Below are positions 1 to 64,000 of a stretch of 64,000 nt of DNA, piece after piece (position 1 is the first letter of the stretch; each line of letters opens with the position of its first letter). The translations under genes and the position numbers were made by a program. The notes beneath the pieces are model-generated. The model was not told the DNA's origin. It saw nothing but the letters and a program-made list of their open reading frames with translations, and ran no database searches. This DNA comes from Verrucomicrobiia bacterium. Lineage in GTDB: Bacteria > Acidobacteriota > Terriglobia > Terriglobales > Acidobacteriaceae. The DNA lies in the NCBI GenBank assembly GCA_035567035.1, contig DATMPO010000092.1, forward strand, positions 15,168-79,167, in the 5' to 3' direction.

Positions 1-1
1 T

Positions 2-457
2 GTGTTTGAAGCCAGCAAAGGGCTGCTGGCCGTGGTCGGCGGAGTCTGGCTGATGATGCTGGTGCATGGGCACAAAGACCTGAGCAAGATGACGGCGCGC
101 GTGTTGTCAGTCCTGCATATTGGTCCCGGACGGCAGGTGTACCAGCAGATACTGCACGGAGCGGAAAAGATGACCGCCGGAACTCTGTCGTTCATCATTA
201 CCATTGTTCTGGTGTATGCGGCCGTACGTTTTGTGGAAGCCGCGGGCCTCTGGTTGGAGAAGGAATGGGCCGAATGGTTTGCCGTGCTGACCGGTTCCTT
301 GTACTTACCCGTGGAGTTATGGGCGCTGATGCACCACGAAAACTGGTTCAAGTGGACGATTTTCCTGCTCAACATTTTCGTGGTGCTGTATATGACGTGG
401 CTGTTGCTGGACTCCCACAAGCGCAAAAGAAAAGCGCTCGCAACCCAAAAGCCTTAA
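2..457 (+). CDS. DUF2127-family membrane protein, 5' end probably cut by window edge
   Basis: ORF open from window start (GTG at 2), stop TAA 455-457. Hydrophobic helices (LLAVVGGVWLMMLV, FIITIVLVYAAV, IFLLNIFVVLYMTWLLL). GLWLEKEWAEWFAVLTGSLYLPVE segment typical of DUF2127. Confidence 0.55.
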   Translation: MFEASKGLLAVVGGVWLMMLVHGHKDLSKMTARVLSVLHIGPGRQVYQQILHGAEKMTAGTLSFIITIVLVYAAVRFVEAAGLWLEKEWAEWFAVLTGSLYLPVELWALMHHENWFKWTIFLLNIFVVLYMTWLLLDSHKRKRKALATQKP

Positions 458-601
458 CCACGGAGGACACAGAGGACACAGAGAAGAACAAAATCAAGAA
501 GCAGTTGTCGATTCCAAGATTTGCCCAGCCAGCTTTGCGCCACTGGAGTTGAAAGACTTTTGTCCGGCTTTTCCTCTGCGTTCCTCCGTGTCCTCGGTGG
601 T
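456..601. repeat. MITE-like element with imperfect ~28-nt terminal inverted repeats
   Basis: Left arm ACCACGGAGGACACAGAGGACACAGAG (from 457). Reverse complement of right arm (573-601) is ACCACCGAGGACACGGAGGAACGCAGAGG. About 90 nt non-coding core. Lies in the spacer between two genes. Confidence 0.5.
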
Positions 602-632
602 ATGGGTTTGACTGCCGACAATCGCCTGACGA

Positions 633-2093
633 TTACTGCTTTAGCGGCGGGATCAGGAATTCGTCGCCTGTCCGTGCCAACAGGATTTCCCTCCTGTGTT
701 CCAGCAGTTCAAGCTTCCTGGAGACTTTGATGACTTCCTGCTTCTGGTCATTGGTCAGCTGGCCCAGATGCTCCAGTTCGTCCAATCTCGCCCGCAGCGG
801 CGGAGTTTCACGGTCGATGAAAACGGGGCCGATTGCAGGCGTTTTGGTATGTCCGCTCCTGAAAGGCAGATAATTGTTCTCACCCCAAACCGGCAGAATT
901 CCCATGTCGGCAAGTTCAACGCGCGTTCCCGCAGGTCCGTAGTCCCTCTTGACCACGGAGAACCTGACCACCAGGGAATCGCGCGGGTCGCCGCTCTTGT
1001 CCGGCATGAGTCCACCAACATAGTTGCGCGCCTGGTTGGAAAGAAAGTTGCCGAGTGAATAGATAATGATTGTGTTTCGCTGGTCTTTGGTCAGATAAGT
1101 TTCAATCGGCTGCAGCACATGCGGATGATGGCCTATGATCGCACCGGCGCCGGCTTCCAGCATGTTATGCGCGAATTCCACGTCCCTGGGTTGCGGAGCC
1201 GGGGCGTATTCAATGCCCCAGTGGATGGAAACCAGCAGCAAGTCGCACTCGGAGCGCGCGCTGCGAATGGCGTCCAGGACTTCCGCTTCGCTGGACCCCG
1301 GGCCGTCAGGTCCGCCGCCGGAATAAGGCACGAAGGCCACATGGGGTTCGCCGGCTCTCTGGGGATTGCGATGCCCGTTGAGCCAGCGGGTCATTCCAAG
1401 CCAGCCGACCTTGATGCCGTTCTTTTCCACGATGACCGGCTTCCAGGCCGCTTCCGCCGTTGGTCCTGATCCGGCGAACAAGAGCCCTTGTTCCCGCAGA
1501 TGGTCCAGGGTTTCGGCAAATCCGCCCTGGTTTTGGTCGAAGACGTGGTTGTTGGCAAAGGAGACGATCTTGATACCGCTGGACTTCAACGATTGCAGCA
1601 ACAGGATGGGAGCATCGAATTGAAAAGCTTTTGTCCCGCGCGAGTGCGCGGGCGCGACAGGAGTTTCCAGGTTGACGAAGCCAAAATCAGCATTGCGGAA
1701 AACGTCGGCTACCGGCGCAAGCAGGGCGTCCCATCCGGCGTGAGTGTTGGGGGACGCTGGCGGAGCGGCCGCATCTTTTATTTCTGGTGCGGTTGTTGCA
1801 GGTGTTTGGGTTTCAGGCGTCTGCAGCGCGGGATTCTTTGCCGCTTCGGCGGCGGCTTGATTTTGCAAAATGGAGGCAGCCTGGACCACGGCTTGATGAG
1901 GAATCACGTCACCCGCAGCGGCAAAAGTGATCCGGCTGACTTCGTGTGGGTAGGAACTCGCGGAAGCCTGGCTCGTGCCGCGTTTCCAGTGGACCAGCGC
2001 AAGCGCGCACAGGACCAGCAGAACGGCCGGCGCCACGCGGAGGAACGTCTGTTTTCTGGCGGAAAGATATTTGAAAAAGTTTTCTTTAGTCAT
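633..2093 (-). CDS. CapA-family (PGA_cap) metallophosphatase-like protein with N-terminal membrane anchor
   Basis: 486-aa ORF starting at ATG. Motifs AAAGDVIPH, FVNLETP, SFANNHVFDQ, VSIHWGIEY, IIGHHPHV match the CapA/poly-gamma-glutamate capsule synthesis family. Confidence 0.75.
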   Translation of the reverse strand: MTKENFFKYLSARKQTFLRVAPAVLLVLCALALVHWKRGTSQASASSYPHEVSRITFAAAGDVIPHQAVVQAASILQNQAAAEAAKNPALQTPETQTPATTAPEIKDAAAPPASPNTHAGWDALLAPVADVFRNADFGFVNLETPVAPAHSRGTKAFQFDAPILLLQSLKSSGIKIVSFANNHVFDQNQGGFAETLDHLREQGLLFAGSGPTAEAAWKPVIVEKNGIKVGWLGMTRWLNGHRNPQRAGEPHVAFVPYSGGGPDGPGSSEAEVLDAIRSARSECDLLLVSIHWGIEYAPAPQPRDVEFAHNMLEAGAGAIIGHHPHVLQPIETYLTKDQRNTIIIYSLGNFLSNQARNYVGGLMPDKSGDPRDSLVVRFSVVKRDYGPAGTRVELADMGILPVWGENNYLPFRSGHTKTPAIGPVFIDRETPPLRARLDELEHLGQLTNDQKQEVIKVSRKLELLEHRREILLARTGDEFLIPPLKQ

Positions 2094-2108
2094 AAATGCC
2101 TGTTGTTT

Positions 2109-3818
2109 TTATTTAGCTGCATAGACAGTCTTTCCGCCGACGACTGTCCGCAATACCCTGGTTCTGAGAATCTCCGATGGAGCTACTTTTGTGATGTCGC
2201 GATCGAGTACGACGAAATCGGCCAGCATCCCCGGTGCCAGCAGGCCTTTTTCTCTTTCAGCAAACTGGGCGAAAGCCGATCCTGTGGTATACGCCGCAAT
2301 TGCCTGGTGAATCGTGATCCTTTGTTCGGGGAAGTATTCCTTTATTCCGGCTTCGTTTTTGCGGGTCAGAGCGGCGTACAGGCCGCGAAAAGGAGTAATC
2401 GGCTCGACAGGATAGTCCGTACCAAAGGCCAGGACAACGCCATGGTCCAGAAATTCCTTCCACGCGTAGGAATGCTTTGCGCGTTCCGCTCCAAGCCGCG
2501 ATTCCGCCCAGTTCATGTCTGTGAGCAGGTGGTTGGGCTGCATGGAGGCGATTACCTTCAGGTCCTGGTATCGCTGAAAGTCTTCCGGCGCAACCACCTG
2601 CGCGTGTTCAATGCGCAGACGAAAAGAGGAGGGGCGCTTCGCGGGGATGGTCTGGAGAGCGTAACGAAATGCGTCGAGCGCCATGTCATTGCCGCGGTCC
2701 CCAATTGCGTGAAATCCGATCTGAAACCCGGCCTGCAGGCGCTCCGCCGTCTTCTTATTGAGAGCGTCTGGCTCGTAGCGTGGCAGACCGGAGTTTTTCG
2801 GATCGTCGCTGTAAGGCGCCAGCAAGGCGGCGGTACGAGAGCCGAGCGAACCATCCATGAAGCCTTTGAGCATGGCGGTATGCAGCATAGGATCGTCGGC
2901 CGGATGATGCGCACGCATTTCTTTCAGCTTTTCAACAGGCGCGTCAAACGGCAGCCACTCGGAAATGCGCAGAGTCAGCTTGCCCTCCTTTTCAAGCTGT
3001 TCATAGGTAAGGAAGTCTTCCCATTGCGAGTTGTCTTGCGCGGAGGTCACGCCCCATCGTGCCGCGTCTTCGAGAGCAAGTTCCGCCGCGCGCCGGCGCT
3101 GCGCCACCGTGGGCGGAGGAATTTTTGCCGACACGCTCTCCCGTGCGGTTTCTCGCAGTATGCCGGTGAGATTGCCGTTTGCGTCGTGGTCGATCTTGCC
3201 GCCATGCGGGTCGGGCGTCTGCGCGGAGATTTCCGCGGCTTTCAGCGCGGCCGTATTGGCAACGGAGATGTGTCCGTCCACGCGAGAGAATATTGCCGGA
3301 TGGTCGCCGGTGACGGCGTCCATGTCCTGCCGCGTGGGCAATGTCTGGTCGGCCCAAAGCGTGCTGTCCCAGCCGCCGCCTTGCAGCCATTCGCCGGAAG
3401 CCGCGCTCCTGGCGTGCGCGGAGATGCGCTGCTTCATCTCTGCAAGGGACTTGGCGCCGACCAGGTCAACATTCAACTTCTCAAGACCGGCGCTTGCGAG
3501 ATGAGTATGTGCGTCATTGAATCCGGGCAGGACGTAGTGTCCGCCAAGGTCAACAACCTCCGTTGTAGGACCCTTGAAACGCGAGGCGCCTTCATTCAAC
3601 CCTGTCCAGAGGATGCGTCCAGCCTGTACGGCAATGGCCTGGGTCCACATGCGATCCCCCGCTGCCCTCTCGGACAAGACGCCGTCGGCACTGAAGTCCG
3701 GGACTCCGGTATAGATGTTTCCGTTGATGAAAATTACGTCGGCTGCTATCTCTGGGTTCTGTGCGGAAGAAGCGTTGGCCATCGCCAACACCATACACAA
3801 GACAAGCGAAAATTTCAT
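2109..3818 (-). CDS. Amidohydrolase-3 family (YtcJ-like) metal-dependent hydrolase, secreted
   Basis: 569 aa with signal peptide MKFSLVLCMVLAMANASSA. Motifs LPGFNDAHTHL, HAIGD, FGTDYPVE. 4-nt overlap with the upstream M20 gene. Confidence 0.8.
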   Translation of the reverse strand: MKFSLVLCMVLAMANASSAQNPEIAADVIFINGNIYTGVPDFSADGVLSERAAGDRMWTQAIAVQAGRILWTGLNEGASRFKGPTTEVVDLGGHYVLPGFNDAHTHLASAGLEKLNVDLVGAKSLAEMKQRISAHARSAASGEWLQGGGWDSTLWADQTLPTRQDMDAVTGDHPAIFSRVDGHISVANTAALKAAEISAQTPDPHGGKIDHDANGNLTGILRETARESVSAKIPPPTVAQRRRAAELALEDAARWGVTSAQDNSQWEDFLTYEQLEKEGKLTLRISEWLPFDAPVEKLKEMRAHHPADDPMLHTAMLKGFMDGSLGSRTAALLAPYSDDPKNSGLPRYEPDALNKKTAERLQAGFQIGFHAIGDRGNDMALDAFRYALQTIPAKRPSSFRLRIEHAQVVAPEDFQRYQDLKVIASMQPNHLLTDMNWAESRLGAERAKHSYAWKEFLDHGVVLAFGTDYPVEPITPFRGLYAALTRKNEAGIKEYFPEQRITIHQAIAAYTTGSAFAQFAEREKGLLAPGMLADFVVLDRDITKVAPSEILRTRVLRTVVGGKTVYAAK

Positions 3819-5080
3819 TCATTCACTCCGGAGAGGGCCAACAGGGCAAGCAGTATCCGTTTCAGTCCCAGGTCGCGCTGAGAGCAGTCAAACCACTCAC
3901 GCAGCGTATGCGCTCCGCCGCCGTCGCCGCCGGCGCCGATGGTCGTGGCTTCTTTGCCCAGGGAGAGCGGAATATTAGCGTCCGTGGAAGCAACACGGGG
4001 CAGGGACTTGATCCCCAGATGGGCGTCGACCGCGCGCACCGTCTGCAGGATACGCGAATCCGGCGCGACCATGGCCGCGGGCCGGTCGCCGATGCATTCG
4101 ATGTTCAACGTGACTCTGCTTTCGCTGGACTTGCCGGAACGGTGGCGCAGCGGCAGGTCGTTCCAAACCGCGGCGGCTGCGCGGCGCAACGCGTCTTCCA
4201 GTTTCCGCAGCTCTTCCATGGAGACCGAGCGCAAATCCACGCGGGCGGTGGCGGATTCCGGGATGGAGTTGACGGAGGTCCCGCCCTGCACCACGCCAAT
4301 GTTGAAGGTGGTGCGCGGCGATTCTGGGACCTCGGCGTCACTGAAGCAGGCCAGCGTGCGGGCCAGCAGCACAATGGGATTGGGAATCCCAAAGTCACTC
4401 CAGGAATGGCCTCCGGGACCACGAAAGGTAATTTCGAAGCGCCGGCTGCCCAGCGCCTGCGTGACGTAGGAATCCGAGCCGGCGCCATCAATCACCAGCA
4501 GGGAACGGATTGCCGTGCTCCACGAAAGGTCAGAGAAGATATGGCGCATGCCGCGCAGATTGCCTTCGCCCTCTTCGCCGACGTTGCCGATGAAGACCAC
4601 GTTGGTCGCGGTCTGGATTCCCGCGTGCTTCAGCGCGGCGGCAATCGCCAGAATGGCCACCACGCCGGCGGCGTTGTCGCTGATTCCGGGACCATAGAGT
4701 TTGTTGCCCTCTTCACGGGATTCCAATCTGGTTCCGGCCGGGAAAACCGTGTCCAGGTGGGCGCTCAGGCCGATCAGAGGAGCGCCGCTTTCGCTCTCGC
4801 TATTCTGGAGCAATCCAAATACGTTGCCCAGTTCATCGGTCTGTACCTGTTTCAGGCCAAGGCCGGTGAAACGCTTCTGCAGCCACTTGCTGCGCTGCGC
4901 TTCGCCGAACGGCGGCGCCGGGACTTCGGCCAATTCGCGCTGCCAGCGGCGCAACTCCATTTCCTGATTGTGCAGGTAGAGCAGGGCGGAATGCACGGGG
5001 CGCATCCCGGCCAAGCGTGCGACTTCGTGCTGCGGGGCAGCCGGTTTTGGGGTCTCAGTAAGTGGACTTCGACCGGGCAT
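3815..5080 (-). CDS. M20/M25/M40 family metallopeptidase (peptidase T / deacylase-like)
   Basis: 421 aa. Motifs SAHLDTVFP, GISDNAAGV, GNVGEEGEGNLRG, GGHSW. Confidence 0.8.
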   Translation of the reverse strand: MPGRSPLTETPKPAAPQHEVARLAGMRPVHSALLYLHNQEMELRRWQRELAEVPAPPFGEAQRSKWLQKRFTGLGLKQVQTDELGNVFGLLQNSESESGAPLIGLSAHLDTVFPAGTRLESREEGNKLYGPGISDNAAGVVAILAIAAALKHAGIQTATNVVFIGNVGEEGEGNLRGMRHIFSDLSWSTAIRSLLVIDGAGSDSYVTQALGSRRFEITFRGPGGHSWSDFGIPNPIVLLARTLACFSDAEVPESPRTTFNIGVVQGGTSVNSIPESATARVDLRSVSMEELRKLEDALRRAAAAVWNDLPLRHRSGKSSESRVTLNIECIGDRPAAMVAPDSRILQTVRAVDAHLGIKSLPRVASTDANIPLSLGKEATTIGAGGDGGGAHTLREWFDCSQRDLGLKRILLALLALSGVNE

Positions 5081-5129
5081 GGCTTATCAAGGAATACTAC
5101 AACGCCGGACGATGAGAGCGAAATTCCGC

Positions 5130-5156
5130 AAAAAAAGCGGCCCCGAGAAGGGCCGC
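5130..5156 (-). terminator. Rho-independent terminator of the small Lys-rich gene
   Basis: Stem GCGGCCC / GGGCCGC (5137-5143 / 5150-5156) followed on the minus strand by a 7-U run (plus-strand A run 5130-5136). Confidence 0.7.
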
Positions 5157-5184
5157 TGCAAAACACAAACGGATTCCTAGAAAG

Positions 5185-5385
5185 TTATTTCGGGGCCGGG
5201 GTGGTGCTGCCTCCGCTACTCTTCTTGCCCTTCTTGCCGCCCTTATGGCCCTTCTTGGTCTTCGTGGCCTTTTTGCCGCTTTCGGTCTTGGGAGCCTTAG
5301 TGTCTGTGCTGCCGCCGGTCGCTTGCGCAAACGACATGCTCACACCAACTACCAGAACGCAGAGGAACGTGAATAGCTTCTTCAT
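5185..5385 (-). CDS. Small secreted Lys/Gly-rich protein (66 aa)
   Basis: ATG at 5385 is preceded by GGAG about 8 nt upstream (revcomp of 5391-5400 is TTCCAAGGAG). Sequence MKKLFTFLCVLVVGVSMSFAQA then GGSTDTKAPKTESGKKATKTKKGHKGGKKGKKSSGGSTTPAPK. Own terminator. The longer track ORF (to 5538) has no RBS. Confidence 0.6.
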   Translation of the reverse strand: MKKLFTFLCVLVVGVSMSFAQATGGSTDTKAPKTESGKKATKTKKGHKGGKKGKKSSGGSTTPAPK

Positions 5386-5440
5386 GTGGTCTCCTTGGAA
5401 AGGTACAGAATACGTTGACGGCGCAGGCCGCCCAAACGCG

Positions 5441-6694
5441 CTACATAGTAGCAGAGATGCCCTGGCAACAGGCAAGAATTTCTTCTTCCGTGAGACAGCG
5501 GTCGGAGGACTTGGCCCGTTGGAAAATACGGTCCACAAGATCGGGCCCGGGGACCATGCCGCGGCGCTCCAGCCAGAAGACTACATTGGACTTTCCGCTC
5601 ATGGGACCGATCTCAATGATCTGTTCCAGGCCGAAATAATGGGAAGGAACGCCGGAATAAACCGTGTTCGCCAGCTCGATGTCGCCTTTCTTGAAGGCCT
5701 TAATCACTGCCGCGGCGTGCACTCCGGTGGCCGTGCGGAACGCATCGTCGCCAAACACCGGATAGTTGCGCGGTATGGGCACGCCGGTCGCCGTGGAGAC
5801 AGTGACGCAGTACTCTTTAAGCCTGGTCAGGTCCTGGTCTCTCCATGGCGGTGCGCCCATGAGCTTGAGGTTGACCAGCATCTGGTCCATCTGGGTATTG
5901 CCTACGCGTTCGCCGATTCCCAGCGCTGTACCGTGGACGCAGTTCGCCCCCGCGGCCAGCGCGGCAAGGGAATTGGCGACGGCTAGTCCGCGATCGGAGT
6001 GTCCATGCCAGTCCAGGCGGATGTTTTGTCCGGAAGGCTTGACTACTTCTTCGATTACAAAATGAATCAGTGCCTGGACGCCGCTGGGCGTTGCGTGTCC
6101 GACCGTGTCACACACCACGATGGCCGTGGCGCCGCAGTTGATCGCGGCGGTGTAGAGCAGCTTGACGGTCTCCGGATCGCAGCGGGACGTATCTTCAGTC
6201 ACGTACATGACTTCCAGCCCGAGCGAGCGGGCGAAGGTCACCGCCTTCTCCGTGGTGCGCAGAAGGAAATCGGTGGTCCAGTCTTCGGTGTAGCGTCGAA
6301 TGGGGCTGGAACCCAGGAACGCGGCGACTTCGATCGCCATTCCCACGCGCTGGGAAATTTCAGCTACCGGCCGAATGTCATTTTCAAGAGTGCGCGCGGC
6401 GCAATTGGGCTTGATTTTGAGCTTGCAGGAGGCTATCTCGCGGGCCAGTCGTTCCACGTCCGCGACCGCTCGCGGGCCGGCGCCAGGCAGGCCGATATCA
6501 ACCATGTTGATACCGAGGGCCTCCATCAGATGAAGGAGCTTGATTTTGTCGTCAATGGATGGGTCCTGGACGGAAGGAGATTGCAGACCATCGCGCAGTG
6601 ATTCGTCGTTCAGGAGCACGGGTTGCGCGACGGCGTATCCCGGTTTTGGCGCCGTGTTCCAGTCGTAGATGAGGTGCGAATGCTTGGAATCCAC
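5441..6694 (-). CDS. HMGL-like 2-isopropylmalate/homocitrate synthase family protein lacking the LeuA C-terminal regulatory domain
   Basis: 417 aa. Motifs LNDESLRDGLQSPS, metal site WHGHSDRGLAVANSLAAL, GIGERVGN. Confidence 0.7.
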   Translation of the reverse strand: MDSKHSHLIYDWNTAPKPGYAVAQPVLLNDESLRDGLQSPSVQDPSIDDKIKLLHLMEALGINMVDIGLPGAGPRAVADVERLAREIASCKLKIKPNCAARTLENDIRPVAEISQRVGMAIEVAAFLGSSPIRRYTEDWTTDFLLRTTEKAVTFARSLGLEVMYVTEDTSRCDPETVKLLYTAAINCGATAIVVCDTVGHATPSGVQALIHFVIEEVVKPSGQNIRLDWHGHSDRGLAVANSLAALAAGANCVHGTALGIGERVGNTQMDQMLVNLKLMGAPPWRDQDLTRLKEYCVTVSTATGVPIPRNYPVFGDDAFRTATGVHAAAVIKAFKKGDIELANTVYSGVPSHYFGLEQIIEIGPMSGKSNVVFWLERRGMVPGPDLVDRIFQRAKSSDRCLTEEEILACCQGISATM

Positions 6695-6733
6695 TCTCGA
6701 TGTGCTCCTGATGCGTGCCAGAAAATCTTACTC

Positions 6734-8311
6734 TTAAAGAGGTTTGCGGCGCAGGTAGGATTGTGCGCTTTTCAGGCCGCCTTTGAGGCGATTCATTAGT
6801 TTTTTCGCGAATAGAAGTTCAACAAACCCTTCCATCTGTCCGGCGAAGACGGGGCCGTAACCGTACCACCAGAGTTTCTTCATTCCCGGCATGCGATCGG
6901 AATCCACGTATTTGGGCCAGACCATTTCTTCCAATCCGAACTTTCCGTGCGTGCGCCCGATACCGCTGGCTTTGACTCCGCCGTGCGGAGCTTCGCTGAT
7001 GCCGAAACAGGAGATCACGTCGTTGACCATTACCGTGCCTGCGTCAATACGCCGCGCCAGGCGTTCACCGCGATCACGGTCCGATGTCCATACGCTGGCG
7101 GCAAGTCCAAATTGGGAGTCATTGGCCACGGCCACGGCCTGGTCTTCGGTCTTGAAGGTCGAAACCGGCAGCACAGGACCAAACGTTTCCTCCTGCATGA
7201 CACGCATGGAGTTGTTCACGTCCGCGAGGATTGTCGGAGCGAAAAAGTTCGGACCGAGTTGCGGCATGGACTTGCCGCCTGCGAGCACGCGCGCGCCGCG
7301 AGCGACCGCATCGTCCACTTGGTCGCGCACGATGGAAAGCTGCCGGTCATGGATCAGAGGGCCAACGTCGGTAGCGGGATCGGAGCCGTTGCCCAGCCGC
7401 AGTCTCGCGGTTTTCGCCACGCAGGAATCCAGGAATTTCCCGTAGATGGCTTCCTGCACGTAACAGCGTTCTACGGACAGGCACGTCTGTCCGGCGTTCA
7501 TGAAAGCGCCCCAGATCGCGGCGCTGGAGGCGACCTCAACATCGGCGTCTTCGAGCACGATCATGGGGTCCTTGCCGCCGAGCTCGAGCACCACAGGCAG
7601 CAGGCGCGCCGCTGCGGCTTGTGCAACCTGCTTGCCGGTAGCAACGCTGCCGGTGAAGATCAGCTTGTTAATGTCAGCTTGCAGCAGCGCTGCACCGGTC
7701 GCGCCTTCGCCCGTGACGATATGCAGCAGGTCCGGATCGAGTCCGGCTTCACGCAAAAGCCTGTGCAATTCCAGTGACGAAAACGGCGTAAACTCCGAAG
7801 GCTTCAGGACAACACCATTTCCGGCTACGAGCGCCCCGAGCGTCTCCACCGATGGAATGCTGAAAGGATAATTCCAGGGACTGATGATGCCGATCACGCC
7901 CCACGGTTCGCGCAGCAATAATCCGCTCTTCAGCTTCATCGCCAGGCTGGCATGCGGGACCCGCTCCGGACGGAGTACAGCGGGCGCGGTGTTCAGGAGG
8001 AACTGCGTTGCGTCCAGTACCACCAGGACTTCCGTGGCCAGCGCTTCTCCTTTTGGCTTGCCCGCTTCACGCGTGATGACTTCGGCGACGGCGTCTTTCT
8101 GCTCTCCCAGAAGGTGCTGGAAACGCTGGATGACCTTCAATCGTTCACGCAGAGGAGTAGCCGACCAGCGCATCTGGGCAGAGCGGGCGCGCCGCACTGC
8201 GGCTGAGATTTCCGGGGCCGCACATGCCGGCACGGAACCGATCGGCTGCTGTGTTGCCGGATTACGGACTACCACTTCGTGGACAGGAATCAGCGTCTGG
8301 ACAGCACTCAT
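6734..8311 (-). CDS. NAD(P)-dependent aldehyde dehydrogenase family protein
   Basis: 525 aa. Motifs FTGSVATG, ELGGKDP, catalytic Cys in NAGQTCLSVER, EETFGPV. Confidence 0.85.
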   Translation of the reverse strand: MSAVQTLIPVHEVVVRNPATQQPIGSVPACAAPEISAAVRRARSAQMRWSATPLRERLKVIQRFQHLLGEQKDAVAEVITREAGKPKGEALATEVLVVLDATQFLLNTAPAVLRPERVPHASLAMKLKSGLLLREPWGVIGIISPWNYPFSIPSVETLGALVAGNGVVLKPSEFTPFSSLELHRLLREAGLDPDLLHIVTGEGATGAALLQADINKLIFTGSVATGKQVAQAAAARLLPVVLELGGKDPMIVLEDADVEVASSAAIWGAFMNAGQTCLSVERCYVQEAIYGKFLDSCVAKTARLRLGNGSDPATDVGPLIHDRQLSIVRDQVDDAVARGARVLAGGKSMPQLGPNFFAPTILADVNNSMRVMQEETFGPVLPVSTFKTEDQAVAVANDSQFGLAASVWTSDRDRGERLARRIDAGTVMVNDVISCFGISEAPHGGVKASGIGRTHGKFGLEEMVWPKYVDSDRMPGMKKLWWYGYGPVFAGQMEGFVELLFAKKLMNRLKGGLKSAQSYLRRKPL

Positions 8312-9105
8312 AGTGATTGTTTCACCCCGTATTCTACGCTCACCAGGACCAATCCGCTGGCTGGAGCAGTGGCCGCAGCGGCGGAGCGATCACGCAATTC
8401 CAGAATGTGCCGGAGGTCGCTGGCGGTGAGATTGCCCTTGCCGATCATAAGAAAAGTCCCAACCAGGTTTCGTACCATGTGGTGCAGAAAGCCGCTGCCC
8501 CGAACGGTGTACACCAGTTCATGGTTCCGCTCCGGGTTACGCTCTTTGTCCCGCCGCTGCCAGCGGGAAGAAAAGATCGTGCGCACGTTGTTAATATCCG
8601 CGTCCTCTTTCCCGCTTTCGGGATCAACCGCGGCAAACGAAGTGAAGTCATGTTTGCCCTCAACGATGTGGGCGGCTTCACGCATTTTCTCCTCATCCAA
8701 CGGAAAAGGGTGGTGATGAACGTAACGCGCGAGGAAAGGTGGACATAATTCGCCACGATAAATGCGGTACTCATAGGTTTTGGCGCTGGCTGATTTCCGC
8801 GCATGGAAAGACGGTGGAACTTCTTCCGCTGCCGTCACGCGAATAGCCGGCGGCAGTAAGTCATTGAGCGCCTTGCGCAAGTTTGCCGTTGGGATTGGCG
8901 ATTCCAGCGCCAGGCTGGCGACCTGGGCCACGGCGTGCACGCCGGCATCGGTGCGGCCAGAGCCCTGGGGAAGGGTCTTTTCCCCGGTCAACTGTTCGAT
9001 AGCGGACACCAGAGCGCCTTGAATCGTGGTACGGTCCGGCTGGACTTGCCAACCGGCGTAATCGTAGCCGTCATACGCGAGCGTAAGTTTGAAATTGCGT
9101 GACAA
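8308..9105 (-). CDS. truA: tRNA pseudouridine(38-40) synthase TruA
   Basis: Motifs FKLTLAYDGYDYAGWQVQ and GSGRTDAGVHA. The ORF is open to 9183, but the in-frame TTG at 9105 (AGGA 8 nt upstream) gives the canonical short N-terminus MSRNFKLTLAYDG. Stop overlaps the ALDH start by 4 nt. Confidence 0.8.
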   Translation of the reverse strand: MSRNFKLTLAYDGYDYAGWQVQPDRTTIQGALVSAIEQLTGEKTLPQGSGRTDAGVHAVAQVASLALESPIPTANLRKALNDLLPPAIRVTAAEEVPPSFHARKSASAKTYEYRIYRGELCPPFLARYVHHHPFPLDEEKMREAAHIVEGKHDFTSFAAVDPESGKEDADINNVRTIFSSRWQRRDKERNPERNHELVYTVRGSGFLHHMVRNLVGTFLMIGKGNLTASDLRHILELRDRSAAAATAPASGLVLVSVEYGVKQSL

Positions 9106-9293
9106 ATCGGCGTCCTGACACTTTTTAACGGCGAAACCCGTCTGAAGCCGATATACTATCGACTTTCCACCTGCGCACACCAATTTGTTTGTCTTTTCGG
9201 AACCACAAATGCGATAGCCTCGTATTATGAGGTGACGAAAAGAGGGTTTTTCAAGTCAGAACAGCAGCACTCACACAGCCTGGGAGATGAAGA

Positions 9294-11402
9294 ATGTCTG
9301 TAGCTCTATTGCTTAGAGGTTTGCATCGCACGACTATATTCGCAGTTTGCTTGTCACTTTCCATGATGGGGCAGCAGGCGGGCGCACAACTCCAGCCGGT
9401 TTCCGCTCCCTCCGACCCGGGGGCCAGCACCGCTGCGCAGAGCGGAACACAATCACAAACACCGGCTCCATTGCCGAGTGCGCCGGAGCCAAAAGCGTCG
9501 TCTTCGGACAAACCGCTGAATGGCGAGAAGGGCGTGGGGTATTTCCCCAACCCCCTGGCGCCCTACCGTCCTCAGCTTGCACCGGCGGCAGTACTTACGA
9601 GTCTGCCGAAACTCGAAAGCATGATCCAGAACGGCAAGATCATGTTGTCCATGAACGATGCCGTCGCGCTGGCCCTTGCCGACAACCTGGACATCGCGAT
9701 AGCGCGCTATAACCTTCCGATCGCGGACACCGACCTCCTGCGGACAAAAGCCGGATCTTCCACCTTCGGTGCGCCCAGCGGACTTGTGACGGGCACTCCT
9801 GGCGGAGGCGGCATCGCTGCAACAGCAGTGGGCGGCTCCACTGCCGGGGCAGCCGGTGTGGGCGCGGGCGCCAGCGGCGTGGTCCAGTCCAGCCTGGGCG
9901 CCGGCCCTAATCTTGATTCCCGCGACCCTGACCTGAGGGGTGCCCTGAATTTCGAGCATGCGGTTGTACCCTCGAGTAATACCTTCCTTACTGGCGGTGC
10001 GGCATCCACGTTACAGAACACAACCACCGCGAACTTCACATACACTCAGGGTTTTGCTCCTGGTACGCTGCTGACGGTTACATACGATAACCTGCGGCAA
10101 GCCACGAACTTCCTGACCTTGAGCCCGCAATTGCAGCAGACCTTCCGTGTTTCAGTCCGGCAACATCTCTTGCAGGGCTTCGGGATGGCCCCCAACCAAC
10201 GCTTCATCGTCATCGCAAAGAACGACAAGAGAATCACGGAAGAAGGCTTTCGCCAGCAGATCATCTCCACCGTGGCCCAAATCCAGGACATCTACTGGGA
10301 CCTGGTTGCCGCGTTCGAAGACGTAAAAGTAAAGGAGCAGTCGCTGGCCCTGTCCCAGAAGACGCTCTCCGACAACAAGAAGCAGGTGGAGATTGGCACG
10401 CTTGCGCCGATTGAGATTGTGCGCGCCCAGAGCCAGGTGGCCCTGGACGAGCAAAACCTGCTTACCGCGCAGACCACCCTGGAACTCCAGCAACTCTTCA
10501 TCAAGAACGCGATCACTCGCGACATGAAGCCCGGTTCGCTGCTCATGGAAGCCCAGGTAGTCCCCACCGACACAGTCGTGGTCCCGGAACAGGAAGCACC
10601 CGTGAAGGTTGAAGACCTGATCCAGACGGCGCTGGCCAACCGTCCTGACTATAGGCAGCAGAAGATTCAGATGGAGAACCGCCTGATCAGCATCAAAGGC
10701 GCGAACAACGCCCTGCTGCCGACAGTGGATCTCATTGGTTTCTACGGCTCCGCTAGTCTCGCCGGTGATGTCCGGTTGCCGTGCGCGGTGATCGATCCGA
10801 TCAACGGGAATTTGCCGCGAGGATGTTCGCCCGGGGCCCCGCCGACCGGTTTCAGCCATGGATTCGGAAATTTGTTTAACTCCACGGCGCCGGACAAGGG
10901 CGTGGCCATTTCGATTGATATTCCGATTCGAAACCGCGCGGCACAGGCCACGCAGATACGCTCTCAGTTGGAATACCGGCAGGCGGAGCTGAGCATCAAG
11001 CAATTCGAAGGCGGGGTGGCCATCGTTGTCCGCAACGACCAGTTTGCTCTGGAGCAGGACCGGGCCCGTGTGGCTGCCGCGCGTGAAGCCATGCAACTGG
11101 CTGCCCAGACGCTGGATGCCGAACAGAAAAAGTACGCCCTGGGTGCTTCGACTTATTTCAATGTATTGTCCGACCAATCCGCTTTGGCGACGGCCGAGGA
11201 GAATGTGGTGTCCGCGGAAATCGCCTACGCCAAACAACGTGTACTCCTGGACCGCGACACAGGGCTGACGCTGGACCACAACAACATCAAGCTGGACGAG
11301 GCGCTTTCGGGCATCATCACGACGCAACCGAACGTGCCCGGCCTGGGCCGCAATACGTTCCTGGAACAGAAGCCCGGAGCGCCTCCCAAGCAGATGCACT
11401 AA
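9294..11402 (+). CDS. TolC-family outer-membrane efflux protein with long low-complexity N-terminal region
   Basis: 702 aa with signal peptide. Two OEP-type repeats (SMNDAVALALADNLDIAIARYN, LEYRQAELSIKQFE, AEIAYAKQRVLLD). Ala/Ser/Pro/Gln-rich first ~90 aa and a Gly/Ala-rich insert. Confidence 0.75.
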   Translation: MSVALLLRGLHRTTIFAVCLSLSMMGQQAGAQLQPVSAPSDPGASTAAQSGTQSQTPAPLPSAPEPKASSSDKPLNGEKGVGYFPNPLAPYRPQLAPAAVLTSLPKLESMIQNGKIMLSMNDAVALALADNLDIAIARYNLPIADTDLLRTKAGSSTFGAPSGLVTGTPGGGGIAATAVGGSTAGAAGVGAGASGVVQSSLGAGPNLDSRDPDLRGALNFEHAVVPSSNTFLTGGAASTLQNTTTANFTYTQGFAPGTLLTVTYDNLRQATNFLTLSPQLQQTFRVSVRQHLLQGFGMAPNQRFIVIAKNDKRITEEGFRQQIISTVAQIQDIYWDLVAAFEDVKVKEQSLALSQKTLSDNKKQVEIGTLAPIEIVRAQSQVALDEQNLLTAQTTLELQQLFIKNAITRDMKPGSLLMEAQVVPTDTVVVPEQEAPVKVEDLIQTALANRPDYRQQKIQMENRLISIKGANNALLPTVDLIGFYGSASLAGDVRLPCAVIDPINGNLPRGCSPGAPPTGFSHGFGNLFNSTAPDKGVAISIDIPIRNRAAQATQIRSQLEYRQAELSIKQFEGGVAIVVRNDQFALEQDRARVAAAREAMQLAAQTLDAEQKKYALGASTYFNVLSDQSALATAEENVVSAEIAYAKQRVLLDRDTGLTLDHNNIKLDEALSGIITTQPNVPGLGRNTFLEQKPGAPPKQMH

Positions 11403-11423
11403 GACCCGTTCCAAAAAACATCG

Positions 11424-11455
11424 CCCGGCTGGGCCAACCAGCCGGGTTTATTTTT
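11424..11455 (+). terminator. Rho-independent terminator after the TolC-like gene
   Basis: CCCGGCTGG-GCCAA-CCAGCCGGG perfect 9-bp stem followed by TTTATTTTT. Confidence 0.8.
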
Positions 11456-11488
11456 GCAAGCCGTTCCTGATCGGGTATCCTTCGGGGC

Positions 11489-12250
11489 ATGACTCTTTCC
11501 GTCTGCGTCATTACCCTGAACGAAGAGGCCAATATCGCCCGGACCCTCGAGAGCGTCAAGTCCATTGCTGACGAAATCATCGTCGTGGATTCCGGCAGCA
11601 CGGACCGCACTGTGGCCATTGCGGAATCCCACGGCGCGAGAGTTTTTGCCGAGCCATGGAAGGGGTTTGCGGCGCAGAAGAATTCCTGTCTGGCTAAGGC
11701 CAGGTATGATTGGATTCTTTCCCTCGATGCCGACGAAGAAGTCAGTCCGGCGCTGGCGGCCAGCATCCAGGATCTGCTCAAGTCCGGACAAGTTACGCCC
11801 CAATTTGCCGGCTACAGGATGGCGCGGAGAAACCTGTACCTCAATCGCTGGATCAGGCGAAGCGGATACTATCCCGACCGCAAACTGAGGCTGGTCCGGC
11901 GTGGCGCCGCCCAGTTCGAACTGCGCGCCGTGCATGAGGACATGAAAATGACTGGCGCAACCGGATTGCTGGCCGGCGATCTTATCCATCATGCCTACCC
12001 CACGCTGGAGAGCTTCGTGGAACATGCCAACCGTTACTCTTCGCTGGGCGCAGAAATGGTGGTTGCGGAACGAAAAGCCAGCTTCAGTATCATTGATATT
12101 CTGCTGCGGCCCATGATCCGTTTTGTCTATGGCTATTTCTTCCGGCTGGGTTTCCTCGACGGCCGAGAAGGCCTGCTGGTGCATCTGACACACGCTTCGT
12201 ACGTGAGTTGGAAATATGCCAAGGCCTGGGAGCGGTCCAGGAAGCGCTAG
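11489..12250 (+). CDS. Family 2 glycosyltransferase (LPS-core type)
   Basis: 253 aa. LSVCVITLNEEANIARTLESV, IVVDSGSTDRT and SLDADE motifs. Confidence 0.8.
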   Translation: MTLSVCVITLNEEANIARTLESVKSIADEIIVVDSGSTDRTVAIAESHGARVFAEPWKGFAAQKNSCLAKARYDWILSLDADEEVSPALAASIQDLLKSGQVTPQFAGYRMARRNLYLNRWIRRSGYYPDRKLRLVRRGAAQFELRAVHEDMKMTGATGLLAGDLIHHAYPTLESFVEHANRYSSLGAEMVVAERKASFSIIDILLRPMIRFVYGYFFRLGFLDGREGLLVHLTHASYVSWKYAKAWERSRKR

Positions 12251-12322
12251 ACGCCCGTTTTGTGCTATATATCTGCCGATCCACCGCAAGATAACGAGAT
12301 TCGGTTTCGAACGAGGAAGAAA

Positions 12323-14326
12323 ATGCGCCGCCTTCTGCTGATTGTCTTCTGCTTCTGTTGTATCGCTGCTGCTTTTGCACTGTCTGACGACAAAAAGGGC
12401 GACTTTAAGCCGGAACAAGCGTGGCTTCCCGTGACTCCGCAAGACTGGCAGGTGAAGGAGGTGCCATTCACTTCCGGCGCGCCGGCCATCCAGCTCTATT
12501 TCAGCTACTACAAGGACGACGATGGAAGATTTCTTTTCATCTATAGGCGGATCAAGGTGCTTACCGACGGCGGGAGAAAATACGCCGACGTTGAGATTGA
12601 GATCGCTCCTGAGGAATCGCTGAAACAGTTGGCTGGTCGTACGCTGCATCCTGATGGAACCATCGTCGAGTTCCAGGGCAAGCCATTCGAGAAGACATTG
12701 TTCAAGACAAGGGGCGTCAAGCGAGTAGCCAAAACTTTCGCGTTTCCGGAAGTGACCGTGGGCAGCATTCTGGAGTACCGCTATACGGTGGCGTTGCGCA
12801 GCGGCTGGGTGGATACGATTTCAACCTGGCCTGTTCAAAGCGAGTTGTTTACGGTGAAGGAGCACCTGCGGTTCCACCCGTTTCAGGGGCTGGTTTACGC
12901 CCCCTTGGAACGGGGTATGGTCTCCCACAAGTCGCGGGTTTCCTATGCGTACCTGAACTGGACCAATGCCAAGGTCCCGGAGAAAAAGCAAGGCAACCTG
13001 ATGGAATTGGAGTTGGAGAATGTTCCGGCGTTCCAGGGCGAAGAGTACATGCCTCCAGAAGACGACTTCAAGCCCCTCGTTGCGTTCTTCTACGGGGGAC
13101 GGGAAAGTGTTTCACCTGACCAATTCTGGCTGGAATGGCGGAAACAGATTACGGAATACCTGGAAAAATTCATTGGCAATTCCGGCGAAATACGCAGTCT
13201 GGCCGCTGAACTCACGCGCGGCGAAACTGACCCGGAAAAGAAGTTGCGTAAGTTATATGCCCGCACCCAGCAAATAAGAAACCTATCCTTCGAACGGCCG
13301 CGTACTGAAGAAGAAAGCAAGCGCGAAGGTCTGAAACAGAATACCAATGTTGTGGAAGAGCTGCAGCACGGATATGGCACCTCGGCGGAAATTGGCTGGT
13401 TCTTTGTGGCCCTGGCGCGGGCAGCGGGCTTTGAAGCGTATCCGCTCATGGTTTCCGACCGCAAGCAGATGTCTTTCCAAAAGATTGTCCTCTCGCTGGG
13501 GCAGTTGGATTCGCGCCCGGTTCTGGTGAAGGTGAATGGCCAGGATGTGGTGCTCGATCCGGGGACCAAGTACTGTCCCTATGGGCTGGTGCCGTGGATG
13601 CATACCTCCGCGACCGCATTGCGATTGGCCAAAACGGGCGATACATTCCTCCGGACACCGCCGCCACAAGTCTCCCTCACGCGTCGTACCGCGGCGCTTA
13701 CCCTGGCCGCCGATGGCTCGGCGAAAGGTGAGTTGAAGCTCGAACTCACGGGACAAGACGCGCTCCAACACAGGCTGGAGGCGCTCAACACGGACGAAGC
13801 AGGACGTCGCAAGAGTTTGGAAGACGAAGTCCAGGCATGGCTGCCCAACCAGACGGTTGCAAAACTGAAGGATTCGCAAGGCTGGACCGGGACGGACGAA
13901 CCGCTGGTCGCCACCTTTACTCTGGAGGTCCCAAGTTTTGCCAGTGTTACCGGCAAACGAATGCTGGCGCCGTCGTTTCTGTTTGCCACGTTCCAGAAAA
14001 ATATGTTCCGGTCGGCGGTGCGCAAATATCCAATCGTGTTTTCGTATCCTTTTTCTGAACAGGATGAGTTGATCATTACTTTGCCTGAGGGATACTCGGT
14101 GGAAGTTGCTCCGTATCGGCGCAAGGCTGGACTAGCCTATGCCGGTTACGAAACTGCGAGCTCGCTCGCGGGAAATCAATTAACCATCAAGCGCGCATTG
14201 CATGTGGACCGTCCGCAGATCCAGATTGAGGAATATTTCGAATTGAAAGAGTTTTTCGATATCGTCCAGAAAGGAGACGAAAGCCAGGCCGTGCTGTCCT
14301 CCGCTTCCGGGGAGCACAAGCGATAA
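12323..14326 (+). CDS. DUF3857 / transglutaminase-like / DUF3858 secreted protein, paralog 1 (catalytic Cys replaced by Ser)
   Basis: ATG 12323 (GAGGAAGA upstream) gives signal peptide MRRLLLIVFCFCCIAAAFA. DUF3857-type DWLPVTPQDWQVKEVP and YRRIKVLT. Core segment GYGTSAEIGWFFVALARAAGF aligns with YGDCKDKATVLSSMLAQIGV of paralog 4. Confidence 0.7.
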   Translation: MRRLLLIVFCFCCIAAAFALSDDKKGDFKPEQAWLPVTPQDWQVKEVPFTSGAPAIQLYFSYYKDDDGRFLFIYRRIKVLTDGGRKYADVEIEIAPEESLKQLAGRTLHPDGTIVEFQGKPFEKTLFKTRGVKRVAKTFAFPEVTVGSILEYRYTVALRSGWVDTISTWPVQSELFTVKEHLRFHPFQGLVYAPLERGMVSHKSRVSYAYLNWTNAKVPEKKQGNLMELELENVPAFQGEEYMPPEDDFKPLVAFFYGGRESVSPDQFWLEWRKQITEYLEKFIGNSGEIRSLAAELTRGETDPEKKLRKLYARTQQIRNLSFERPRTEEESKREGLKQNTNVVEELQHGYGTSAEIGWFFVALARAAGFEAYPLMVSDRKQMSFQKIVLSLGQLDSRPVLVKVNGQDVVLDPGTKYCPYGLVPWMHTSATALRLAKTGDTFLRTPPPQVSLTRRTAALTLAADGSAKGELKLELTGQDALQHRLEALNTDEAGRRKSLEDEVQAWLPNQTVAKLKDSQGWTGTDEPLVATFTLEVPSFASVTGKRMLAPSFLFATFQKNMFRSAVRKYPIVFSYPFSEQDELIITLPEGYSVEVAPYRRKAGLAYAGYETASSLAGNQLTIKRALHVDRPQIQIEEYFELKEFFDIVQKGDESQAVLSSASGEHKR

Positions 14327-14441
14327 GAGTTCGACGTCGATCCTGCAGTTTCAGATTCTTCTCTTTGCCTTCGTGTATATACTCTCTTGCAGTAACTTCC
14401 TGCCCAACACGCTTCATCGGCGCAGGAATTTCGGGAACGAG

Positions 14442-16412
14442 ATGATGCGCTGGCTCCGTTGGGTCGCTGTCTTTGTCTGTTTGCAGTCGTTCTGGTGCTT
14501 TGGACAACGGGAAGACTGGCTGCCCGTCACGGCGCAAGACTGGCAGGTAAAAGATGTGCCAGGAGACCCTGGGGCTCCTGCGATCCAGCTTTACTATGCC
14601 GACGCGCGGGATGACAGCCGGCAATACCAGTTCATTTACCGGCGGATAAAGATTCTGAACGACAAGGGCCAGCAGTATGCTGACGTGGCCATCCCGCTGC
14701 CGCCCTACGCGCACTTTATGGACCTCAGGGCGCGTATCGTTCATCCTGATGGCCGCATTACGGAGTTCTCCGGCAAACCATTTGAGAAGATCGCCAGCCA
14801 GACCCCTGACGCCAAGGCCGTGATTGAGACCTTCACGCTGCCCGAGGCGACTCCAGGCTGCATCATTGAGTACAAGTACCGCTATACGTGGGACACTTAC
14901 ATCGTGGGCAAGACCTGGGACCTTCAGCATGACTTGTACACCGTCCGGGAAGTGTTTTCGATCCGGCCGTTCACCGGCCCGCTCAACGGCACAAAACATT
15001 TTGAAGATGAGGCACAGCTGTCCTATGTCTATTCCAACCTGCCCGAGGGCGTGAAACCCAAGCAGACCGGAGCGGTTGTGGAACTTGAAGCCGCTCGCGT
15101 GCCTGCGTTTGCGCCTGAGGACTCCATGCCTCCGCAGGATAACTTCCGGCCGCGCGTGCGGTTTTTCTACGGAGGCCGCGAGATTGATTCTCCTGAATCT
15201 TTCTGGCGGGAACACGGCCGCGACTGGTTCGCGGAAGCGGAACGTTTCATCGGTAATCATCAGCAGATCAGGAATGCGGCCGCGGAAGCCGTGGGTGAAG
15301 AAAAAGGTTCGGAGCAGAAACTCAGGAAGCTCTACGCGCGCGCGCAACAGCTAAGAAACCTGAGTTTTGAACGCGTCCGCACGCGCGAAGAGGACAAGGC
15401 CGAGGACCTGAAAGCCAACAGAAGCGCACTAGATGTTCTGGACCGCGGCTACGGTACCGCATACGACATCGCTCTTTTCTTTGTCGCGCTGGCGCGTGCC
15501 GCCGGATTTGACGCTGATCTGCTGCGCGCTTCCAGCCGCAAGGACCACGTTTTTGATCGAAATTTTCTGTCAGCGGAGCAACTTGAAACGGGACTCGTCG
15601 TCGTGAAACTCAATGGCGCCGAAATATTTCTTGATCCCGGAACCCGATTCTGCCCGTTTGGGCTGGTGTACTGGACACACTCTTCGGTCCCTGCTCTCAA
15701 ACTCGCTCAGAATGGCGGCACATTTGTCGCGGTTCCCACCGCAAGTGCCGACAAGACAGTCAGCCGCCGCTCGGTGACGGCCGTCCTCGGAAGCGACGGT
15801 TCTCTGCAAGGCGAAATCGCGCTTGAACTTGAAGGCATGACGGCCCTGCAACTACGCCTGGATGCCCTGCAAAAGGACAACGCCGGACGGCTCAGCGCCC
15901 TCGGGGAAGCCCTGGGCGATTGGCGCACCCAACCGGGAAGCGTGAAGTTGCAGAGCGCAGAGGGATGGGAGCTCTCAGAGGGGCCCCTGCTTGCCCACTT
16001 CACTTTTGAGCTTCCTGGTCTTGCGCGAAAGAGTGGAAAACGTCTGCTTGTTCCGGCCACGGTGTTTCAGATGAGAGAAAGAACTGCGTTTGAACACGCG
16101 GAAAGAAAGTACCCTATCTACTTTCCTTATACGTTTGAGGAAATAGACAAAGTCGACATCCAGGCGCCGGATGGGTTCTCCGTGGAAACACTTCCCGCTG
16201 GCCAGGACGTGAAACTCGCTTCAACCCGCTTTGTCACCACCAGAGCGTCCCAGGTGGGCCATGTCAACGTAACTCGTGCCCTCGTAGTGAATTCCGTCTA
16301 CTTTCCTGTCGAGAACTACCGCGATCTCAAACAATTCTTCGATAAGCTGGGAGCCGCAGATGAAGAACAAATCGTCTTGCGGGAGGGCAAAGCGCGCAGC
16401 GCGCCGCGGTAA
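14442..16412 (+). CDS. DUF3857 / transglutaminase-like / DUF3858 secreted protein, paralog 2 (catalytic Cys replaced by Ala)
   Basis: ATG 14442 gives MMRWLRWVAVFVCLQSFWCFGQ. Collinear similarity to paralogs 1 and 3. Core GYGTAYDIALFFVALARAAGF. Confidence 0.7.
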   Translation: MMRWLRWVAVFVCLQSFWCFGQREDWLPVTAQDWQVKDVPGDPGAPAIQLYYADARDDSRQYQFIYRRIKILNDKGQQYADVAIPLPPYAHFMDLRARIVHPDGRITEFSGKPFEKIASQTPDAKAVIETFTLPEATPGCIIEYKYRYTWDTYIVGKTWDLQHDLYTVREVFSIRPFTGPLNGTKHFEDEAQLSYVYSNLPEGVKPKQTGAVVELEAARVPAFAPEDSMPPQDNFRPRVRFFYGGREIDSPESFWREHGRDWFAEAERFIGNHQQIRNAAAEAVGEEKGSEQKLRKLYARAQQLRNLSFERVRTREEDKAEDLKANRSALDVLDRGYGTAYDIALFFVALARAAGFDADLLRASSRKDHVFDRNFLSAEQLETGLVVVKLNGAEIFLDPGTRFCPFGLVYWTHSSVPALKLAQNGGTFVAVPTASADKTVSRRSVTAVLGSDGSLQGEIALELEGMTALQLRLDALQKDNAGRLSALGEALGDWRTQPGSVKLQSAEGWELSEGPLLAHFTFELPGLARKSGKRLLVPATVFQMRERTAFEHAERKYPIYFPYTFEEIDKVDIQAPDGFSVETLPAGQDVKLASTRFVTTRASQVGHVNVTRALVVNSVYFPVENYRDLKQFFDKLGAADEEQIVLREGKARSAPR

Positions 16413-16541
16413 GCGCAGAACGCGACTTCGCTGTACTGCGCCACAAAATGAAACCCTTGCTGGCGTCCAGTATCCTTTTAGTGTATACAGGTGGGAACAC
16501 TTTCCTCCGGCGGTACTACAAACTCTAATAGGGGTTCGCTC

Positions 16542-18521
16542 ATGCTCAAGCTTTCGTGGCTAGTCTGGCTGTTTTGTCTAGGGTCGTCAGCTTCAGTGTT
16601 GGGGCAAAAAGAGGACTGGCTGCCTATCACGCCGCAGGACCTGCAAGTAAAAGAAGTGCCCGGCGATCCGGGAGCAGATGCCATCCAGATGTACTACGCG
16701 GACTACATTAATGATAATGACCATTCGGAGTTCTACTATCACCGCATCAAGATACTCACAGAGAAAGGCCGGCAGCCAGGAGGCCCGGCTGATGTCGAAA
16801 TCATTCCGCCTTTCAGCATGCCGAGAATCAGCGATCTAAAGGCCCGTACCATCCATCCGGATGGCAGCATTGTCGAGTTTACCGGCAAGCCATTTGAAAA
16901 GACGGTGCTGAAAGGGCATGGCTTCAAGTTTCAGGCCAAGACGTTTACTTTTCCGGATGTGACCCCAGGCAGCATCATCGAATACAAGTACAAGCTGCGC
17001 GGCGAAGAAGGCTACCTCTCTACCATTAATTCCTGGACGATTCAGCACGGGCTGTTCACGGTCCGTGAACATCTCGTTTTTAAGGCTTCGGAAGTGCCGC
17101 TGGAAGGTGTAAGCGGCGGCACCAATGTGTCCTTTCTGAGCCGCAATTTGGACAAGAAGCCGACGATCAAGAACCATACCGTGGAACTGACAATGGAAAA
17201 CGTTCCCGCCTTTCAGCCCGAAAGCAATATGCCTCCTGAGGATGATTACAAACCGCAGGTACGGTTTTTCTATGGCGGCAGCGAGACGACTTCGGCTGAA
17301 AAATTCTGGCAGGAGCGCGGCAAACGCCTGAATGACGCTGTGAACCGCTTTATCGGGAACCACGGGGAAGTTCGGGATGCGGCGGTCGCGGCCATTGGGA
17401 CGGAGACGGATCCGGAAAAGAAGTTGCGCAAACTATACGCCCGCTCCCAGGAAATCAGGAACACCACCTACGAACGGGAGCGTTCCGAAGAAGAAAGGAA
17501 GAAAGAGCAGATCAAGCCGAATGAGAACGTGGGTGACGTACTCAAACGCGGATACGGAGACCGCGACGACATCACGCTGTTGCTGACTGCGATGGCGCGA
17601 GCTGCGGGAATGGATGCGTCCGTGTTTTATGTTTCCAGCCGCCAGGAGAGGTTTTTCAATAAGAATTTAATGGACCGCGGGCAGCTCGATTCCATGGTTG
17701 CTGTAGTCCAGTTGAATGGTAAGGACGTCTATCTGGATCCCGGCACCAAATTCTGTCCCTACGGCGAAATCCGGTGGTTCCGAACTGCAACTGCCGCGCT
17801 CAAGCCGGGCAAGGATGGCGGAACTTTTGTTCAGCTGCCGTCGGCCAGCCATCAGCAAGCGGTCACCTCCAGGACCGCGGACATGATGCTGGCCGAAGAT
17901 GGCTCCGTGCAGGGCACGGTCACCGTGCAATACAAGGGCAGCGAGGCTTTGGAGCACCGGCTTGATGCCATCAACACGGACGCAACCGGTCGCACGAAAG
18001 ACCTGGAAAATGAGATGAAGGGCTGGGTGCCGAATGGCGCTTTCGTAAAGTTGATTGACGCGCAAGGCTGGGAAGCCACCAACGACCCGTTGGTCGCGCA
18101 TTTCACCGTAAGTGTGCCGTCGTACGCTTCCTTGGCAGGGAAGAGGCTGCTCTTGCCTTCCTGTTTTTTTCAATCCCGGCAAAAAGACGCATTCAAGCAC
18201 CCCGAACGGAAGTATCCAGTCTATTTTCCCTACGCCTTTTCGGAACTTGACAAGGTGTCTGTCAAACTACCAGCTGGATATTCCCTGGAAGGCGTGCCTC
18301 CTGTGCAGGACGCCAGCCTGCCTTATGCTCGATACCAGAGCGTAACCAGGGTGGAAAACTCCCAGTTGATAACGCAACGCACTCTGCTTTTCAATGGGAT
18401 ATTCCTTCCCGTACAGGAGTATTCACAGATCAAGGATTTCTTCGGCAAAGTCCAGGCGGGCGATGAGCAGCAGGCAGTTTTACGGTCGGGAGGCAATGTC
18501 AATGCGCAAAAAGGCAACTAA
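16542..18521 (+). CDS. DUF3857 / transglutaminase-like / DUF3858 secreted protein, paralog 3 (catalytic Cys replaced by Arg)
   Basis: ATG 16542 gives MLKLSWLVWLFCLGSSASVLGQ. Core GYGDRDDITLLLTAMARAAGM. Confidence 0.7.
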   Translation: MLKLSWLVWLFCLGSSASVLGQKEDWLPITPQDLQVKEVPGDPGADAIQMYYADYINDNDHSEFYYHRIKILTEKGRQPGGPADVEIIPPFSMPRISDLKARTIHPDGSIVEFTGKPFEKTVLKGHGFKFQAKTFTFPDVTPGSIIEYKYKLRGEEGYLSTINSWTIQHGLFTVREHLVFKASEVPLEGVSGGTNVSFLSRNLDKKPTIKNHTVELTMENVPAFQPESNMPPEDDYKPQVRFFYGGSETTSAEKFWQERGKRLNDAVNRFIGNHGEVRDAAVAAIGTETDPEKKLRKLYARSQEIRNTTYERERSEEERKKEQIKPNENVGDVLKRGYGDRDDITLLLTAMARAAGMDASVFYVSSRQERFFNKNLMDRGQLDSMVAVVQLNGKDVYLDPGTKFCPYGEIRWFRTATAALKPGKDGGTFVQLPSASHQQAVTSRTADMMLAEDGSVQGTVTVQYKGSEALEHRLDAINTDATGRTKDLENEMKGWVPNGAFVKLIDAQGWEATNDPLVAHFTVSVPSYASLAGKRLLLPSCFFQSRQKDAFKHPERKYPVYFPYAFSELDKVSVKLPAGYSLEGVPPVQDASLPYARYQSVTRVENSQLITQRTLLFNGIFLPVQEYSQIKDFFGKVQAGDEQQAVLRSGGNVNAQKGN

Positions 18522-20460
18522 CGCGTTCGTTTTTCTGCTTCTAGTGGTACTGGCTCCCGCGAGCGCGCGGGCAGGTGTCCCGGACTGGCTGCGTCCCTTG
18601 GCCCAGCAGCCGCCCAAAACATATGCCAACGATGTGAATGCCGTGATCTTGCTGAGTGAATCGGAGACCACAGTCAAAGACAGTGGAGAGACCATTACTC
18701 GCGAACGCCGTGTGATCAGAGTGCTCCGCCCGGAAGGCCGGGAAACTGCTTTTCAAGCGGTACCTTTCGACGAAGAAACGAAGCTGAACTATTTTAAGGG
18801 TTGGAGTATCAGCGCCAAAGGCCAGGAATATGAGGCGAAGAAAGATGACATCGTGGAAGTCGGCGGTGGTGAAGGATATGAGATTTACTCCGATGCAAAG
18901 TTCAAGGCAATGCGCATCCCTGGCGTGGATATTGGTACCGTGGTTGGGGTGGAATGGGAACAGAAACGCCATCCCTACACCTTTGAAGACCAGTGGTACT
19001 TCCAGAGATCGCTACCGGTAGAGCGGGCCCGGTTCATTCTGCACATGCCTGCCAATTGGGAATTCCGCGCTGCCTGGCTTCATCACGCGGAAGTGGCCCC
19101 GCAAATCCAGGGCAGCACCTATACGTGGGAGCTGTCGGACATTCCGCGCGTCGAGGATGAAGTTGAGATGCCGCACGCGCGCGCCGTTGAAGGACAGCTC
19201 ATTGTGACGTACTTCTCGGAGAAGACGAAAGGCCGGACCTACTCCAATTGGGGCGATTTCGCGGCGTGGTATTCGCAGTTGACGGCCGGCGCGCGTGATC
19301 CCTCACCCGCTTTGCAGCAGAAAGTCCAGGAATTGGCGCCGGCCACAGTCCCTCTGCTGGACAGGATCAAGGCATTGGCGCGCTTTGCCCAGCGCGACGT
19401 GCGTTACGCCGCCATCGAGATTGGAATCGGCGGCTACCAACCGCATCCGGCCAGCCAGGTTTTCAGCAATCGTTATGGCGATTGTAAAGACAAAGCCACG
19501 GTGCTCAGTTCCATGCTGGCACAGATCGGTGTGAAATCGTATTACGTGCCGGTCCATACAGACCGCGGAATCTACACCGAGAAAACGCCTCCAACCAACG
19601 GATTTAACCACGTCATTCTGGCCATTCAGTTGCCAGCCAGTTTCAACGAGCCGATGCCAGCATTGTACGAGCATCCACAACTGGGACATCTGCTCATTTT
19701 CGATCCCACGTCCACCATGGTGCCGTTTGGGCAGATCCCTTCGTACGAACAGGACAATTATGGTCTGCTGGTCACCGAAATGGGCGGCGAACTGATCCAC
19801 TTGCCTCTCACCAAGCCAGAGTTGAACCGACTCACCCGGACCGCGAAACTTACTCTGTTGCCGGACGGTTCTATGAAGGGCGAGGTCCTGGAGGTTCGCA
19901 CCGGAAGCCAGGCGACTGCTGGCCGATATCTCTATGCGCGCCAGACCACCGCCGACCGCAGAAAGGCAATGGAGCGCTTTCTGGGCCGCATGATGGGGAA
20001 CTTCCAACTCGATAGCGTGGATGCCGACAACCTGGACGACATAGACAAAGATCTGATCATTCGTTACAAGTTCACAGCGTCGCATTACGCCAAGAACGCC
20101 GGACCGCTGTTGCTCGTTCGTCCGCGCGTGCTGGGGGACAAGTTGGGCGCTTTGGACATGAGCAAGCCGCGCCACTATTCCTATGAATTTGACGCGCCTA
20201 CTCTGCAGACAGATACCTTTGATTTCGTTCTGCCGGACGGCTACAAGGTTGATGAACTGCCCGATCCTGCCAAAGTGACCTTCGCTTTTGGCGACTACAA
20301 CAGTAAGTTCGAAGACTCCAGCGGCCAGTTGAAATACAGCCGGGAATACAGGATCAAATCAACTTCGGTGCCCGCGGAAAGAATTCTTGACCTGAACAAA
20401 TTCTTCTATCAGATCAATTCGGACGAAAAGAACATGGCCGTGCTGAAAAAAAGTAACTGA
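18496..20460 (+). CDS. DUF3857 domain-containing transglutaminase-family protein with intact Cys-His-Asp triad
   Basis: ATG 18496 (GGGAGG upstream) gives signal peptide MSMRKKATNAFVFLLLVVLAPASARA. YGDCKDKA (Cys), GFNHVILAI (His), LIFDPTS (Asp). Overlaps paralog 3 by 26 nt. Confidence 0.75.
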   Translation: MSMRKKATNAFVFLLLVVLAPASARAGVPDWLRPLAQQPPKTYANDVNAVILLSESETTVKDSGETITRERRVIRVLRPEGRETAFQAVPFDEETKLNYFKGWSISAKGQEYEAKKDDIVEVGGGEGYEIYSDAKFKAMRIPGVDIGTVVGVEWEQKRHPYTFEDQWYFQRSLPVERARFILHMPANWEFRAAWLHHAEVAPQIQGSTYTWELSDIPRVEDEVEMPHARAVEGQLIVTYFSEKTKGRTYSNWGDFAAWYSQLTAGARDPSPALQQKVQELAPATVPLLDRIKALARFAQRDVRYAAIEIGIGGYQPHPASQVFSNRYGDCKDKATVLSSMLAQIGVKSYYVPVHTDRGIYTEKTPPTNGFNHVILAIQLPASFNEPMPALYEHPQLGHLLIFDPTSTMVPFGQIPSYEQDNYGLLVTEMGGELIHLPLTKPELNRLTRTAKLTLLPDGSMKGEVLEVRTGSQATAGRYLYARQTTADRRKAMERFLGRMMGNFQLDSVDADNLDDIDKDLIIRYKFTASHYAKNAGPLLLVRPRVLGDKLGALDMSKPRHYSYEFDAPTLQTDTFDFVLPDGYKVDELPDPAKVTFAFGDYNSKFEDSSGQLKYSREYRIKSTSVPAERILDLNKFFYQINSDEKNMAVLKKSN

Positions 20461-20565
20461 CACGCTAGGAATTACGATTCTCATTTGCGGCCCGCGCTCC
20501 AGTGACGCGCGCTTTTTGCCTGTCTACGTCCTACCGCATCTTCTATGATGAGTTAAGATTGCCTT

Positions 20566-22374
20566 ATGGCGGATCAAATCCAACGAACCAAACAGCCCAT
20601 CCCTGTTGCGGAAAGTCCTGTAGCTGACGTTTTTGAAAGCCGACATCCATTCGCATCTGAAAAACTCTGGGCGGAATCCACGTTGGCCCCAACTCTAGAG
20701 AAGGCCCCGGAAAAACCGGTGGGCGCGGCCACAGGCGTGAACGTGGATGAGCACGGCAATGCCCGCTTTACCACGATTAGCGGCGTTCCCATCCGGCGTC
20801 TTTATACTCAGGCTGATTTGCCGGAAGACTGGAACTACGACCAGTATCTTGGATATCCCGGCCAGCCGCCGTATACGCGCGGGGTCCACGCGAGCGGTTA
20901 TCGCGGCCGGCTCTGGACCATGCGCCAGTTCTCCGGCTTTGCGTCGCCGGAGGAAACCAACGAGCGTTACAAGTATCTGCTGGCCAGCGGAGGCGGTGGG
21001 CTTTCGGTTGCATTTGATCTTCCCACGCTGATGGGCTATGACTCCGACCACGCGGCGAGCGAAGGTGAAGTCGGCAAGTGCGGCGTGGCCATTGATTCGC
21101 TCGAAGACATGGAAATCCTGTTCAGCGGCATTGATCTGGAGAAGACCACGGTTTCCATGACCATCAATTCTCCGGCGTCGGTGCTCTGGGCCATGTACCT
21201 GGTGGTCGCGGAAAAGCAGGGAGCTGACTGGAAGAAAGTTTCCGGCACGCTCCAGAACGACATTCTCAAAGAGTACATCGCGCAAAAGGAATACATTTAC
21301 CCGCCCGCGTCTTCCATGCGGCTGGTGATTGATACTTTTGAGTTTGGATCAAAGTTCACGCCGAAGTTCAATTCCATTTCGATCAGCGGTTACCACATTC
21401 GCGAAGCCGGCTCCACCGCGCTGCAAGAGCTGGCGTTCACCATCTATGACGGCGTGGAGTACGTTGAATGGGCGCGACGCCGGGGACTGGACGTGGACGA
21501 CTTCGGCCCGCGCCTCAGCTTCTTTTTCAATTCGCACAATGATTTCTTTGAGGAGATCGCCAAATTCCGCGCGGCGCGCAAGATCTGGTACCGGTTGATG
21601 AAAGACCGGTTCAGCGCCAAAAACGACCGCACGCGTCTGATGCGTTTCCACACGCAGACCGCCGGCGTGTCCCTGACCGCGCAGCAGCCGCGGAACAACA
21701 TTGCCCGCGTGGCCATACAGGCCCTGGCTGCGGTGCTGGGCGGAACACAATCTCTGCATACCGACTCCTACGACGAAGCCCTGGCCCTGCCCACGGCCGA
21801 AGCCGCGCGCATTGCCCTACGCACGCAACAGATCATTGCCTACGAATCCGGCGTGGCCAATACGGTCGATCCGCTGGCCGGATCCTACTTTGTCGAAAAG
21901 TTGACGCTGGACATGGAACAAGGCGCTTTCGATTACTTTGACCGACTCGACGCTCTGGGCGGCATGGTCAAAGCCATTGAACTTGGCTATCCACAGAAGG
22001 AAGTTGCCGAAGCATCCTACCAGTTTCAGCGGGCGGTGGAAGCCAAGGAAAAAATCGTCGTCGGCGTAAACGACTTTGTCATAGAGGAAAAGCAGCCGGA
22101 AACGCTCTACATTGACGAATCCGTGGCGCAGAGCCAAACCAGGAAGCTGCAAGCGTTGCGCGCCCGCCGCGACAATCAGGAACTGCGGCGCAGGCTCGAC
22201 GCTTTGAAACATGCCGCTGCCCAAGAGCCGGTCGTCCGGTCTGACGGCCACATCAGCGACGCCAACACCATGCCCTACATCATTGATTGCGTCCGCGCCT
22301 ACGCCACCGTCGGAGAGATTTGTGATGCGCTGCGGGAAGTGTACGGAATATACACCGAGACCAGCATCACCTAG
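20566..22374 (+). CDS. Methylmalonyl-CoA / acyl-CoA mutase large (catalytic) subunit
   Basis: 602 aa. Motifs [43 protein letters not shown]. No B12-binding domain in this ORF. Confidence 0.85.
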
Positions 22375-22417
22375 GAATGGCGTGGAAAGTGTTTGGGTAA
22401 ACGAAGACCTGGACGTA

Positions 22418-22440
22418 GAGACGTGGCACCGCCACGTCTC
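22418..22440. repeat. REP-like perfect hairpin GAGACGTGGC-ACC-GCCACGTCTC
   Basis: 10-bp perfect stem with 3-nt loop. Same core as copies at 22542, 51396 and (variant) 37446. Confidence 0.8.
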
Positions 22441-22541
22441 ACTGGTAATACCATTGACAATGCTTCCCGCTTCGAAGACGTTCGGCGATCAGAATTCTGT
22501 CGCCCGCTGCAGCCGCAAATGCTCTCGTGAGCGCCCCTAGG

Positions 22542-22564
22542 GAGACGTGGCCGTGCCACGTCTC
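22542..22564. repeat. REP-like perfect hairpin GAGACGTGGC-CGT-GCCACGTCTC
   Basis: Second copy 124 nt after the first. Followed by TACGCTGGCTTTTTTGG, so it may also terminate the mutase transcript. Confidence 0.8.
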
Positions 22565-22637
22565 TACGCTGGCTTTTTTGGTCCGCTTCATCCAGTTTGT
22601 GCCACTGACCCCGCCCCTGCTCTAAAATCAGTCTCCT

Positions 22638-23264
22638 ATGAAAAAAGCCCTGACTCATCTGCAAAAATCCGACCCGGTCCTGGCCTCAATCATCACCCGC
22701 GTCGGCGCATACAAGATCACTTATCGCGAGCCGGCCTTTGAGACACTGGTCCGTGCGATTGTCTTCCAGCAGTTAAGCACCAAAGCCGCGAGTACGATCT
22801 ATGGGCGTTTTGAAGCCGCGGCCGGTGGCGCGGCTACACCGGAGGCCATCCAGGGCTTGACGGTTGGCGAAATGCGCCGCTGTGGATTGTCCAAGCAGAA
22901 GATCGGCTACATTCGCGATCTGGCCGGCCATGCGCTGGAAGGCAAGTTGAATTTCGAGCAGCTTCATGCCATGCCAGACGACGAAGTCATCGCCGTGCTG
23001 ACTGACATCAAAGGCATTGGCGTATGGACCGCGCACATGTTTCTGATGTTTGCTTTGCGGCGCCACGACGTGCTTCCTACCGGCGATCTGGGCATACAGT
23101 CCGCCATTAAGCGCGCTTACGGAAAACGCGCAATGCCTAAGCCCAAACAAATTGAAAAAATCGCCAAGAATTGGCATCCCTACTGCAGTGTGGCTTCTTG
23201 GTATTTGTGGCGGAGCTTGGAGCTGCCGGTGGCTGGGGCACCGAAGAAGCCACGAAAAACTTAG
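22638..23264 (+). CDS. HhH-GPD DNA-3-methyladenine glycosylase II (AlkA-like)
   Basis: 208 aa. [20 protein letters not shown] (HhH) and catalytic-Asp segment LPTGDLGIQ. Confidence 0.8.
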
Positions 23265-23339
23265 CCGCGAATTCGCGCGAATAAACGCGAATCAAACCCG
23301 CAAAAATCAGATTCGTGTTCATTCGCGTAAATTCGCGGC
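23264..23339. repeat. Large imperfect palindrome (30-nt arms, 16-nt loop) built from CGCGAAT units
   Basis: Left arm GCCGCGAATTCGCGCGAATAAACGCGAATC. Revcomp of right arm GCCGCGAATTTACGCGAATGAACACGAATC (26 of 30 identical). Starts at the last base of the alkA-like stop codon. Confidence 0.75.
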
Positions 23340-23412
23340 CAAGCTTTTCCTGAACGATAGGGATCCATCGCTCCGCTCGGGATTTCAAGAGAAACTGATA
23401 GAATTTCCACAA

Positions 23413-23832
23413 GTGCCCACCGAACGCAAAATCCGCGTACTTGTGGCCAAACCCGGCCTGGACGGCCATGATCGCGGCGCCAAAGTCATCGCTCGCGCGT
23501 TGCGCGACGCCGGTATGGAAGTCATCTATACCGGCCTGCGGCAGACCCCGGAGATGATTGTGAATTCGTCTTTGCAGGAAGACGTGGACGTGATCGGGCT
23601 TTCGATTCTTTCCGGCGCCCACAACGCCATTGTTCCCCGGGTCACCGACCTTCTCCGCCAGCACAAGATGGACGACGTGATCCTTCTGGTCGGCGGCATT
23701 ATTCCGGAGCAGGACTTTGCAGCGCTCAAGAAGGCGGGCGTGGCAGGCATTTTTAACCCCGGTACGCCGATGGACGATATTGTCGCTTTCATCCGCAAGA
23801 ACGTAAAGCCCCGCGGCGTGCCAGCCGCCTGA
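23413..23832 (+). CDS. Acyl-CoA mutase small subunit, cobalamin-binding domain
   Basis: [25 protein letters not shown] (DxHxxG B12 motif), LSILSG, VGGIIP. No in-frame ATG, so GTG at 23413 is proposed. The track ORF extension back to 23050 runs through the palindromic repeat. Confidence 0.8.
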
Positions 23833-23933
23833 TCGTTCGGCGCGAGACGTAGTCCGGGCCGCATCGCAGGTATCCGTAACCTTGATTTCTGTTTTGCCAG
23901 CAGATCACTTATACTTGATGTCTTCCATACGTT

Positions 23934-24773
23934 ATGCCCGCCCTGGATGACATTCTTGCTGCCACGAGCCGGCGCGTTGCGCGGGCCAAGTACCGTGCCG
24001 ACATGCGTCTGCTGCAGGAGATGGCCGCCAGCCACTCCGTGCGCGGGTTTCGCAAGCGCCTGGTGGCCATGGCGCAGCTCGGGCCGGCGATCATTGCGGA
24101 GCTCAAGAAAGCGTCCCCTTCCAGGGGCGTGATTCGCAAATCGTTTCAGGTGTCGCCCCTGGCCGACCAGCTGGCTAAAGGCGGCGCGTCCGCCCTTTCC
24201 ATTTTGACGGAGGAGCAGTTCTTTGAGGGGTCCCTGGACAACCTGCTGTCGGCTTCCGTTGCCACTACTCTTCCGTGCCTTCGCAAGGACTTTATTGTGG
24301 ATGAGTTCCAGGTCCTGGAAGCCAAGGCCTATCAAGCCGACGCCATACTGCTGATACTTGCTGCTTTGTCTGACGAAGACTTTGTCCGGTTGCTGGCCCG
24401 CGCGCGAGAGCTCGACCTGGATGTACTCTGTGAAGTGCATGATGACGTCGAACTGAAGCGTGCCCTGGATGGAGGAGCGGACATTATTGGAGTCAACAGC
24501 CGCGACCTCAAGACTTTCCAGGTCAATCTGGAAACCGCCCTTGACCTCGCGCCGAGAATTCCCAACCACATCCTGCGCGTGGCGGAGAGCGGAATAGACA
24601 GCGGCGCGGACATCAAGGAATTGCACGCTTCGGGATATCAGGCATTCCTGATTGGTGAGACCCTGATGCGCGCCGAAGATCCAGGACTCAAGCTGCAGCA
24701 ACTTTTACAGGAAGCCGGACCTTGTCCTCCGTACGCATCTACTTCCGCCCATTGGCGCGGAACAGTCCAGTAG
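23934..24773 (+). CDS. trpC: Indole-3-glycerol phosphate synthase
   Basis: 279 aa. IIAELKKASPSRG, CLRKDFIVDEFQ, GVNSRDL. Confidence 0.9.
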   Translation: MPALDDILAATSRRVARAKYRADMRLLQEMAASHSVRGFRKRLVAMAQLGPAIIAELKKASPSRGVIRKSFQVSPLADQLAKGGASALSILTEEQFFEGSLDNLLSASVATTLPCLRKDFIVDEFQVLEAKAYQADAILLILAALSDEDFVRLLARARELDLDVLCEVHDDVELKRALDGGADIIGVNSRDLKTFQVNLETALDLAPRIPNHILRVAESGIDSGADIKELHASGYQAFLIGETLMRAEDPGLKLQQLLQEAGPCPPYASTSAHWRGTVQ

Positions 24774-24799
24774 TTTGCGGGCGCATTCCAGAACAACTT

Positions 24800-25429
24800 A
24801 TGCGGACATGGATCAAATTTTGCGGGACCACTTCTCTTGCCGACGCACTGGCTGCGGCGGAAGCGGAAGCCGACGCTCTGGGATTCATCTTCGCGCCCAG
24901 CCGCCGCCGCGTCACGCCCGAGCAGGCCAGCGCCATCGTCCGCGAGTTGCCGGACAGCATTGAGAGAGTAGGCGTGTTCGTCAACGAATCGGCCGAGAGA
25001 ATACTGGCCATCGTGGACCAGGTGGGACTAACCGCGGTACAGCTGCATGGCGACGAAACACCTACCCTCATTTTCGCGTTGCGCGACCATGTCGAAGTTA
25101 TCAAGACAATTCTTGTCAGCCACAATTTTGACCACCAGCTCGGCGAATTCTGCGGTACGCACGAATGCGCCGACTCCATCCTGCTGGACTCAGGCTCGGG
25201 CAGCGGCAAGGCTTTTGACTGGGTAAGTGTCCGGCCCAAGCTCAACGGATTGCGTTCGCGCTTCATCATTGCCGGCGGGCTGAAGCCGGACAACGTGGGC
25301 CAGGCCGTGGCGGCTTTTTCGCCATGGGGGGTGGATGCGGTGACCGGTGTGGAATCCGAACCCGGCCGCAAGGACCATGCCAAGTTGAAATCGTTTGTTG
25401 CGGCGGTGCGAAAGGCGGAACAAACATGA
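24800..25429 (+). CDS. trpF: Phosphoribosylanthranilate isomerase
   Basis: ATG 24800 gives [28 protein letters not shown]. Confidence 0.85.
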
Positions 25430-26631
25430 GTGCGAGCGCAGCAAAGAAAATCCAGCCCGTTGCCGGCCGTTTTGGCGCGTACGGCGGGCGCTACGTCCCG
25501 GAAACGCTCATGGCCGCCCTGGAAGAACTGGAGCGCGAGTATGAAAAGGCGCGCCGGGACAAGAGATTCCGCGCTGAGTTCGAGCGCCTGCTCAAGGAAT
25601 ACGCCGGGCGTCCCACATCGCTGTTTCACGCGCGCCGTCTCACCAAAGAGCTGGGCGGAGCAAAAATTTATCTGAAGCGGGAAGACCTGCTGCACACCGG
25701 CGCGCACAAGATCAACAACTGTCTGGGCCAGGCGCTTCTGGCGCAGCGCATAGGCAAGCGCCGCATCATTGCGGAGACCGGCGCAGGCCAGCACGGTGTG
25801 GCCACCGCAACGGTGTGCGCGCTTCTGGGATTCGAATGCGTGGTCTACATGGGCACCGAGGACATGCGTCGCCAGGAACTGAATGTCTTCCGCATGAAGC
25901 TTCTGGGCGCGGAAGTGCGCGGCGTGGATTCCGGCTCGCGCACCCTGAAAGATGCCATCAATGAAGGCATGCGCGACTGGGTCACGAATGTTCGCACCAC
26001 GCACTATATTCTGGGCAGCGTGCTGGGCCCGCATCCTTATCCAACCGTGGTGCGTGATTTCCATTCGGTCATTGGCCGCGAAGCGCGGGCGCAGATATTG
26101 AAAGCGGAGGGCAAGCTGCCTGCCGCGATCATCGCCTGCGTGGGCGGTGGCTCGAACGCGATTGGAATCTTCCATCAATTTCTCACAGACAAACGGGTCA
26201 AGCTGATTGGTGTGGAAGCGGGCGGCCGGGGACACGAACTCGGCGAACACGCCGCGCGTTCCTGGGGAGGCTCGCCCGGCGTGCTGCAAGGCGCCTATTC
26301 TTACGTCCTGCAGGACCGCCAGGGCCAGATTGCGCTGACGCATTCCATTTCCGCGGGGTTGGATTACCCCATGCTCGGCCCGGAACACGCGGCGCTGTTG
26401 GATTCCAAGCGCGCCGAATATACGGCTGCCACCGACCGGGAAGCGCTTCATGCCTTGACCATGCTTTCCCGCCTGGAAGGAATCATTCCGGCGCTGGAGT
26501 CCGCACACGCCGTGGCGGAGTGCATCAAGCGCGCGCCCAAGATGAAGAAATCGGATGTGGTGATCGTGAATATTTCCGGTCGTGGTGACAAAGACATCGG
26601 AATTTTGCGGGAAAACCTCCAGATCGGGTGA
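25426..26631 (+). CDS. trpB: Tryptophan synthase beta chain
   Basis: ATGA overlap with the trpF stop. [18 protein letters not shown] (PLP Lys), GGGSNAIG. Confidence 0.95.
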
Positions 26632-26636
26632 CCGCC

Positions 26637-26668
26637 GTCATCGGGTCATCGGATCATCGGGTCATCGG
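26637..26668. repeat. Tandem octamer array (GTCATCGG x4), left boundary of four-helix-bundle cassette
   Basis: GTCATCGG GTCATCGG ATCATCGG GTCATCGG, beginning 6 nt after the trpB stop. Confidence 0.85.
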
Positions 26669-26718
26669 AAAACCGGGGAAACTTCTTATCGAAGCCTCGT
26701 TGGACCAAATGGGAATAA

Positions 26719-27075
26719 ATGAGTCTGGATAAGCATCAAGAACTGAGAAAGCGGACAAAAGGTTTTGCACTGCGAGTGATTCGCATGTCGCAGGCCTTGC
26801 CGAAGACCCGGGAGGCAAGTGTGATTAATAACCAAATTCTGCGGTCGGCAACTGGCATGGCCGCAAATTACCGGGCTGTGGGTCTTGCTCGCTCCAAAGC
26901 CGAGTTCATCGCTAAACTTGGCGTCGTGGTTGAAGAGGCCGACGAAACTGTATTCTGGCTTGAACTACTCGTCGAAAGCGGCATCGTGAAAGCAGAAAAG
27001 CTAGTTGACTTGCTGGCAGAAGCAAGTGCGTTAGTGGCCATCTTCGCTGCTTCACGGAGGACAGCCAAATCATGA
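26719..27075 (+). CDS. Four-helix-bundle protein (23S rRNA intervening-sequence protein / Avd-like family)
   Basis: 118 aa. ELRKRTKGFALRVIRM, ILRSATGMAANYRAVGLARSKAEFIAKLGVVVEEADETVFWLELL matches the TIGR02436/PF05635 family pattern. Stop overlaps the first trpA ATG (ATGA). Confidence 0.8.
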   Translation: MSLDKHQELRKRTKGFALRVIRMSQALPKTREASVINNQILRSATGMAANYRAVGLARSKAEFIAKLGVVVEEADETVFWLELLVESGIVKAEKLVDLLAEASALVAIFAASRRTAKS

Positions 27076-27905
27076 CTCGCCAAAGCAGAACTCTGGATTC
27101 TCCGATGAACCGATTCCCCGATGACCGGATGACCCGATCTTTTTCCCGCAAGCCGGGGCTGGTCGTCTACGTGACCTGCGGAGATCCTGATCTGGAAACT
27201 ACCCGCAGCATCGTTTTGTCCGCCATTCACGCTGGAGCTGACGTAGTCGAATTGGGTGTTCCCTTTAGTGATCCGGTGGCCGATGGCCCAGTCATCCAGC
27301 GGGCCAGTGAGCGGGCGCTCAAGAACCATACCTCGCTGGAAGACGTGCTTCACCTGGCGCGGGACATCCGCAAGCAATCGGATGCCGGATTGGTCGTATT
27401 TTCGTACATGAATCCGATACTGCGCTTTGGACTGGAACGCTTCGCCACGGAAGCTGCGGACGCAGGCGTGGACGCCGCGCTGGTCACCGATCTGACAGTC
27501 GAGGAAGCCGATGACTATCGCCGGATCATGGCTGCGCACCAGCTGGCTACGGTCTTTCTGGCTGCGCCCACCAGCACGGACAAGCGTTTGAAGAAGATTG
27601 CAGAAGCTTCCAGCGGCTTCGTTTATGCGGTCTCGCGCACCGGGGTTACCGGAACACAAAAGCAGCTTGCAGCGGACGCCAGAGATCTGGTCCGTCGCAT
27701 TCGCAAATATACGAGGCTGCCGGTGGCCGTGGGTTTTGGCATTTCCAATGCGGACCAGTTTGCCCTGGTCGGCGAATTTGCCGATGCGGCCGTGGTCGGC
27801 AGCGCGATCGTGCAGGTGATCGAACAGAATCCGGGGCGGGAGCCGCAGGCTGTGGCAGAATTGATTGGTTCGTTGAAAAACAGAGCAGTCGCTGTCCAGG
27901 CCTGA
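27072..27905 (+). CDS. trpA: Tryptophan synthase alpha chain (start uncertain: 27072, 27105 or 27129)
   Basis: ELGVPFSDPVADGPVIQ, YMNPI, GFGIS. The first ~20 codons are encoded by the octamer repeat array. The ATG at 27105 gives the usual N-terminal length. Confidence 0.9.
   Translation: MTRQSRTLDSPMNRFPDDRMTRSFSRKPGLVVYVTCGDPDLETTRSIVLSAIHAGADVVELGVPFSDPVADGPVIQRASERALKNHTSLEDVLHLARDIRKQSDAGLVVFSYMNPILRFGLERFATEAADAGVDAALVTDLTVEEADDYRRIMAAHQLATVFLAAPTSTDKRLKKIAEASSGFVYAVSRTGVTGTQKQLAADARDLVRRIRKYTRLPVAVGFGISNADQFALVGEFADAAVVGSAIVQVIEQNPGREPQAVAELIGSLKNRAVAVQA
27102..27139. repeat. Tandem octamer array (CCGATGAC-like x4.75), inverted right boundary of the cassette
   Basis: CCGATGAA CCGATTCC CCGATGAC CGGATGAC CCGATC. 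The unit is the reverse complement of the upstream GTCATCGG unit. Confidence 0.85.
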
Positions 27906-27938
27906 ACAAACCAATTCTTGCAAGGGAAGACCAGAACT

Positions 27939-28271
27939 ATGGACATTGCCGATTGGCGAAAGAAAATTGACGCAATCGATGGCCGTTTGGTGGAGCTGCT
28001 GAACGAGCGGGCCAAAGCGGCCCAGGAGATCGGCAAGCTGAAGCGGAACACCAATCTGGCGATTTACGAGCCGGACCGGGAACGGACCATTTATGAGAAC
28101 GTGCGGAGAATCAACGGGGGACCGCTGCCGGACAACGAGCTTCGGCACATCTATGAACGGATCATTGACGTGATGCGCAACCTCCAGAAGAACCAGGCGG
28201 TAGCGACAAGCCAGTCCGACGATGTCACCGCATCTGACAGGCCAGCATCTGATATGAAAGAGAAGAACTAA
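27939..28271 (+). CDS. Chorismate mutase (AroQ class)
   Basis: ATG 27939 gives MDIADWRKKIDAIDGRLVELLNERAKAAQEIGKLK, the canonical AroQ helix 1. The track ORF starts at an upstream TTG. Confidence 0.8.
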   Translation: MDIADWRKKIDAIDGRLVELLNERAKAAQEIGKLKRNTNLAIYEPDRERTIYENVRRINGGPLPDNELRHIYERIIDVMRNLQKNQAVATSQSDDVTASDRPASDMKEKN

Positions 28272-28276
28272 AGACC

Positions 28277-29296
28277 ATGATCGTAGCCATGCAAGAGCAA
28301 GCCAGCGAAGAACAGATCCAGAAGGTCATCGAACGTCTGACCAACCTCGGTTTTGAGGTGCACCGTTCGACGGGCGAACGCCAGACGGTGCTGGGAGCGG
28401 TGGGCGCGCGCCGCGAGTTCGACTCGCGCGACATTGAGATCCTGCCAGGCGTGGGTCAGGTGCATCGGATTAGTTCGCCCTACAAGCTGGTGGCGCGGAC
28501 GTTTCGTCCCGAGGGCACGGTGGTCCAGTTTTCCAACGGCGTGGCCATTGGAGGAGACGAAGTGGTCGTCATGGCCGGGCCGTGCTCCGTGGAATCGAAA
28601 GAGCAGATTCTTGCCGTAGCTGAATCGGTGGCCCGCTCCGGCGCGAAATTCCTTCGCGGCGGGGCGTTTAAGCCGCGTTCCTCGCCTTATTCGTTCCAGG
28701 GCATGGGGGAAGACGCGCTCAAGCTGATGCGGGAAGCCGCGGACAAGTTTGGGCTGCTGGTCATCAGCGAGGTCATGGAGATTTCGCAAATCCCTCTGAT
28801 GCTTCCTTACGTGGATATTTTTCAGATCGGCGCGCGCAACATGCAAAACTTCAATCTGCTGCGCGAACTGGGCAAGGTCCGTAAGCCCATGCTGCTCAAG
28901 CGCGGCATCGCGGCCACGATTGAGGAGCTTCTGCTTTCCGCCGAGTACCTGATGGCCGGCGGCAACTACGAAGTCATTCTCTGCGAGCGCGGTATTCGGA
29001 CTTTTGAGACCTACACGCGCAATACGATGGACATCTCCGCGATCCCGATCGTGAAGAAGCTCTCCCACCTGCCGATGCTGGGAGATCCTTCCCACGGAAC
29101 GGGACGGCGCGACAAAGTGTCGCCTATGGCGCGCGCGGCCATCGCCGCCGGCGCCGACGGCCTGCTGATTGAAGTGCACAACTGCCCGGACCAGGCGCTT
29201 TCCGATGGCGCGCAGTCTCTGTATCCTGAACAATTTGAGAAGCTGATGAGCGAACTGCGGTTGATAGCTACCGCGGTGGGGCGCAAACTGCCGTAA
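28277..29296 (+). CDS. 3-deoxy-7-phosphoheptulonate (DAHP) synthase, type I-beta with N-terminal ferredoxin-like regulatory domain
   Basis: 339 aa. GPCSVES, FKPRSSPYSFQG, DPSHG. N-terminal ~70 aa extra domain as in Thermotoga-type enzymes. Confidence 0.85.
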   Translation: MIVAMQEQASEEQIQKVIERLTNLGFEVHRSTGERQTVLGAVGARREFDSRDIEILPGVGQVHRISSPYKLVARTFRPEGTVVQFSNGVAIGGDEVVVMAGPCSVESKEQILAVAESVARSGAKFLRGGAFKPRSSPYSFQGMGEDALKLMREAADKFGLLVISEVMEISQIPLMLPYVDIFQIGARNMQNFNLLRELGKVRKPMLLKRGIAATIEELLLSAEYLMAGGNYEVILCERGIRTFETYTRNTMDISAIPIVKKLSHLPMLGDPSHGTGRRDKVSPMARAAIAAGADGLLIEVHNCPDQALSDGAQSLYPEQFEKLMSELRLIATAVGRKLP

Positions 29297-29322
29297 TTGG
29301 TTGACGGTCGCCGTCACGTTCT

Positions 29323-30720
29323 ATGCCTTTCCATCAAATCGCGATTATCGGTACAGGCCTGATCGGCGGATCGTTTGCCCTGGCGGTAAAGGCCTCGGGA
29401 TTCCAGGGACGCATTGTGGGTTGCGACCGGAAGCCCGTTCTCGATCGCGCTTTGACCATGGGCGTCATTGATGCGGGAATAACCGATCCCGCCCTTGCCG
29501 TGCGGGGCAGCGACCTGGTCCTGCTTTCCACTCCTGTCGGCGGGATCATTGACTTGATCGAACGCATCGGCCCGGTCGTTTCTCCTGAGACGCTGCTTAC
29601 CGACGTTGGCAGCACTAAAAAGGAAATCCTCAACCGGGCGCGCGCCGTTTTTGGCGGTCAGGTGGGACAGCGTTTTCTGGCCGGTCATCCCATGGCCGGC
29701 AAGGAACACGGCGGCGTGGAGAACGCTGAAGCGGCGATGCTGCACAACGCTGTCTGGTTCCTGGTCCCCCAACAGCCGGAAGATTTGGAGACACAAAAAG
29801 CCAAGGAGTACCGCGAGCTTCTGGAACACGCCGGATTGCGAATCATGGTCATGGACGCGGACCGGCACGACCGCCTGTGCGGCTGGACCAGCCATCTGCC
29901 GCAAATGGTTTCCACCGCGCTGGCGGGCATTTTGTCCGACGAATTCCACAGCGAACTTTCGGATGTGCATTCCATCGGCAGCCGTGGAATGAAGGAAATG
30001 ACCCGCACCGCATCCAGTCCTTATTCAATGTGGAGAGATGTGGCTCTTACCAACGCCCCGCATCTGGAGCGAGCTCTGAACGCACTGGAACAGCGCCTGG
30101 CGCACATTCGCGAGAATCTGCGTTCGCCGGAATTGCGGGATGAATTCGAACGCGCCAATCGCTTCGCCATGCGCAGGAGCGAACCCGCGGCCAGCGTGCT
30201 GGTGCTTCCGGGATGGACAAATTCCGGTCCGTTGCACTGGCAGAGCATCTGGGAGCAGGAGTTTCCGGCGTTCCGCCGCGTGCAACAGCGGGACTGGGAC
30301 GCTCCGCGGCGCGAAGATTGGGTCAAGAGGATCTCGGAAGAAGTTGGCATCGCTCGGGCGCCCATTGTTTTTGCGGCACATAGTCTGGGATGCATCGCCC
30401 TGGCGCATTGGGCCCTGACGGCGCCGGAGCTTGCCGGCAAAATCAAGGGGGCGCTTCTGGTGGCGCCGGCCGCCGCCGAACACCTGGCACCTCAGATCAA
30501 GGATTTCTGCCCTGTACCGTTGCGGGCATTGCCATTTCCGTCTGTCGTTGTCGCCAGCAGCGATGATCCATATATCTCTCTTGAGCGAGCGCGCGAATTT
30601 GCTCACGCCTGGGGCAGCACGTTTGAAGATATCGGTCCCGCAGGCCACGTCAATTCCGATTCCGGCCTGGGTGACTGGCCGGAAGGGAAGAGACTGCTGC
30701 GGAACCTGATGGAGGGTTGA
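29323..30720 (+). CDS. tyrA: Prephenate dehydrogenase fused to a C-terminal YdeN/RBBP9-type serine hydrolase domain
   Basis: N-terminal IAIIGTGLIGGSFA, GHPMAG, HDRLCGWTSHLPQ (TyrA, ~285 aa). C-terminal ~180 aa carries VLPGWTNSGPLHWQ, AHSLGC (nucleophile elbow), SSDDPY, GHVN. Confidence 0.75.
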   Translation: MPFHQIAIIGTGLIGGSFALAVKASGFQGRIVGCDRKPVLDRALTMGVIDAGITDPALAVRGSDLVLLSTPVGGIIDLIERIGPVVSPETLLTDVGSTKKEILNRARAVFGGQVGQRFLAGHPMAGKEHGGVENAEAAMLHNAVWFLVPQQPEDLETQKAKEYRELLEHAGLRIMVMDADRHDRLCGWTSHLPQMVSTALAGILSDEFHSELSDVHSIGSRGMKEMTRTASSPYSMWRDVALTNAPHLERALNALEQRLAHIRENLRSPELRDEFERANRFAMRRSEPAASVLVLPGWTNSGPLHWQSIWEQEFPAFRRVQQRDWDAPRREDWVKRISEEVGIARAPIVFAAHSLGCIALAHWALTAPELAGKIKGALLVAPAAAEHLAPQIKDFCPVPLRALPFPSVVVASSDDPYISLERAREFAHAWGSTFEDIGPAGHVNSDSGLGDWPEGKRLLRNLMEG

Positions 30721-30750
30721 GCGCAAGGTTCGTATTAGAATCAATTGCTT

Positions 30751-31446
30751 ATGCACAAAGTCATTGCCAGCGCTGATGAGGCGGTCCGCGACATTACGGA
30801 CGGTTGCACCGTGATGGTCGGCGGTTTCGGACTGTGCGGAGTTCCCCAGGACTTGATTGATGCCATGGTCCGCAAGGGAGTCCGGGACCTGACCACCGTC
30901 TCCAACAACGCCGGTGTGGACGAATATGGTTTGGGCAAGCTGCTGGCCAACGGACAGATCAAAAAGCACATTGGCTCGTATGTGGGCGAGAACAAGGTTT
31001 TCGAGCAGATGGTCCTGACCGGCAAGGTACAACTTGAGCTGAACCCGCAAGGTACTTTGTCCGAGCGTATCCGCGCCGGCGGCGCCGGTATCCCCGCTTT
31101 TTTCACCCCGACCGGAGTGGGCACAGTGGTGGCCGAAGGCAAAGAGATTCGCGAGTTTGACGGGCGGCCTTATGTCATGGAACGGGCGCTGCGAGCGGAC
31201 TTTGCGCTGGTGAAGGCCTGGAAAGCCGATCGCTGGGGCAATCTGGTTTTCCGCAAGACCGCGCGAAATTTTAATCCCATGATGGCGACCGCGGCCCGCG
31301 TCACGATTGTCGAGGCCGAACATATCGTTGAACCGGGAGAGATTGACCCGGACAACGTTCATCTGGCTGGCATTTATGTGCAGAGAATCATCCTGAGCAC
31401 GGCAGAAAAGCGGATCGAAAAACGCACATTGCGCAGGAAGGCCTAG
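30751..31446 (+). CDS. scoA: 3-oxoacid CoA-transferase subunit A
   Basis: [45 protein letters not shown]. Confidence 0.85.
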
Positions 31447-31461
31447 GCAAGAGAAGAACCT

Positions 31462-32145
31462 ATGGCGACACCCACCACAGACAAACAAAAAGACGTTGAG
31501 AAGCGCGAACGTATCGTGAAGCGCATCGCTCGCGAACTGCAGGACGGCTTTTACGTGAACCTGGGGATCGGCATGCCGACTCTGGTATCGAACTACGTTC
31601 CCGCGGGCGTGGAAGTCATTCTGCAAAGCGAAAACGGAATGCTCGGGCTGGGGCCATTTCCCGTGGAGGGCGAAGAAGACCCGGACTTGATCAACGCCAG
31701 CAAGGAAACGGTCACGGAGATTTCCGGCACCGCATATTTCTCCAGTGCGGATTCCTTCGCCATGATCCGCGGAGGACACGTTGATCTGTGCGTGCTGGGC
31801 GCCATGGAAGTGGACGAAGAAGGCAATCTGGCCAATTGGATGATTCCCGGCAAGATGGTCAAAGGCATGGGCGGAGCCATGGACCTGGTCGCCGGAAGCA
31901 GGCGCACCGTGATCGCCATGGAACACACCACCAAAGACGGCCAGCCCAAGATTCTGAAGAAATGCACTTTGCCGCTCACCGGCATGAAAGTTGTCGACAC
32001 CATCGTCACCGAGATGGGATACATCAAGGTGACGCCGCAAGGCCTGGTTCTGGAAGAAGTCGCGCCTGGTCTCACCGCCGAAGACGTTCAGAAGGCGACC
32101 GGCGCGAAACTGATCGTCAGCCCGAACTTGAGACCCATGCACTAA
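31462..32145 (+). CDS. scoB: 3-oxoacid CoA-transferase subunit B
   Basis: LQSENGMLG (catalytic Glu), KGMGGAMDLV. Confidence 0.85.
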   Translation: MATPTTDKQKDVEKRERIVKRIARELQDGFYVNLGIGMPTLVSNYVPAGVEVILQSENGMLGLGPFPVEGEEDPDLINASKETVTEISGTAYFSSADSFAMIRGGHVDLCVLGAMEVDEEGNLANWMIPGKMVKGMGGAMDLVAGSRRTVIAMEHTTKDGQPKILKKCTLPLTGMKVVDTIVTEMGYIKVTPQGLVLEEVAPGLTAEDVQKATGAKLIVSPNLRPMH

Positions 32146-32165
32146 AGACTCAGAGTACATACCGG

Positions 32166-32762
32166 CTATTTGCGACGGACTAATAAGCCTGGAGGCAAAG
32201 CGAAGAAAATCGCGATTCCAATGCTCAGAGCCAGGCTTGCTTTCACACTCACCCATGCCAAGGCGAGGCAGATCAGATAAACGATCGGCCCAAAGGCATA
32301 CTGTCTGGACATGCTGGCCGCCGAGCGAAGCGCACTCGGATCGATGAGCCGCCGGGCCACAGCGTACCGCCACAGGATGTTGAACATAATCCCTATGATG
32401 ACGAACGTGGCGTTGTACAGGACGGCTGCTGTTTTTTCCTCCGGACCACCCAGGTGTACCGCGAGGACCGCCGTGGGAAAAGGCACAACCGTCACGCCCA
32501 GCAGCAACAGAAGATTCAGGACCAGCAAGGTGTCATTGGTCCGTTTGATGAGCGTGAACATGCGGTGATGGCTCATCCACATGATGCCGATAAAAGCGAA
32601 ACTCAGCAGGAATCCCACATAGGAAGGCCACTGGCGCAACAAAGCGGCGCCGAGACCTCCTTGTGGTGAAGCCGGCACCTTGACCTCCAGAATCAAGAGC
32701 GTGATGGCAATGGCGAACACACCATCGGAGAATGCCTCGATCCGCGATGTCTCTGACTGCAT
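32166..32762 (-). CDS. TMEM175-family (DUF1211) potassium channel
   Basis: 198 aa. RIEAFSDGVFAIAITLLILE signature and six predicted TM helices. Confidence 0.75.
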   Translation of the reverse strand: MQSETSRIEAFSDGVFAIAITLLILEVKVPASPQGGLGAALLRQWPSYVGFLLSFAFIGIMWMSHHRMFTLIKRTNDTLLVLNLLLLLGVTVVPFPTAVLAVHLGGPEEKTAAVLYNATFVIIGIMFNILWRYAVARRLIDPSALRSAASMSRQYAFGPIVYLICLALAWVSVKASLALSIGIAIFFALPPGLLVRRK

Positions 32763-32831
32763 TCGACCTCCGCTCGCAGCAACGTATTAGAATACAGACT
32801 CTATATCTCTCAATCAGGAGCAACCAGACCA

Positions 32832-33257
32832 ATGCAACGCAACGCAAGCGCACACTGGAGTGGCGGGCTGAAGGACGGCAAAGGAACGCTGACCTCTGGC
32901 AGTGGCGTTCTCAAGCAGACACCCTATTCCTTCAGCACACGTTTTGAATCGCAACCGGGCACGAATCCGGAAGAGCTGATCGCCGCGGCGCACGCCGGAT
33001 GCTTCACCATGGCGCTCTCCGCGCAGCTCGGAAACGCCGGCATGACCGCGCAGGCGATTGACACCACCGCGACCGTGACCCTGGAGAAACTCGACGCGGG
33101 ATTTACGGTGACCGCTGTCCACCTGCAAGTCACGGCCAGGATTCCCGGCGCCGACTCGGGCAAGTTCGCTGACGCGGCGAAGAATGCGAAGGAAGGCTGT
33201 CCCATTTCCCGTCTGCTCAAGGCCAACATCACCATGGACGCCAAGCTGGAAGCCTGA
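32832..33257 (+). CDS. OsmC-family peroxiredoxin
   Basis: 141 aa. AHWSGGLKDGKGT, NPEELIAAAHAGCF, AKEGCPIS (the two conserved Cys). Confidence 0.85.
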   Translation: MQRNASAHWSGGLKDGKGTLTSGSGVLKQTPYSFSTRFESQPGTNPEELIAAAHAGCFTMALSAQLGNAGMTAQAIDTTATVTLEKLDAGFTVTAVHLQVTARIPGADSGKFADAAKNAKEGCPISRLLKANITMDAKLEA

Positions 33258-33266
33258 GCCACGAAG

Positions 33267-33962
33267 TTGAAAACACTTGAGCCGGGAACCCTCGCGCAGC
33301 TCAACCGGGAGATCATTGCGTGTACGCGGTGCCCGCGGCTCATCTCGTACTGCCGCAAGATTGGCCGCGAGAAACGCCGCGCGTTTCTCGACTGGGACTA
33401 CTGGGCCAAACCAGTCCCGGGCTTCGGAGATCCCAACGCGCGAGTGCTGATTCTCGGCCTGGCGCCGGGAGCGCATGGCTCGAACCGCACGGGCCGTCCA
33501 TTTACCGGCGATGGTTCCGGATATTTCATGTATCCGGTGTTGCACAAGGCAGGGTTCGCTTCGCAACCCAGCGCGACGCACCGCGATGATGGCCTGGTCC
33601 TCAAGGACGCTTACATCACCGCCGCCGTTCGTTGTGCTCCGCCGCTGAATAAACCCACACCTGCCGAGATTACCAACTGTTCGCAACATCTTGATCGTGA
33701 ACTGGCCTTGCTGAAAAACGCCAAAGTGATTGTGGTTTTAGGAAGAATTGGCTTTGATGCTTACCTGAACCACCTGAAAAGGACCGGCGTGATTACGTCC
33801 AAAGCCGGCTTCACCTTTGGCCACAACGTGCACCATCCCTTGCCAAACGGACGGACCTTGCTCTGCTCTTACCATCCGTCCATGCAGAACACCAACACCG
33901 GCAGACTGACGGAGAAGATGTTCCTGGATGTTTTCAAGAAGACCCGAAAGCTTCTGGGATAG
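33267..33962 (+). CDS. Uracil-DNA glycosylase superfamily protein, family-5 (UdgB)-like
   Basis: TTG start. CTRCPRL, GLAPGAHGSNRTGRPFTGD, YHPSMQN. Confidence 0.7.
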   Translation: MKTLEPGTLAQLNREIIACTRCPRLISYCRKIGREKRRAFLDWDYWAKPVPGFGDPNARVLILGLAPGAHGSNRTGRPFTGDGSGYFMYPVLHKAGFASQPSATHRDDGLVLKDAYITAAVRCAPPLNKPTPAEITNCSQHLDRELALLKNAKVIVVLGRIGFDAYLNHLKRTGVITSKAGFTFGHNVHHPLPNGRTLLCSYHPSMQNTNTGRLTEKMFLDVFKKTRKLLG

Positions 33963-35561
33963 AAAACCTGCGGGTCTTTGCGGATATCTGAGGCGCAGCA
34001 ACGATTCCACCGGTCGCGCCGCGTCCGGCTGCATCTCCACAATTGCCACCCATTCCTCTTTGCTTCTGGCCAGAAAAACAATCCTTCCGCCGAGCAGTTC
34101 CGCCGCCAGGTCCGGCTGCAAGTCGGTGTGGTCATCAAAGAAGCGTTTGTTCATTCTGTCCCAATACTGGGAATGGAACCATCCGCTGCTCTCATACTTG
34201 GTGGAGAAGAGATACGCCACCTGGTACTGCCCCCGCACCTTGCGGGCGCCGGCCAATTCTTCCAAAGTAAAATTCCTGACCGGCACAATCTGATACGGCC
34301 TGGACACGTAGCCCAGGTATGGGCGGAAGAGTTCGTCGGTTGCCGGCCATGCGGTGAGAACGGTCGCGCCCGGTTCATGCTGCTCGAGGAACTGTGCCGC
34401 TCGAACGTGCAGCTCGACGTAATCCTTGTATGTCAGGTTGTCTTCCGGAGCGAACTTGTAAGGCGGGTCGAAGAACAACGCCAGCACAAAAAAGATGACC
34501 ATCAGCGCGGCCGGCCATTCCCAGCGCAAGATGCGCCGGTACAGCGTCGACATACCGATGATGATGACCAGAGGATACGCCGGCAGCAGATAGCGAGTCA
34601 GTTCGGCGCCGCCGACCAGCGAGAACGTCACAATGTGCGCCAGCATGATCAGCGCGAATTGCAGCTGCACTGGAATGGCGATCCGCTGACGCGCGCCCGC
34701 CTCGTCGACTACCGGTTGAAACAACATGGCCACTGCTGTGGCTCCGGTCAACGGCAGCATGTTCATGATGCCCAACAGGTGCCACGTTCTCAGGACAAGG
34801 GCCAGCACGAAGCGCAGCGGATGAAGCGTGCCCGCAACGTTGTACTTGATGGCTGCCGCATCGCCGAAAAGATAGCCGGTTGCGTAATAGTGAAAAGCCA
34901 GCCAGCAAGCCAGAGGCAGCGCGGGAACAAGCCGGGTTGCCGATTGCTTCACCCATCTGGCGCCGGAGTCGTCCGGGTCCTTCGCGCAGAAGATTTCCCA
35001 AAGAGCCAATGCTCCCGGAATGATGATCGCGGTTTCCTTGCTCAACACCGCGAAAGAGAATGCCAGCTGACTCCACCACAGATGCCGTTCGATTCCCAGC
35101 CGAATGCCCCACAGAGCGAAGGCCGCGGCAGCAATGTCCGCGTGGGCCAGCGAGCTCTGGACGAAAAATACTGGATACACCGCGGTCGCCACTGTCGAGG
35201 CGACTGCCACTCCCGTGTTGGCAATGCGGCGGGCGAGGAGAAAGACGTTCGTCAACGCAAACGCCGCGAGCAACAACATGGCGATGCGCGCGGCCATCGG
35301 CTTCCATCCGGTAACGCTCAGCCAGAGCGCCAGATACGCGGTGGATAGCGGAGGATGCCCCGCGTCCATGGTGGTCCGCGGAATGACGCTATGGTATTGC
35401 GCCAGGTCGTGTGCCGCGGGAACGTAGTAGCCGGCTTCGTCCCAGAAAAACGGCAGGTCCAGCAGCGGTCCATGCAACAGCACGATCACGACGGAAATCA
35501 GCGCGAAAATGTGCAGCGAAGTAAGCTGCGGCCACCGGCGGACTGGGCCTGACTTTTTCAA
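33738..35561 (-). CDS. GT-C fold (family 39 / ArnT-like) membrane glycosyltransferase
   Basis: 607 aa with more than 10 TM helices. N-terminal LPFFWDEAGYYVPAA loop motif. The last ~75 codons are antisense to the UDG gene. Confidence 0.55.
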   Translation of the reverse strand: MKKSGPVRRWPQLTSLHIFALISVVIVLLHGPLLDLPFFWDEAGYYVPAAHDLAQYHSVIPRTTMDAGHPPLSTAYLALWLSVTGWKPMAARIAMLLLAAFALTNVFLLARRIANTGVAVASTVATAVYPVFFVQSSLAHADIAAAAFALWGIRLGIERHLWWSQLAFSFAVLSKETAIIIPGALALWEIFCAKDPDDSGARWVKQSATRLVPALPLACWLAFHYYATGYLFGDAAAIKYNVAGTLHPLRFVLALVLRTWHLLGIMNMLPLTGATAVAMLFQPVVDEAGARQRIAIPVQLQFALIMLAHIVTFSLVGGAELTRYLLPAYPLVIIIGMSTLYRRILRWEWPAALMVIFFVLALFFDPPYKFAPEDNLTYKDYVELHVRAAQFLEQHEPGATVLTAWPATDELFRPYLGYVSRPYQIVPVRNFTLEELAGARKVRGQYQVAYLFSTKYESSGWFHSQYWDRMNKRFFDDHTDLQPDLAAELLGGRIVFLARSKEEWVAIVEMQPDAARPVESLLRLRYPQRPAGFLSQKLSGLLENIQEHLLRQSAGVGVLHGRMVRAEQGPSVWQGMVHVVAKGEAGFGRNHAGPFQVVQVSIKANSS

Positions 35562-35654
35562 TTTCGATTACTCAGTGCTGCTTGTTGCAATGGGCAGAGC
35601 TGCCGTGGAAGCACGGCGCTTTTGCATCAACGACCTTTTCTTCGCTTTACTGCA

Positions 35655-35954
35655 TTAGTGGACTGGACCGTGGCCCTGGACAATGTTGGGATCGAGCTTG
35701 ATCTCGCCAAACGTCTTCTCGTACTGGATCACGTTCTGTTCCAGGATCGTCATCAGAGCTTTGGCCTGCTGCGGGCTGACGTAGATGCCCTGAAAATTCT
35801 CAACTTCCACTTCGGTGGCGCTCTGTTGCTGCACGCGCCCGAATATCAGCAGGAAGTCCCATACACTTACGCGGACTTGAACGGAGTTGGCGTAGCCTTC
35901 GCGGAAGTCGGCGGTGTTGGTCAGGCGAATATTGGGCTGTGTGGGATTCGACAT
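35655..35954 (-). CDS. DUF3467 domain-containing protein
   Basis: 99 aa. YANSVQVRVSVWDFLLIFG and VSPQQAKALMTILEQNVIQYEKTFGEI resemble the DUF3467 pattern. Confidence 0.6.
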   Translation of the reverse strand: MSNPTQPNIRLTNTADFREGYANSVQVRVSVWDFLLIFGRVQQQSATEVEVENFQGIYVSPQQAKALMTILEQNVIQYEKTFGEIKLDPNIVQGHGPVH

Positions 35955-36060
35955 TTGCTCTCTCTCCTAAGTAAATGATGAACATATCAGAAGAAGCCGA
36001 AGCGCGGATACAGCGCCGGACCAGGCGGCTCCCCGGTTCATCTATAATCTATGGTTTTGA

Positions 36061-37443
<1,383 letters not shown>

Positions 37444-37445
37444 AT

Positions 37446-37470
37446 CGAGACGGCGTCGAACGCCGTCTCG
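37446..37470. terminator. Bidirectional hairpin between convergent eno and Sortilin-like genes (REP-family variant)
   Basis: CGAGACGGCG-TCGAA-CGCCGTCTCG perfect 10-bp stem. Shares the GAGACG...CGTCTC core with the 22418/22542/51396 hairpins. No U-run. Confidence 0.5.
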
Positions 37471-37483
37471 CTGTGGTCAACTC

Positions 37484-40400
37484 CTACGGTTCTTGTTGCT
37501 CTTCCTCCTCATTGCCCGTTCCTGAACTGGGCGCGCCTTCGGACTTGATCTCGATCGGGCCGCCCGCGAACAGCGTGCTCGCCCCGTGTTCCACGGCCTG
37601 TTTGTTGAAGGCCGCCACGTCCGTATTCAGGAAGTTGTTGATCCTGGCCAGCTCGGTATCCAGTTGTTTGCGGACTTCCGCGGCTTCCTCAAGCTGGATG
37701 TCTCTGGGCGCTTCGCCCGAGGACCCCATAACGCTGCGCATCATGCCTTGCAGGCGGTTCTGAAAGCGCTGCAGGTAATGGATGTCGTCCTGGCTGCCGG
37801 GCTGGATCTCACTGTTATAGAGCGGGTCCTGCATGGCGATGATTTTCTTGTCCAGGGCCCGCGCCTGTTCGAGCACAGGTCTGTACGAGACGTTGGTTGC
37901 TCCGTCCTGTCCTTCGTCAGGGCCCAGGAGCTCCTGCAAGCTGGCAATCTGTTTGTGCAGGCTGTTGAGACGGTTCAGCGCGTTGTGCAGGGCGGAAACT
38001 TCATCGCGCAACTGGAGCCCCAGGTTGAACTGCGCGCGCAGAGCGTTGTCGTCAAACTTGAAGCGCGGATCCATCCCGACTTCCACGGTCTGTGTTTCGG
38101 TTTTGCCGTTCACGGTCACTGCTATTTTGTAGGTCCCAGGCAAGGCGTTGGGGCCGATGCTGGGATCGAAGAAAAATTCCTCCTCGTCGCCTCTTTCCGG
38201 CGGAGGCAGGAAGTTCAGTTTCTTGGGACCGTCATAGCGCAGGTTCCAGGCTGCGCGGTTCACGCCGTACTTGCTCGGGCCGTACATGGTGCGGATGACT
38301 TGTCCGCCGCTGTCTGAAATTGTGATTTTTACCGCCGTCTCGCCTTGCGCTCTCCGGCGCGGGCGGTCAGCGTTCTCTTTGTTGTCTTTGATTTCAGCCG
38401 GCAAGTAGTACGTGATGACCGCGCCGGACATCGGATTGGGCGCTACGTACCCGCCGGACGCGAAGCCATGTTTGCTCCAACTGTGCCAGTTGACCGCCGG
38501 CTGCAGGGGATAGAGATGGAAGTCGCTCTTCGCGAGATCGGCCCCGCTCTCTTCCAGAGGCGTGATGTCATCCAGCACGAAAAGGCCGCGGCCGTGTGTG
38601 GCCACCACCAGGTCGTGGGTCTTTTTAATGAACTTCACGTCATAAATCGGCACTGTCGGGAAATTGCTCTTGATGGGCGTCCAATGCGCGCCGTCGTCGC
38701 TGGAGTAGAACACGCCGGTGTCCGTTCCCAGGACCAGGAAGCCTTTGCGATTCGGGTCCTCGCGGACTACGCGGGCCGGATCTTCCTGTGGCAGGCCGTG
38801 GGCAATCGACGTCCAGGTCTTGCCGCCGTCGTGAGTCTTGAAAACGTAAGGTTTGTTGTTTTCAACTTCGTGGAAGTCTACCGCCACGTACGCCGAGTTG
38901 ACATCGCTGGGTGAGGCGTCAATCTGCTGAATGCGTCCCCATTGCGGCAGGTTGGCCATGGCGGACGTTACGTTGTTCCAGCTCTTGCCTCCGTCACGCG
39001 TTACCTGCACCACTCCGTCATCGGTGCCGACCCAGATGGTCTTCGGGTCGAGCGGAGAGATGGACATGGAAAGAATAGCGCCAACGGTTTCCGCGCCGCT
39101 CAGGTCGAGAAAGATTGGGCCGCCGCTGCTCTGCTGCTTGGTTTTGTCGTTGCGCGTAAGGTCGGGGCTGATCGGGGTCCAGTGAGCGCCGCCGTCCGTC
39201 GAGCGGAACACGACGTTGCCGCCCAGGTAAACCTCATTCGGATCGGTGGCGGAGACAGCAATCGGCGAAGTCCAGTTAAAGCGATATTTCAGGTCGGCGG
39301 GCTTCATGGACTGCACGCCCTGCAGATACGGACGGACAAAGCTGGACATGCCGTTTTCATTGTTCAGCCGCTGGATGGACCCGTTCTGGGAATCGGTGTA
39401 AACCACGTGTGTGCCCTTGCCGCGGGCCGGCACAACGTATTCACCGTCGCCGCCGGTCACCGTGTACCACTCAAAACCGCTAATGCCGCCGCGGCTCAGG
39501 CTGTTGGACGGTCCGCACCAGCCATTGTTGTCCTGCAGGCCGCCGCAGAGGTTGTAGGGAGTCTCGTCGTCTTCGGCCACCGAATAAAACTGCTCAATCG
39601 GAAGATTGTCCAGATAGCGCCAGGTGCGGCCGGCATCTGCGCTGATGTAAGCTCCACCGTCGTTGCCGTTGATGATGCGGTTGGGATCTTCCGGATCAAT
39701 CCACATTGCATGATGGTCCACGTGGACGCGCGCCGACGTGGCACGCGCGGTCTTGCCGCCATCTTCCGACAGCATAATGTTGAACGACAGGAAATACACC
39801 TTGTTCTCGTCTTTGGGAGAAACCATCAGCTCGCTGAAGTAGAACCCGCGCGCCGCCAGAAGGTGATTGTTGCTTACCATCTTCCAGTGGTCGCCCAGGT
39901 CCGTGGTGTCGTAGAGAACGCCCTTCTTGTTTTCCACCAGCGCGTACACGTGCCGCGGATTGCTGGGAGCTGCGCCGAGGCCGATGCGTCCCGTGGCCCC
40001 TTCCGGCAGGCCTTCGCTGAGTTTCTTCCAGGTATTGCCGCCGTCCACCGAGCGGAAAATGCCGCCGCTGGTGCCGCCGTCTTCGAGCGCCCAGGGGTAG
40101 CGACGCATGTGCCACAGTCCGGCAAAGAGCACCATAGGATTGCCGGGGTCCATGACCAGCGAGCTGACGCCGGTTTCATCGTCCACGAAGAGAACCTTCT
40201 GCCAGTTTTTCCCGCCATCGGTCGTACGGAAAACGCCGCGCTCGGTGTTCGGGCCCCAGGCATGTCCCAGCACGCCGACGAACACGATGTTCGGGTCGCC
40301 GGGATCGATCACAATGTTGGAAATCTGTCCGGCATCTCGCAAGCCCATGAACTTCCACGTGGCGCCCGCGTCGGAAGAAAAGTAAACACCTTTGCCGGTG

Positions 40401-40792
40401 ATCAGGTCATTCCGCGGGTTCTTTTCGCCGGTGCCCACCCAGACCAGGCTGGGATTCGAAGGGGCCAGGGCAATCGCTCCGATGGAAGCCGTGGACTCCT
40501 TCTCAAAGATGGCTTTCCAGGAAAGCCCGCCATCCTGGGTGTACCAAACGCCGCCGCCGGCAGCGCCCGCATAGTAGACGTTGGGCTTGCCGGGAATTCC
40601 CACCACCGCGGTGACGCGTCCTCCGCCCACAGCGGGGCCAAGGTTGCGGAACTTCATGTTCTCCAACGGGTCTTTGGATTTAGTGTCAGCCGATTTGGTG
40701 TCTTCGGGTTTTTGCTCCTGCGCGGAAATCACGGCGGTTGCCATGCACGCTGCAGCTGCGACAATGGACATCAGTTTCAATAGTGTTTTCAT
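37484..40792 (-). CDS. Sortilin/VPS10-type BNR-repeat (GH74-like) secreted protein
   Basis: ATG 40792 gives signal peptide MKTLLKLMSIVAAAACMATAVISA. At least 10 SxDxGxTW-type BNR motifs (TQDGGLSWK, SSDAGATWK, TTDGGKNWQ, SVDGGNTWK, STDGGAHWT, TRDGGKSWN, THDGGKTWT, SSDDGAHWT). Confidence 0.8.
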   Translation of the reverse strand: MKTLLKLMSIVAAAACMATAVISAQEQKPEDTKSADTKSKDPLENMKFRNLGPAVGGGRVTAVVGIPGKPNVYYAGAAGGGVWYTQDGGLSWKAIFEKESTASIGAIALAPSNPSLVWVGTGEKNPRNDLITGKGVYFSSDAGATWKFMGLRDAGQISNIVIDPGDPNIVFVGVLGHAWGPNTERGVFRTTDGGKNWQKVLFVDDETGVSSLVMDPGNPMVLFAGLWHMRRYPWALEDGGTSGGIFRSVDGGNTWKKLSEGLPEGATGRIGLGAAPSNPRHVYALVENKKGVLYDTTDLGDHWKMVSNNHLLAARGFYFSELMVSPKDENKVYFLSFNIMLSEDGGKTARATSARVHVDHHAMWIDPEDPNRIINGNDGGAYISADAGRTWRYLDNLPIEQFYSVAEDDETPYNLCGGLQDNNGWCGPSNSLSRGGISGFEWYTVTGGDGEYVVPARGKGTHVVYTDSQNGSIQRLNNENGMSSFVRPYLQGVQSMKPADLKYRFNWTSPIAVSATDPNEVYLGGNVVFRSTDGGAHWTPISPDLTRNDKTKQQSSGGPIFLDLSGAETVGAILSMSISPLDPKTIWVGTDDGVVQVTRDGGKSWNNVTSAMANLPQWGRIQQIDASPSDVNSAYVAVDFHEVENNKPYVFKTHDGGKTWTSIAHGLPQEDPARVVREDPNRKGFLVLGTDTGVFYSSDDGAHWTPIKSNFPTVPIYDVKFIKKTHDLVVATHGRGLFVLDDITPLEESGADLAKSDFHLYPLQPAVNWHSWSKHGFASGGYVAPNPMSGAVITYYLPAEIKDNKENADRPRRRAQGETAVKITISDSGGQVIRTMYGPSKYGVNRAAWNLRYDGPKKLNFLPPPERGDEEEFFFDPSIGPNALPGTYKIAVTVNGKTETQTVEVGMDPRFKFDDNALRAQFNLGLQLRDEVSALHNALNRLNSLHKQIASLQELLGPDEGQDGATNVSYRPVLEQARALDKKIIAMQDPLYNSEIQPGSQDDIHYLQRFQNRLQGMMRSVMGSSGEAPRDIQLEEAAEVRKQLDTELARINNFLNTDVAAFNKQAVEHGASTLFAGGPIEIKSEGAPSSGTGNEEEEQQEP

Positions 40793-40919
40793 AAACAGCT
40801 CCCAGGCATCAATGATGCGACCGCGAATCATACCGCAAATGCGGGTGCCTTGGCTTCCCACCCGGAGCAGGCCGTGTGACCCGACTGTCTAGCCGCCCCA
40901 ACCGCTCGGCCGATTCCCT

Positions 40920-41230
40920 GCTAACAGGGAAAATAACAGGGGAGAACGCGAGCGCTTGGATACTCCAGACATGCAAAACCTCGATTCCACGGGCCTTTCG
41001 TGAACCTTTTTCCCGGACGGAGTCGATTCGTAACAGGGAGCGAACAGGGAAGGAACAGGGAAGGAACAGGGGGGAATCGCCGTGATCGCACGTGATCGCC
41101 GTCATCGGAGCCATTTGCTATTTGCCAATTGCTTCTTTCTGGCTGATTGCTGACTTGCTTTCTTCCGATCTGCGTCATCTGCGTTATCAGCGGTATGTTT
41201 TTCTGGCTTTTGTTTTTTGCCATTCGCTTG
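40920..41230. repeat. Composite patch of short tandem/degenerate repeats
   Basis: AACAGGGA(A/G) units (40923-40948, 41031-41072), GTGATCGC x2 plus GTCATCGG (41082-41108), a fragment of the GCAAATAGCAAAT MITE arm (41111-41158), and CTGCGTCAT/CTGCGTTAT/CAGCGGTAT (41167-41193). Confidence 0.7.
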
Positions 41231-41345
41231 TTTTTCCCTCCAAAGTTCGCGCATGGTACCGCGAAACTCTTGCGAAAAGCAATAGCAAAGTTGTCCATGT
41301 TTTCAATGAGTTACGCGATGGCCGCTTTTTCCGTTTTTACTGGCT

Positions 41346-41567
41346 TTAAACCCGATTCGAATCCCACGCCGGCGGCCCAAGGGGTTCGCGATGGCTCGCG
41401 ATTCCCGCCTCCACGTCCTTGGCAAAATCCTCGTCCAGAGTGGCCGTCGAGCCATGCTCCCGCGCCACGCGCAATGACTCAGACAGCAAGCGCACGGAAG
41501 GCTCGACCGGATGAACCACGGCCACAGGAAGGCCAAACAACCAAGAAACTCTATCTCCGACAGGCTC
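41346..41567 (-). pseudogene. Possible remnant of an AbrB/SpoVT-type antitoxin C-terminal half
   Basis: Frame open from stop at 41568-41570. GDRVSWLFGLPVAVVHPVEPS...LDEDFAKDVEAGIASHREPL resembles VapB/MazE-type tails. No N-terminal half, no ATG, no RBS. Confidence 0.25.
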
Positions 41568-41790
41568 TCAGGCCGTCCCCATTTTTCTTGGTGAACGTCC
41601 CGTCTGTCCCCGTCGGTCCCCGCAGTTGGCGAAATCGCGCCTTTATTGAGTCACCAGTTTCACCGATGTAGATAAGCCCCACTTGACCGTGGCAGCGAAG
41701 CCGATATAGGCCAGGACTATCTGCACCTCTTACCTCGTCCAATCGGTGCCACTCAGACCATGCGTGCTTTTCCCACGATGCCGACTGCAC
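41551..41790 (-). pseudogene. Truncated GIY-YIG nuclease-domain fragment
   Basis: PGLYRLRCHGQVGLIYIGETGDSIKARFRQL matches the GIY...YIG...R motif order. The reading frame then runs into GGGGAC-type repeats (41576-41622) and stops. GTG-only start. Confidence 0.45.
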
Positions 41791-41824
41791 GTCATCTGAG
41801 ATCGGGCATCGCGAGAAACCCTGC

Positions 41825-42418
41825 TTACCGGCCCGGCCTGGCGGCCTTGCGTTTGTCTTTTTCAGCTATCAGTAGCCCGCCCAGGCTCCAGAGGAATTTG
41901 TCGAGTTGCTTGAAGGTGACTGAAGTCAGGCCGTAGAAGGTGCGAAAAGCCGTTACCACTTTGACGAACTGCTGATACGAATAGCTCCCACGACGGTAGG
42001 TTGTGAAGTGGTCTTGCTTTTTGTACGACCAAAGACATTCATCGACATAGCGGTCATATAGGGGGTAAGCGGTGGGGTTGTGCCAACTGCAAAACTTCGA
42101 CCCAAAGGAAAAGTATTTTTCCTTGAGTACGCCACAGTTGATGATGTCATCGACCACAGCGGATTTGCCTTCAGCGAGGGCCGCGTCGATGTGAAGTCCC
42201 GTTATGTGGCGCGCAACGGTGTCAACATACTTCTTAGGAATTCCTGCGCCGTAGAGGTTATTGACCGCCACAACCTTTAGCAGGACGTGGGAGTTCTCGG
42301 CGTTGTGAGGAAAGGCGCGCAGGAGTTGCCCGAGTGCCTCCTCGATCACTCGGTACTCGCTGTTGAATTTATCGCCTTCAGCGTTGACGAGTTCGACAGT
42401 TGGAGGCGGCAGCAGCAC
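41825..42418 (-). CDS. Hypothetical protein (197 aa), no confident family assignment, possibly decaying
   Basis: The ORF contains no Met codon. The only start option is GTG at 42418, without a Shine-Dalgarno. About 40% GC in a sampled line. FGSKFCSWHNPTAYPLYDRYVDECLW and KQLDKFLWSLG segments are the most conserved-looking parts. Confidence 0.4.
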   Translation of the reverse strand: MLLPPPTVELVNAEGDKFNSEYRVIEEALGQLLRAFPHNAENSHVLLKVVAVNNLYGAGIPKKYVDTVARHITGLHIDAALAEGKSAVVDDIINCGVLKEKYFSFGSKFCSWHNPTAYPLYDRYVDECLWSYKKQDHFTTYRRGSYSYQQFVKVVTAFRTFYGLTSVTFKQLDKFLWSLGGLLIAEKDKRKAARPGR

Positions 42419-42607
42419 CGGTTTATTCTAACGGATGGCGCTCCCTGCGCGGCATTGTACCGGCCACGACGGCGGGCCAGAATGTGGCGCACGCGGGTCG
42501 CCCCGGTTTACTTTGCGGTCTTCGTCTTACCAGCCACGCGGGCGCCGCTAAGTGCAAACCACGGGTACGGCCCGTGAAAAAACCTCAGCGTGGCGGCAGG
42601 CGGGTCT

Positions 42608-42775
42608 TTTAAAACGCGCTTTTTTTCTGTTCCATGATGTGCAGTCGCCCGTCCAGGTTCGCAATCATCTTGCAGAGGACTTCGGTCGTTGGATTGCGTT
42701 CAATCGGGCCGTGGGTAACGCCATTGGCAAACTCGATTGAGATTGTCTTGTCGGTCACGTTCAATATCGCTGGCA
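42608..42775 (-). CDS. Small hypothetical protein (55 aa), not in the ORF track
   Basis: Hand translation: MPAILNVTDKTISIEFANGVTHGPIERNPTTEVLCKMIANLDGRLHIMEQKKSAF, stop TAA 42608-42610. AAGGAGGGAAG lies upstream of the ATG at 42775. Sits just after the R-M operon terminator. Confidence 0.45.
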
Positions 42776-42806
42776 TCTTTGTGTCTTCCCTCCTTTATTC
42801 GATTGA

Positions 42807-42829
42807 GAAAAGGGGTCAGCCCCATTTTT
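42807..42829 (-). terminator. Probable intrinsic terminator of the R-M operon
   Basis: Minus-strand RNA AAAAAUGGGGCUGACCCCUUUUCUC. GGGG/CCCC stem extended by A/U pairs, then a U-rich tail, about 50 nt after the endonuclease stop. Confidence 0.4.
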
Positions 42830-42876
42830 CGCAGACTTTGCATGGCGGCATAGAACGTGTTGTAAACCCGGTCCGG

Positions 42877-43608
42877 TTAGTTTTCCTCGTTGTCACTGTC
42901 GTCGCTGTCTTGCTCCGTACCAGTGGCGGTCGGCGGCTTCTTCGGTTTGACGACCTTGCCGGTCTCGTAGAACGTGGTCAGGGACGCGACATACTCCTCA
43001 GGAGCTATCGGATTCTCGCCCAGCTTTTCGGCAAATTTGCGGCCAGGATGCAGAACGTCCCACGCCGAGCGGTATTGATCTTTGCGCCGCACGCCGGGGT
43101 CTTTATTGCCGAATCCGTCTATCACTAGATTCCAGACGGGACGAAATTGCTCGATGAGCATGTTTTCCCCAAGGGGGATAAAAATCTCGTCCACGACCAG
43201 CGCGCGGAACGTGAAATCACCGACCTTCAGGTCCTTGGCCTCTTCGATGGAGGTGTAGTGCTGGCCGATCCGATCGCGTAGCGCCTTGCCTCTCATGGCG
43301 CTGTCGTCATCGGTGAAGCCTCCTTTGCGCCCACCTTTCGGGATCGCCTTGCCGATGTAAATTGGTTGGTTGAACCTGCCTTTCGCATTTTGCTCAGCGA
43401 TAGGCCCGTAGAGGGGGAAGTCCCCGGTGTAGTAGATGATGTAGACCCCTGCTCCACCCAGATCATCAGTCTTGGACATTGGGCGCGGTTCTTGATCCAG
43501 GATCGCACGCACGATGCTTTCCGCGAGATTCCTTTTTTGGAGCGGGTTGTATGGTCTATCGTGGTTCAACGATTCCTCGCGCGCATTATTTTTTTTCGGG
43601 CGCCACAT
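42877..43608 (-). CDS. Eco29kI-family (GIY-YIG) type II restriction endonuclease
   Basis: 243 aa. GAGVYIIYYTGDFPLYGPI, PIYIGKAIPKGGRKGG, IDGFGNKDPGVRRKDQYRSAWDVLHPGR match the RE_Eco29kI pattern as remembered. Acidic tail DSDDSDNEEN. Start overlaps the dcm 3' end by 23 nt. Confidence 0.7.
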   Translation of the reverse strand: MWRPKKNNAREESLNHDRPYNPLQKRNLAESIVRAILDQEPRPMSKTDDLGGAGVYIIYYTGDFPLYGPIAEQNAKGRFNQPIYIGKAIPKGGRKGGFTDDDSAMRGKALRDRIGQHYTSIEEAKDLKVGDFTFRALVVDEIFIPLGENMLIEQFRPVWNLVIDGFGNKDPGVRRKDQYRSAWDVLHPGRKFAEKLGENPIAPEEYVASLTTFYETGKVVKPKKPPTATGTEQDSDDSDNEEN

Positions 43609-44776
43609 CGATCGATTTTGCTCGGAGCGTTCCGGCTACCGACGCCGCGATCCCTTCGGCAAGCCGGACCGGCACCGCATTGCCCAATTGACGCATGGCC
43701 TCTGTCCAAGCTCCGCGGAAAGTATAGTCGTCCGGGAATGTCTGGAGCCGTGCCGCCTCTCGCACGGTGAAATACCGCACGGATCCATCCACGCGCGCAA
43801 GCATGTTTTCCCCGCCGGGCACGCCGTGATCGCCCGCCTTGAGTGTTTTCGCGGGCTCGTCGAGCGGACTGCCAGTGTGACCGGGGTAGGCCCGCGCACC
43901 GGGATTGAAGGTGTGGTTCGGAATTTCGCACCGCAGATTTCTCTCTGGGTCCGGTAAATCTCCGATCGCGTCCCGCACTGTCACCCATGGCAACTTGCCG
44001 GCGTCGAACAAGTAGTCTGTGCGGAGTCTTTCAACGCGCGACGCTAGGCGCTCAGTAAGCTTCGGCCGTTGCTGCCTGCCAACCTTGTGTCGATCCCAAT
44101 ACTCGCCGGTTATCCATTGCGAGCGCAGCAAAGTACTCTCCGAGTACTGGCCCTCCGGGAAGCTCCATTCCACGCCGAGATCGGAACGGAATCCGACGAG
44201 AAACACGCGCTCGCGGCGCTGGGGCACTCCGTAATTAGCGGCGTTGAGCAGCCGAAAGACCACGTTGTATTCCGTTCGATCCCGCATCGATGTGTGGTAC
44301 TTTTCAAGCCGCGCCCGGTGCTCCCTCCAAGTTTCAGACTTGCGGTGTATAAAACTCGGATGCGTGAGCTGCAAATGGATGTATTCGAAATAGTCGGCGA
44401 ACGATTCCCGCAACAGGCCCTTGACATTCTCGAAGATGAGCGCCTTCGGCCGCAATTCGCGCACCGCGCGCACAGCTTCGGGAAACATATCGCGCTTATC
44501 CATGTAACCGCGGTGCTTCCCGCCAAGTGAGAACGGTTGGCACGGAGGCCCGCCGGACACCACCATGACATCGTTGAGCCTACCGTAGTCGAATTTCTTG
44601 ACATCGCCCTCGTAGAGCGGCCATTCCTCGACGGATCGTATCCGGTGCCGTTGGTTTTCACGGAATGTCTCGCAGGCGTCGTGATCCCACTCGATCACCG
44701 CAGCGTGATGAAATCCCGCGTTCGACATGCCGATCGCGAGCCCCCCGGCACCGGCGAACAATTCAACACTCCGCAT
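43586..44776 (-). CDS. dcm: DNA (cytosine-5)-methyltransferase
   Basis: 396 aa. ELFAGAGGLAIG (motif I), GGPPCQPFSLGGK (motif IV), ENVKGL (VI), QRRERVFLVG (VIII), GNAVPV (X). Confidence 0.95.
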   Translation of the reverse strand: MRSVELFAGAGGLAIGMSNAGFHHAAVIEWDHDACETFRENQRHRIRSVEEWPLYEGDVKKFDYGRLNDVMVVSGGPPCQPFSLGGKHRGYMDKRDMFPEAVRAVRELRPKALIFENVKGLLRESFADYFEYIHLQLTHPSFIHRKSETWREHRARLEKYHTSMRDRTEYNVVFRLLNAANYGVPQRRERVFLVGFRSDLGVEWSFPEGQYSESTLLRSQWITGEYWDRHKVGRQQRPKLTERLASRVERLRTDYLFDAGKLPWVTVRDAIGDLPDPERNLRCEIPNHTFNPGARAYPGHTGSPLDEPAKTLKAGDHGVPGGENMLARVDGSVRYFTVREAARLQTFPDDYTFRGAWTEAMRQLGNAVPVRLAEGIAASVAGTLRAKSIDVAPEKK

Positions 44777-45215
44777 TGAGAAACCTCCTTATCCTTGACT
44801 GCAGGCGCGCTGCGTCCTTAACATGGCACTCCCAAATCGTGAGCACCTTCCATCCCTGTTTCGCCAGGGTGCGCTTAACTCTTCGATCACGTATCTTATT
44901 ACCTTCGAGTTTCGGAACCCAGAAATCCAGCCGAGACTTGGGCAACCGAGCCAGCGCACAAGCCGCATGCCGATGCCAGAAGCACCCATGAACGAAGATA
45001 ACCTTTCGCGCCTTTCTGAAAACGAGGTCCGGGTGACCCGGTAAATCCTTCGCGTGAAGCCTGTATCGGTATCCAAGGGCGAAAACAAGCTTGCGAACGA
45101 ACAACTCCGGTCGCGAGTTCTTCGAACGGACTCGCCCCATGATCTCCGATCTCTCTGCAGGAGAAAGACTGTCCACACGCTCTACGCTCCTTGTGAGCCG
45201 CCAAAAAGCGGCCAT
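44763..45215 (-). CDS. vsr: Very-short-patch repair endonuclease
   Basis: 150 aa. RSEIMGRVRSKNSRPE, PGHPDLVF, IFVHGCFWHRH, NKIRDRR. 14-nt overlap with the dcm start. Confidence 0.9.
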   Translation of the reverse strand: MAAFWRLTRSVERVDSLSPAERSEIMGRVRSKNSRPELFVRKLVFALGYRYRLHAKDLPGHPDLVFRKARKVIFVHGCFWHRHAACALARLPKSRLDFWVPKLEGNKIRDRRVKRTLAKQGWKVLTIWECHVKDAARLQSRIRRFLNAEC

Positions 45216-45361
45216 TTGCCTGAGATATATTGCTCAGTCGCCTCGCGAACTACCCACGCGAGCGAAACCTTCTTTTCCTTGGCAATGGCTTCGAGCGTCT
45301 CGTAAATATCAGGTGGAAAGCTGATCGATGCGCGAACTGCGGCAGGGCTTTGGGTCTTCAT
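45182..45361 (-). CDS. Ribbon-helix-helix (CopG/Arc/MetJ) protein, 59 aa, first gene of the R-M operon (not in ORF track)
   Basis: Hand translation: MKTQSPAAVRASISFPPDIYETLEAIAKEKKVSLAWVVREATEQYISGKWPLFGGSQGA. GGGAGAG about 10 nt upstream of the ATG at 45361. Beta-strand/helix/helix pattern of the RHH family. Overlaps the vsr start by 34 nt. Confidence 0.7.
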   Translation of the reverse strand: MKTQSPAAVRASISFPPDIYETLEAIAKEKKVSLAWVVREATEQYISGKWPLFGGSQGA

Positions 45362-45411
45362 CTTTGTTGTGCTCTCCCTTTCTGGCCTTCATCCTTGCGG
45401 ACGTTGATTGT

Positions 45412-45446
45412 GTTCACCACTTTACACCATGTCGGTGAACCCTTAA
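45412..45446 (-). promoter_or_regulatory. Candidate promoter with inverted-repeat operator for the RHH operon
   Basis: On the minus strand: TTAAGG-16 nt-TAAAGT. Inverted repeat GTTCACC (45412-45418) / GGTGAAC (45434-45440) straddles the -10 element. Confidence 0.3.
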
Positions 45447-45484
45447 AAGGATACTTCAGGCTGCCCCAATCGGCCTACCTGAAG
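45446..45484 (-). terminator. Probable terminator of the TIR gene
   Basis: CTTCAGG / CCTGAAG 7-bp stem (45454-45460 / 45478-45484) followed on the minus strand by UAUCCUUUUAAGG. Begins 25 nt after the TIR stop. Confidence 0.4.
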
Positions 45485-45508
45485 TCGGGTTGCGGAAAGC
45501 GACCAGAT

Positions 45509-46501
45509 TCAGGCCTTGGGAGACTTTGGTGGGGTGGCCGGCCGAAGCAATTTTTTCTGCGCTGACTCCTTCCACCACCCCTCGACGGATTCAAATTTTG
45601 CGACCACCTCATTGCCCACAAGAACAACGACTTGACCTATGGCGGTTTCGGCGGCGACTGTCCCTTCTACTCTCTTAATCTTCGAATCACCAACAAGTTT
45701 CACATAGAACGTTGCCGTGGGGCCTCGCGGAGGTGGTGGTGGTGGTGGGCTCGGAAGCAGCTGGTCAGGTCTTACACCCTTAAGTAATTCGACTAACGAC
45801 GGTATGAAGTCTTTGAGATCCAGGGCATACTTATCCATCCATTCCGATTGCTTTCGACTATTTGCCGTTGCGCGAGTTAACTCAAGGACCTCAGCAATCA
45901 TATCGTCGATTGAGGGTAGCGGTTTTGCCAGCTCCTCGGACTGGGGCATTGCTCCAAGATGTGATTCCAGGTCCGGCCACATTTTGTCGAAGATTATGTC
46001 TAAGTGTTCCTTTGGAAGAACGTCTTGGCCGATGGCTCTGTTAATCGTATGCATCAGCTTTCTGGTGTCGTCCTGCTCGGGCTTGGTGCGCTGAAACATG
46101 CCCAACGGGCCTCTAAGATGTTGGATCTGGAGACCGGCTAAGAGGTAAGTGCAGATCCTGCTCTTGTCGTCTACTTCCTTGGCGAGAACTCCCGCCTCAT
46201 ATGAGATCCACGACGAATCCCGATTCTCGGGAGTAAGGAAGAGTACGCCCACCTTCGTTCCAGTAAGCGCCTTCTTTATCTCATCCAATCCCACTGTTCC
46301 TTTATCGATATCTATATCAGACAGCCATGGCTTCGCTCGATGGAGAACCTTCGGCATCCAATCACGGAAAAACTTCGCCACGTATAGGCTTCTCTCCCCT
46401 GACCAGGAGAGGAAAACGTTGTGCATTTGGGCGGCTTCTCGATTGGATTTGGGCATGTTTCGCTGCATTCTATCAAAGGTGACTTTCTGCTTTTGCATCA
46501 A
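45509..46501 (-). CDS. TIR-domain protein with helical middle region, poly-Pro linker and unassigned C-terminal domain
   Basis: VFLSWSGERSLYVAKFFRDWMPKVL...PWLSDIDIDKGTV...VGVLFLTPENRDSSWISYEAGVL follows the TIR order (compare plant VFLSFRGEDTR and S.W...E). Likely start is the ATG at 46426 (MHNVFLSW) or 46456. PPPPPPP at residues ~262-270, then a beta-rich ~60 aa tail. Confidence 0.65.
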   Translation of the reverse strand: MMQKQKVTFDRMQRNMPKSNREAAQMHNVFLSWSGERSLYVAKFFRDWMPKVLHRAKPWLSDIDIDKGTVGLDEIKKALTGTKVGVLFLTPENRDSSWISYEAGVLAKEVDDKSRICTYLLAGLQIQHLRGPLGMFQRTKPEQDDTRKLMHTINRAIGQDVLPKEHLDIIFDKMWPDLESHLGAMPQSEELAKPLPSIDDMIAEVLELTRATANSRKQSEWMDKYALDLKDFIPSLVELLKGVRPDQLLPSPPPPPPPRGPTATFYVKLVGDSKIKRVEGTVAAETAIGQVVVLVGNEVVAKFESVEGWWKESAQKKLLRPATPPKSPKA

Positions 46502-46730
46502 AGTATTGGTTTCGAAGACTCAGATGCTCGGCCCCGCACCGACCCTGAACTTCTTATTGTGGTATTGTTGCCTTGAAAGTGCCAGGAAACAAGCAGGTAT
46601 AAGGATTGCACGAAAACGACAGTCCTTATTTTCGTTGTCGCTTGCCGGGCCAGTCCCAATTTCCACATCCACCACAAACGAACCGCTAAGCCTCGGGCCA
46701 GTGCTACGGCAGCGATCAAGGTCCTTTGAT

Positions 46731-47117
46731 TCAGCCCTGCTCGCGCGCTGAGGCGATGAATTCTTCCATCTGGCGCAGGTATTTTTCGAATGCTTTGCGG
46801 CCTTGCGGCGTGAGTTTGTATTCGGTGCGGGGGACGCGGCCTTCGAAGCCCTTCTTGCAGCGGACGTAGTCGGCTTCTTCCAGTTTGCGGGCGTGGACGC
46901 TCAGGTTACCGTCAGAGGTTTTTAAGACGCGCTTCAGATCGTTGAAGGTGAGGGAATCGTTGACCGCGAGCGCGCTGACAATGCCCAGGCGTATGCGCTC
47001 GTAGATCAGGCGGTCGAGCTCCGGCAGTTCGCGCGGCGGGTGCGCCGGCCGGTGGCGGGCGTCGCGCACTTTGGCTTGATGGACTGTTTTTTCCGCCGGT
47101 TTGAGTTTGGCTTTCAT
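46731..47117 (-). CDS. Winged-helix (HTH_34/MarR-like) transcriptional regulator
   Basis: 128 aa. ERIRLGIVSALAVNDSLTFNDLKRVLKTSDGNLSVHARKLEEADYV. Confidence 0.7.
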   Translation of the reverse strand: MKAKLKPAEKTVHQAKVRDARHRPAHPPRELPELDRLIYERIRLGIVSALAVNDSLTFNDLKRVLKTSDGNLSVHARKLEEADYVRCKKGFEGRVPRTEYKLTPQGRKAFEKYLRQMEEFIASAREQG

Positions 47118-47118
47118 G

Positions 47119-47733
47119 TTAACCGCCGAACCTCCTTGCTATCAGTAAGCCGAACACCACGTGCAGGCCGCCGAATCCCACGGCCATGAACACGTTGCCC
47201 CAGTCGGGAAACAACAATGCTCCGGCGCCGGCCAGCATGAAAGACACGCCCATTACCGGAACGATCGGGACGGAAAACGCTCCGCCGGTCATCACGCCTG
47301 TTCCGTACAGAAGAAGCCAGGTGCCGGGAAGCATCCGCGCCAATCCTGAATTGTAAAGCACCGCGGTGAGCACTGCTCCGGCGACGATCGGCGGCAACGA
47401 CGTGCGGACAAACTTGCTGCCCGGTCCGCTGGTCAGCGGCATGCCGGCCCGCTGCGCTTTTCTCTGCGTGGCCACGAGCGCGATCGACATGGCCAGTACA
47501 CCTTCGCCCAGCCACACAGCAAGCCAGATGGCAGGCGTGGTTTGACGGGCCGCCACCCACGCAGCCGCGAGGGCGGTGGCGCCCATGGCCACCTGTCCCC
47601 AGCCGGGGACGGCGGTGAAGGATGCGGAACGCTCCATGGTCTCGCGAATGAAGCGGATGTCCTCCAGGGCGTTATGCGGCACAGGCTGCGGCCGCGCGCG
47701 AAAACGCCGCCGCTGGCTCCGGTGTTCGAGCAT
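47119..47733 (-). CDS. Integral membrane protein, co-transcribed with the winged-helix regulator
   Basis: ATG 47733 (MLEHRSQRRR). The TTG at 47796 lies inside the MITE arm. 5-6 TM helices. 1-nt gap to the regulator gene. Confidence 0.55.
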   Translation of the reverse strand: MLEHRSQRRRFRARPQPVPHNALEDIRFIRETMERSASFTAVPGWGQVAMGATALAAAWVAARQTTPAIWLAVWLGEGVLAMSIALVATQRKAQRAGMPLTSGPGSKFVRTSLPPIVAGAVLTAVLYNSGLARMLPGTWLLLYGTGVMTGGAFSVPIVPVMGVSFMLAGAGALLFPDWGNVFMAVGFGGLHVVFGLLIARRFGG

Positions 47734-47781
47734 GAGGGAAGGATAGGACGGTGGTGCGGTGGAGTCAAGTACTTTGTCAGA

Positions 47782-47953
47782 AAAAGCAAATAGCAAATAG
47801 CAATTGGCAATTAGCCAAACCTGGTTATTTTAAACCGCAAAGGTCGCGAAGGACGCAAAGGGAAGAACGGATCAGCCACGAATCAGCACGAATAGGCAAG
47901 TGTACTTGAGTTTGCTCTGGCTGATTGCCAATTGCCATTTGCTATTTGCTTTT
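47782..47953. mobile_element. MITE-like element with 36-nt terminal inverted repeats (34/36 identical)
   Basis: Left arm AAAAGCAAATAGCAAATAGCAATTGGCAATTAGCCA. Revcomp of right arm AAAAGCAAATAGCAAATGGCAATTGGCAATCAGCCA. About 100-nt core with CGCAAAGG/CGCGAAGG units. No ORF. Confidence 0.75.
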
Positions 47954-47956
47954 TTC

Positions 47957-48625
47957 CTACCCCACCGCACTCGAGCAATGTTCGTGCAGGACGCGCAGTT
48001 TGCCGTCGGGATCGCGGCGAAAGACCTGGCTTACGCGGCCGTGAGGGATTTCTTCTTCCTGCAGGGTCCCGCGGGCCGTGGCCCGGTTCAGGGCGCGGAA
48101 GTGAAAAGCATAGATGGCCAGCGCCGTGGTTTCACTCAGCAGGACCACTTCAATCGCGCCGAGTTCCATGTTGGTGATGCAGGCTTCGTGAAAATACTCG
48201 CGCGTTCGTTGCGCAATGCCCTTAAACCCGGGCTCAACCGTCACGGATTCCACGCGGAACGACACGCTGTTGAAGGCATAGGCGTCCGCCAGTTCTGCGG
48301 ACGACTTGGCAGTCCAGGCGTCCCAAAGGTTGCTGACAGCGGCGCGGACCTCGTCCGGTGTGACCCGTTGGGAGTGGCCCGGGACGCCGTTTTCAGGTTT
48401 CGCTCCGTTCGCCTGGGACCTTTGCAGGTCCTTTTGCGAAGGGTCGGGGACGGCAAAATGCGCTGATTCAGGCTTCATTTTTATTTCGACGATCATTAGA
48501 GCTTTTTCATGGTCATTTCGCCAGAGTACCAACGTAACGTGTTGGAGACGGCCGCTTGGAAACGGGCAATAGACCCTTACTTCTTTGGACATTCCTTTGG
48601 ACGCAGCAGAGGAAGTCGTTGCCAT
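47957..48625 (-). CDS. SnoaL-like / DUF4440 (NTF2-fold) protein, start uncertain
   Basis: C-terminal ~125 aa (VRAAVSNLWDAWTAKS...RVSQVFRRDPDGKLRVLHEHCS) looks NTF2-like. Candidate starts at 48625, 48592, 48496 and 48478, none with a clear RBS. Confidence 0.45.
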   Translation of the reverse strand: MATTSSAASKGMSKEVRVYCPFPSGRLQHVTLVLWRNDHEKALMIVEIKMKPESAHFAVPDPSQKDLQRSQANGAKPENGVPGHSQRVTPDEVRAAVSNLWDAWTAKSSAELADAYAFNSVSFRVESVTVEPGFKGIAQRTREYFHEACITNMELGAIEVVLLSETTALAIYAFHFRALNRATARGTLQEEEIPHGRVSQVFRRDPDGKLRVLHEHCSSAVG

Positions 48626-48664
48626 CGCCGTTGATGGTCAGGCTTGACCGCTGAGTCCTTCCTC

Positions 48665-48830
48665 GGATATAAATTTCGACATCTGGTAATTGGGAAGCGC
48701 GGTGAAATTCCGCCACTGCCCCGCAACTGTAAGCGCTTAGAAGCTGAGCAACATGCCACTGGGAAACCGGGAAGGCGCTCAGGTTCAGTGAGGCGCAAGT
48801 CAGGAGACCGGCCAGGTCCCCATCATTGGG
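48665..48830 (+). promoter_or_regulatory. Cobalamin (B12) riboswitch
   Basis: GGTAATTGGGAAGCGCGGTGAAATTCCGCCACTGCCCCGCAACTGTAAGCG ... GCCACTGGGAAACCGGGAAGGCGC ... AAGTCAGGAGACCGGCC (B12 box). These are the core conserved blocks of the cobalamin riboswitch class, about 100 nt upstream of the TonB receptor ATG. Confidence 0.9.
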
Positions 48831-48929
48831 TGTTTCCGGCTTCGAAGGGAGAGCCGGACAGCTCCTTGTTGCTTACAAACAGGCTGAATTGTTGTCCCTC
48901 ATCCCTCTTCCGAGGGGAAGGAGACTGAG

Positions 48930-51365
48930 ATGAAACTGTTCTATCGCGCCAGCTTCGCGCTGGTGTTTGCCTTGGCCGTGGTTTCCGCGTTGGCCGCCGA
49001 GTCCGGCAGCATTCGCGGTTCCGTTACTGATCCGCTCGGCGCCGCCGTGCCGAACGCAACCGTGAAGTTACTCCAGCAGGGAAGACAAACAGCCGTCACC
49101 ACAAGCGGCAAAGACGGCACGTACAAATTCAGTGCGCTCGCTGTCGGCCGCTACCAGGTCAGCGCCGAAGCCGCGACCTTCACCATGCAATCGAGCCCGC
49201 CGGTTTACGTGGGTGGCGGCGAATCGGAAGTCAACATTGCTTTGGCGCTGGGGAGCGTGGAACAGCAGGTCGTGGTCACCGACACCGGAACGCAGATACC
49301 GGAGACGCAGGTTGGCGCTTCGGTTACCGTGATCACCAGCGACCAATTCCAGAACAAGCTGGACGTGTTCGAGCCTCTGCGGCAAGTCCCGGGCGCGCAG
49401 ATTGTCCAGACCGGCCAGCGCGGCGGAGCAACTTCATTGTTCGTGCGCGGCGGCAACAGCACCGCGAACAAGGTCCTGGTGGACGGAATCCCGTTGAACG
49501 ACATTGGCGGCGTGGTCAACTTTGGTTTGCTGGCCACCAGCGGCGTGGAACAGGTTGAGGTGTTGCGCGGCCCCAACAGCGTGCTCTATGGGTCGGACGC
49601 CATGGCCGGCGTCGTGAGCCTGACCACGCGCCGGGGAACAACGCCGTTGCCGGAGCTTTCGTACGAGTTCGACGGCGGGAATTTCAATTCGCTGCGCCAT
49701 GACGCTTCTCTGGGCGGAGCGTTTCACCGTCTGGACTACTTCGGCGAATTCTCGCGCTTCGACACCGGCAACAGCGAGCCCAGCAGCGAGTTTCACAACG
49801 CGAGCTATCTGGGTAATGCGGGATTCGCGATCAATTCCTCGACGGACCTGCGTGTGACGGCGCGGCGCACAACCTCGGCGATCGGTCTTCCCAATGCCAT
49901 TGATTTTTTCGGTATTCCCGATGACCAGTTTCAAAAAGACCAGGACGCCTACATCGGCGTGACGCTCCAGAACCAAACCACCCCGCACTGGCACAATCTG
50001 GCCCGCTATGGAGCTACGCGGCTGCGCCTGCTCTTGGAGAATCCCGCGCCTGCGGGCATTCCGGATGGGTTCGGAGATTTTTTTGGCAACGTTGTGACCA
50101 TCCGGGGAGCCAACGGTTTCAGCGCCACGGGCCAGGCTATTCTGAACTTTGCTGGCGGCACTTTTCCCTCGCTCTTCAACAGCTCGACCGCCCGGGATTT
50201 TGGGTATTTCCAATCCGACTACAGTTTCAATTCGCATCTGACGGCGTTGTTCGGGTTTCGCATGGAGAATGAGCGCGGATACACCCTGTCGTCGTTCGCG
50301 AAAAATCTCGCGGACCGCACGAATTACAGTTACATCGGCGAGGTGCATGGCAGCCTGGGAAGCCGGGTCTATGCCACCCTGGGCGGTTCAGTGGAGAACA
50401 ACGCAGTGTTCGGCGTCGCGGTCACGCCGCGCGTTTCGCTGGCGTACTACCTGTTCCGTCCGAACTCCGATGGCCCGTGGAACGGGACCAAGCTGAAATT
50501 CAACTACGGCCAGGGGATCAAGGAGCCGTCCATCTTTGATGCCACGTCGTCCTTGTTTGGGCTGCTGTCGCAGGTCCCGAATGGCCCGCAGCTTATTTCG
50601 CAGTTTCACGTCAGGCCTGTAAATGCGGAGAGGTCGCGCAGCTTCGATTTCGGCGTGGAACAATTATTCTGGAATGGAAAAGGCAAGCTGGCGGAAACTT
50701 TCTTCCACAACCGGTTCACCAACCAAATCGAGTTTGTAGACCCCTCGGCTTTTCCCCAACTGGGAGTGCCGCCCTCGGTCCAGGCGCTGGCGCCGTTTGG
50801 CGCTTCGATCAATTCCGCGGACACGCGGGCCCTGGGCGCGGAAACCGAATTGGAATTCAATTTCGGCCGCGGTTTCCGGGCGAGGGGCGCTTACACATAT
50901 CTGGACGCGGTGGTAGAGAGGTCTTTTACGAGCGACAACCTTGTTATTCCGGTTATGAATCCGAACATTCCCAATGTGCCGATCGGCGCATTTTCTCCGC
51001 TGAAGGGAGGCAGGCCGTTCCGGCGCGCGCCGCACACGGGAAGCTTTACGCTGGACTATTCCCGGTCCCGGCTTGCGCTATCGTTCAGCGGATACCTGGT
51101 TAGCCGGCGCGATGACAGCACGTTTCTAACTGATTCGTTTTTCGGCAACACGCTGCTGTTGCCCAACCGCAACCTGGCGCCGGGATACCAGAAGCTCGAC
51201 TTCGGCGGCAGTTACCGTCTGAATCGCCACCTGGCGTTGTATACCAGCGTGGAGAACCTGGCGAGCCAGCACTATGACGCCGCGTTCGGCTTCCCGGCGC
51301 TGCCCCTGACGTTGCGCTCGGGGCTGAAGGTCACGCTGGGAGGGGAATCGTGGAAATGGCGTTAG
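48930..51365 (+). CDS. TonB-dependent receptor with N-terminal CarboxypepD_reg domain, riboswitch context suggests corrinoid uptake
   Basis: 811 aa with signal peptide. GSIRGSVTDPLGAAVPNATVKLL (carboxypeptidase-regulatory fold). Plug motifs VVVTDTG, LFVRGGNS, VDGIPLND. Long beta-barrel. Confidence 0.85.
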   Translation: MKLFYRASFALVFALAVVSALAAESGSIRGSVTDPLGAAVPNATVKLLQQGRQTAVTTSGKDGTYKFSALAVGRYQVSAEAATFTMQSSPPVYVGGGESEVNIALALGSVEQQVVVTDTGTQIPETQVGASVTVITSDQFQNKLDVFEPLRQVPGAQIVQTGQRGGATSLFVRGGNSTANKVLVDGIPLNDIGGVVNFGLLATSGVEQVEVLRGPNSVLYGSDAMAGVVSLTTRRGTTPLPELSYEFDGGNFNSLRHDASLGGAFHRLDYFGEFSRFDTGNSEPSSEFHNASYLGNAGFAINSSTDLRVTARRTTSAIGLPNAIDFFGIPDDQFQKDQDAYIGVTLQNQTTPHWHNLARYGATRLRLLLENPAPAGIPDGFGDFFGNVVTIRGANGFSATGQAILNFAGGTFPSLFNSSTARDFGYFQSDYSFNSHLTALFGFRMENERGYTLSSFAKNLADRTNYSYIGEVHGSLGSRVYATLGGSVENNAVFGVAVTPRVSLAYYLFRPNSDGPWNGTKLKFNYGQGIKEPSIFDATSSLFGLLSQVPNGPQLISQFHVRPVNAERSRSFDFGVEQLFWNGKGKLAETFFHNRFTNQIEFVDPSAFPQLGVPPSVQALAPFGASINSADTRALGAETELEFNFGRGFRARGAYTYLDAVVERSFTSDNLVIPVMNPNIPNVPIGAFSPLKGGRPFRRAPHTGSFTLDYSRSRLALSFSGYLVSRRDDSTFLTDSFFGNTLLLPNRNLAPGYQKLDFGGSYRLNRHLALYTSVENLASQHYDAAFGFPALPLTLRSGLKVTLGGESWKWR

Positions 51366-51395
51366 CGAGTTAACAGTTCATAAGCCGCCAACAGA

Positions 51396-51418
51396 GAGAC
51401 GCGGCAATGCCGCGTCTC
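51396..51418. repeat. REP-like perfect hairpin GAGACGCGGC-AAT-GCCGCGTCTC
   Basis: 10-bp stem 31 nt after the receptor stop. The 3' flank TCTACGTTG parallels TCTACGCTG after the 22542 copy. Confidence 0.8.
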
Positions 51419-51438
51419 TACGTTGCGAGCATGCGCGG

Positions 51439-52380
51439 GTGGGCACGGATTTGCTCGTGGTAGTATCGGGTATTGTGGCCGCCTCTTTGAAATCTGGCCC
51501 TCGCCGGCGGAGGAGTCCGTTTGCGAGCGAGAAACACCTGGTGATGATCACCGGCATGTCCGGTTCCGGCAAGGCGTCCGTCCTGATGGCCTTCGAAGAC
51601 CTGGGCTACTACTGCGCCGACAATCTGCCCATTGACCTGCTGCCGCGCTTCGCCGAACTGGCCAAGCAGTCCCCGGAAATCGAAAAAGCCGCGTTGGTGA
51701 CCGACATCCGCGAAGGCGAGCAACTGAAGCGGCTTCCCGCCATCATCCGATCGCTCAAGAAGCAACTCGACACCACGGTGCTATTTCTGGAAGCCTCCGA
51801 CGAATCGCTGCTGCGGCGCTTTAGTGAAACCCGCCGTCCGCATCCCCTGGGCAAGGAAGCCACCGTCAAGAACGCGCTGGTCAAAGAGCGCCGGCTGCTC
51901 AAGCCCATTCGCGCGCTCGCCGACTTTGTGGTGGACACTTCCAAGTTCAACGTGCACGAATTGCGGGCGCACATCAATGAGAAATTCACCTCCCCCCGCA
52001 AGGACCGCAATATCCGGATATCGATTGTGAGTTTCGGCTACAAGGCCGGAGTGCCCAACGAGTCCGACCTGGTATTTGACGTTCGTTTCCTTCCGAACCC
52101 GCATTTTGTTCCGGCCTTCCGCCATCTCACCGGACGGCATCCGCAGGTGGCCAAGTACATCCGTTCGTTCCCGCAGACCCGGGAATTTATTGACCGCATC
52201 TCCGAACTGCTGGTCTATCTGATCCCTCATTATGTAGGCGAGGGAAAGAGCTATCTGACGATTGGATTCGGCTGCACCGGAGGCCAGCACCGCTCGGTGA
52301 TGATTGCCGAAGAGATCAGCAACCGGCTCAAGAGTGCCGGCTATAAGTCCAAGGTGATCCACCGCGATTCACCGCGGTAG
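51439..52380 (+). CDS. rapZ: RNase adapter protein RapZ (true start probably downstream, near 51541)
   Basis: VMITGMSGSGKASV (P-loop), FLPNPHF, GCTGGQHRSV. The first ~34 codons of the track ORF overlap the hairpin flank and look non-coding. Confidence 0.85.
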   Translation: MGTDLLVVVSGIVAASLKSGPRRRRSPFASEKHLVMITGMSGSGKASVLMAFEDLGYYCADNLPIDLLPRFAELAKQSPEIEKAALVTDIREGEQLKRLPAIIRSLKKQLDTTVLFLEASDESLLRRFSETRRPHPLGKEATVKNALVKERRLLKPIRALADFVVDTSKFNVHELRAHINEKFTSPRKDRNIRISIVSFGYKAGVPNESDLVFDVRFLPNPHFVPAFRHLTGRHPQVAKYIRSFPQTREFIDRISELLVYLIPHYVGEGKSYLTIGFGCTGGQHRSVMIAEEISNRLKSAGYKSKVIHRDSPR

Positions 52381-52493
52381 AGCATCCGCAACTGTTCCTT
52401 CACAATACTTTACTTTTGGCTTCCGACTGCGGTGCGGATTGCAGGGTGCTCCGTTAGAATAGTGGGAATGTTTTCGTCCGCCATCGGTGTCCC

Positions 52494-54371
52494 ATGCAGC
52501 AATTGAGAAGGTTGTTGGGCTTTGTCCGGCCATACTTGCCGCAGTTGATTGCTTCCATTGTGTTCATGGCAGTGGCCGGGTTCATGGAGGCATTCCGCCT
52601 GCTTCTGATGGGGCCGATTCTTGGCCCGGTGTTGAATCCTTCCCAGCGCACCGATAGCGTCCCCCTGGTGAGTTTTTCGGGATCCAGGCACGTCATCTAT
52701 CTACAGCAATTCATTCCGCATCATTTTCACAATGTTCTGACGGTTGTGGCCGTGGCGTTGATCGGTTCCACGGTCATCAAGGGCGTGTCCGATTATCTGG
52801 GCACATACCTGGTGAATTATGCGGGGCTGGGTATGGTCACCGACCTGCGCAACAAGCTGTACCGGAGCCTGTTGTACCGGTCCGTGGGTTTCTTCTCCCG
52901 CCACACCACGGGCACGCTGGTTTCGACAGTTATCAATGACATAGATAAAGTGCAAGTCACGCTCTCCACGGTACTGGCGGAATTTCTGTTGCAGGTTTTC
53001 ACCCTGATCTTCACCGTCGTCGTGGTGATTGCCACGGGCAAGCAGCTGGCGTGGATCCTGCTGTTGTTCATTCCGTTTGTGATGATCTCCGCCGGCAGGA
53101 TCGGGCGCCGGGTGCAGCAGACCACGCGCAAAGGCCAGGACAAGCTGGCCGACATCCAGAACATTCTGCATGAGAGCATTGCCGGCAACCGCATTGTCAA
53201 AGCGTTCAGCATGGAGGCTTCGGAGAGCACGCGCTTTTTCGCCGCGGCGAAAAAACTGTTCCGGGCAAACCTGCGACTGGCGCGCGCCCAGGCGACCAGC
53301 GGGCCGCTCATGGAGATCATTGCAGCCGCCGGCGTGGCGTTGCTGCTCTGGCTGGGCCGCGGTTTGATTAAGAACGCGGTATTTACAGACAGCAGCCAGT
53401 TCTTTGTTTTCATCATTGCCGTCTTCAGGCTTTACGATCCCATCCGGAAGTTTGCTTTCTTCCACAACAGTTTCCGCCAGGCCCTGGGCGCTTCAAGTGA
53501 AGTTTTCCGCATTCTGGACGAGGCGGACGAGATCAAAGAACGGCCCGGCGCCACGGTCCTGCCGGGATTTCATGACAAGATCTCTTTTGAAGACGTGGGC
53601 TTCACCTATGCGGCGCAGAACGGGAATAATCCGCCGGTGCTGCGCGGCGTCAATCTCGAGGTGAGCGCCGGGGAAGTGGTGGCGATTGTTGGTTCCAGCG
53701 GCGCGGGCAAGAGCACGCTGGTGCAGATGGTCCCGCGATTTTTTGACGTGAGTTCAGGGTCGCTGAAAATTGACGGCCATGACGTCCGCGACGTGACGCT
53801 GGCTTCGCTGCGGGCGCAGATCGGCATCGTGACGCAGGAGACCATCCTGTTCAACGACACGGTGCGCGACAACATCGCGTACGGACAGTCCAACGTGTCC
53901 CAGGAAGCGGTGATTGAAGCCGCGAAGGCGGCGCTGGCCCATAGTTTTATTCTGCGGCTGCCGGAAGGCTACAACACCGTCATCGGCGAAAAAGGCCTGC
54001 GTCTCTCCGGTGGCGAGCGCCAGCGTATTGCCATTGCCCGAGCGCTCCTGAAGAACGCTCCTATCCTTATATTGGACGAAGCCACGTCCGCCCTGGACAA
54101 CGAATCGGAGTCCCTGGTGCAATCCGCGCTGCAGAACCTGATGGTCGGACGCACGGTGCTGGTCATTGCCCACCGGCTTACCACCATCCGGCGCGTGGAC
54201 CGCATTGTAGTCCTGGAGTATGGCCGGATCACCGATTCCGGCACGCATGACGACCTGTTGACCCGCCTGGGTACCTACCGCAAATTATATGAATTGCAGT
54301 TTATGAACATTGAGCCGAAAATGAGTGAAGCAGCCGCCGGGGTTATAATTCCCGAGCCGCACACAACGTGA
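52494..54371 (+). CDS. ABC transporter permease/ATPase, MsbA-like lipid exporter
   Basis: 625 aa. Six-TM N-terminal domain, Walker A GSSGAGKST, signature LSGGERQRIAIARAL, Walker B ILILDEATS. Confidence 0.85.
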   Translation: MQQLRRLLGFVRPYLPQLIASIVFMAVAGFMEAFRLLLMGPILGPVLNPSQRTDSVPLVSFSGSRHVIYLQQFIPHHFHNVLTVVAVALIGSTVIKGVSDYLGTYLVNYAGLGMVTDLRNKLYRSLLYRSVGFFSRHTTGTLVSTVINDIDKVQVTLSTVLAEFLLQVFTLIFTVVVVIATGKQLAWILLLFIPFVMISAGRIGRRVQQTTRKGQDKLADIQNILHESIAGNRIVKAFSMEASESTRFFAAAKKLFRANLRLARAQATSGPLMEIIAAAGVALLLWLGRGLIKNAVFTDSSQFFVFIIAVFRLYDPIRKFAFFHNSFRQALGASSEVFRILDEADEIKERPGATVLPGFHDKISFEDVGFTYAAQNGNNPPVLRGVNLEVSAGEVVAIVGSSGAGKSTLVQMVPRFFDVSSGSLKIDGHDVRDVTLASLRAQIGIVTQETILFNDTVRDNIAYGQSNVSQEAVIEAAKAALAHSFILRLPEGYNTVIGEKGLRLSGGERQRIAIARALLKNAPILILDEATSALDNESESLVQSALQNLMVGRTVLVIAHRLTTIRRVDRIVVLEYGRITDSGTHDDLLTRLGTYRKLYELQFMNIEPKMSEAAAGVIIPEPHTT

Positions 54372-54374
54372 TAC

Positions 54375-54474
54375 AAAGCAAATAGCAAATGGCAATTAGC
54401 CAAAGCAGTCCGACTGCCTTGATAGACTGGTCTGGACAATTGCTAATTGCTAATTGCTCAATTCGCTAAGTTGC
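54375..54474. repeat. Degenerate copy of the GCAAATAGCAAAT/GCAATTAGC MITE family
   Basis: AAAGCAAATAGCAAATGGCAATTAGCCAAAG on the left. CAATTGCTAATTGCTAATTGCTCAATTCGCTAAGTTGC (inverse orientation) on the right. Confidence 0.6.
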
Positions 54475-54481
54475 TCACTTC

Positions 54482-55363
54482 ATGTCCATACGATCCATGA
54501 CTGGGTTCGCGCAGGTCAAGTCCACGGCGGACGAGGGAGTGTCCTTTACTCTGTCGCTTAAGTCCGTCAACCACCGTTTTCTCGATCCGCAGCTCCGGAT
54601 GCCGCCCGATATGGACGAACTGGAGATGAAAATCCGCCGCGTGTTGAAGGAGAAGCTGGGCCGCGGACATGTGGATGTGACGCTGAGCGTTGACCGCTCG
54701 GCCGGGCAGGGGGTGGAGTTCAACCGCGAGCTGGTGGCGGGATACGTCGCCGCTTTCCGCAAAGCGGCGCGCGAGTTCGGCGCCGGCGGTGAACCGGACC
54801 TGAACGCAGTTTTCCGAATGCCGGGCGCGCTGGGAGCGTCGGCCCCGCTCGATGGAGCTTTCGCCGCCGCCGTGCTGGCGGCACTGGACCAGGCCATCGC
54901 CAATCTGAACGTCATGCGAGCGGAAGAAGGCCGCGGCATTGCCGCGGAACTGCGCCGCCGCCTGCAGTCCCTGGAAGCGGCCACCGAGGAAGTCTCCCAT
55001 CTGCGGACCGCGGTCTCCCGCGCGTACCTGGAAAAGTTTCGCGTGCGCATGCAGGAGCTGATTGGGAAAGCCGAGGAGGACCGTATCCTGCAGGAGGCCG
55101 CCATTATGGCCGAACGCAGCGACATTCAGGAAGAGCTGGTGCGCCTGCACAACCACATCGCGCATTTTCTCGGCCTGCTCGAGCAAGGCGGCGAAACCGG
55201 AAAGAAACTGGATTTCCTGCTGCAGGAGCTCAACCGCGAAGCCAACACGCTGCTCTCCAAGACGTCCGGCGTGGCGGGTGAGGCGCTGCGGATCACCGAA
55301 CTGGGGCTGCAGATGAAATCGGAAATTGAAAAATGCCGGGAACAGGTGCAGAACCTGGAATGA
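54482..55363 (+). CDS. yicC: YicC/YloC-family stress-induced protein
   Basis: MSIRSMTGFA N-terminus and C-terminal ELNREANTLLSK motif. Confidence 0.85.
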   Translation: MSIRSMTGFAQVKSTADEGVSFTLSLKSVNHRFLDPQLRMPPDMDELEMKIRRVLKEKLGRGHVDVTLSVDRSAGQGVEFNRELVAGYVAAFRKAAREFGAGGEPDLNAVFRMPGALGASAPLDGAFAAAVLAALDQAIANLNVMRAEEGRGIAAELRRRLQSLEAATEEVSHLRTAVSRAYLEKFRVRMQELIGKAEEDRILQEAAIMAERSDIQEELVRLHNHIAHFLGLLEQGGETGKKLDFLLQELNREANTLLSKTSGVAGEALRITELGLQMKSEIEKCREQVQNLE

Positions 55364-56049
55364 TCCTTTACATCATCTCAGCACCCTCGGGTTCCGGTAA
55401 AACCACGCTGGTCAACGAGCTGCGCCAGTACGTTCCCAATCTGGAATTCTCGGTTTCTTATACCACACGTCCGCCGCGGGGCAGCGAGGAAAACGGCCGT
55501 GAGTATCACTTCATCAGCCGGGAAGAATTTGAAGCGATGATTCGCCGCGATGAGTTTCTGGAATACGCCGAGGTCTTCGGCAAATACTACGGCACGGCCC
55601 GGAGCGTGTTGCAACAGGCAGAACAACACGGCAACGATCTGCTGCTGGACATTGATGTACAGGGTGAGCGGAAAGTGAAGCAGAAAATGCCGGACGCAAT
55701 GAGTATTTTTGTGCTTCCGCCCAGCCGCGGCGAACTGGAATCGCGCCTGCGCAAGCGCAGCCAGAGCGAGAACATGCACTCTGAGGAAGTCATTCGCCGC
55801 CGTCTGGACACGGCGCGAAAAGAGATTGAGAACTATCCCAATTACGATTATATTCTGGTGAACGACCGTCTCGAGCAGTCGGTGGACCGGCTACAGGCCA
55901 TCGTAGTCGGGGAGCGCATCCGGCGTTCCGGAGCACCGCGTTCGGAGCAAGAGAAGAAATACCTGGAGGTCGCTGAGAAATGCCTGAAGTCCAACATGGA
56001 AGAAAAGATCAGGAGCATTCTGGCGTCTTTTGATGTGTGTCCGAAGTGA
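55360..56049 (+). CDS. gmk: Guanylate kinase
   Basis: ATG 55360 (ATGA overlap with the yicC stop) gives MILYIISAPSGSGKTTL. TTRPPRGSEENGREYHF. About 25-aa C-terminal extension. Confidence 0.9.
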   Translation: MILYIISAPSGSGKTTLVNELRQYVPNLEFSVSYTTRPPRGSEENGREYHFISREEFEAMIRRDEFLEYAEVFGKYYGTARSVLQQAEQHGNDLLLDIDVQGERKVKQKMPDAMSIFVLPPSRGELESRLRKRSQSENMHSEEVIRRRLDTARKEIENYPNYDYILVNDRLEQSVDRLQAIVVGERIRRSGAPRSEQEKKYLEVAEKCLKSNMEEKIRSILASFDVCPK

Positions 56050-56071
56050 GGGAAACACAGAGGTGATCACA

Positions 56072-56296
56072 ATGAAACTGCAAGACGGATTTGACAGCAG
56101 ATACCGGTATGTCCTGGTGGCCGCCCGGCGTGCCCGGCAGATCAGCAGCGGCGCGCCGCCGCTGGTTGAGACCCCGGCGCGCAAGCCTTGCAAGATTGCC
56201 CAGGAAGAGATTGCCGCGGGCAAAGTGCAATATGTGACGCAGGACGCTCAGGAAACGTCGCTGGAGTCCGCGCCGGAACGGGCATCAGGCCAATAA
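56072..56296 (+). CDS. rpoZ: DNA-directed RNA polymerase subunit omega
   Basis: ATG 56072 gives MKLQDGFDSRYRYVLVAARRARQI. Confidence 0.85.
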   Translation: MKLQDGFDSRYRYVLVAARRARQISSGAPPLVETPARKPCKIAQEEIAAGKVQYVTQDAQETSLESAPERASGQ

Positions 56297-56342
56297 CCTC
56301 TCCTGACTTGGTCCGCAAACACGGCGGGATTACAATCTTCCT

Positions 56343-57563
56343 ATGAAGGTCGCTCTTGGTGTTTCCGGCGGGATTGCCGTGTATAAGGCCGCCGAACTGG
56401 TGCGCCTGCTGCAGGACCGCGGTGTGCGCGTGCAGGTGGTCATGACTCGCGCGGCCCAGGAGTTCGTCCGGCCTCTCACCTTCGCAGCGCTCAGCGGAGA
56501 AAAAGTCATTACGGATCTGTTCGGCGCCGGAGCGGAAGAACCCAATATTGAGTCCGCGGTCGAGCACATTGCCGTGGCCCAGGCGATAGACGCGCTGGTG
56601 ATTGCCCCGGCAACAGCGGACATCATTGCCAAATTCGCGCACGGCGAAGCCAACGATTTTTTGACCACGTTGTTTCTCGCCACCACGGCCCCGGTCGTGA
56701 TTGCTCCCGCCATGAACGTGAACATGTGGGAGAATGCCGCTACTCAGGAGAACGTCCAGAAACTCAGGGCGCGCGGCTTGCGCGTGGTCGAGCCGGACAG
56801 CGGATACCTGGCCTGCGGCATGATCGGTCCGGGCAGGCTGGCCGCAAATGAAACCATTCTCCATGCGGTCATGGAAGCGCTGGGTGCGTCGCAAGACCTC
56901 GCCGGAGAAACTGTTCTGGTCACGGCCGGGCCGACGCGCGAGCCGATTGACCCGGTGCGCTACATTGGCAATCGCTCCAGCGGGAAAATGGGTTACGCGC
57001 TGGCGGAAGCGGCGTTGCGTCGCGGAGCAAAAGTGATCTTGGTCAGCGGACCGGTGGCGCTGAAGCCGCCGTCCGCGGCTGAGGTTGTTTTTGTACAAAC
57101 GGCAAAAGAGATGCGCGACGCCGTCCTGGCAAATCTGGAGCGCGCGACGGTGGTAATCAAAGCGGCTGCGGTTGCCGACTTCACGGTACGCAATCCCGCG
57201 GACCAGAAGATCAAGCGTAAAGGCGCGCTTACTCTCGAACTGGATCCCACCCCGGACATTCTGGCGGAAATTGGCGCGCGCAAAGGCGCCCGCATTGTCG
57301 TGGGCTTTGCCGCGGAAACGCACGACGCGCTGGAAAACGCCCGCAAGAAACTGGACAGCAAATCGCTCGACGCGATCGTGGTCAACGATGTTTCCCGGCC
57401 CGGCATAGGATTCGATTCCGAACGCAACGCCGTGACTATTCTCACGCGTGCCGGAGCCACCGATGTCCCCGAGAGCAGTAAGTGGGAAGTCGCGCATCGG
57501 GTGCTCGATGCGGTGGTGAAGTTGATGGCGGAGCGAGTACGACCCTTTGTCTCCGCCCAGTGA
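56343..57563 (+). CDS. coaBC: Bifunctional phosphopantothenoylcysteine decarboxylase / phosphopantothenate-cysteine ligase
   Basis: 406 aa. GVSGGIAVYKA, PAMNVNMW, ACGMIGPGRL, GNRSSGKMG, AAVADF. Confidence 0.92.
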   Translation: MKVALGVSGGIAVYKAAELVRLLQDRGVRVQVVMTRAAQEFVRPLTFAALSGEKVITDLFGAGAEEPNIESAVEHIAVAQAIDALVIAPATADIIAKFAHGEANDFLTTLFLATTAPVVIAPAMNVNMWENAATQENVQKLRARGLRVVEPDSGYLACGMIGPGRLAANETILHAVMEALGASQDLAGETVLVTAGPTREPIDPVRYIGNRSSGKMGYALAEAALRRGAKVILVSGPVALKPPSAAEVVFVQTAKEMRDAVLANLERATVVIKAAAVADFTVRNPADQKIKRKGALTLELDPTPDILAEIGARKGARIVVGFAAETHDALENARKKLDSKSLDAIVVNDVSRPGIGFDSERNAVTILTRAGATDVPESSKWEVAHRVLDAVVKLMAERVRPFVSAQ

Positions 57564-57580
57564 CTTATTTGGTCACGCTA

Positions 57581-57746
57581 GTCATCCCGAACGAAGTGAG
57601 GGATCTGCTCTCTGAGCGATCGCCGCAAATTCCACACTTACATCTTTTTGAAGTCTCCGGTACCTAAACAATTGCATTACCCGGGATTGGGGTGCCCGGA
57701 TTGAGCCATTGAGAGAAGAGCAGATTCCTCGCTGCGCTCGGAATGA
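57581..57746. mobile_element. MITE-like element with ~33-nt imperfect terminal inverted repeats
   Basis: Left GTCATCCCGAACGAAGTGAGGGATCTGCTCTCT. Right AGAGAAGAGCAGATTCCTCGCTGCGCTCGGAATGAC, whose reverse complement resembles the left arm. Non-coding core. Confidence 0.65.
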
Positions 57747-57747
57747 C

Positions 57748-57850
57748 AAACCCTTTGTGAATGGCAAATCCTCTGTGAATGCCAAACCCTTTGTGAATGC
57801 CAAACCCTTTGTGAGTGATAAACGCTTTGTGAATGACAAATCCTTGGGGA
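57748..57850. repeat. 18-bp tandem repeat, ~5.7 copies
   Basis: AAACCCTTTGTGAATGGC / AAATCCTCTGTGAATGCC / AAACCCTTTGTGAATGCC / AAACCCTTTGTGAGTGAT / AAACGCTTTGTGAATGAC / AAATCCTTGGGG. Abuts the right arm of the MITE. Confidence 0.9.
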
Positions 57851-57904
57851 GATGATTTGCGCGGTGGTTCTCCCTGATCGGTGTCCTCGTATAAACTTGC
57901 GCAC

Positions 57905-58666
57905 ATGACGATGAACCCCGATCCAGTTACCAGGCAAAGACTCGCAGCCCGCGTGGACTACTACCGCGACATGGGTATTTACGATTTCTATCGCCGCCCA
58001 GTCGAACAAGACGTGCAGCTTAACTTGGGCGCCGCGGATGGGCCAGCCCCGGCAACCGCGGCATCTCCCCTTCCCGTAATTCAAGACAAGCCTGGCGCCC
58101 TGAAGGCCATCCGCGAAGATATTGGCGATTGCACGCGGTGCCGTCTGCACATGGGCCGCACCAAGATTGTGTTTGGCGTCGGCAATGTGCACGCCGAGCT
58201 GATGTTTGTGGGCGAAGGCCCGGGCGCGGACGAAGATGCCCAGGGTGAACCGTTCGTAGGCCGCGCCGGACAGCTTTTGAACAATATGATCGCCGCCATG
58301 GGGCTGAAGCGCGAAGACGTTTACATTGCCAATGTGGTCAAGTGCCGTCCGCCGGGGAACCGTACTCCGGAAAAAGACGAATGCGACATCTGCTCGCCCT
58401 TCCTGCTGCGCCAAATTGCTGTCATCCAACCGAGAGTCATCGTGGCCTTGGGCGCGGTGGCGGCGAAGAACCTGCTGGCCATGAATGACAGCATGGCCAA
58501 CCTGCGCGGCCGCTGGTATGACTTCCGGGGGTCAAAACTCGCCGTGACCTATCATCCCGCCTATCTGCTGCGCGATCCGCGGCAGAAAAAAGAAGCCTGG
58601 AAAGATCTGCAAATGGTGATGAAGTTTCTGGGGTTGAAAGCGCCGGCGAAGAGCACGGAGGAATAA
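57905..58666 (+). CDS. Uracil-DNA glycosylase, family 4
   Basis: [35 protein letters not shown]. Start taken at ATG 57905. The track ORF begins at GTG 57881. Confidence 0.85.
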
Positions 58667-58668
58667 GC

Positions 58669-60360
58669 TTACTGCACGTTGACCGTGGCGTTGGTAGTCC
58701 CTGTCAGACCGGACGTCTGGTCCATGACGCCCAGGCGCATCTGGTATTTGCCGTTGGGCAGGTCGAGAAGAATCCGGCAGGGAATGCCAGTCTTCTGCGT
58801 TTTCTCGTAAGTTTCAGGTTTAAGGTCGGCCGTTATTGTGGTCTCCTGAAGTCTCACGGGCTTGCCTTTGTCAGAATAGACCCTCACGCCGCAGACCACG
58901 ACAGCGTGTTCCACTCCGTCCGCCAGCATTTGAAAATTCACGGCGCGGGGATCGATCACAAAGCTGATCGGGACTTTGTTCTGGTCCTGGGAGGAACGCG
59001 GTAAAACGCCCGCTTGAAACACGATCGAACGGGATGATGGGACTTGAAGGTTCAGGTTCTGGGCAAACTCCACGTCCCGTTTCTTGGGATCGATACGCAG
59101 GGGTGGCGGCAAGTTTGGATCGGACGCGTAATAGCCCAGCCGGTAATGCAATTTAACGCCCGGCTTGGCAACCGTAACACGGATCTTGCGAAATGTCCCG
59201 TCCCACTTTCTGCCGTCAGGATAGTAGCCGAGCGTGTAGTACGTGGACCCATCGTCAATGCTCTGACGAATGGACGCGGCTATATCGTTGCGGTTGTAGA
59301 ATGACCGTCCGCCGGTCCTGTTGGCCATTTCATTCATGGTTCCATGAGCGGCAAAGTATGCCGCCGATTCCGCATTGAGCTGGCGCAGCAGGCCGGATCC
59401 GCTGCCGCTGCCTCTGTTGGAAGCGTCGAAAGCGGCTGGCGCCGCCAATCCTCGCGGGTCCACGGGATAAATCGCCACCTGACTGTTGATCAACGCGTCC
59501 GCGGCCCGCGTAACCTGCTCACTGAAGGTCCGGCTGTCGAGCGTGCCGGCAATTTGAAAGTCCGGCGTTATGTCGAACGGAAACGCCTCGGAAATCCAGA
59601 TCAGGTTCTTGCGTCCTGGATAGCCCGAAAGATGCTGCGCGATATAACCAAGCGCGCCAACCGTGTATTCGGCCCGAAACTGGATCTGGTCCTGCGCCAC
59701 GCGTTGCATTGGCCCAGCCAGGCGTCCCGGGACACTTCCGGCGCGGTTCAGGAACATGGGAATGGCTCCCTTGAATTTCTGCACTCCGGACTGGAGCAGG
59801 ACCGGGTCCGTGGTGAAATCCTGCAGTAACTGCACCTTCTGGCCGACCATCGCGTAGATGGCAACCGGCTGGTTCGATGGCATCTTTTTCAGAAACAGGA
59901 GGATCTGCTGCCGCGCGTAGGCCTGATTTTCAAAAGCGGTATTCACGGCATCGATCAGAATTACGTTGAATGAGCTGTTGCCCCTGAACTCGGGAGAATT
60001 GGTGAAAACATTCGGTGCGGGCCTGGGCCGGTCGGCGGTGGTCGCGCCGGTTTCCGGCTGGTGAAAACTGAAGACCCGGACATCCTGTTCTTTGCCCTCT
60101 TCGAGCAGCTTGAAGTCCTGGGCTTTGATATCGGTGACCGGTTTCCCGGCGGCGTCTAGCGCCACCACGTCCACCACCACGAGCCGCGTAGTGGTCCTTA
60201 ACAACGGAATCGTTTGGTCGACCGGTTTGTCCTGAGTCGTGGCCTGGGGAGGCGGAGGCGCGTTGGAATCCGATGGTTGCTGGGCAATAGATTTTGCGCA
60301 AAAGACCAGTAAGGCGATAAGAGTTGCCGCACACAGACGGCGCTTTGATGCGCGTTCCAT
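58669..60360 (-). CDS. VWFA-related acidobacterial-type domain protein (TIGR03436-like), secreted
   Basis: ATG 60360 with GGAGG 8 nt upstream gives MERASKRRLCAATLIALLVFCAKSIAQ. TTRLVVVDVVALDAAGKPVTDIKAQDFKLLEEGKEQ N-terminal module followed by a VWA-like region. Confidence 0.7.
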   Translation of the reverse strand: MERASKRRLCAATLIALLVFCAKSIAQQPSDSNAPPPPQATTQDKPVDQTIPLLRTTTRLVVVDVVALDAAGKPVTDIKAQDFKLLEEGKEQDVRVFSFHQPETGATTADRPRPAPNVFTNSPEFRGNSSFNVILIDAVNTAFENQAYARQQILLFLKKMPSNQPVAIYAMVGQKVQLLQDFTTDPVLLQSGVQKFKGAIPMFLNRAGSVPGRLAGPMQRVAQDQIQFRAEYTVGALGYIAQHLSGYPGRKNLIWISEAFPFDITPDFQIAGTLDSRTFSEQVTRAADALINSQVAIYPVDPRGLAAPAAFDASNRGSGSGSGLLRQLNAESAAYFAAHGTMNEMANRTGGRSFYNRNDIAASIRQSIDDGSTYYTLGYYPDGRKWDGTFRKIRVTVAKPGVKLHYRLGYYASDPNLPPPLRIDPKKRDVEFAQNLNLQVPSSRSIVFQAGVLPRSSQDQNKVPISFVIDPRAVNFQMLADGVEHAVVVCGVRVYSDKGKPVRLQETTITADLKPETYEKTQKTGIPCRILLDLPNGKYQMRLGVMDQTSGLTGTTNATVNVQ

Positions 60361-60600
60361 TTCAGAAACCTCCGGTCTGCCGGATACGCCTTGCGAGCCA
60401 CTTCTAATTCTTATTGTAATCTTCATCAGGGCATGTTCTCCGGCGGGCCGGCGTCTGTGTAATCTGTAACCCAATCTTGGCTTGTAAGTTCTGCAAATAG
60501 GCACATTCGAGCTCTATTCCAGTACGTTACCCGGAGCAACCGGTTTGATTGTCGTTTCCTCCGCGGAATGTCAGCCCGTACAATCGTTTACTGACATCTC

Positions 60601-63042
60601 ATGCCCTCCTTCTGCGACGTCGCTCTGCCTGTCCCTCTGGACATGGTCTTCACATATCGGATCGCCGACCAGGTCCCGGAGATCGGCGCGCGCGTGCTGG
60701 TCCCGTTCCGGAATGAGCGGCTTTCCGGCGTAGTCACGGCGGTGCATGATCGTCCGCCGTCCATGCAGGCCAAGACGGTGCTCCAGGTGCTCGATACCGA
60801 ACCGGTGCTCGATGCCACCCTGATAAAGCTTGGGCAATGGATTGCGCAGTACTATCTGGCGCCTGTCGGCGAAGTCTTCCGCGGCATGCTGCCGCTGGCC
60901 GCGGAAATCAAGAAGGCCAAGCTCTATCGGATCATGGAAAGCGGACACGAGGCGCTGCATGCTTCGGCGACTACCGGTTCGTCGCGCCGTTCGCGCCAGG
61001 AAATAGACGCGCAGATGGTGGAATACTCCGTGCTGGACTACCTATCGATGTCCGATTCCGGCGCAGCTCTGGAGGGCACAATCCGTTCGGCGACTGGCGC
61101 CACGCGCCAGGTCCTGGACAATCTGGTGCGTAAAAAATGGATTGCCCGCGAAGATGCTTCCGCCGCGCGCGATGCCCGCCGCACCGTGCAGATTGCCGTG
61201 CTCAAGAACGTCAGCGGAAAGCTGAACGACAATCAACAAAGGCTTGTTGACTTCCTGCAGCAGACCGGTGGACGCGTTCCCTTGGAACTGGTCCGCGAGT
61301 TGCCAGTACCCCGCACCACGTTGCAGACGCTGGTCAAACGCGGAGTCGTTGCATTGGAGGTGGAAGCGGCAGGATTTGAAGTCAGTGGGCTCAAGAAGCG
61401 CGGGCCGTCGCACCTGGATTTTATTTTTAACGCGGAACAGAAGGCGGCGTTGACCGCCATCCGGAACTCGGTGGACGCTAAAGCTTTTTCTGTTTCGGTA
61501 CTGCATGGAGTGACCGGGTCGGGCAAGACCGCGGTTTATCTCGCGGCGATGCAGGCGGTACTGGAGTCGGGCAATTCCGCGCTCCTGCTGGTGCCGGAGA
61601 TCGGCCTTACTCCGGCGGCGGCGGCCAATCTTCACCAGGTGTTCGGCGACGAGGTGGCAATTCTGCACTCCGCACTTTCCGCCGACGAACGGGCGGAGCA
61701 GTGGCATCGCATTCGCCGTGGCGACGCCCGGATCGTGGTGGGCACGCGCTCCGCCGTGTTTGCCCCGGTATCTCGCCTAGCCCTGATCGTAGTGGACGAA
61801 GAACACGATGCCTCTTACAAGCAGGAAGAAACGCCGCGCTATCACGGCCGCGACGTTGCCGTGATGCGCGGCAAACTCGCCGGGGCTGCCGTGGTGCTGG
61901 CTTCTGCGACGCCTTCGATTGAGTCCTATCACAACGCGCAAACCGGCAAATACAAACTGATTGAACTCACCGGACGTGTCGAGCGCCGGCCCTTGCCGGA
62001 AGTCGAAATCGTGGACATGAAAATGGAGTTCCACCAGACCGGCGAAGACCGGATATTCTCCCGCCGTCTGATTGAAGAAGTCAGCGAACGGCTGGAGCGC
62101 GGCGAGCAGGCCATGGTCCTGCTGAACCGCCGTGGTTATTCCTCCGTGGTGCTCTGCCGGGCATGTGGCGAGACACTGCAATGCAAGAACTGCACCATCT
62201 CTCTGACTTTCCACAAGGCCGGGTATCGCATGGAATGCCATTATTGCGGCTACCGCCAGGCAGTGCCCAAGGTCTGTCCCAAGTGCGCGAGCGAGCACAT
62301 TTATTTTCTCGGCGCGGGTTCGGAAAAAGTGGAAGAACGGCTGCATGAAGCTTTCCCGCAGGCGCGCATCGGACGCCTGGACCGCGACACGGTGCGTACG
62401 CGCCACGACTTCGAGCGCGTACTTAACCAATTCCACGCCGGCGAAATTAATCTGCTTGTAGGCACACAGATGATCGCCAAAGGGCATGACGTCCATGGCG
62501 TCACGCTGGTGGGCGTTGTGGGCGCGGACTATGCTCTGGGTTTTCCGGACTTCCGCGCTGCGGAGCGGACCTTTCAATTGCTCACTCAGGTCGCCGGCCG
62601 CGCGGGACGCGGAGAGATGCCGGGCAAGGTCGTGCTGCAAACCTTCGCGTCCGACCATTATGCTATCCAGTTCGCCCAGCAACACGACTACAAGGGCTTC
62701 TTCGACAAAGAAGTGCGCTTCCGCAAGTGGATGCACTATCCGCCCTTCAGCGCGCTGGCCAATATTCTGGTCCGCAGTGACAAGCTCGACCGTACGCTGC
62801 AATGGACCGGAAAACTGGGCAAATGGTTTGAGTCCACGCGCAACGAGGGCGTACGCGTGCTGGGGCCTTCGGTGGCGCCGATCCAGAGGCTGAAGCGCGA
62901 CTACCGCTACCACTTCATCCTGAAAGCAGCCAGTCGGGAGAAACTCAACACCACACTGCGGAAAATGCTGGCCTACGCTGAGAGCGAAAAGATTTCGCGC
63001 ACGAACGTCATTGTGGACGTGGACGCGCTGTCGCTGCTGTAG
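60601..63042 (+). CDS. priA: Primosomal replication-restart helicase PriA
   Basis: 813 aa. GVTGSGKT (Walker A), VVDEEHD, Cys-rich zinc module CRACG..CKNC..CHYCG..CPKC, GTQMIAKGHD. Confidence 0.95.
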   Translation: MPSFCDVALPVPLDMVFTYRIADQVPEIGARVLVPFRNERLSGVVTAVHDRPPSMQAKTVLQVLDTEPVLDATLIKLGQWIAQYYLAPVGEVFRGMLPLAAEIKKAKLYRIMESGHEALHASATTGSSRRSRQEIDAQMVEYSVLDYLSMSDSGAALEGTIRSATGATRQVLDNLVRKKWIAREDASAARDARRTVQIAVLKNVSGKLNDNQQRLVDFLQQTGGRVPLELVRELPVPRTTLQTLVKRGVVALEVEAAGFEVSGLKKRGPSHLDFIFNAEQKAALTAIRNSVDAKAFSVSVLHGVTGSGKTAVYLAAMQAVLESGNSALLLVPEIGLTPAAAANLHQVFGDEVAILHSALSADERAEQWHRIRRGDARIVVGTRSAVFAPVSRLALIVVDEEHDASYKQEETPRYHGRDVAVMRGKLAGAAVVLASATPSIESYHNAQTGKYKLIELTGRVERRPLPEVEIVDMKMEFHQTGEDRIFSRRLIEEVSERLERGEQAMVLLNRRGYSSVVLCRACGETLQCKNCTISLTFHKAGYRMECHYCGYRQAVPKVCPKCASEHIYFLGAGSEKVEERLHEAFPQARIGRLDRDTVRTRHDFERVLNQFHAGEINLLVGTQMIAKGHDVHGVTLVGVVGADYALGFPDFRAAERTFQLLTQVAGRAGRGEMPGKVVLQTFASDHYAIQFAQQHDYKGFFDKEVRFRKWMHYPPFSALANILVRSDKLDRTLQWTGKLGKWFESTRNEGVRVLGPSVAPIQRLKRDYRYHFILKAASREKLNTTLRKMLAYAESEKISRTNVIVDVDALSLL

Positions 63043-63055
63043 ACACCCGATCTGT

Positions 63056-64000
63056 TTATTTTTTGAACCAGTGTTCCCGCACGATAGTCCACAAGCCCGA
63101 GCCAGGGATCGGATCGTAAGCGAAGGTCAGGACCAATATCGCCAGTCCAAATACGGCGAGCAATCGCCGTTTTCCATCGAGAGGAGTGTTTTCCAGTACG
63201 GGCGGATGGCGCATCGTTCTCCAAAGAAAGATCGCCCACAACAACCAGCTTACCGAGAAGCATACGGCCAGCGGGACAAGGGCCATAATTACCAGAACAG
63301 ATAGAATGCGGTGTGTTCGCGGGTTCAGGGCGTAAGAGATGTGTCCGCCGTCGAATTGTCCGCCAGGCAGCAGGTTCATGGAAGTAGCGAACATGCCGAC
63401 CCATGCGGCCATGGCCATGGGGTGCAGATAGCGATTTCCAAAATCCATCCGAGCGGCTGCATTGATGCCCGCATGGGCCAGGATGAAATGCGTCACCGTG
63501 AAAATCAGGGGCACGCCGAAGGGAAATTCGGCGTCCGGGTTTTCCAGCGGTTTGGACGCAAGGACAGACAAAAACAACACCGGAACCGCAACAATAAATC
63601 CGGCAATGGGCCCCGCAATGCCGATGTCAAAAAGATCGCGACGGTTCCGAATAGGGGACTTGATGCGGATGAACGCGCCCAGCGTTCCGATGAGATTAGG
63701 GAAGGGGATGAAGTAGGGAAGCGTGGCATAGACGCGGCGGCGGACACATAAGACAAAGTGTCCCATCTCATGCGCCGTGAGAATGCCTAGCACGCAGGCT
63801 GAGAACGGAATGCCCAGGCGCAACCGGTGCCAGTCGGCCAGCACCCATCGCCAGGGAAAATAATCCACGTTTTCATTGAAGGCCGGCAGATTGTTGTCGA
63901 AGTCGTACTGCAGCCGGGCGCCGATGCAGAGAGTAGTCAGGATCGTCAGCAGAAAGAGCAGCGCATGTAGCCAATAACGCCGCGTCGGCGGCTGGCGGAC
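63056..64000 (-). CDS. M50 site-2 protease family membrane metalloprotease (N-terminus beyond window end)
   Basis: HEMGHFVL zinc motif and multiple TM helices. Hand translation shows the frame stays open upstream of the GTG at 63868 to base 64000 (VRQPPTRRYWLHALLFLLTILTTLCIGARLQYDFDNNLPAFNEN...). Confidence 0.8.
   Translation of the reverse strand, partial: VRQPPTRRYWLHALLFLLTILTTLCIGARLQYDFDNNLPAFNENVDYFPWRWVLADWHRLRLGIPFSACVLGILTAHEMGHFVLCVRRRVYATLPYFIPFPNLIGTLGAFIRIKSPIRNRRDLFDIGIAGPIAGFIVAVPVLFLSVLASKPLENPDAEFPFGVPLIFTVTHFILAHAGINAAARMDFGNRYLHPMAMAAWVGMFATSMNLLPGGQFDGGHISYALNPRTHRILSVLVIMALVPLAVCFSVSWLLWAIFLWRTMRHPPVLENTPLDGKRRLLAVFGLAILVLTFAYDPIPGSGLWTIVREHWFKK

Follow-up and report, generated by a model that had tools for sequence, protein, structure and literature searches.

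The question raised by this locus is whether a run of minus-strand genes, in which a TIR-domain gene stands beside a restriction-modification (R-M) operon and several orphan reading frames, constitutes one defence system or an assembly of unrelated parts. The genes lie next to a Sortilin-like gene in a 64-kb window (the whole stretch of DNA that was analysed) from a Candidatus Angelobacter-like (Terriglobia), soil acidobacterial genome. We favour, with a probability of about 0.7, the reading that the region is a patchwork: its mobile modules were acquired independently, lie at a variable site and do not work together. All reading frames listed in the first-pass annotation are present on the minus strand at the same coordinates, and its family labels (TIR, RHH, Vsr, C5-methyltransferase and Eco29kI-family restriction endonuclease) hold in profile searches of Pfam, PADLOC and TIGR/NCBIfam and in a PDB match. 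In transcription order, the features are:

45509-46501, minus strand: stand-alone TIR-domain protein, 330 aa from a TTG start (PADLOC PDLC03016, Pfam TIR_2)
45445-45485, minus strand: hairpin and U-rich tail 3' of the TIR stop codon, which may be a weak intrinsic terminator (sequence reading)
45182-45361, minus strand: RHH (CopG-type) leader gene, probable operon regulator (PF01402, 1.1e-4, above cut-off)
44763-45215, minus strand: Vsr very-short-patch-repair endonuclease (PF03852, 2.7e-28; TIGR00632, 1.9e-43; PADLOC Vsr)
43586-44776, minus strand: C5 cytosine DNA methyltransferase, Dcm-type, type II (PF00145, 8e-61; PADLOC MTase_II, 8.5e-135; TIGR00675)
42877-43608, minus strand: Eco29kI-family GIY-YIG type II restriction endonuclease, REase (PF09517, 2.6e-56; PDB Eco29kI 3MX4, 1.5e-32)
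42609-42776, minus strand: orf55, a 55-aa ORFan of putative gene status, with the Shine-Dalgarno sequence AAGGAGGG 5' of its ATG
41825-42418, minus strand: orf197, an intact PF27257 (HI_0787_N) protein (precomputed Pfam label PF27257)
41620-41809, minus strand: pseudogene remnant of a 147-aa GIY-YIG-like partner of orf197, recognized by homology to intact genes

The region had been described as a low-GC island. A modest dip does exist, the island having 55.4% GC against 58.0% for the window and ranking 26th lowest among 591 same-size windows, and 60-nt lines average 55.4% inside the island versus 58.2% outside (Mann-Whitney p = 2.6e-4); its size, however, was overstated, as only the TIR gene is clearly deviant. 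The four hand-counted lines that had been cited (42001-42060, 45781-45840, 45841-45900 and 43141-43200) carry correct numbers but were cherry-picked. Low values are confined to the TIR gene (51.3%), orf55 (50%) and orf197 (53.5%), while Dcm (59.6%) and the REase gene (55.7%) fall within the range of other genes.

More telling is the synteny with three relatives whose Sortilin-like orthologs are 81-85% identical. All share the enolase side of that gene and carry unrelated cargo on the island side, which in one of them includes three other TIR genes, and DNA homology to the relatives stops at approximately 40840. On the far side of the island no synteny with the relatives was found within 10 kb. 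The segment is further marked by two copies of a dispersed repeat:

41100-41290, minus strand: MITE-like dispersed repeat, approximately 190 nt long with termini made of heptad repeats, at the end of the variable segment that faces the Sortilin-like gene and approximately 330 nt from the GIY-YIG remnant
47770-47960, plus strand: second copy of the MITE-like repeat, beyond the wHTH and TM225 genes, with 37-nt inverted arms that are 95% complementary

Both ends of a Logan contig from the same strain fall inside these copies (window positions 41279 and 47820). The view that there is no island, merely ordinary lineage-specific chromosome whose slight GC dip is normal variation, could draw on the compositional difference of only 2.6-2.8 points and on the normal composition of the Dcm and REase genes. 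No tRNA gene occurs in the whole 64-kb window, no integrase or transposase turned up when the island genes and the genes next to them were searched by family, and there are no flanking direct repeats apart from the dispersed one. This view is nevertheless very unlikely, given that synteny is lost right where the Sortilin-like gene starts, with different cargo in each relative, that the closest relatives of every module reside in other phyla or on plasmids, and that a truncated pseudogene marks a recombination breakpoint. Comparison of these sequences thus points to the site directly upstream of the conserved Sortilin/BNR-like gene as a variable hot spot. Horizontal acquisition, as originally proposed, is backed by the synteny break and the differing cargo but not by GC content.

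Within the patchwork, the first module would be a single-gene TIR protein. Its length is 319 aa in the Logan and 329 aa in the NCBI gene call, and it consists of a TIR domain (residues ~27-140), a conserved helical extension (~143-240), a PPPPPPP linker (~252-258) and a small six-strand beta domain (263-311). The PADLOC profile PDLC03016 'TIR-TM' matches at 3.8e-49, with residues 28-214 covering profile positions 2-193 of 293, and Pfam TIR_2 at 7e-4, below the Pfam cut-off. W98 and E102, which are invariant in the family, correspond in alignment to the catalytic W..E motif of AtTIR and AbTIR. A low-confidence structural model (mean pLDDT 56) retrieved mostly TIR domains in Foldseek, among them the SpbK filament structure 9phb.

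The family of this protein (50 homologs found) is spread patchily across phyla and plasmids. A 4747-bp mobilisable Serratia plasmid carries one member as its only cargo gene, and further members occur on other small plasmids. Clustering of the neighbours in 156 loci of TIR homologs revealed no recurrent partner, close-strain synteny aside. With no conserved neighbour and a family member as the only cargo of a 4.7-kb plasmid, the protein most likely acts alone, which favours the earlier suggestion that it is self-contained. The Pro-rich linker and small beta domain of the C-terminal tail, or the helical part, might sense an infection cue, upon which the TIR domain would oligomerise and consume NAD+, leading to abortive infection as in single-gene systems such as SpbK; given the poor structural model, any role assigned to the C-terminal domain is a guess.

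Most genes near TIR homologs have housekeeping functions and few of the neighbours match PADLOC models, and the family shows no visible enrichment in defence islands, which weakens the defence reading. The protein could instead be a maintenance or exclusion factor of plasmids or mobile elements, or an NAD-linked signalling protein with a cellular role, rather than an anti-phage effector. In keeping with such roles, the Serratia gene shares 4 nt with the end of rep, stop included, as could be expected of a maintenance gene, and no experiment is known to tie the family to phage. On the other hand, the protein strongly matches a defence-component HMM, its catalytic Glu is conserved, the same site carries other TIR genes in one relative, and both the patchy distribution and the pairing of a conserved catalytic core with hypervariable tails (71 clusters for 123 tails) are typical of defence genes. 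A role unrelated to phage is therefore considered unlikely, and the single-gene defence reading is retained for the first module.

The second module has the features of a conventional mobile type II R-M operon. The tight packing or overlap of RHH, vsr, dcm and R noted previously was borne out: the RHH stop lies 5 nt ahead of the likely true vsr start (GTG at 45176, giving 137 aa), and dcm and vsr overlap by 14 nt. An identical vsr-dcm-R order with overlapping genes occurs next to an integrase on a Paraburkholderia plasmid, whose REase is 52% identical to the one described here. The leader is probably a portable R-M regulator, because on Xanthomonas plasmids a 65% identical homolog stands at the head of an unrelated operon, RHH-MTase-PstI-family REase. 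In such systems the C5-methyltransferase protects host DNA, the Eco29kI-family GIY-YIG endonuclease cleaves incoming unmethylated DNA, and Vsr repairs the T:G mismatches that arise by 5mC deamination. The leader RHH protein would autoregulate the operon and, like C proteins, postpone expression of the REase once the operon has been transferred. CCGCGG, the site of the Eco29kI prototype, which may not be the site here, shows no depletion in the window, with 73 occurrences against 68 expected.

Downstream of the operon, orf55 does have the strong Shine-Dalgarno sequence attributed to it. It has no family match in Pfam, PADLOC or NCBIfam and no tblastn match in the fetched loci other than the same-strain contig, and its exact sequence is recorded from this MAG only; it is an unsupported ORFan.

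The third module would be the remnant of a two-gene cassette encoding a PF27257 protein with an OGG-like fold and a 147-aa GIY-YIG-like nuclease. The 197-aa frame had been listed without a family, whereas it belongs to PF27257, which comprises 2803 representative clusters at E<=1e-3. Its AF2 model is all-helical (mean pLDDT 94.4), and its top 12 Foldseek matches in the PDB are all 8-oxoguanine DNA glycosylases (best 3n0u, probability 0.99, E 0.077, TM 0.49), suggesting an OGG/HhH-GPD-like helical fold; invariant or near-invariant residues are H71, D78, K108, C110-S-W-H113, D122 and D173. The neighbouring GIY-YIG gene is indeed broken, by a 2-nt deletion after the ancestral ATG (41809) that throws this start out of frame and by 3' truncation, the homology ending abruptly at approximately 41620. 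What is left, within which or extending from which lies the 79-aa frame annotated earlier (41551-41790), is 80-89% identical to residues 8-64 of intact 147-aa genes in two loci (L157 and L166) and scores 0.038 against Pfam GIY-YIG, below the cut-off.

The closest relatives of orf197 (67-77% identity) come from two other contexts, one beside a Bpu10I-Dcm-Vsr R-M system with prophage genes and the other beside AbiEii, and in both an intact GIY-YIG-like gene of 147 aa comes next. From this arrangement, orf197 and the GIY-YIG fragment appear to form a cassette of their own, unrelated to the TIR gene, and with its nuclease gene inactivated, the cassette has probably lost its function here. The orphan frames match no named defence system in PADLOC. 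The GIY-YIG fold is classical for homing endonucleases, and, instead of serving defence, the cassette might be a selfish homing-type element in which a free-standing endonuclease is accompanied by an accessory protein. Its presence in unrelated contexts at 67-89% identity, the insertion of a PF27257 gene between infC and rpmI in one locus (L181) and the decay of the nuclease gene, typical after fixation, all agree with this. Such an origin is somewhat unlikely all the same, since most PF27257 genes (~195 aa) are solitary and without a GIY-YIG partner, 8/10 examined PF27257 contexts are defence or mobile islands, and the GIY-YIG assignment itself is below threshold.

The first-pass annotation proposed a composite or undescribed defence locus. 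The opposite extreme to a patchwork would be one integrated, undescribed system, with cooperation between the TIR effector, the R-M operon and the orphan frames. In favour of it, the genes lie side by side in a single orientation, jointly form the lowest-GC stretch of the neighbourhood, and include no canonical TIR partner: in agreement with the annotation, no ThsA, CD-NTase, Argonaute, STING or STAND protein was detected when the island genes and the next two genes were searched by family. Against such cooperation, the 156 TIR-homolog loci gave no tblastn match to RHH, Vsr, Dcm, the REase, orf55, orf197 or the GIY fragment, a result that largely refutes an integrated system. Moreover, the R-M module occurs on plasmids without a TIR gene, the orf197 cassette elsewhere without TIR or this R-M, and one component is a pseudogene.

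The modules are also parted by intergenic gaps of 100-230 nt with hairpins. Two of these, after the TIR and REase genes, had been proposed as terminators; neither was flagged by a consensus scan, in which terminator-like sites were no commoner than in shuffles. The hairpin 3' of the TIR gene (9-bp stem, U-rich tail, fold of -28.2 kcal/mol over 83 nt) is no better than shuffles (z = -1.6) and is a plausible intrinsic terminator, while that 3' of the REase gene has a 4-bp GC stem missing from the minimum-energy fold. An integrated system is thus extremely improbable, although absence from the 156 loci may be compatible with a lineage-specific functional interaction here. The composite part of the proposal stands, and action as a unit does not, since conserved co-occurrence in other genomes is lacking. 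Under the patchwork reading, the co-location of the TIR gene, the R-M operon and a half-decayed cassette would be due to chance and would not represent one new multi-gene defence system.

Each module resembles known systems in part. The TIR protein shares with SpbK, a single-gene TIR abortive infection system of Bacillus subtilis, a TIR domain with a catalytic Glu and the lack of a conserved partner gene, although SpbK does not match it in the PADLOC listing. It likewise shares the TIR domain and catalytic Glu with ThsB of Thoeris, whose models give no significant sequence match (E 0.006-0.06) and whose partner ThsA is absent here. From both it differs in architecture, having a helical extension and a variable tail. 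The TIR and helical core are common to PDLC03016 'TIR-TM', but the last 100 profile positions are unmatched, and a hydrophobic transmembrane-like segment is present in only 1/148 family members, there inside the beta domain.

In HhH-GPD enzymes, the catalytic Lys and Asp are arranged as a helix Lys, a Pro-rich loop and a helix-capping Asp. As in the HhH-GPD/Ogg2-type glycosylases TM1821 and MjOgg, orf197 has an invariant helix Lys, a Pro-rich loop and an invariant Asp capping the next helix, yet with a Lys-Asp spacing of 14 residues rather than ~18. The likeness to OGG enzymes reaches a TM-score of only 0.49 (E 0.077), no PDB chain matches at the sequence level, NCBIfam and Pfam give no glycosylase match, and the genomic context points to mobile elements or defence and not to repair.

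The R-M module has the C5 methyltransferase, the vsr-dcm-R order and the overlaps in common with the Eco29kI-family operon of the Paraburkholderia aromaticivorans plasmid NZ_CP051517, which lacks the RHH gene that precedes vsr here. Regulation of the prototype Eco29kI relies on reverse promoters and antisense RNA and involves no DNA-binding leader protein (PMC3874152). In PMC3874152, RHH regulators (Omega, PaaR) are presented as strict repressors of toxin-antitoxin systems and not in connection with R-M. A parallel is offered by the C proteins of type II R-M systems, which, like the RHH protein, are small DNA-binding proteins encoded by the first gene of a tightly coupled operon, although classical C proteins have a helix-turn-helix fold and the leader here a ribbon-helix-helix.

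The minus-strand genes at 41551-46501, which lie between the Sortilin-like gene and a winged-helix regulator, had been described in the first-pass annotation as a low-GC island and as a candidate composite or undescribed defence locus. The observation is largely real, and all modules of the island can be placed within known kinds, as members or as mild variants. The uniform orientation also holds, since every credible ORF from the Sortilin/BNR-like gene to the winged-helix regulator is on the minus strand.

Genes from the Sortilin/BNR-like gene to the winged-helix regulator (window positions)
37484-40861, minus strand: Sortilin/BNR-like gene, one edge of the variable segment
41551-41790, minus strand: GIY-YIG-like fragment, 79 aa, remnant of the partner of orf197
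41825-42418, minus strand: orf197, 197 aa, PF27257 (HI_0787_N)
42609-42776, minus strand: orf55, 55 aa, with Shine-Dalgarno sequence AAGGAGGG
42877-43608, minus strand: Eco29kI-family REase (PF09517, Eco29kI PDB chains)
43586-44776, minus strand: C5-MTase (Dcm; PF00145, TIGR00675), ending within the REase gene or immediately ahead of it
44763-45215, minus strand: Vsr, overlapping dcm; likely start GTG at 45176, 5 nt past the RHH stop
45182-45361, minus strand: RHH protein (PF01402, just over the cut-off)
45509-46501, minus strand: TIR protein, 330 aa, first in transcription order
46731-47117, minus strand: winged-helix regulator

Orthologs of the Sortilin-like protein at 80-85 % identity are named Candidatus Angelobacter, and the window comes from a Terriglobia genome close to this taxon. 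The MAG was deposited as Verrucomicrobiae (protein records HWX54917-HWX54922), the closest orthologs of its conserved genes (80-87 %) belong to Candidatus Angelobacter or other Terriglobia assemblies, and its taxonomic label or binning is probably in error. Across 26.8-40.86 kb of the window (enolase, DUF3467, UDG and others), gene order is common to three relatives; right where the Sortilin-like gene starts, all similarity to them is lost, with DNA homology stopping at about 40840. Since synteny breaks at this gene and the cargo upstream of it differs in each of the three relatives, the site is a variable hot spot. The synteny is one-sided, none of the genes to the right of the island being found within 10 kb in the three relatives, and these yielded neither a clean empty site nor the far boundary. 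At the same position in one of the three (L172, 5353-9595; ENA ERZ27254089 k141_76394), whose Sortilin-like ortholog is 82 % identical, there are three TIR-domain genes, encoding a CAP12-PCTIR_TIR protein (432 aa), a pentapeptide-repeat-TIR protein (363 aa) and a 218-aa TIR protein, all unrelated to the window TIR, which suggests that the hot spot repeatedly collects TIR cargo. A tRNA or tmRNA integration site was rejected, as the window contains neither gene. The sole match in an Rfam scan of the window was a cobalamin riboswitch (RF00174, 101.9 bits) outside the island at 48667-48830; it sits directly upstream of an 811-aa ORF (48930-51365), which resembles, by eye only, a CarboxypepD_reg/TonB-dependent receptor and would then be an unremarkable uptake gene under B12 control.

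Flanking direct repeats were also rejected as att sites, because they represent only a dispersed heptad/MITE-like repeat that is present at 54.4 kb as well.

Copies of the MITE-like repeat in the window
41100-41290, minus strand: MITE-like repeat, ~190 nt, with heptad-repeat termini
47770-47960, plus strand: MITE-like repeat, ~190 nt, with 37-nt inverted arms, 95 % complementary
54360-54470: third copy of the MITE-like repeat

The termini of this element are made of heptad repeats (GCCATTTGCTATTTGC...), the motif of which is matched 11 times in the window versus 0.64 expected. Two of the copies bracket 41.3-47.8 kb, that is, the island together with the winged-helix regulator and TM225 genes. 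In a Logan assembly made independently from this strain, both copies contain a break. The heptamer AACAGGG (CCCTGTT on the minus strand) occurs six times at 40923-41071, in two groups with a spacing of ~11-12 nt; the copies are located directly upstream of the Sortilin-like gene, in DNA that is not conserved, and could serve to bind a regulator or belong to a repeat element.

The low GC content of the island was sustained only in part: the four hand counts of 60-nt lines were correct, but the lines had been selected and the compositional claim was inflated. The island has a GC content of 55.4 % versus 58.0 % for the window, ranking 26th lowest among 591 overlapping windows of the same size, while the mean GC of 60-nt lines is 55.4 % within the island and 58.2 % elsewhere (p = 2.6e-4). 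The TIR gene (GC 51.3 %, GC3 56.8 %) lies ~3 sd under the average for 39 other genes (58.7 ± 2.4 %); the GC content of orf55 and orf197 is also low, and that of the dcm (59.6 %) and REase (55.7 %) genes is ordinary. Given these window, line and per-gene figures, the GC dip is real but small and is mostly due to the TIR gene and intergenic DNA. Neither of the two terminators proposed behind the TIR and REase genes was flagged by a consensus scan, in which such sites were not in excess; upon folding, the post-TIR hairpin is plausible, with a U-rich tail (z = -1.6), whereas the post-REase hairpin comprises just a 4-bp GC stem.

The TIR fold of the 330-aa protein is indicated by a match to the PADLOC model PDLC03016 'TIR-TM' (3.8e-49, residues 28-214), by a Pfam TIR_2 match under the cut-off (7e-4) and by the Foldseek matches of its AF2 model, which are mostly TIR domains. 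The model as a whole is of low confidence (pLDDT 56), its sole confident part being a six-strand beta domain at residues 263-311, and the C-terminal domain was therefore read for secondary structure only. The family profile matches AtTIR and AbTIR at E about 0.03. W98 and E102 do not vary among 26 family members and correspond in alignment to the catalytic W..E motif in SSWCLDEL of AtTIR and KDWTNYELDG of AbTIR. The transmembrane segment implied by the PADLOC name was rejected, as a TM-like hydrophobic stretch is present in 1 of 148 members and is located in the beta domain; a literature search for 'TIR-TM' gave nothing relevant. Homologs (50 found) are mostly from soil Acidobacteriota, and scans of genome and metagenome collections provided 156 TIR loci. 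The core of the family consists of the TIR domain and a helical extension to about residue 215, and the tails past this core form 71 clusters among 123 sequences.

It had been proposed that the TIR protein either acts alone or works with its neighbours in an undescribed multi-gene system. When every other island protein was compared by tblastn with the 156 TIR-homolog loci, zero matches were obtained, and clustering of all neighbouring ORFs of these loci revealed no recurrent partner save close-strain synteny. Among 150 sampled neighbours, few match PADLOC models (one matches PycC) and most are housekeeping genes. This co-occurrence test is decisive. The locus was rightly called composite, and the idea of an undescribed system of cooperating genes is wrong. 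On the mobilisable 4747-bp Serratia marcescens plasmid NZ_CP091124 (L178), the only cargo (non-backbone) gene encodes a 288-aa family member and overlaps the rep stop by 4 nt; another member is carried by a 14-kb Acidithiobacillus plasmid. Since the 156 loci yielded no co-occurring or recurrent partner and the gene is the sole cargo of the Serratia plasmid, the TIR protein is best read as a self-contained unit, as the first of the two proposals had it. Single-gene TIR systems oligomerize on a trigger and consume NAD+. The window protein would likely act in the same manner, with a trigger leading to oligomerization and subsequently to NAD+ consumption; the SpbK filament is among the structural matches of its model.

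In the restriction-modification (R-M) operon, the family identities of Vsr, Dcm and REase are firm and that of the RHH protein is adequate, as judged from sequence profiles. The REase matches PF09517 (2.6e-56, 190 bits versus a cut-off of 30.8) and the Eco29kI PDB chains (1.5e-32) and is thus an Eco29kI-type GIY-YIG enzyme; the adjacent C5-MTase, its putative cognate, matches PF00145 (8e-61) and, above the cut-off, TIGR00675; and the Dcm-linked Vsr matches PF03852 (98 bits, cut-off 27) and TIGR00632 (147.6 bits, cut-off 97.85). Avoidance of CCGCGG, the Eco29kI site, as an indirect proxy for R-M specificity was dismissed, since this site is not depleted in the window (73 observed versus 68 expected). 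A Paraburkholderia plasmid operon with an adjoining integrase and the same vsr-dcm-REase order and overlaps encodes an REase with 52 % identity to that of the window; unlike the window operon, the plasmid operon does not include an RHH leader. Dcm-REase pairs of the same family are also carried by Halomonas and Corynebacterium plasmids, and the window operon is a conventional mobile type II system. As many as 36 Xanthomonas plasmids carry RHH homologs with 65 % identity. A single such operon was examined (L182, 3534-6606; Xanthomonas phaseoli plasmid NZ_CP029285); its 64-aa RHH protein, with this identity to the window RHH, is encoded by a gene overlapping the start of an unrelated N6-MTase gene (Eco57I-type MTase domain), which is followed by a BsuBI/PstI-family REase gene. 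A DNA-binding leader gene that unrelated R-M systems have in common points to a portable regulator acting like a C protein.

Although orf197 had been left without a family assignment, the precomputed Pfam label of the identical protein P0051, of all 120 listed homologs and of the gene calls is PF27257 (HI_0787_N), and its membership is taken from this label; a literature search for HI_0787 gave nothing relevant. The AF2 model of orf197 is confident (pLDDT 94.4), and its top 12 Foldseek PDB matches are all 8-oxoguanine DNA glycosylases, albeit weakly (probability 0.99, E 0.077, TM 0.49); sequence-level support for HhH-GPD glycosylases was not found. HhH-GPD DNA glycosylases possess a catalytic Asp, plus a Lys in the bifunctional enzymes. 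The modelled arrangement in orf197 of an invariant K108 in a helix, a Pro-rich loop and an invariant D122 capping the next helix may recall this active site. A viral-structure search gave weak matches only (E > 0.3), and orf197 had no match in plasmid and phage collections; one IMG/VR contig was found.

The PF27257 family comprises 2803 representative clusters, mostly of stand-alone ~195-aa proteins, and the diverse extensions of 14 longer members include no fusion to GIY-YIG. The orf197 homologs of the two closest lineages (67-77 % identity) each precede an intact 147-aa GIY-YIG-like gene; one such pair adjoins a Bpu10I-Dcm-Vsr R-M system in a prophage-like region, and the other adjoins AbiEii. 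The 79-aa ORF of the window is what remains of this partner, with 80-89 % identity over residues 8-64; the ancestral ATG (41809) has been thrown out of frame by the loss of 2 nt, and homology ends abruptly at about 41620, the C-terminal half being missing. GIY-YIG nucleases combine GIY...YIG motifs with a catalytic Arg, Glu and Asn further downstream. The motif GLYRL...LIYIGETGD is present in the partner, and the Pfam GIY-YIG matches (E 0.038 for the fragment, 0.094 for one intact homolog and none for the other) are all below the cut-off. Just downstream of the breakpoint, two overlapping short ORFs (41303-41540, minus strand), one of which ends ...LDEDFAKDVEAGIASHREPLGPPAWD, have no Pfam match and could belong to a further gene fragment or be non-coding; the ORFs of the gap at 40.86-41.55 kb gave no family. 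In other comparison loci, PF27257 genes neighbour integrases (L169), a TIR_2 gene and BrxL (L170), a terminase (L160) or HNH and PIN genes (L161), and two lie amid housekeeping genes. In one of these two, JGI 3300082281 Ga0673043_0000536 (L181, 5425-7366), the gene is located between infC (IF3) and rpmI-rplT and looks like a selfish insertion; infC-rpmI-rplT is a normally invariant housekeeping cluster. The family resides mainly in mobile or defence islands. It is conceivable, if rather unlikely, that the OGG-fold protein and the 147-aa protein encoded next to it together make up a two-gene module not yet described, in which a glycosylase-like protein would recognize or excise a (modified) base of foreign DNA and the lesion would be cut by the small nuclease, the window copy having decayed. 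The remaining gene, orf55, has no family match (Pfam, PADLOC, NCBIfam), gave zero matches in the fetched loci and is recorded from this MAG only; RadA, placed in the same 90 % cluster, was rejected as a relative, since inspection reveals no similarity and the clustering is an artefact.

The locus exemplifies a chromosomal hot spot of soil Acidobacteriota, which are poorly studied, gathering unrelated immunity cargo, and it cautions that defence-like genes stacked together are not evidence of a new system. What stays new are three uncharacterised families, none of them locus-specific: a widespread family of single-gene TIR proteins, hypervariable in their tails and without a described trigger; an RHH-type R-M leader, common at 65 % identity to unrelated R-M systems in different phyla, which could be a class of R-M controllers outside the HTH type; and the PF27257 OGG-fold family with its occasional GIY-YIG partner.

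With respect to known systems, the TIR protein differs from Thoeris, as ThsB models match it only at E 0.006-0.06, and a ThsA-like protein (SIR2/SLOG or Macro-TM) is found neither among the island genes and the two genes beyond nor as a recurrent neighbour in the 156 loci. It also differs from CBASS, Pycsar, TIR-STING and SPARTA, which are defined by a cyclase, Argonaute or STING partner or fusion; the same island genes and two genes beyond gave no PADLOC hits to these proteins. For RHH regulators, a review mentions toxin-antitoxin systems only (PMC3874152). C proteins have an HTH (Xre-like) fold and bind C-boxes upstream of their own gene, whereas the window leader is an RHH/CopG protein (PF01402) and falls outside that HTH family; nevertheless, it leads the operon and recurs in another R-M system, which suggests that it works in a similar way.

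What the first reader, a model, noticed from the sequence alone, without database searches (positions are those of the whole stretch)
45509..46501. Stand-alone TIR-domain protein with helical spacer, heptaproline hinge and small beta-rich C-terminal domain of unknown family
The N-terminal ~140 aa follow TIR topology (VFLSWSGERS, DIDIDKG, VGVLFLTPENRDSSWISYEAG with a candidate catalytic Glu). The remaining ~190 aa resemble nothing I can name. They comprise an acidic helical stretch (DLESHLGAMPQSEELAKPLPSIDDMIAEVLELTRA), PPPPPPP, then TATFYVKLVGDSKIKRVEGTVAAETAIGQVVVLVGNEVVAKFESVEGWWKE. Bacterial TIR effectors normally rely on a sensor domain or partner. This tail could be the sensor or an oligomerisation module. 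The gene has its own putative terminator, so it is a separate transcription unit from the R-M operon.
Basis: partly seen in the sequence, partly recalled or inferred. Interest (0 to 1): 0.7.

Follow-up and report, generated by a model that had tools for sequence, protein, structure and literature searches.

The report
Single-gene TIR protein with new tail
This is a real gene for a probable anti-phage "suicide" enzyme: its TIR domain belongs to a family already shown to protect E. coli, but here it works without that family's membrane partners and carries an undescribed small beta-barrel tail that also occurs on an unrelated TIR family and as free-standing mini-proteins in prophages.

Summary
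ORF 45509-46501 (-) is a conserved gene, probably starting at ATG 46456 (315 aa). It encodes a TIR domain with an invariant WxxxE catalytic motif, a helical spacer, a PPPPPPP hinge and a six-strand beta domain of about 52 aa.

The TIR plus first helices are not orphan. They match PADLOC "TIR-TM" (E 4e-49) and PHROG 13899 (E 7e-54). They are 41% identical to the TIR protein of the validated three-gene 2TM-1TM-TIR system of P2-like phage AC1. The two membrane partners are absent here and in all 116 related loci examined. No neighbour is conserved across 96 non-redundant loci, so this is a stand-alone gene in variable or defence regions.

The beta domain has no Pfam, PHROG or PDB match. It is nearly as conserved as the TIR. 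It recurs at the C-terminus of a second, unrelated TIR_2 family, and as free 57-59 aa ORFs at prophage ends. It resembles many small uncharacterised phage proteins in fold.

The most likely function is a one-protein abortive-infection NADase whose beta-barrel gates or senses activation. This is a new variant of a known kind, of moderate interest.

The parts
45509..46501 (-). Whole ORF (330 aa from TTG). The probable true start is ATG at 46456 (315 aa). The stop codon is 45509-45511.
   Evidence: Homologue N-termini align at M16. P0001, 100% identical, was called from M12.
46031..46423 (-). TIR domain (aa 27-157): a beta-alpha-beta flavodoxin-like fold.
   Evidence: AF2 model strands and helices 14-142 in 315-aa numbering. 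Foldseek hits to PDB TIRs at E about 3e-5. Pfam TIR_2 E 7e-4, below the gathering cut-off. PADLOC TIR-TM E 3.8e-49. PDB profile hits to TIR proteins.
46196..46210 (-). WxxxE motif (W98-I-S-Y-E102). E102 is the candidate catalytic glutamate.
   Evidence: E is invariant and W nearly invariant in 44 family members. E aligns with the Glu of the plant TIR motif SSWCLDEL in 3jrn.
45782..46030 (-). Acidic helical spacer (aa 158-240, net charge -9): a helix at aa 164-183 and a long helix at aa 198-240.
   Evidence: AF2 model H149-168 and H183-225 in 315-aa numbering, with pLDDT 56-95. Charge.
45872..45901 (-). Family-defining helix start MIAEVLELTR, with invariant E204, L206 and R210.
   Evidence: Invariant columns in A1 and A2. 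The PADLOC and PHROG profile matches extend through this motif (aa 214 and aa 220 respectively).
45719..45781 (-). Proline-rich flexible linker (aa 241-261), including PPPPPPP at 45728-45748.
   Evidence: pLDDT <50 for residues 228-240 in 315-aa numbering. Coordinates. Proline-rich but variable in length in homologues.
45560..45718 (-). C-terminal small six-strand beta domain (aa 262-314). It belongs to an undescribed family. Conserved residues are F265, K276, G280, F303, W309-W310 and E312.
   Evidence: AF2 pLDDT about 90. 51 representative proteins match at E<=1e-3. No Pfam, PHROG or PDB hit. BFVD small phage proteins match at TM 0.55-0.79.
45512..45559 (-). Unconserved basic, proline-rich tail (aa 315-330, net charge +5).
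   Evidence: 11% mean identity to homologues and pLDDT <50.
45453..45485 (-). Hairpin 24 nt after the stop codon, followed by UAUCCUUUU. It is a possible weak intrinsic terminator.
   Evidence: Fold (z -1.74). Not found by the consensus scan.

Best explanation
This is a one-gene anti-phage abortive-infection module. An N-terminal TIR NAD+-hydrolase (catalytic WxxxE, E102) is joined through an acidic helical stalk and a flexible proline hinge to a small acidic beta-barrel. In the resting cell the TIR domains are kept apart or inactive. During infection the beta-barrel, probably by a protein-protein contact, permits or drives TIR self-association through the TIR and helical core. The composite active site then forms and NAD+ is consumed, so the infected cell stops growing. 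What is shown: the gene is real and conserved; the TIR fold and catalytic motif are present; the TIR core is homologous to a validated defence TIR; there is no conserved partner gene; the beta domain recurs on two TIR lineages; and the genomic context is variable, defence-rich and mobile. What is inferred: NADase activity, the trigger, oligomerisation and the abortive outcome.
For: TIR fold and motif. The core matches PADLOC TIR-TM at E 3.8e-49 and PHROG 13899 at E 7e-54. It is 41% identical over 155 aa (E 1e-34) to the TIR protein of phage AC1. The AC1 three-gene locus protects E. coli against lambda, LF82_P8 and P2 (PMC9122126). PADLOC models confirm that the AC1 genes are 2TM-TIR, 1TM-TIR and TIR-TM. 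A relative stands alone as a moron between Q and the lysis genes of phage mEp390, next to two annotated rho-independent terminators just downstream. No neighbour is conserved in 96 non-redundant loci, and AC1 TM homologues are absent from all 116 loci. Neighbours are typical of variable, defence or mobile regions: here an RHH-Vsr-Dcm-Eco29kI R-M operon; elsewhere integrase, HipA, RES, Mrr-NACHT, SLFN/AlbA_2, DUF4238, Fic, PIN, a Ser/Thr kinase, IS200 and ArdC-like genes. The beta domain is conserved almost as well as the TIR (69% vs 74%). It is fused to a second TIR_2 family that shares no other similarity with this protein. That pattern argues for a functional link to TIR activity. [quoted passage not shown] No cyclase, ThsA, SAVED or STING partner was found by PADLOC in the flanking genes, which favours NAD+ depletion over signalling.
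Against: No member with this architecture has been tested. The window protein scores below Pfam's TIR_2 gathering cut-off (20.5 vs 28 bits). The only validated relative needs (or at least was cloned with) two membrane proteins, and its authors proposed that the TIR makes a signal for them. The TIR could therefore be a signal generator and not a depleter. Most relatives (92 of 121 ORFs) have no beta domain, only short low-complexity tails after the conserved helix. The core may thus be self-sufficient and the beta domain only an accessory. One close homologue (L004) sits among housekeeping genes. The fold matches of the beta domain are individually not significant (best E 2.5e-3 in BFVD and 0.43 in PDB).
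Confidence: 0.58

Rival explanations
1. The TIR is a signal generator and not an NAD+ depleter. It makes a nucleotide messenger, as Thoeris ThsB does and as proposed for AC1, and this acts on a membrane effector. In this window the effector would be the adjacent 4-TM protein (47119-47796), possibly with the wHTH protein (46731-47117).
For: The closest validated relative is encoded with two TM proteins, and that role was proposed for it. The same pair, an HTH_34 protein plus a roughly 220-aa multi-TM protein, lies directly next to the TIR relative in Mucilaginibacter (L006). Identities to the window proteins are 45% and 22%, with E 2e-24 and 2e-12. That is unlikely for two unrelated genomes by chance.
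Against: The pair is absent from the other 94 non-redundant loci, including all other beta-domain loci. The arrangement differs between the two cases: co-directional here and divergent in L006. The 4-TM protein has no PADLOC, Pfam or PHROG match and no similarity to AC1 2TM or 1TM.
Confidence: 0.12
2. The beta-barrel is not a phage sensor. It is a TIR-binding lid or multimerisation plug that holds the enzyme off (autoinhibition in cis). The real sensing surface lies in the TIR and helical core that all family members share.
For: The domain's recurrent fusion partner is a TIR domain in two unrelated lineages. Most family members lack it, so sensing must be possible without it. The domain is acidic, with 27 of 33 copies net negative, and it is tethered by a long flexible linker. 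The phage inhibitor Nip, which binds the SpbK TIR, is predicted to contain SH3-like domains.
Against: There is no direct evidence of contact. The AF2 model gives pTM 0.53 with no confident inter-domain packing. No sequence similarity to Nip was tested or shown.
Confidence: 0.2
3. This is not a defence gene. It is a TIR-like nucleotide- or nucleoside-processing or scaffolding protein with a housekeeping or regulatory role in Acidobacteria.
For: The Pfam score is below the cut-off. One homologue sits in a housekeeping neighbourhood. The family is abundant in soil Acidobacteriota.
Against: There is strong homology to a validated defence TIR and to phage morons. The catalytic Glu is invariant. The neighbourhoods are patchy, variable and rich in mobile elements, with pseudogenised copies: a frameshift, an IS insertion and a nonsense codon. 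Local GC is lower, 0.53 vs about 0.585.
Confidence: 0.07
4. The TIR gene is an accessory component of the adjacent RHH-Vsr-Dcm-Eco29kI restriction-modification operon.
For: It is on the same strand, with only 148 bp between the TIR stop and the RHH start. The terminator signal is weak.
Against: No other locus among the 116 examined pairs the TIR gene with an R-M system of this type. R-M systems of this type are self-contained.
Confidence: 0.03

Closest known systems
TIR protein of the 2TM-1TM-TIR system of P2-like phage AC1 (Rousset et al. 2022; DefenseFinder Rst_2TM_1TM_TIR; PADLOC models 2TM-TIR, 1TM-TIR and TIR-TM)
   Same: It has the same TIR lineage plus the first helical extension: 41% identity over 155 aa, E 1e-34. 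The window protein matches the TIR-TM profile at positions 2-193 of 293, E 3.8e-49. It occurs on mobile or defence loci.
   Different: There are no 2TM or 1TM partner genes here or in any of 116 related loci. The C-terminal about 100 profile positions are not matched. They are replaced by a long helix, a proline hinge and a beta-barrel.
mEp390_047 / PHROG 13899 (lambdoid phage moron, function unknown)
   Same: It has the same TIR and helix core: PHROG E 7e-54 and 37% identity over 192 aa. It also stands alone with no TM partners, next to two annotated terminators just downstream of the gene.
   Different: Its C-terminus is a different helical region with no beta domain. It is enterobacterial and phage-borne.
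[quoted passage not shown]
   Same: It follows the same one-polypeptide logic: a TIR effector plus a small non-catalytic domain joined by a linker. The SpbK TIR filament structure is among the Foldseek hits (9phb_A, TMt 0.66). Its mechanism is documented.
   Different: The domain order is reversed, with the sensor N-terminal and the TIR C-terminal. The sensor domain is unrelated and the TIR lineage is different.
[quoted passage not shown] 2024)
   Same: They are single-gene TIR defences whose triggers are phage portal or tail-fibre proteins.
Thoeris ThsB
   Same: It is a TIR domain with a catalytic Glu. There are weak PADLOC hits (E 0.006-0.06).
   Different: There is no ThsA or other effector nearby. 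The hit is far weaker than to TIR-TM.

Membership tests
TIR domain superfamily | Flavodoxin-like beta-alpha TIR fold | tested here: met
   The AF2 model was searched with Foldseek. The top 50 PDB hits are almost all TIR domains at E 3e-5 to 1e-3.
TIR domain superfamily | Sequence-profile match at the curated threshold (Pfam TIR_2 / TIR) | tested here: inconclusive
   The window protein scores 20.5 bits against a cut-off of 28. Family member P0065 passes with 30.9 bits. The family profile hits PDB TIR proteins at E 0.0013-0.13.
TIR domain superfamily (NADase-competent subset) | Conserved catalytic glutamate in a WxxxE context | tested here: met
   W98-x-x-x-E102 is present. E is invariant in 44 sequences and aligns with the Glu of the plant TIR motif WCLDEL.
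TIR domain superfamily (NADase-competent subset) | NAD+ hydrolase or cyclase activity | not testable with these tools
   This needs a biochemical assay.
2TM-1TM-TIR system (AC1; PADLOC TIR-TM + 2TM-TIR + 1TM-TIR) | TIR protein matching the TIR-TM model | tested here: met
   E 3.8e-49, but only profile positions 2-193 of 293 are matched. AC1 itself matches positions 1-286 at E 2.7e-118.
2TM-1TM-TIR system (AC1; PADLOC TIR-TM + 2TM-TIR + 1TM-TIR) | Adjacent 2TM-TIR protein | tested here: not met
   The flanking genes give no PADLOC hit. BLASTP and phmmer of AC1 2TM against all ORFs of 40 aa or more within 10 kb found nothing.
2TM-1TM-TIR system (AC1; PADLOC TIR-TM + 2TM-TIR + 1TM-TIR) | Adjacent 1TM-TIR protein | tested here: not met
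   Same searches as for the 2TM protein, with no hit.
Thoeris | ThsB-type TIR plus ThsA (SIR2/SLOG or TM/Macro) effector in the locus | tested here: not met
   ThsB models hit only at E 0.006-0.06. No ThsA-like hit was found among eight neighbours.
CBASS / Pycsar / type III CRISPR TIR effectors | Cyclase or Cas10 partner, and a SAVED, STING, CARF or cNMP-binding sensor fused to the TIR | tested here: not met
   There is only a marginal SAVED_TIR hit, over the TIR part (E 0.0028). No cyclase is present in the neighbourhood.
Small beta-barrel folds (SH3 / Sm / Tudor / WYL-like) for the C-terminal domain | Significant structural or profile match to a defined family | tested here: not met
   The best PDB Foldseek E is 0.43. 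The weak hits include HIV integrase CTD, SmF, DriD WYL and Tudor. There are no Pfam, PHROG or PDB-sequence hits. BFVD shows fold-alikes only among uncharacterised phage proteins.

The most novel reading that the evidence does not exclude
The C-terminal beta-barrel is a previously unrecognised, dedicated TIR-partner domain that bacteria and phages share and fight over. In cis it gates TIR assembly on at least two independent TIR lineages. The free-standing 57-59 aa copies at prophage ends, and the many fold-alike small phage ORFans, would be counter-defence proteins. They would plug or decoy the TIR enzymes, functionally like the SH3-like-domain inhibitor Nip of SpbK.
Probability: 0.12. Interest if true: 0.8.

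Novelty: new variant of a known kind. Interest (0 to 1): 0.55.

Why it matters
It shows that the TIR core of a validated three-gene phage-defence system is mostly used as a single-gene module in soil bacteria, with exchangeable C-terminal tails. It also defines a compact, well-conserved beta-barrel domain with no entry in Pfam, PHROGs or the PDB. That domain's only recurrent fusion partner is a TIR domain, and it also exists as free mini-proteins in prophages. This gives a small, tractable system of 315 aa in one gene. It can be used to ask how a bacterial TIR NADase is switched on, and whether phages carry matching mini-protein inhibitors or baits.

Tried and rejected
1. A search for a conserved partner gene. 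ORFs within 5 kb of the TIR gene in 116 loci (96 groups at 90% identity) were clustered by BLASTP. Nothing was shared beyond close relatives. TM-containing small ORFs next to the beta-domain loci are not consistent.
2. AC1 2TM and 1TM homologues. None were found in any locus.
3. 'TIR-TM' in the literature. There was no useful hit. The name was resolved instead by scanning the AC1 proteins against PADLOC.
4. Identity of the beta domain. Pfam on the window segment and on 33 diverse copies, PHROGs, a PDB sequence profile and PDB Foldseek all gave nothing significant. tblastn of a free-standing copy against 50,697 phage genomes found no match.
5. 'Split' TIR plus beta gene pairs. These turned out to be pseudogenes: a frameshift in L037/L038, an insertion in L061 and an in-frame TAA in L119. 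I rejected the idea of a two-gene version.
6. A viral-contig scan with the full-length family found no relative. A degenerate DNA pattern for YDGxxVVARF found one IMG/VR contig with a free 57-aa copy.
7. Direct repeats flanking the 41.1-47.9 kb low-GC stretch were considered as att sites. They were rejected because the motif also occurs at other intergenic sites. No tRNA gene is in the window.
8. [quoted passage not shown] No supplementary sequences are held, and mEp390_047 has no match in complete E. coli genomes.

Full report
**1. The observation**

The ORF 45509..46501 on the minus strand exists as described (330 aa from a TTG). Reading the DNA and locating the motifs confirms each of them:
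- NVFLSWSG (aa 28-35)
- WISYE (aa 98-102)
- MIAEVLELTR (aa 201-210)
- seven consecutive prolines (aa 252-258, window 45728-45748)
- the C-terminal TFYVKL...GWWKE segment (aa 264-312)

A protein search returned 50 homologues. About 23 clusters are co-linear over about 90% of the length at 60-80% identity, all from metagenomes or MAGs. In the alignment almost all homologues begin at the position of M16, so the real start is probably ATG 46456 (315 aa). Conservation by region is TIR 74%, beta domain 69%, helical spacer 50-57% and the two termini 11-17%. This is a real, selected gene with two well-conserved globular parts.

**2. Anatomy**

An AlphaFold2 model built on 44 family sequences has mean pLDDT 76.7. 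In 315-aa numbering it shows:
- a beta-alpha-beta domain at residues 14-142
- a helix at 149-168
- a long helix at 183-225
- a disordered proline-rich stretch at 228-240
- a six-strand beta domain at 248-298 with pLDDT about 90

Foldseek against the PDB returns TIR domains almost exclusively, at E 3e-5 to 1e-3: SPARTA TIR-APAZ, RPP1, RUN1, L7, SpbK filament, SARM1 and MyD88. The family profile finds PDB TIR proteins as its ten best hits. In that alignment E102 pairs with the glutamate of the plant motif SSWCLDEL. The glutamate is invariant and the tryptophan four residues before it nearly invariant in 44 sequences. This is the WxxxE arrangement known from TIR NADases (established knowledge). 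Pfam TIR_2 is matched only below the curated cut-off (20.5 vs 28 bits), although relatives such as P0065 pass it.

**3. The TIR core belongs to a known, validated family**

PADLOC model PDLC03016 'TIR-TM' matches residues 28-214 at E 3.8e-49, covering profile positions 2-193 of 293. PHROG 13899 matches residues 29-220 at E 7e-54. tblastn against phage genomes finds two relatives.

The first is mEp390_047, a lone, oppositely oriented gene between Q and the lysis cassette, with two annotated terminators lying just downstream of it. That is a classic moron position.

The second is P2AC1_00002 of P2-like phage AC1. In AC1 the TIR gene follows a 126-aa two-TM protein and a 185-aa TM protein downstream of a 2.3-kb gene that by size and position resembles the P2 replication gene A; the record annotates it only as a hypothetical protein. 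Rousset et al. 2022 cloned exactly these three genes. They showed protection against lambda, LF82_P8 and P2, and proposed that the TIR makes a messenger for the TM proteins (PMC9122126). Scanning the AC1 proteins against PADLOC gives 2TM-TIR, 1TM-TIR and full-length TIR-TM. That settles what the model name means.

The window protein and the AC1 TIR share 41% identity over 155 aa (E 1e-34), but only in the TIR and the first helix. An invariant E-x-L-x-x-x-R motif at the start of the long helix (E204, L206, R210) is common to the whole family.

**4. Stand-alone status**

I collected 116 loci, 96 groups at 90% identity:
- 6 by exact-protein look-up
- 25 from GTDB species genomes: Acidobacteriota mainly, also Planctomycetota, Myxococcota, Gemmatimonadota, an actinobacterium, a cyanobacterium and an archaeon
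- 80 from metagenomes
- the window
- four TIR-bearing loci fetched for other reasons (the two phage records L032 and L033, and L037/L038)

Clustering all neighbours within 5 kb finds no family shared beyond near-identical genomes. AC1 2TM and 1TM homologues are absent everywhere. TM-containing small ORFs next to beta-domain loci are inconsistent.

Neighbourhoods are variable and rich in defence, toxin and mobile genes. They include integrase, HipA_2, RES, Mrr_cat-NACHT, SLFN/AlbA_2, DUF4238, a serine recombinase, Fic, PIN, a Ser/Thr kinase, IS200 and ArdC-like genes. One locus is housekeeping.

In the window the gene lies in a slightly GC-poor stretch, 0.53 against about 0.585. It is upstream of a complete RHH-Vsr-Dcm-Eco29kI-type restriction-modification operon. 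The hairpin after the stop codon (45453-45485) is a possible but weak terminator.

**5. The C-terminal domain**

Modelled alone it is again confident (pLDDT about 90, six strands). Its best PDB Foldseek E-value is 0.43. The weak hits are small SH3-, Sm-, Tudor- and WYL-like barrels. Pfam, PHROGs and a PDB sequence profile give nothing.

An exhaustive HMMER search of 1.84 billion representative proteins with the domain profile found 51 proteins at E<=1e-3. They fall into three classes.

(a) Further members of this TIR family. Overall 29 of 121 family ORFs carry the domain. The rest end in short low-complexity tails or other domains.

(b) A second TIR family (P0076, P0083, P0088, P0089, P0090 and others). 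These match Pfam TIR_2 strongly (E 1e-13 to 1e-16) but not TIR-TM. They share with the window protein only the beta domain (32% identity, E 3e-5).

(c) Short ORFs of 53-110 aa.

Context look-ups showed that some apparent 'split' cases are pseudogenes: a frameshift in L037/L038, an insertion in L061 and an in-frame TAA replacing Tyr in L119. Genuine free-standing copies do exist:
- a 59-aa ORF directly after the lysozyme gene of a Cupriavidus necator prophage
- a 57-aa ORF directly after a Phage-tail_3 protein and a tailspike, at a prophage end
- an almost identical copy on an IMG/VR viral contig

Foldseek against BFVD returns dozens of 50-85 aa uncharacterised phage proteins with TM 0.55-0.79 and rmsd 1.3-2.6 A. 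The best is E 2.5e-3 at 28% identity. The domain is mostly acidic, with 27 of 33 copies net negative. That argues for protein-protein and not nucleic-acid binding.

**6. Mechanism**

The best-supported reading is a one-protein abortive-infection TIR NADase. I favour NAD+ depletion over signalling because no effector or cyclase is linked.

The beta-barrel controls activation, either as sensor of a phage protein or as a cis-acting lid. It is tethered by a flexible proline hinge to an acidic helical stalk, and it is as conserved as the catalytic domain. Its independent fusion to two TIR lineages points to a direct functional relation with TIR activity.

There are precedents for the one-protein logic. 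SpbK is a TIR plus small sensor domain activated by the portal protein, and it is inhibited by phage Nip, which binds the TIR and is predicted to contain SH3-like domains (PMC11984713). [quoted passage not shown]

NADase activity, trigger, oligomerisation and outcome are all inferred and not shown.

**7. Rivals**

(i) A signal-generating TIR acting on a membrane effector. The only support is that an HTH_34 protein plus a roughly 220-aa 4-TM protein flank the TIR gene both here and in Mucilaginibacter. The pair is missing from the other 94 groups.

(ii) The beta domain as a pure autoinhibitor or multimerisation plug. This is compatible with everything seen and is not separable from the sensor role by computation here.

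(iii) A non-defence role. This is disfavoured by homology to a validated defence protein, by phage moron relatives and by the variable contexts.

(iv) Part of the R-M operon. The linkage is not recurrent.

**8. Comparison and novelty**

The protein works like, and is homologous in its core to, the TIR of the AC1 2TM-1TM-TIR system. It fails two of that system's three defining features, because there is no 2TM and no 1TM gene. It also replaces the C-terminal third of the TIR protein. I therefore file it as a new variant of a known kind. It is a stand-alone TIR-TM-family enzyme with a coiled stalk, a polyproline hinge and an undescribed TIR-associated beta-barrel.

Interest is moderate at 0.55. 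The TIR part is unsurprising. The beta domain's distribution is a concrete, testable lead: two TIR lineages, prophage mini-proteins and phage ORFan fold-alikes.

Noticed in passing
window 46731-47796 (-) and L006 8944-9893: An HTH_34 winged-helix protein and a roughly 220-aa 4-TM protein with no family match lie directly beside the TIR gene in this window. The same pair lies beside the 31%-identical TIR relative of Mucilaginibacter sp. X4EP1. Identities to the window proteins are 45% and 22% (E 2e-24 and 2e-12). The pair is absent from the other 94 locus groups. It is unexplained: it could be an occasional partner pair or a shared insertion neighbourhood.
   Followed up: partly
window 42877-45361 (-): A complete defence operon lies immediately downstream. 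It comprises a 59-aa RHH/CopG protein (45182-45361, overlapping the vsr start), Vsr (44763-45215), a Dcm-type C5 methyltransferase (43586-44776) and an Eco29kI-family GIY-YIG restriction endonuclease (42877-43608).
   Followed up: partly
window 41551-42418 (-): There is a 79-aa ORF with a marginal GIY-YIG hit (E 0.038), possibly a gene fragment. Next to it is a 197-aa ORF with no match in Pfam, PADLOC, NCBIfam or PHROGs. Both lie at the edge of the GC-poor stretch.
   Followed up: no
window 41110-41132, 47786-47808 (-), 47920-47949, 54378-54393 (-): A heptad-like motif, GCCATTTGCTATTTGC and its variants, occurs six times at intergenic positions, against 0.06 expected. Two copies bracket the 6.8-kb low-GC segment, but others lie elsewhere. 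It is probably a genome-wide intergenic repeat and not an att site.
   Followed up: partly
L034 6001-6180, L035 1354-1533, L036 6001-6174, L124 1-174: Free-standing 57-59 aa copies of the beta domain occur at prophage ends. One follows a phage lysozyme gene in Cupriavidus necator. Another follows a Phage-tail_3 protein and a tailspike. One copy is on an IMG/VR viral contig.
   Followed up: partly
L119 1565-8330: A metagenomic locus holds four TIR_2 genes and a YEATS/pYEATS gene. One TIR-beta gene of the second family carries an in-frame TAA in place of a Tyr codon (5839-5841), which splits it into 254-aa and 68-aa ORFs.
   Followed up: partly
L037 449-1347, L038 1240-2138, L061 3201-5591: These are disrupted copies of the TIR-beta gene. 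The same frameshift is seen in two independent samples (L037 and L038). In L061 a roughly 1.6-kb insertion separates the TIR part from the beta domain.
   Followed up: partly
L010 9645-9932, L012 9720-10007, L084 868-1155, L092 77-466, L098 1015-1302: A conserved 95-aa ORF (MExFQVAHIKVQGV...) lies just upstream, on the same strand, of short-tailed TIR relatives in five locus groups. It has no PADLOC hit. It could be a lineage-specific partner.
   Followed up: no
L026, L027, L029, L031 (about 9470-10950): The planctomycete relatives carry a 100-170 aa N-terminal extension and a different conserved C-terminal domain (…SSEARTLL…GYEVADLL). This shows further modular variation around the same TIR core.
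   Followed up: no
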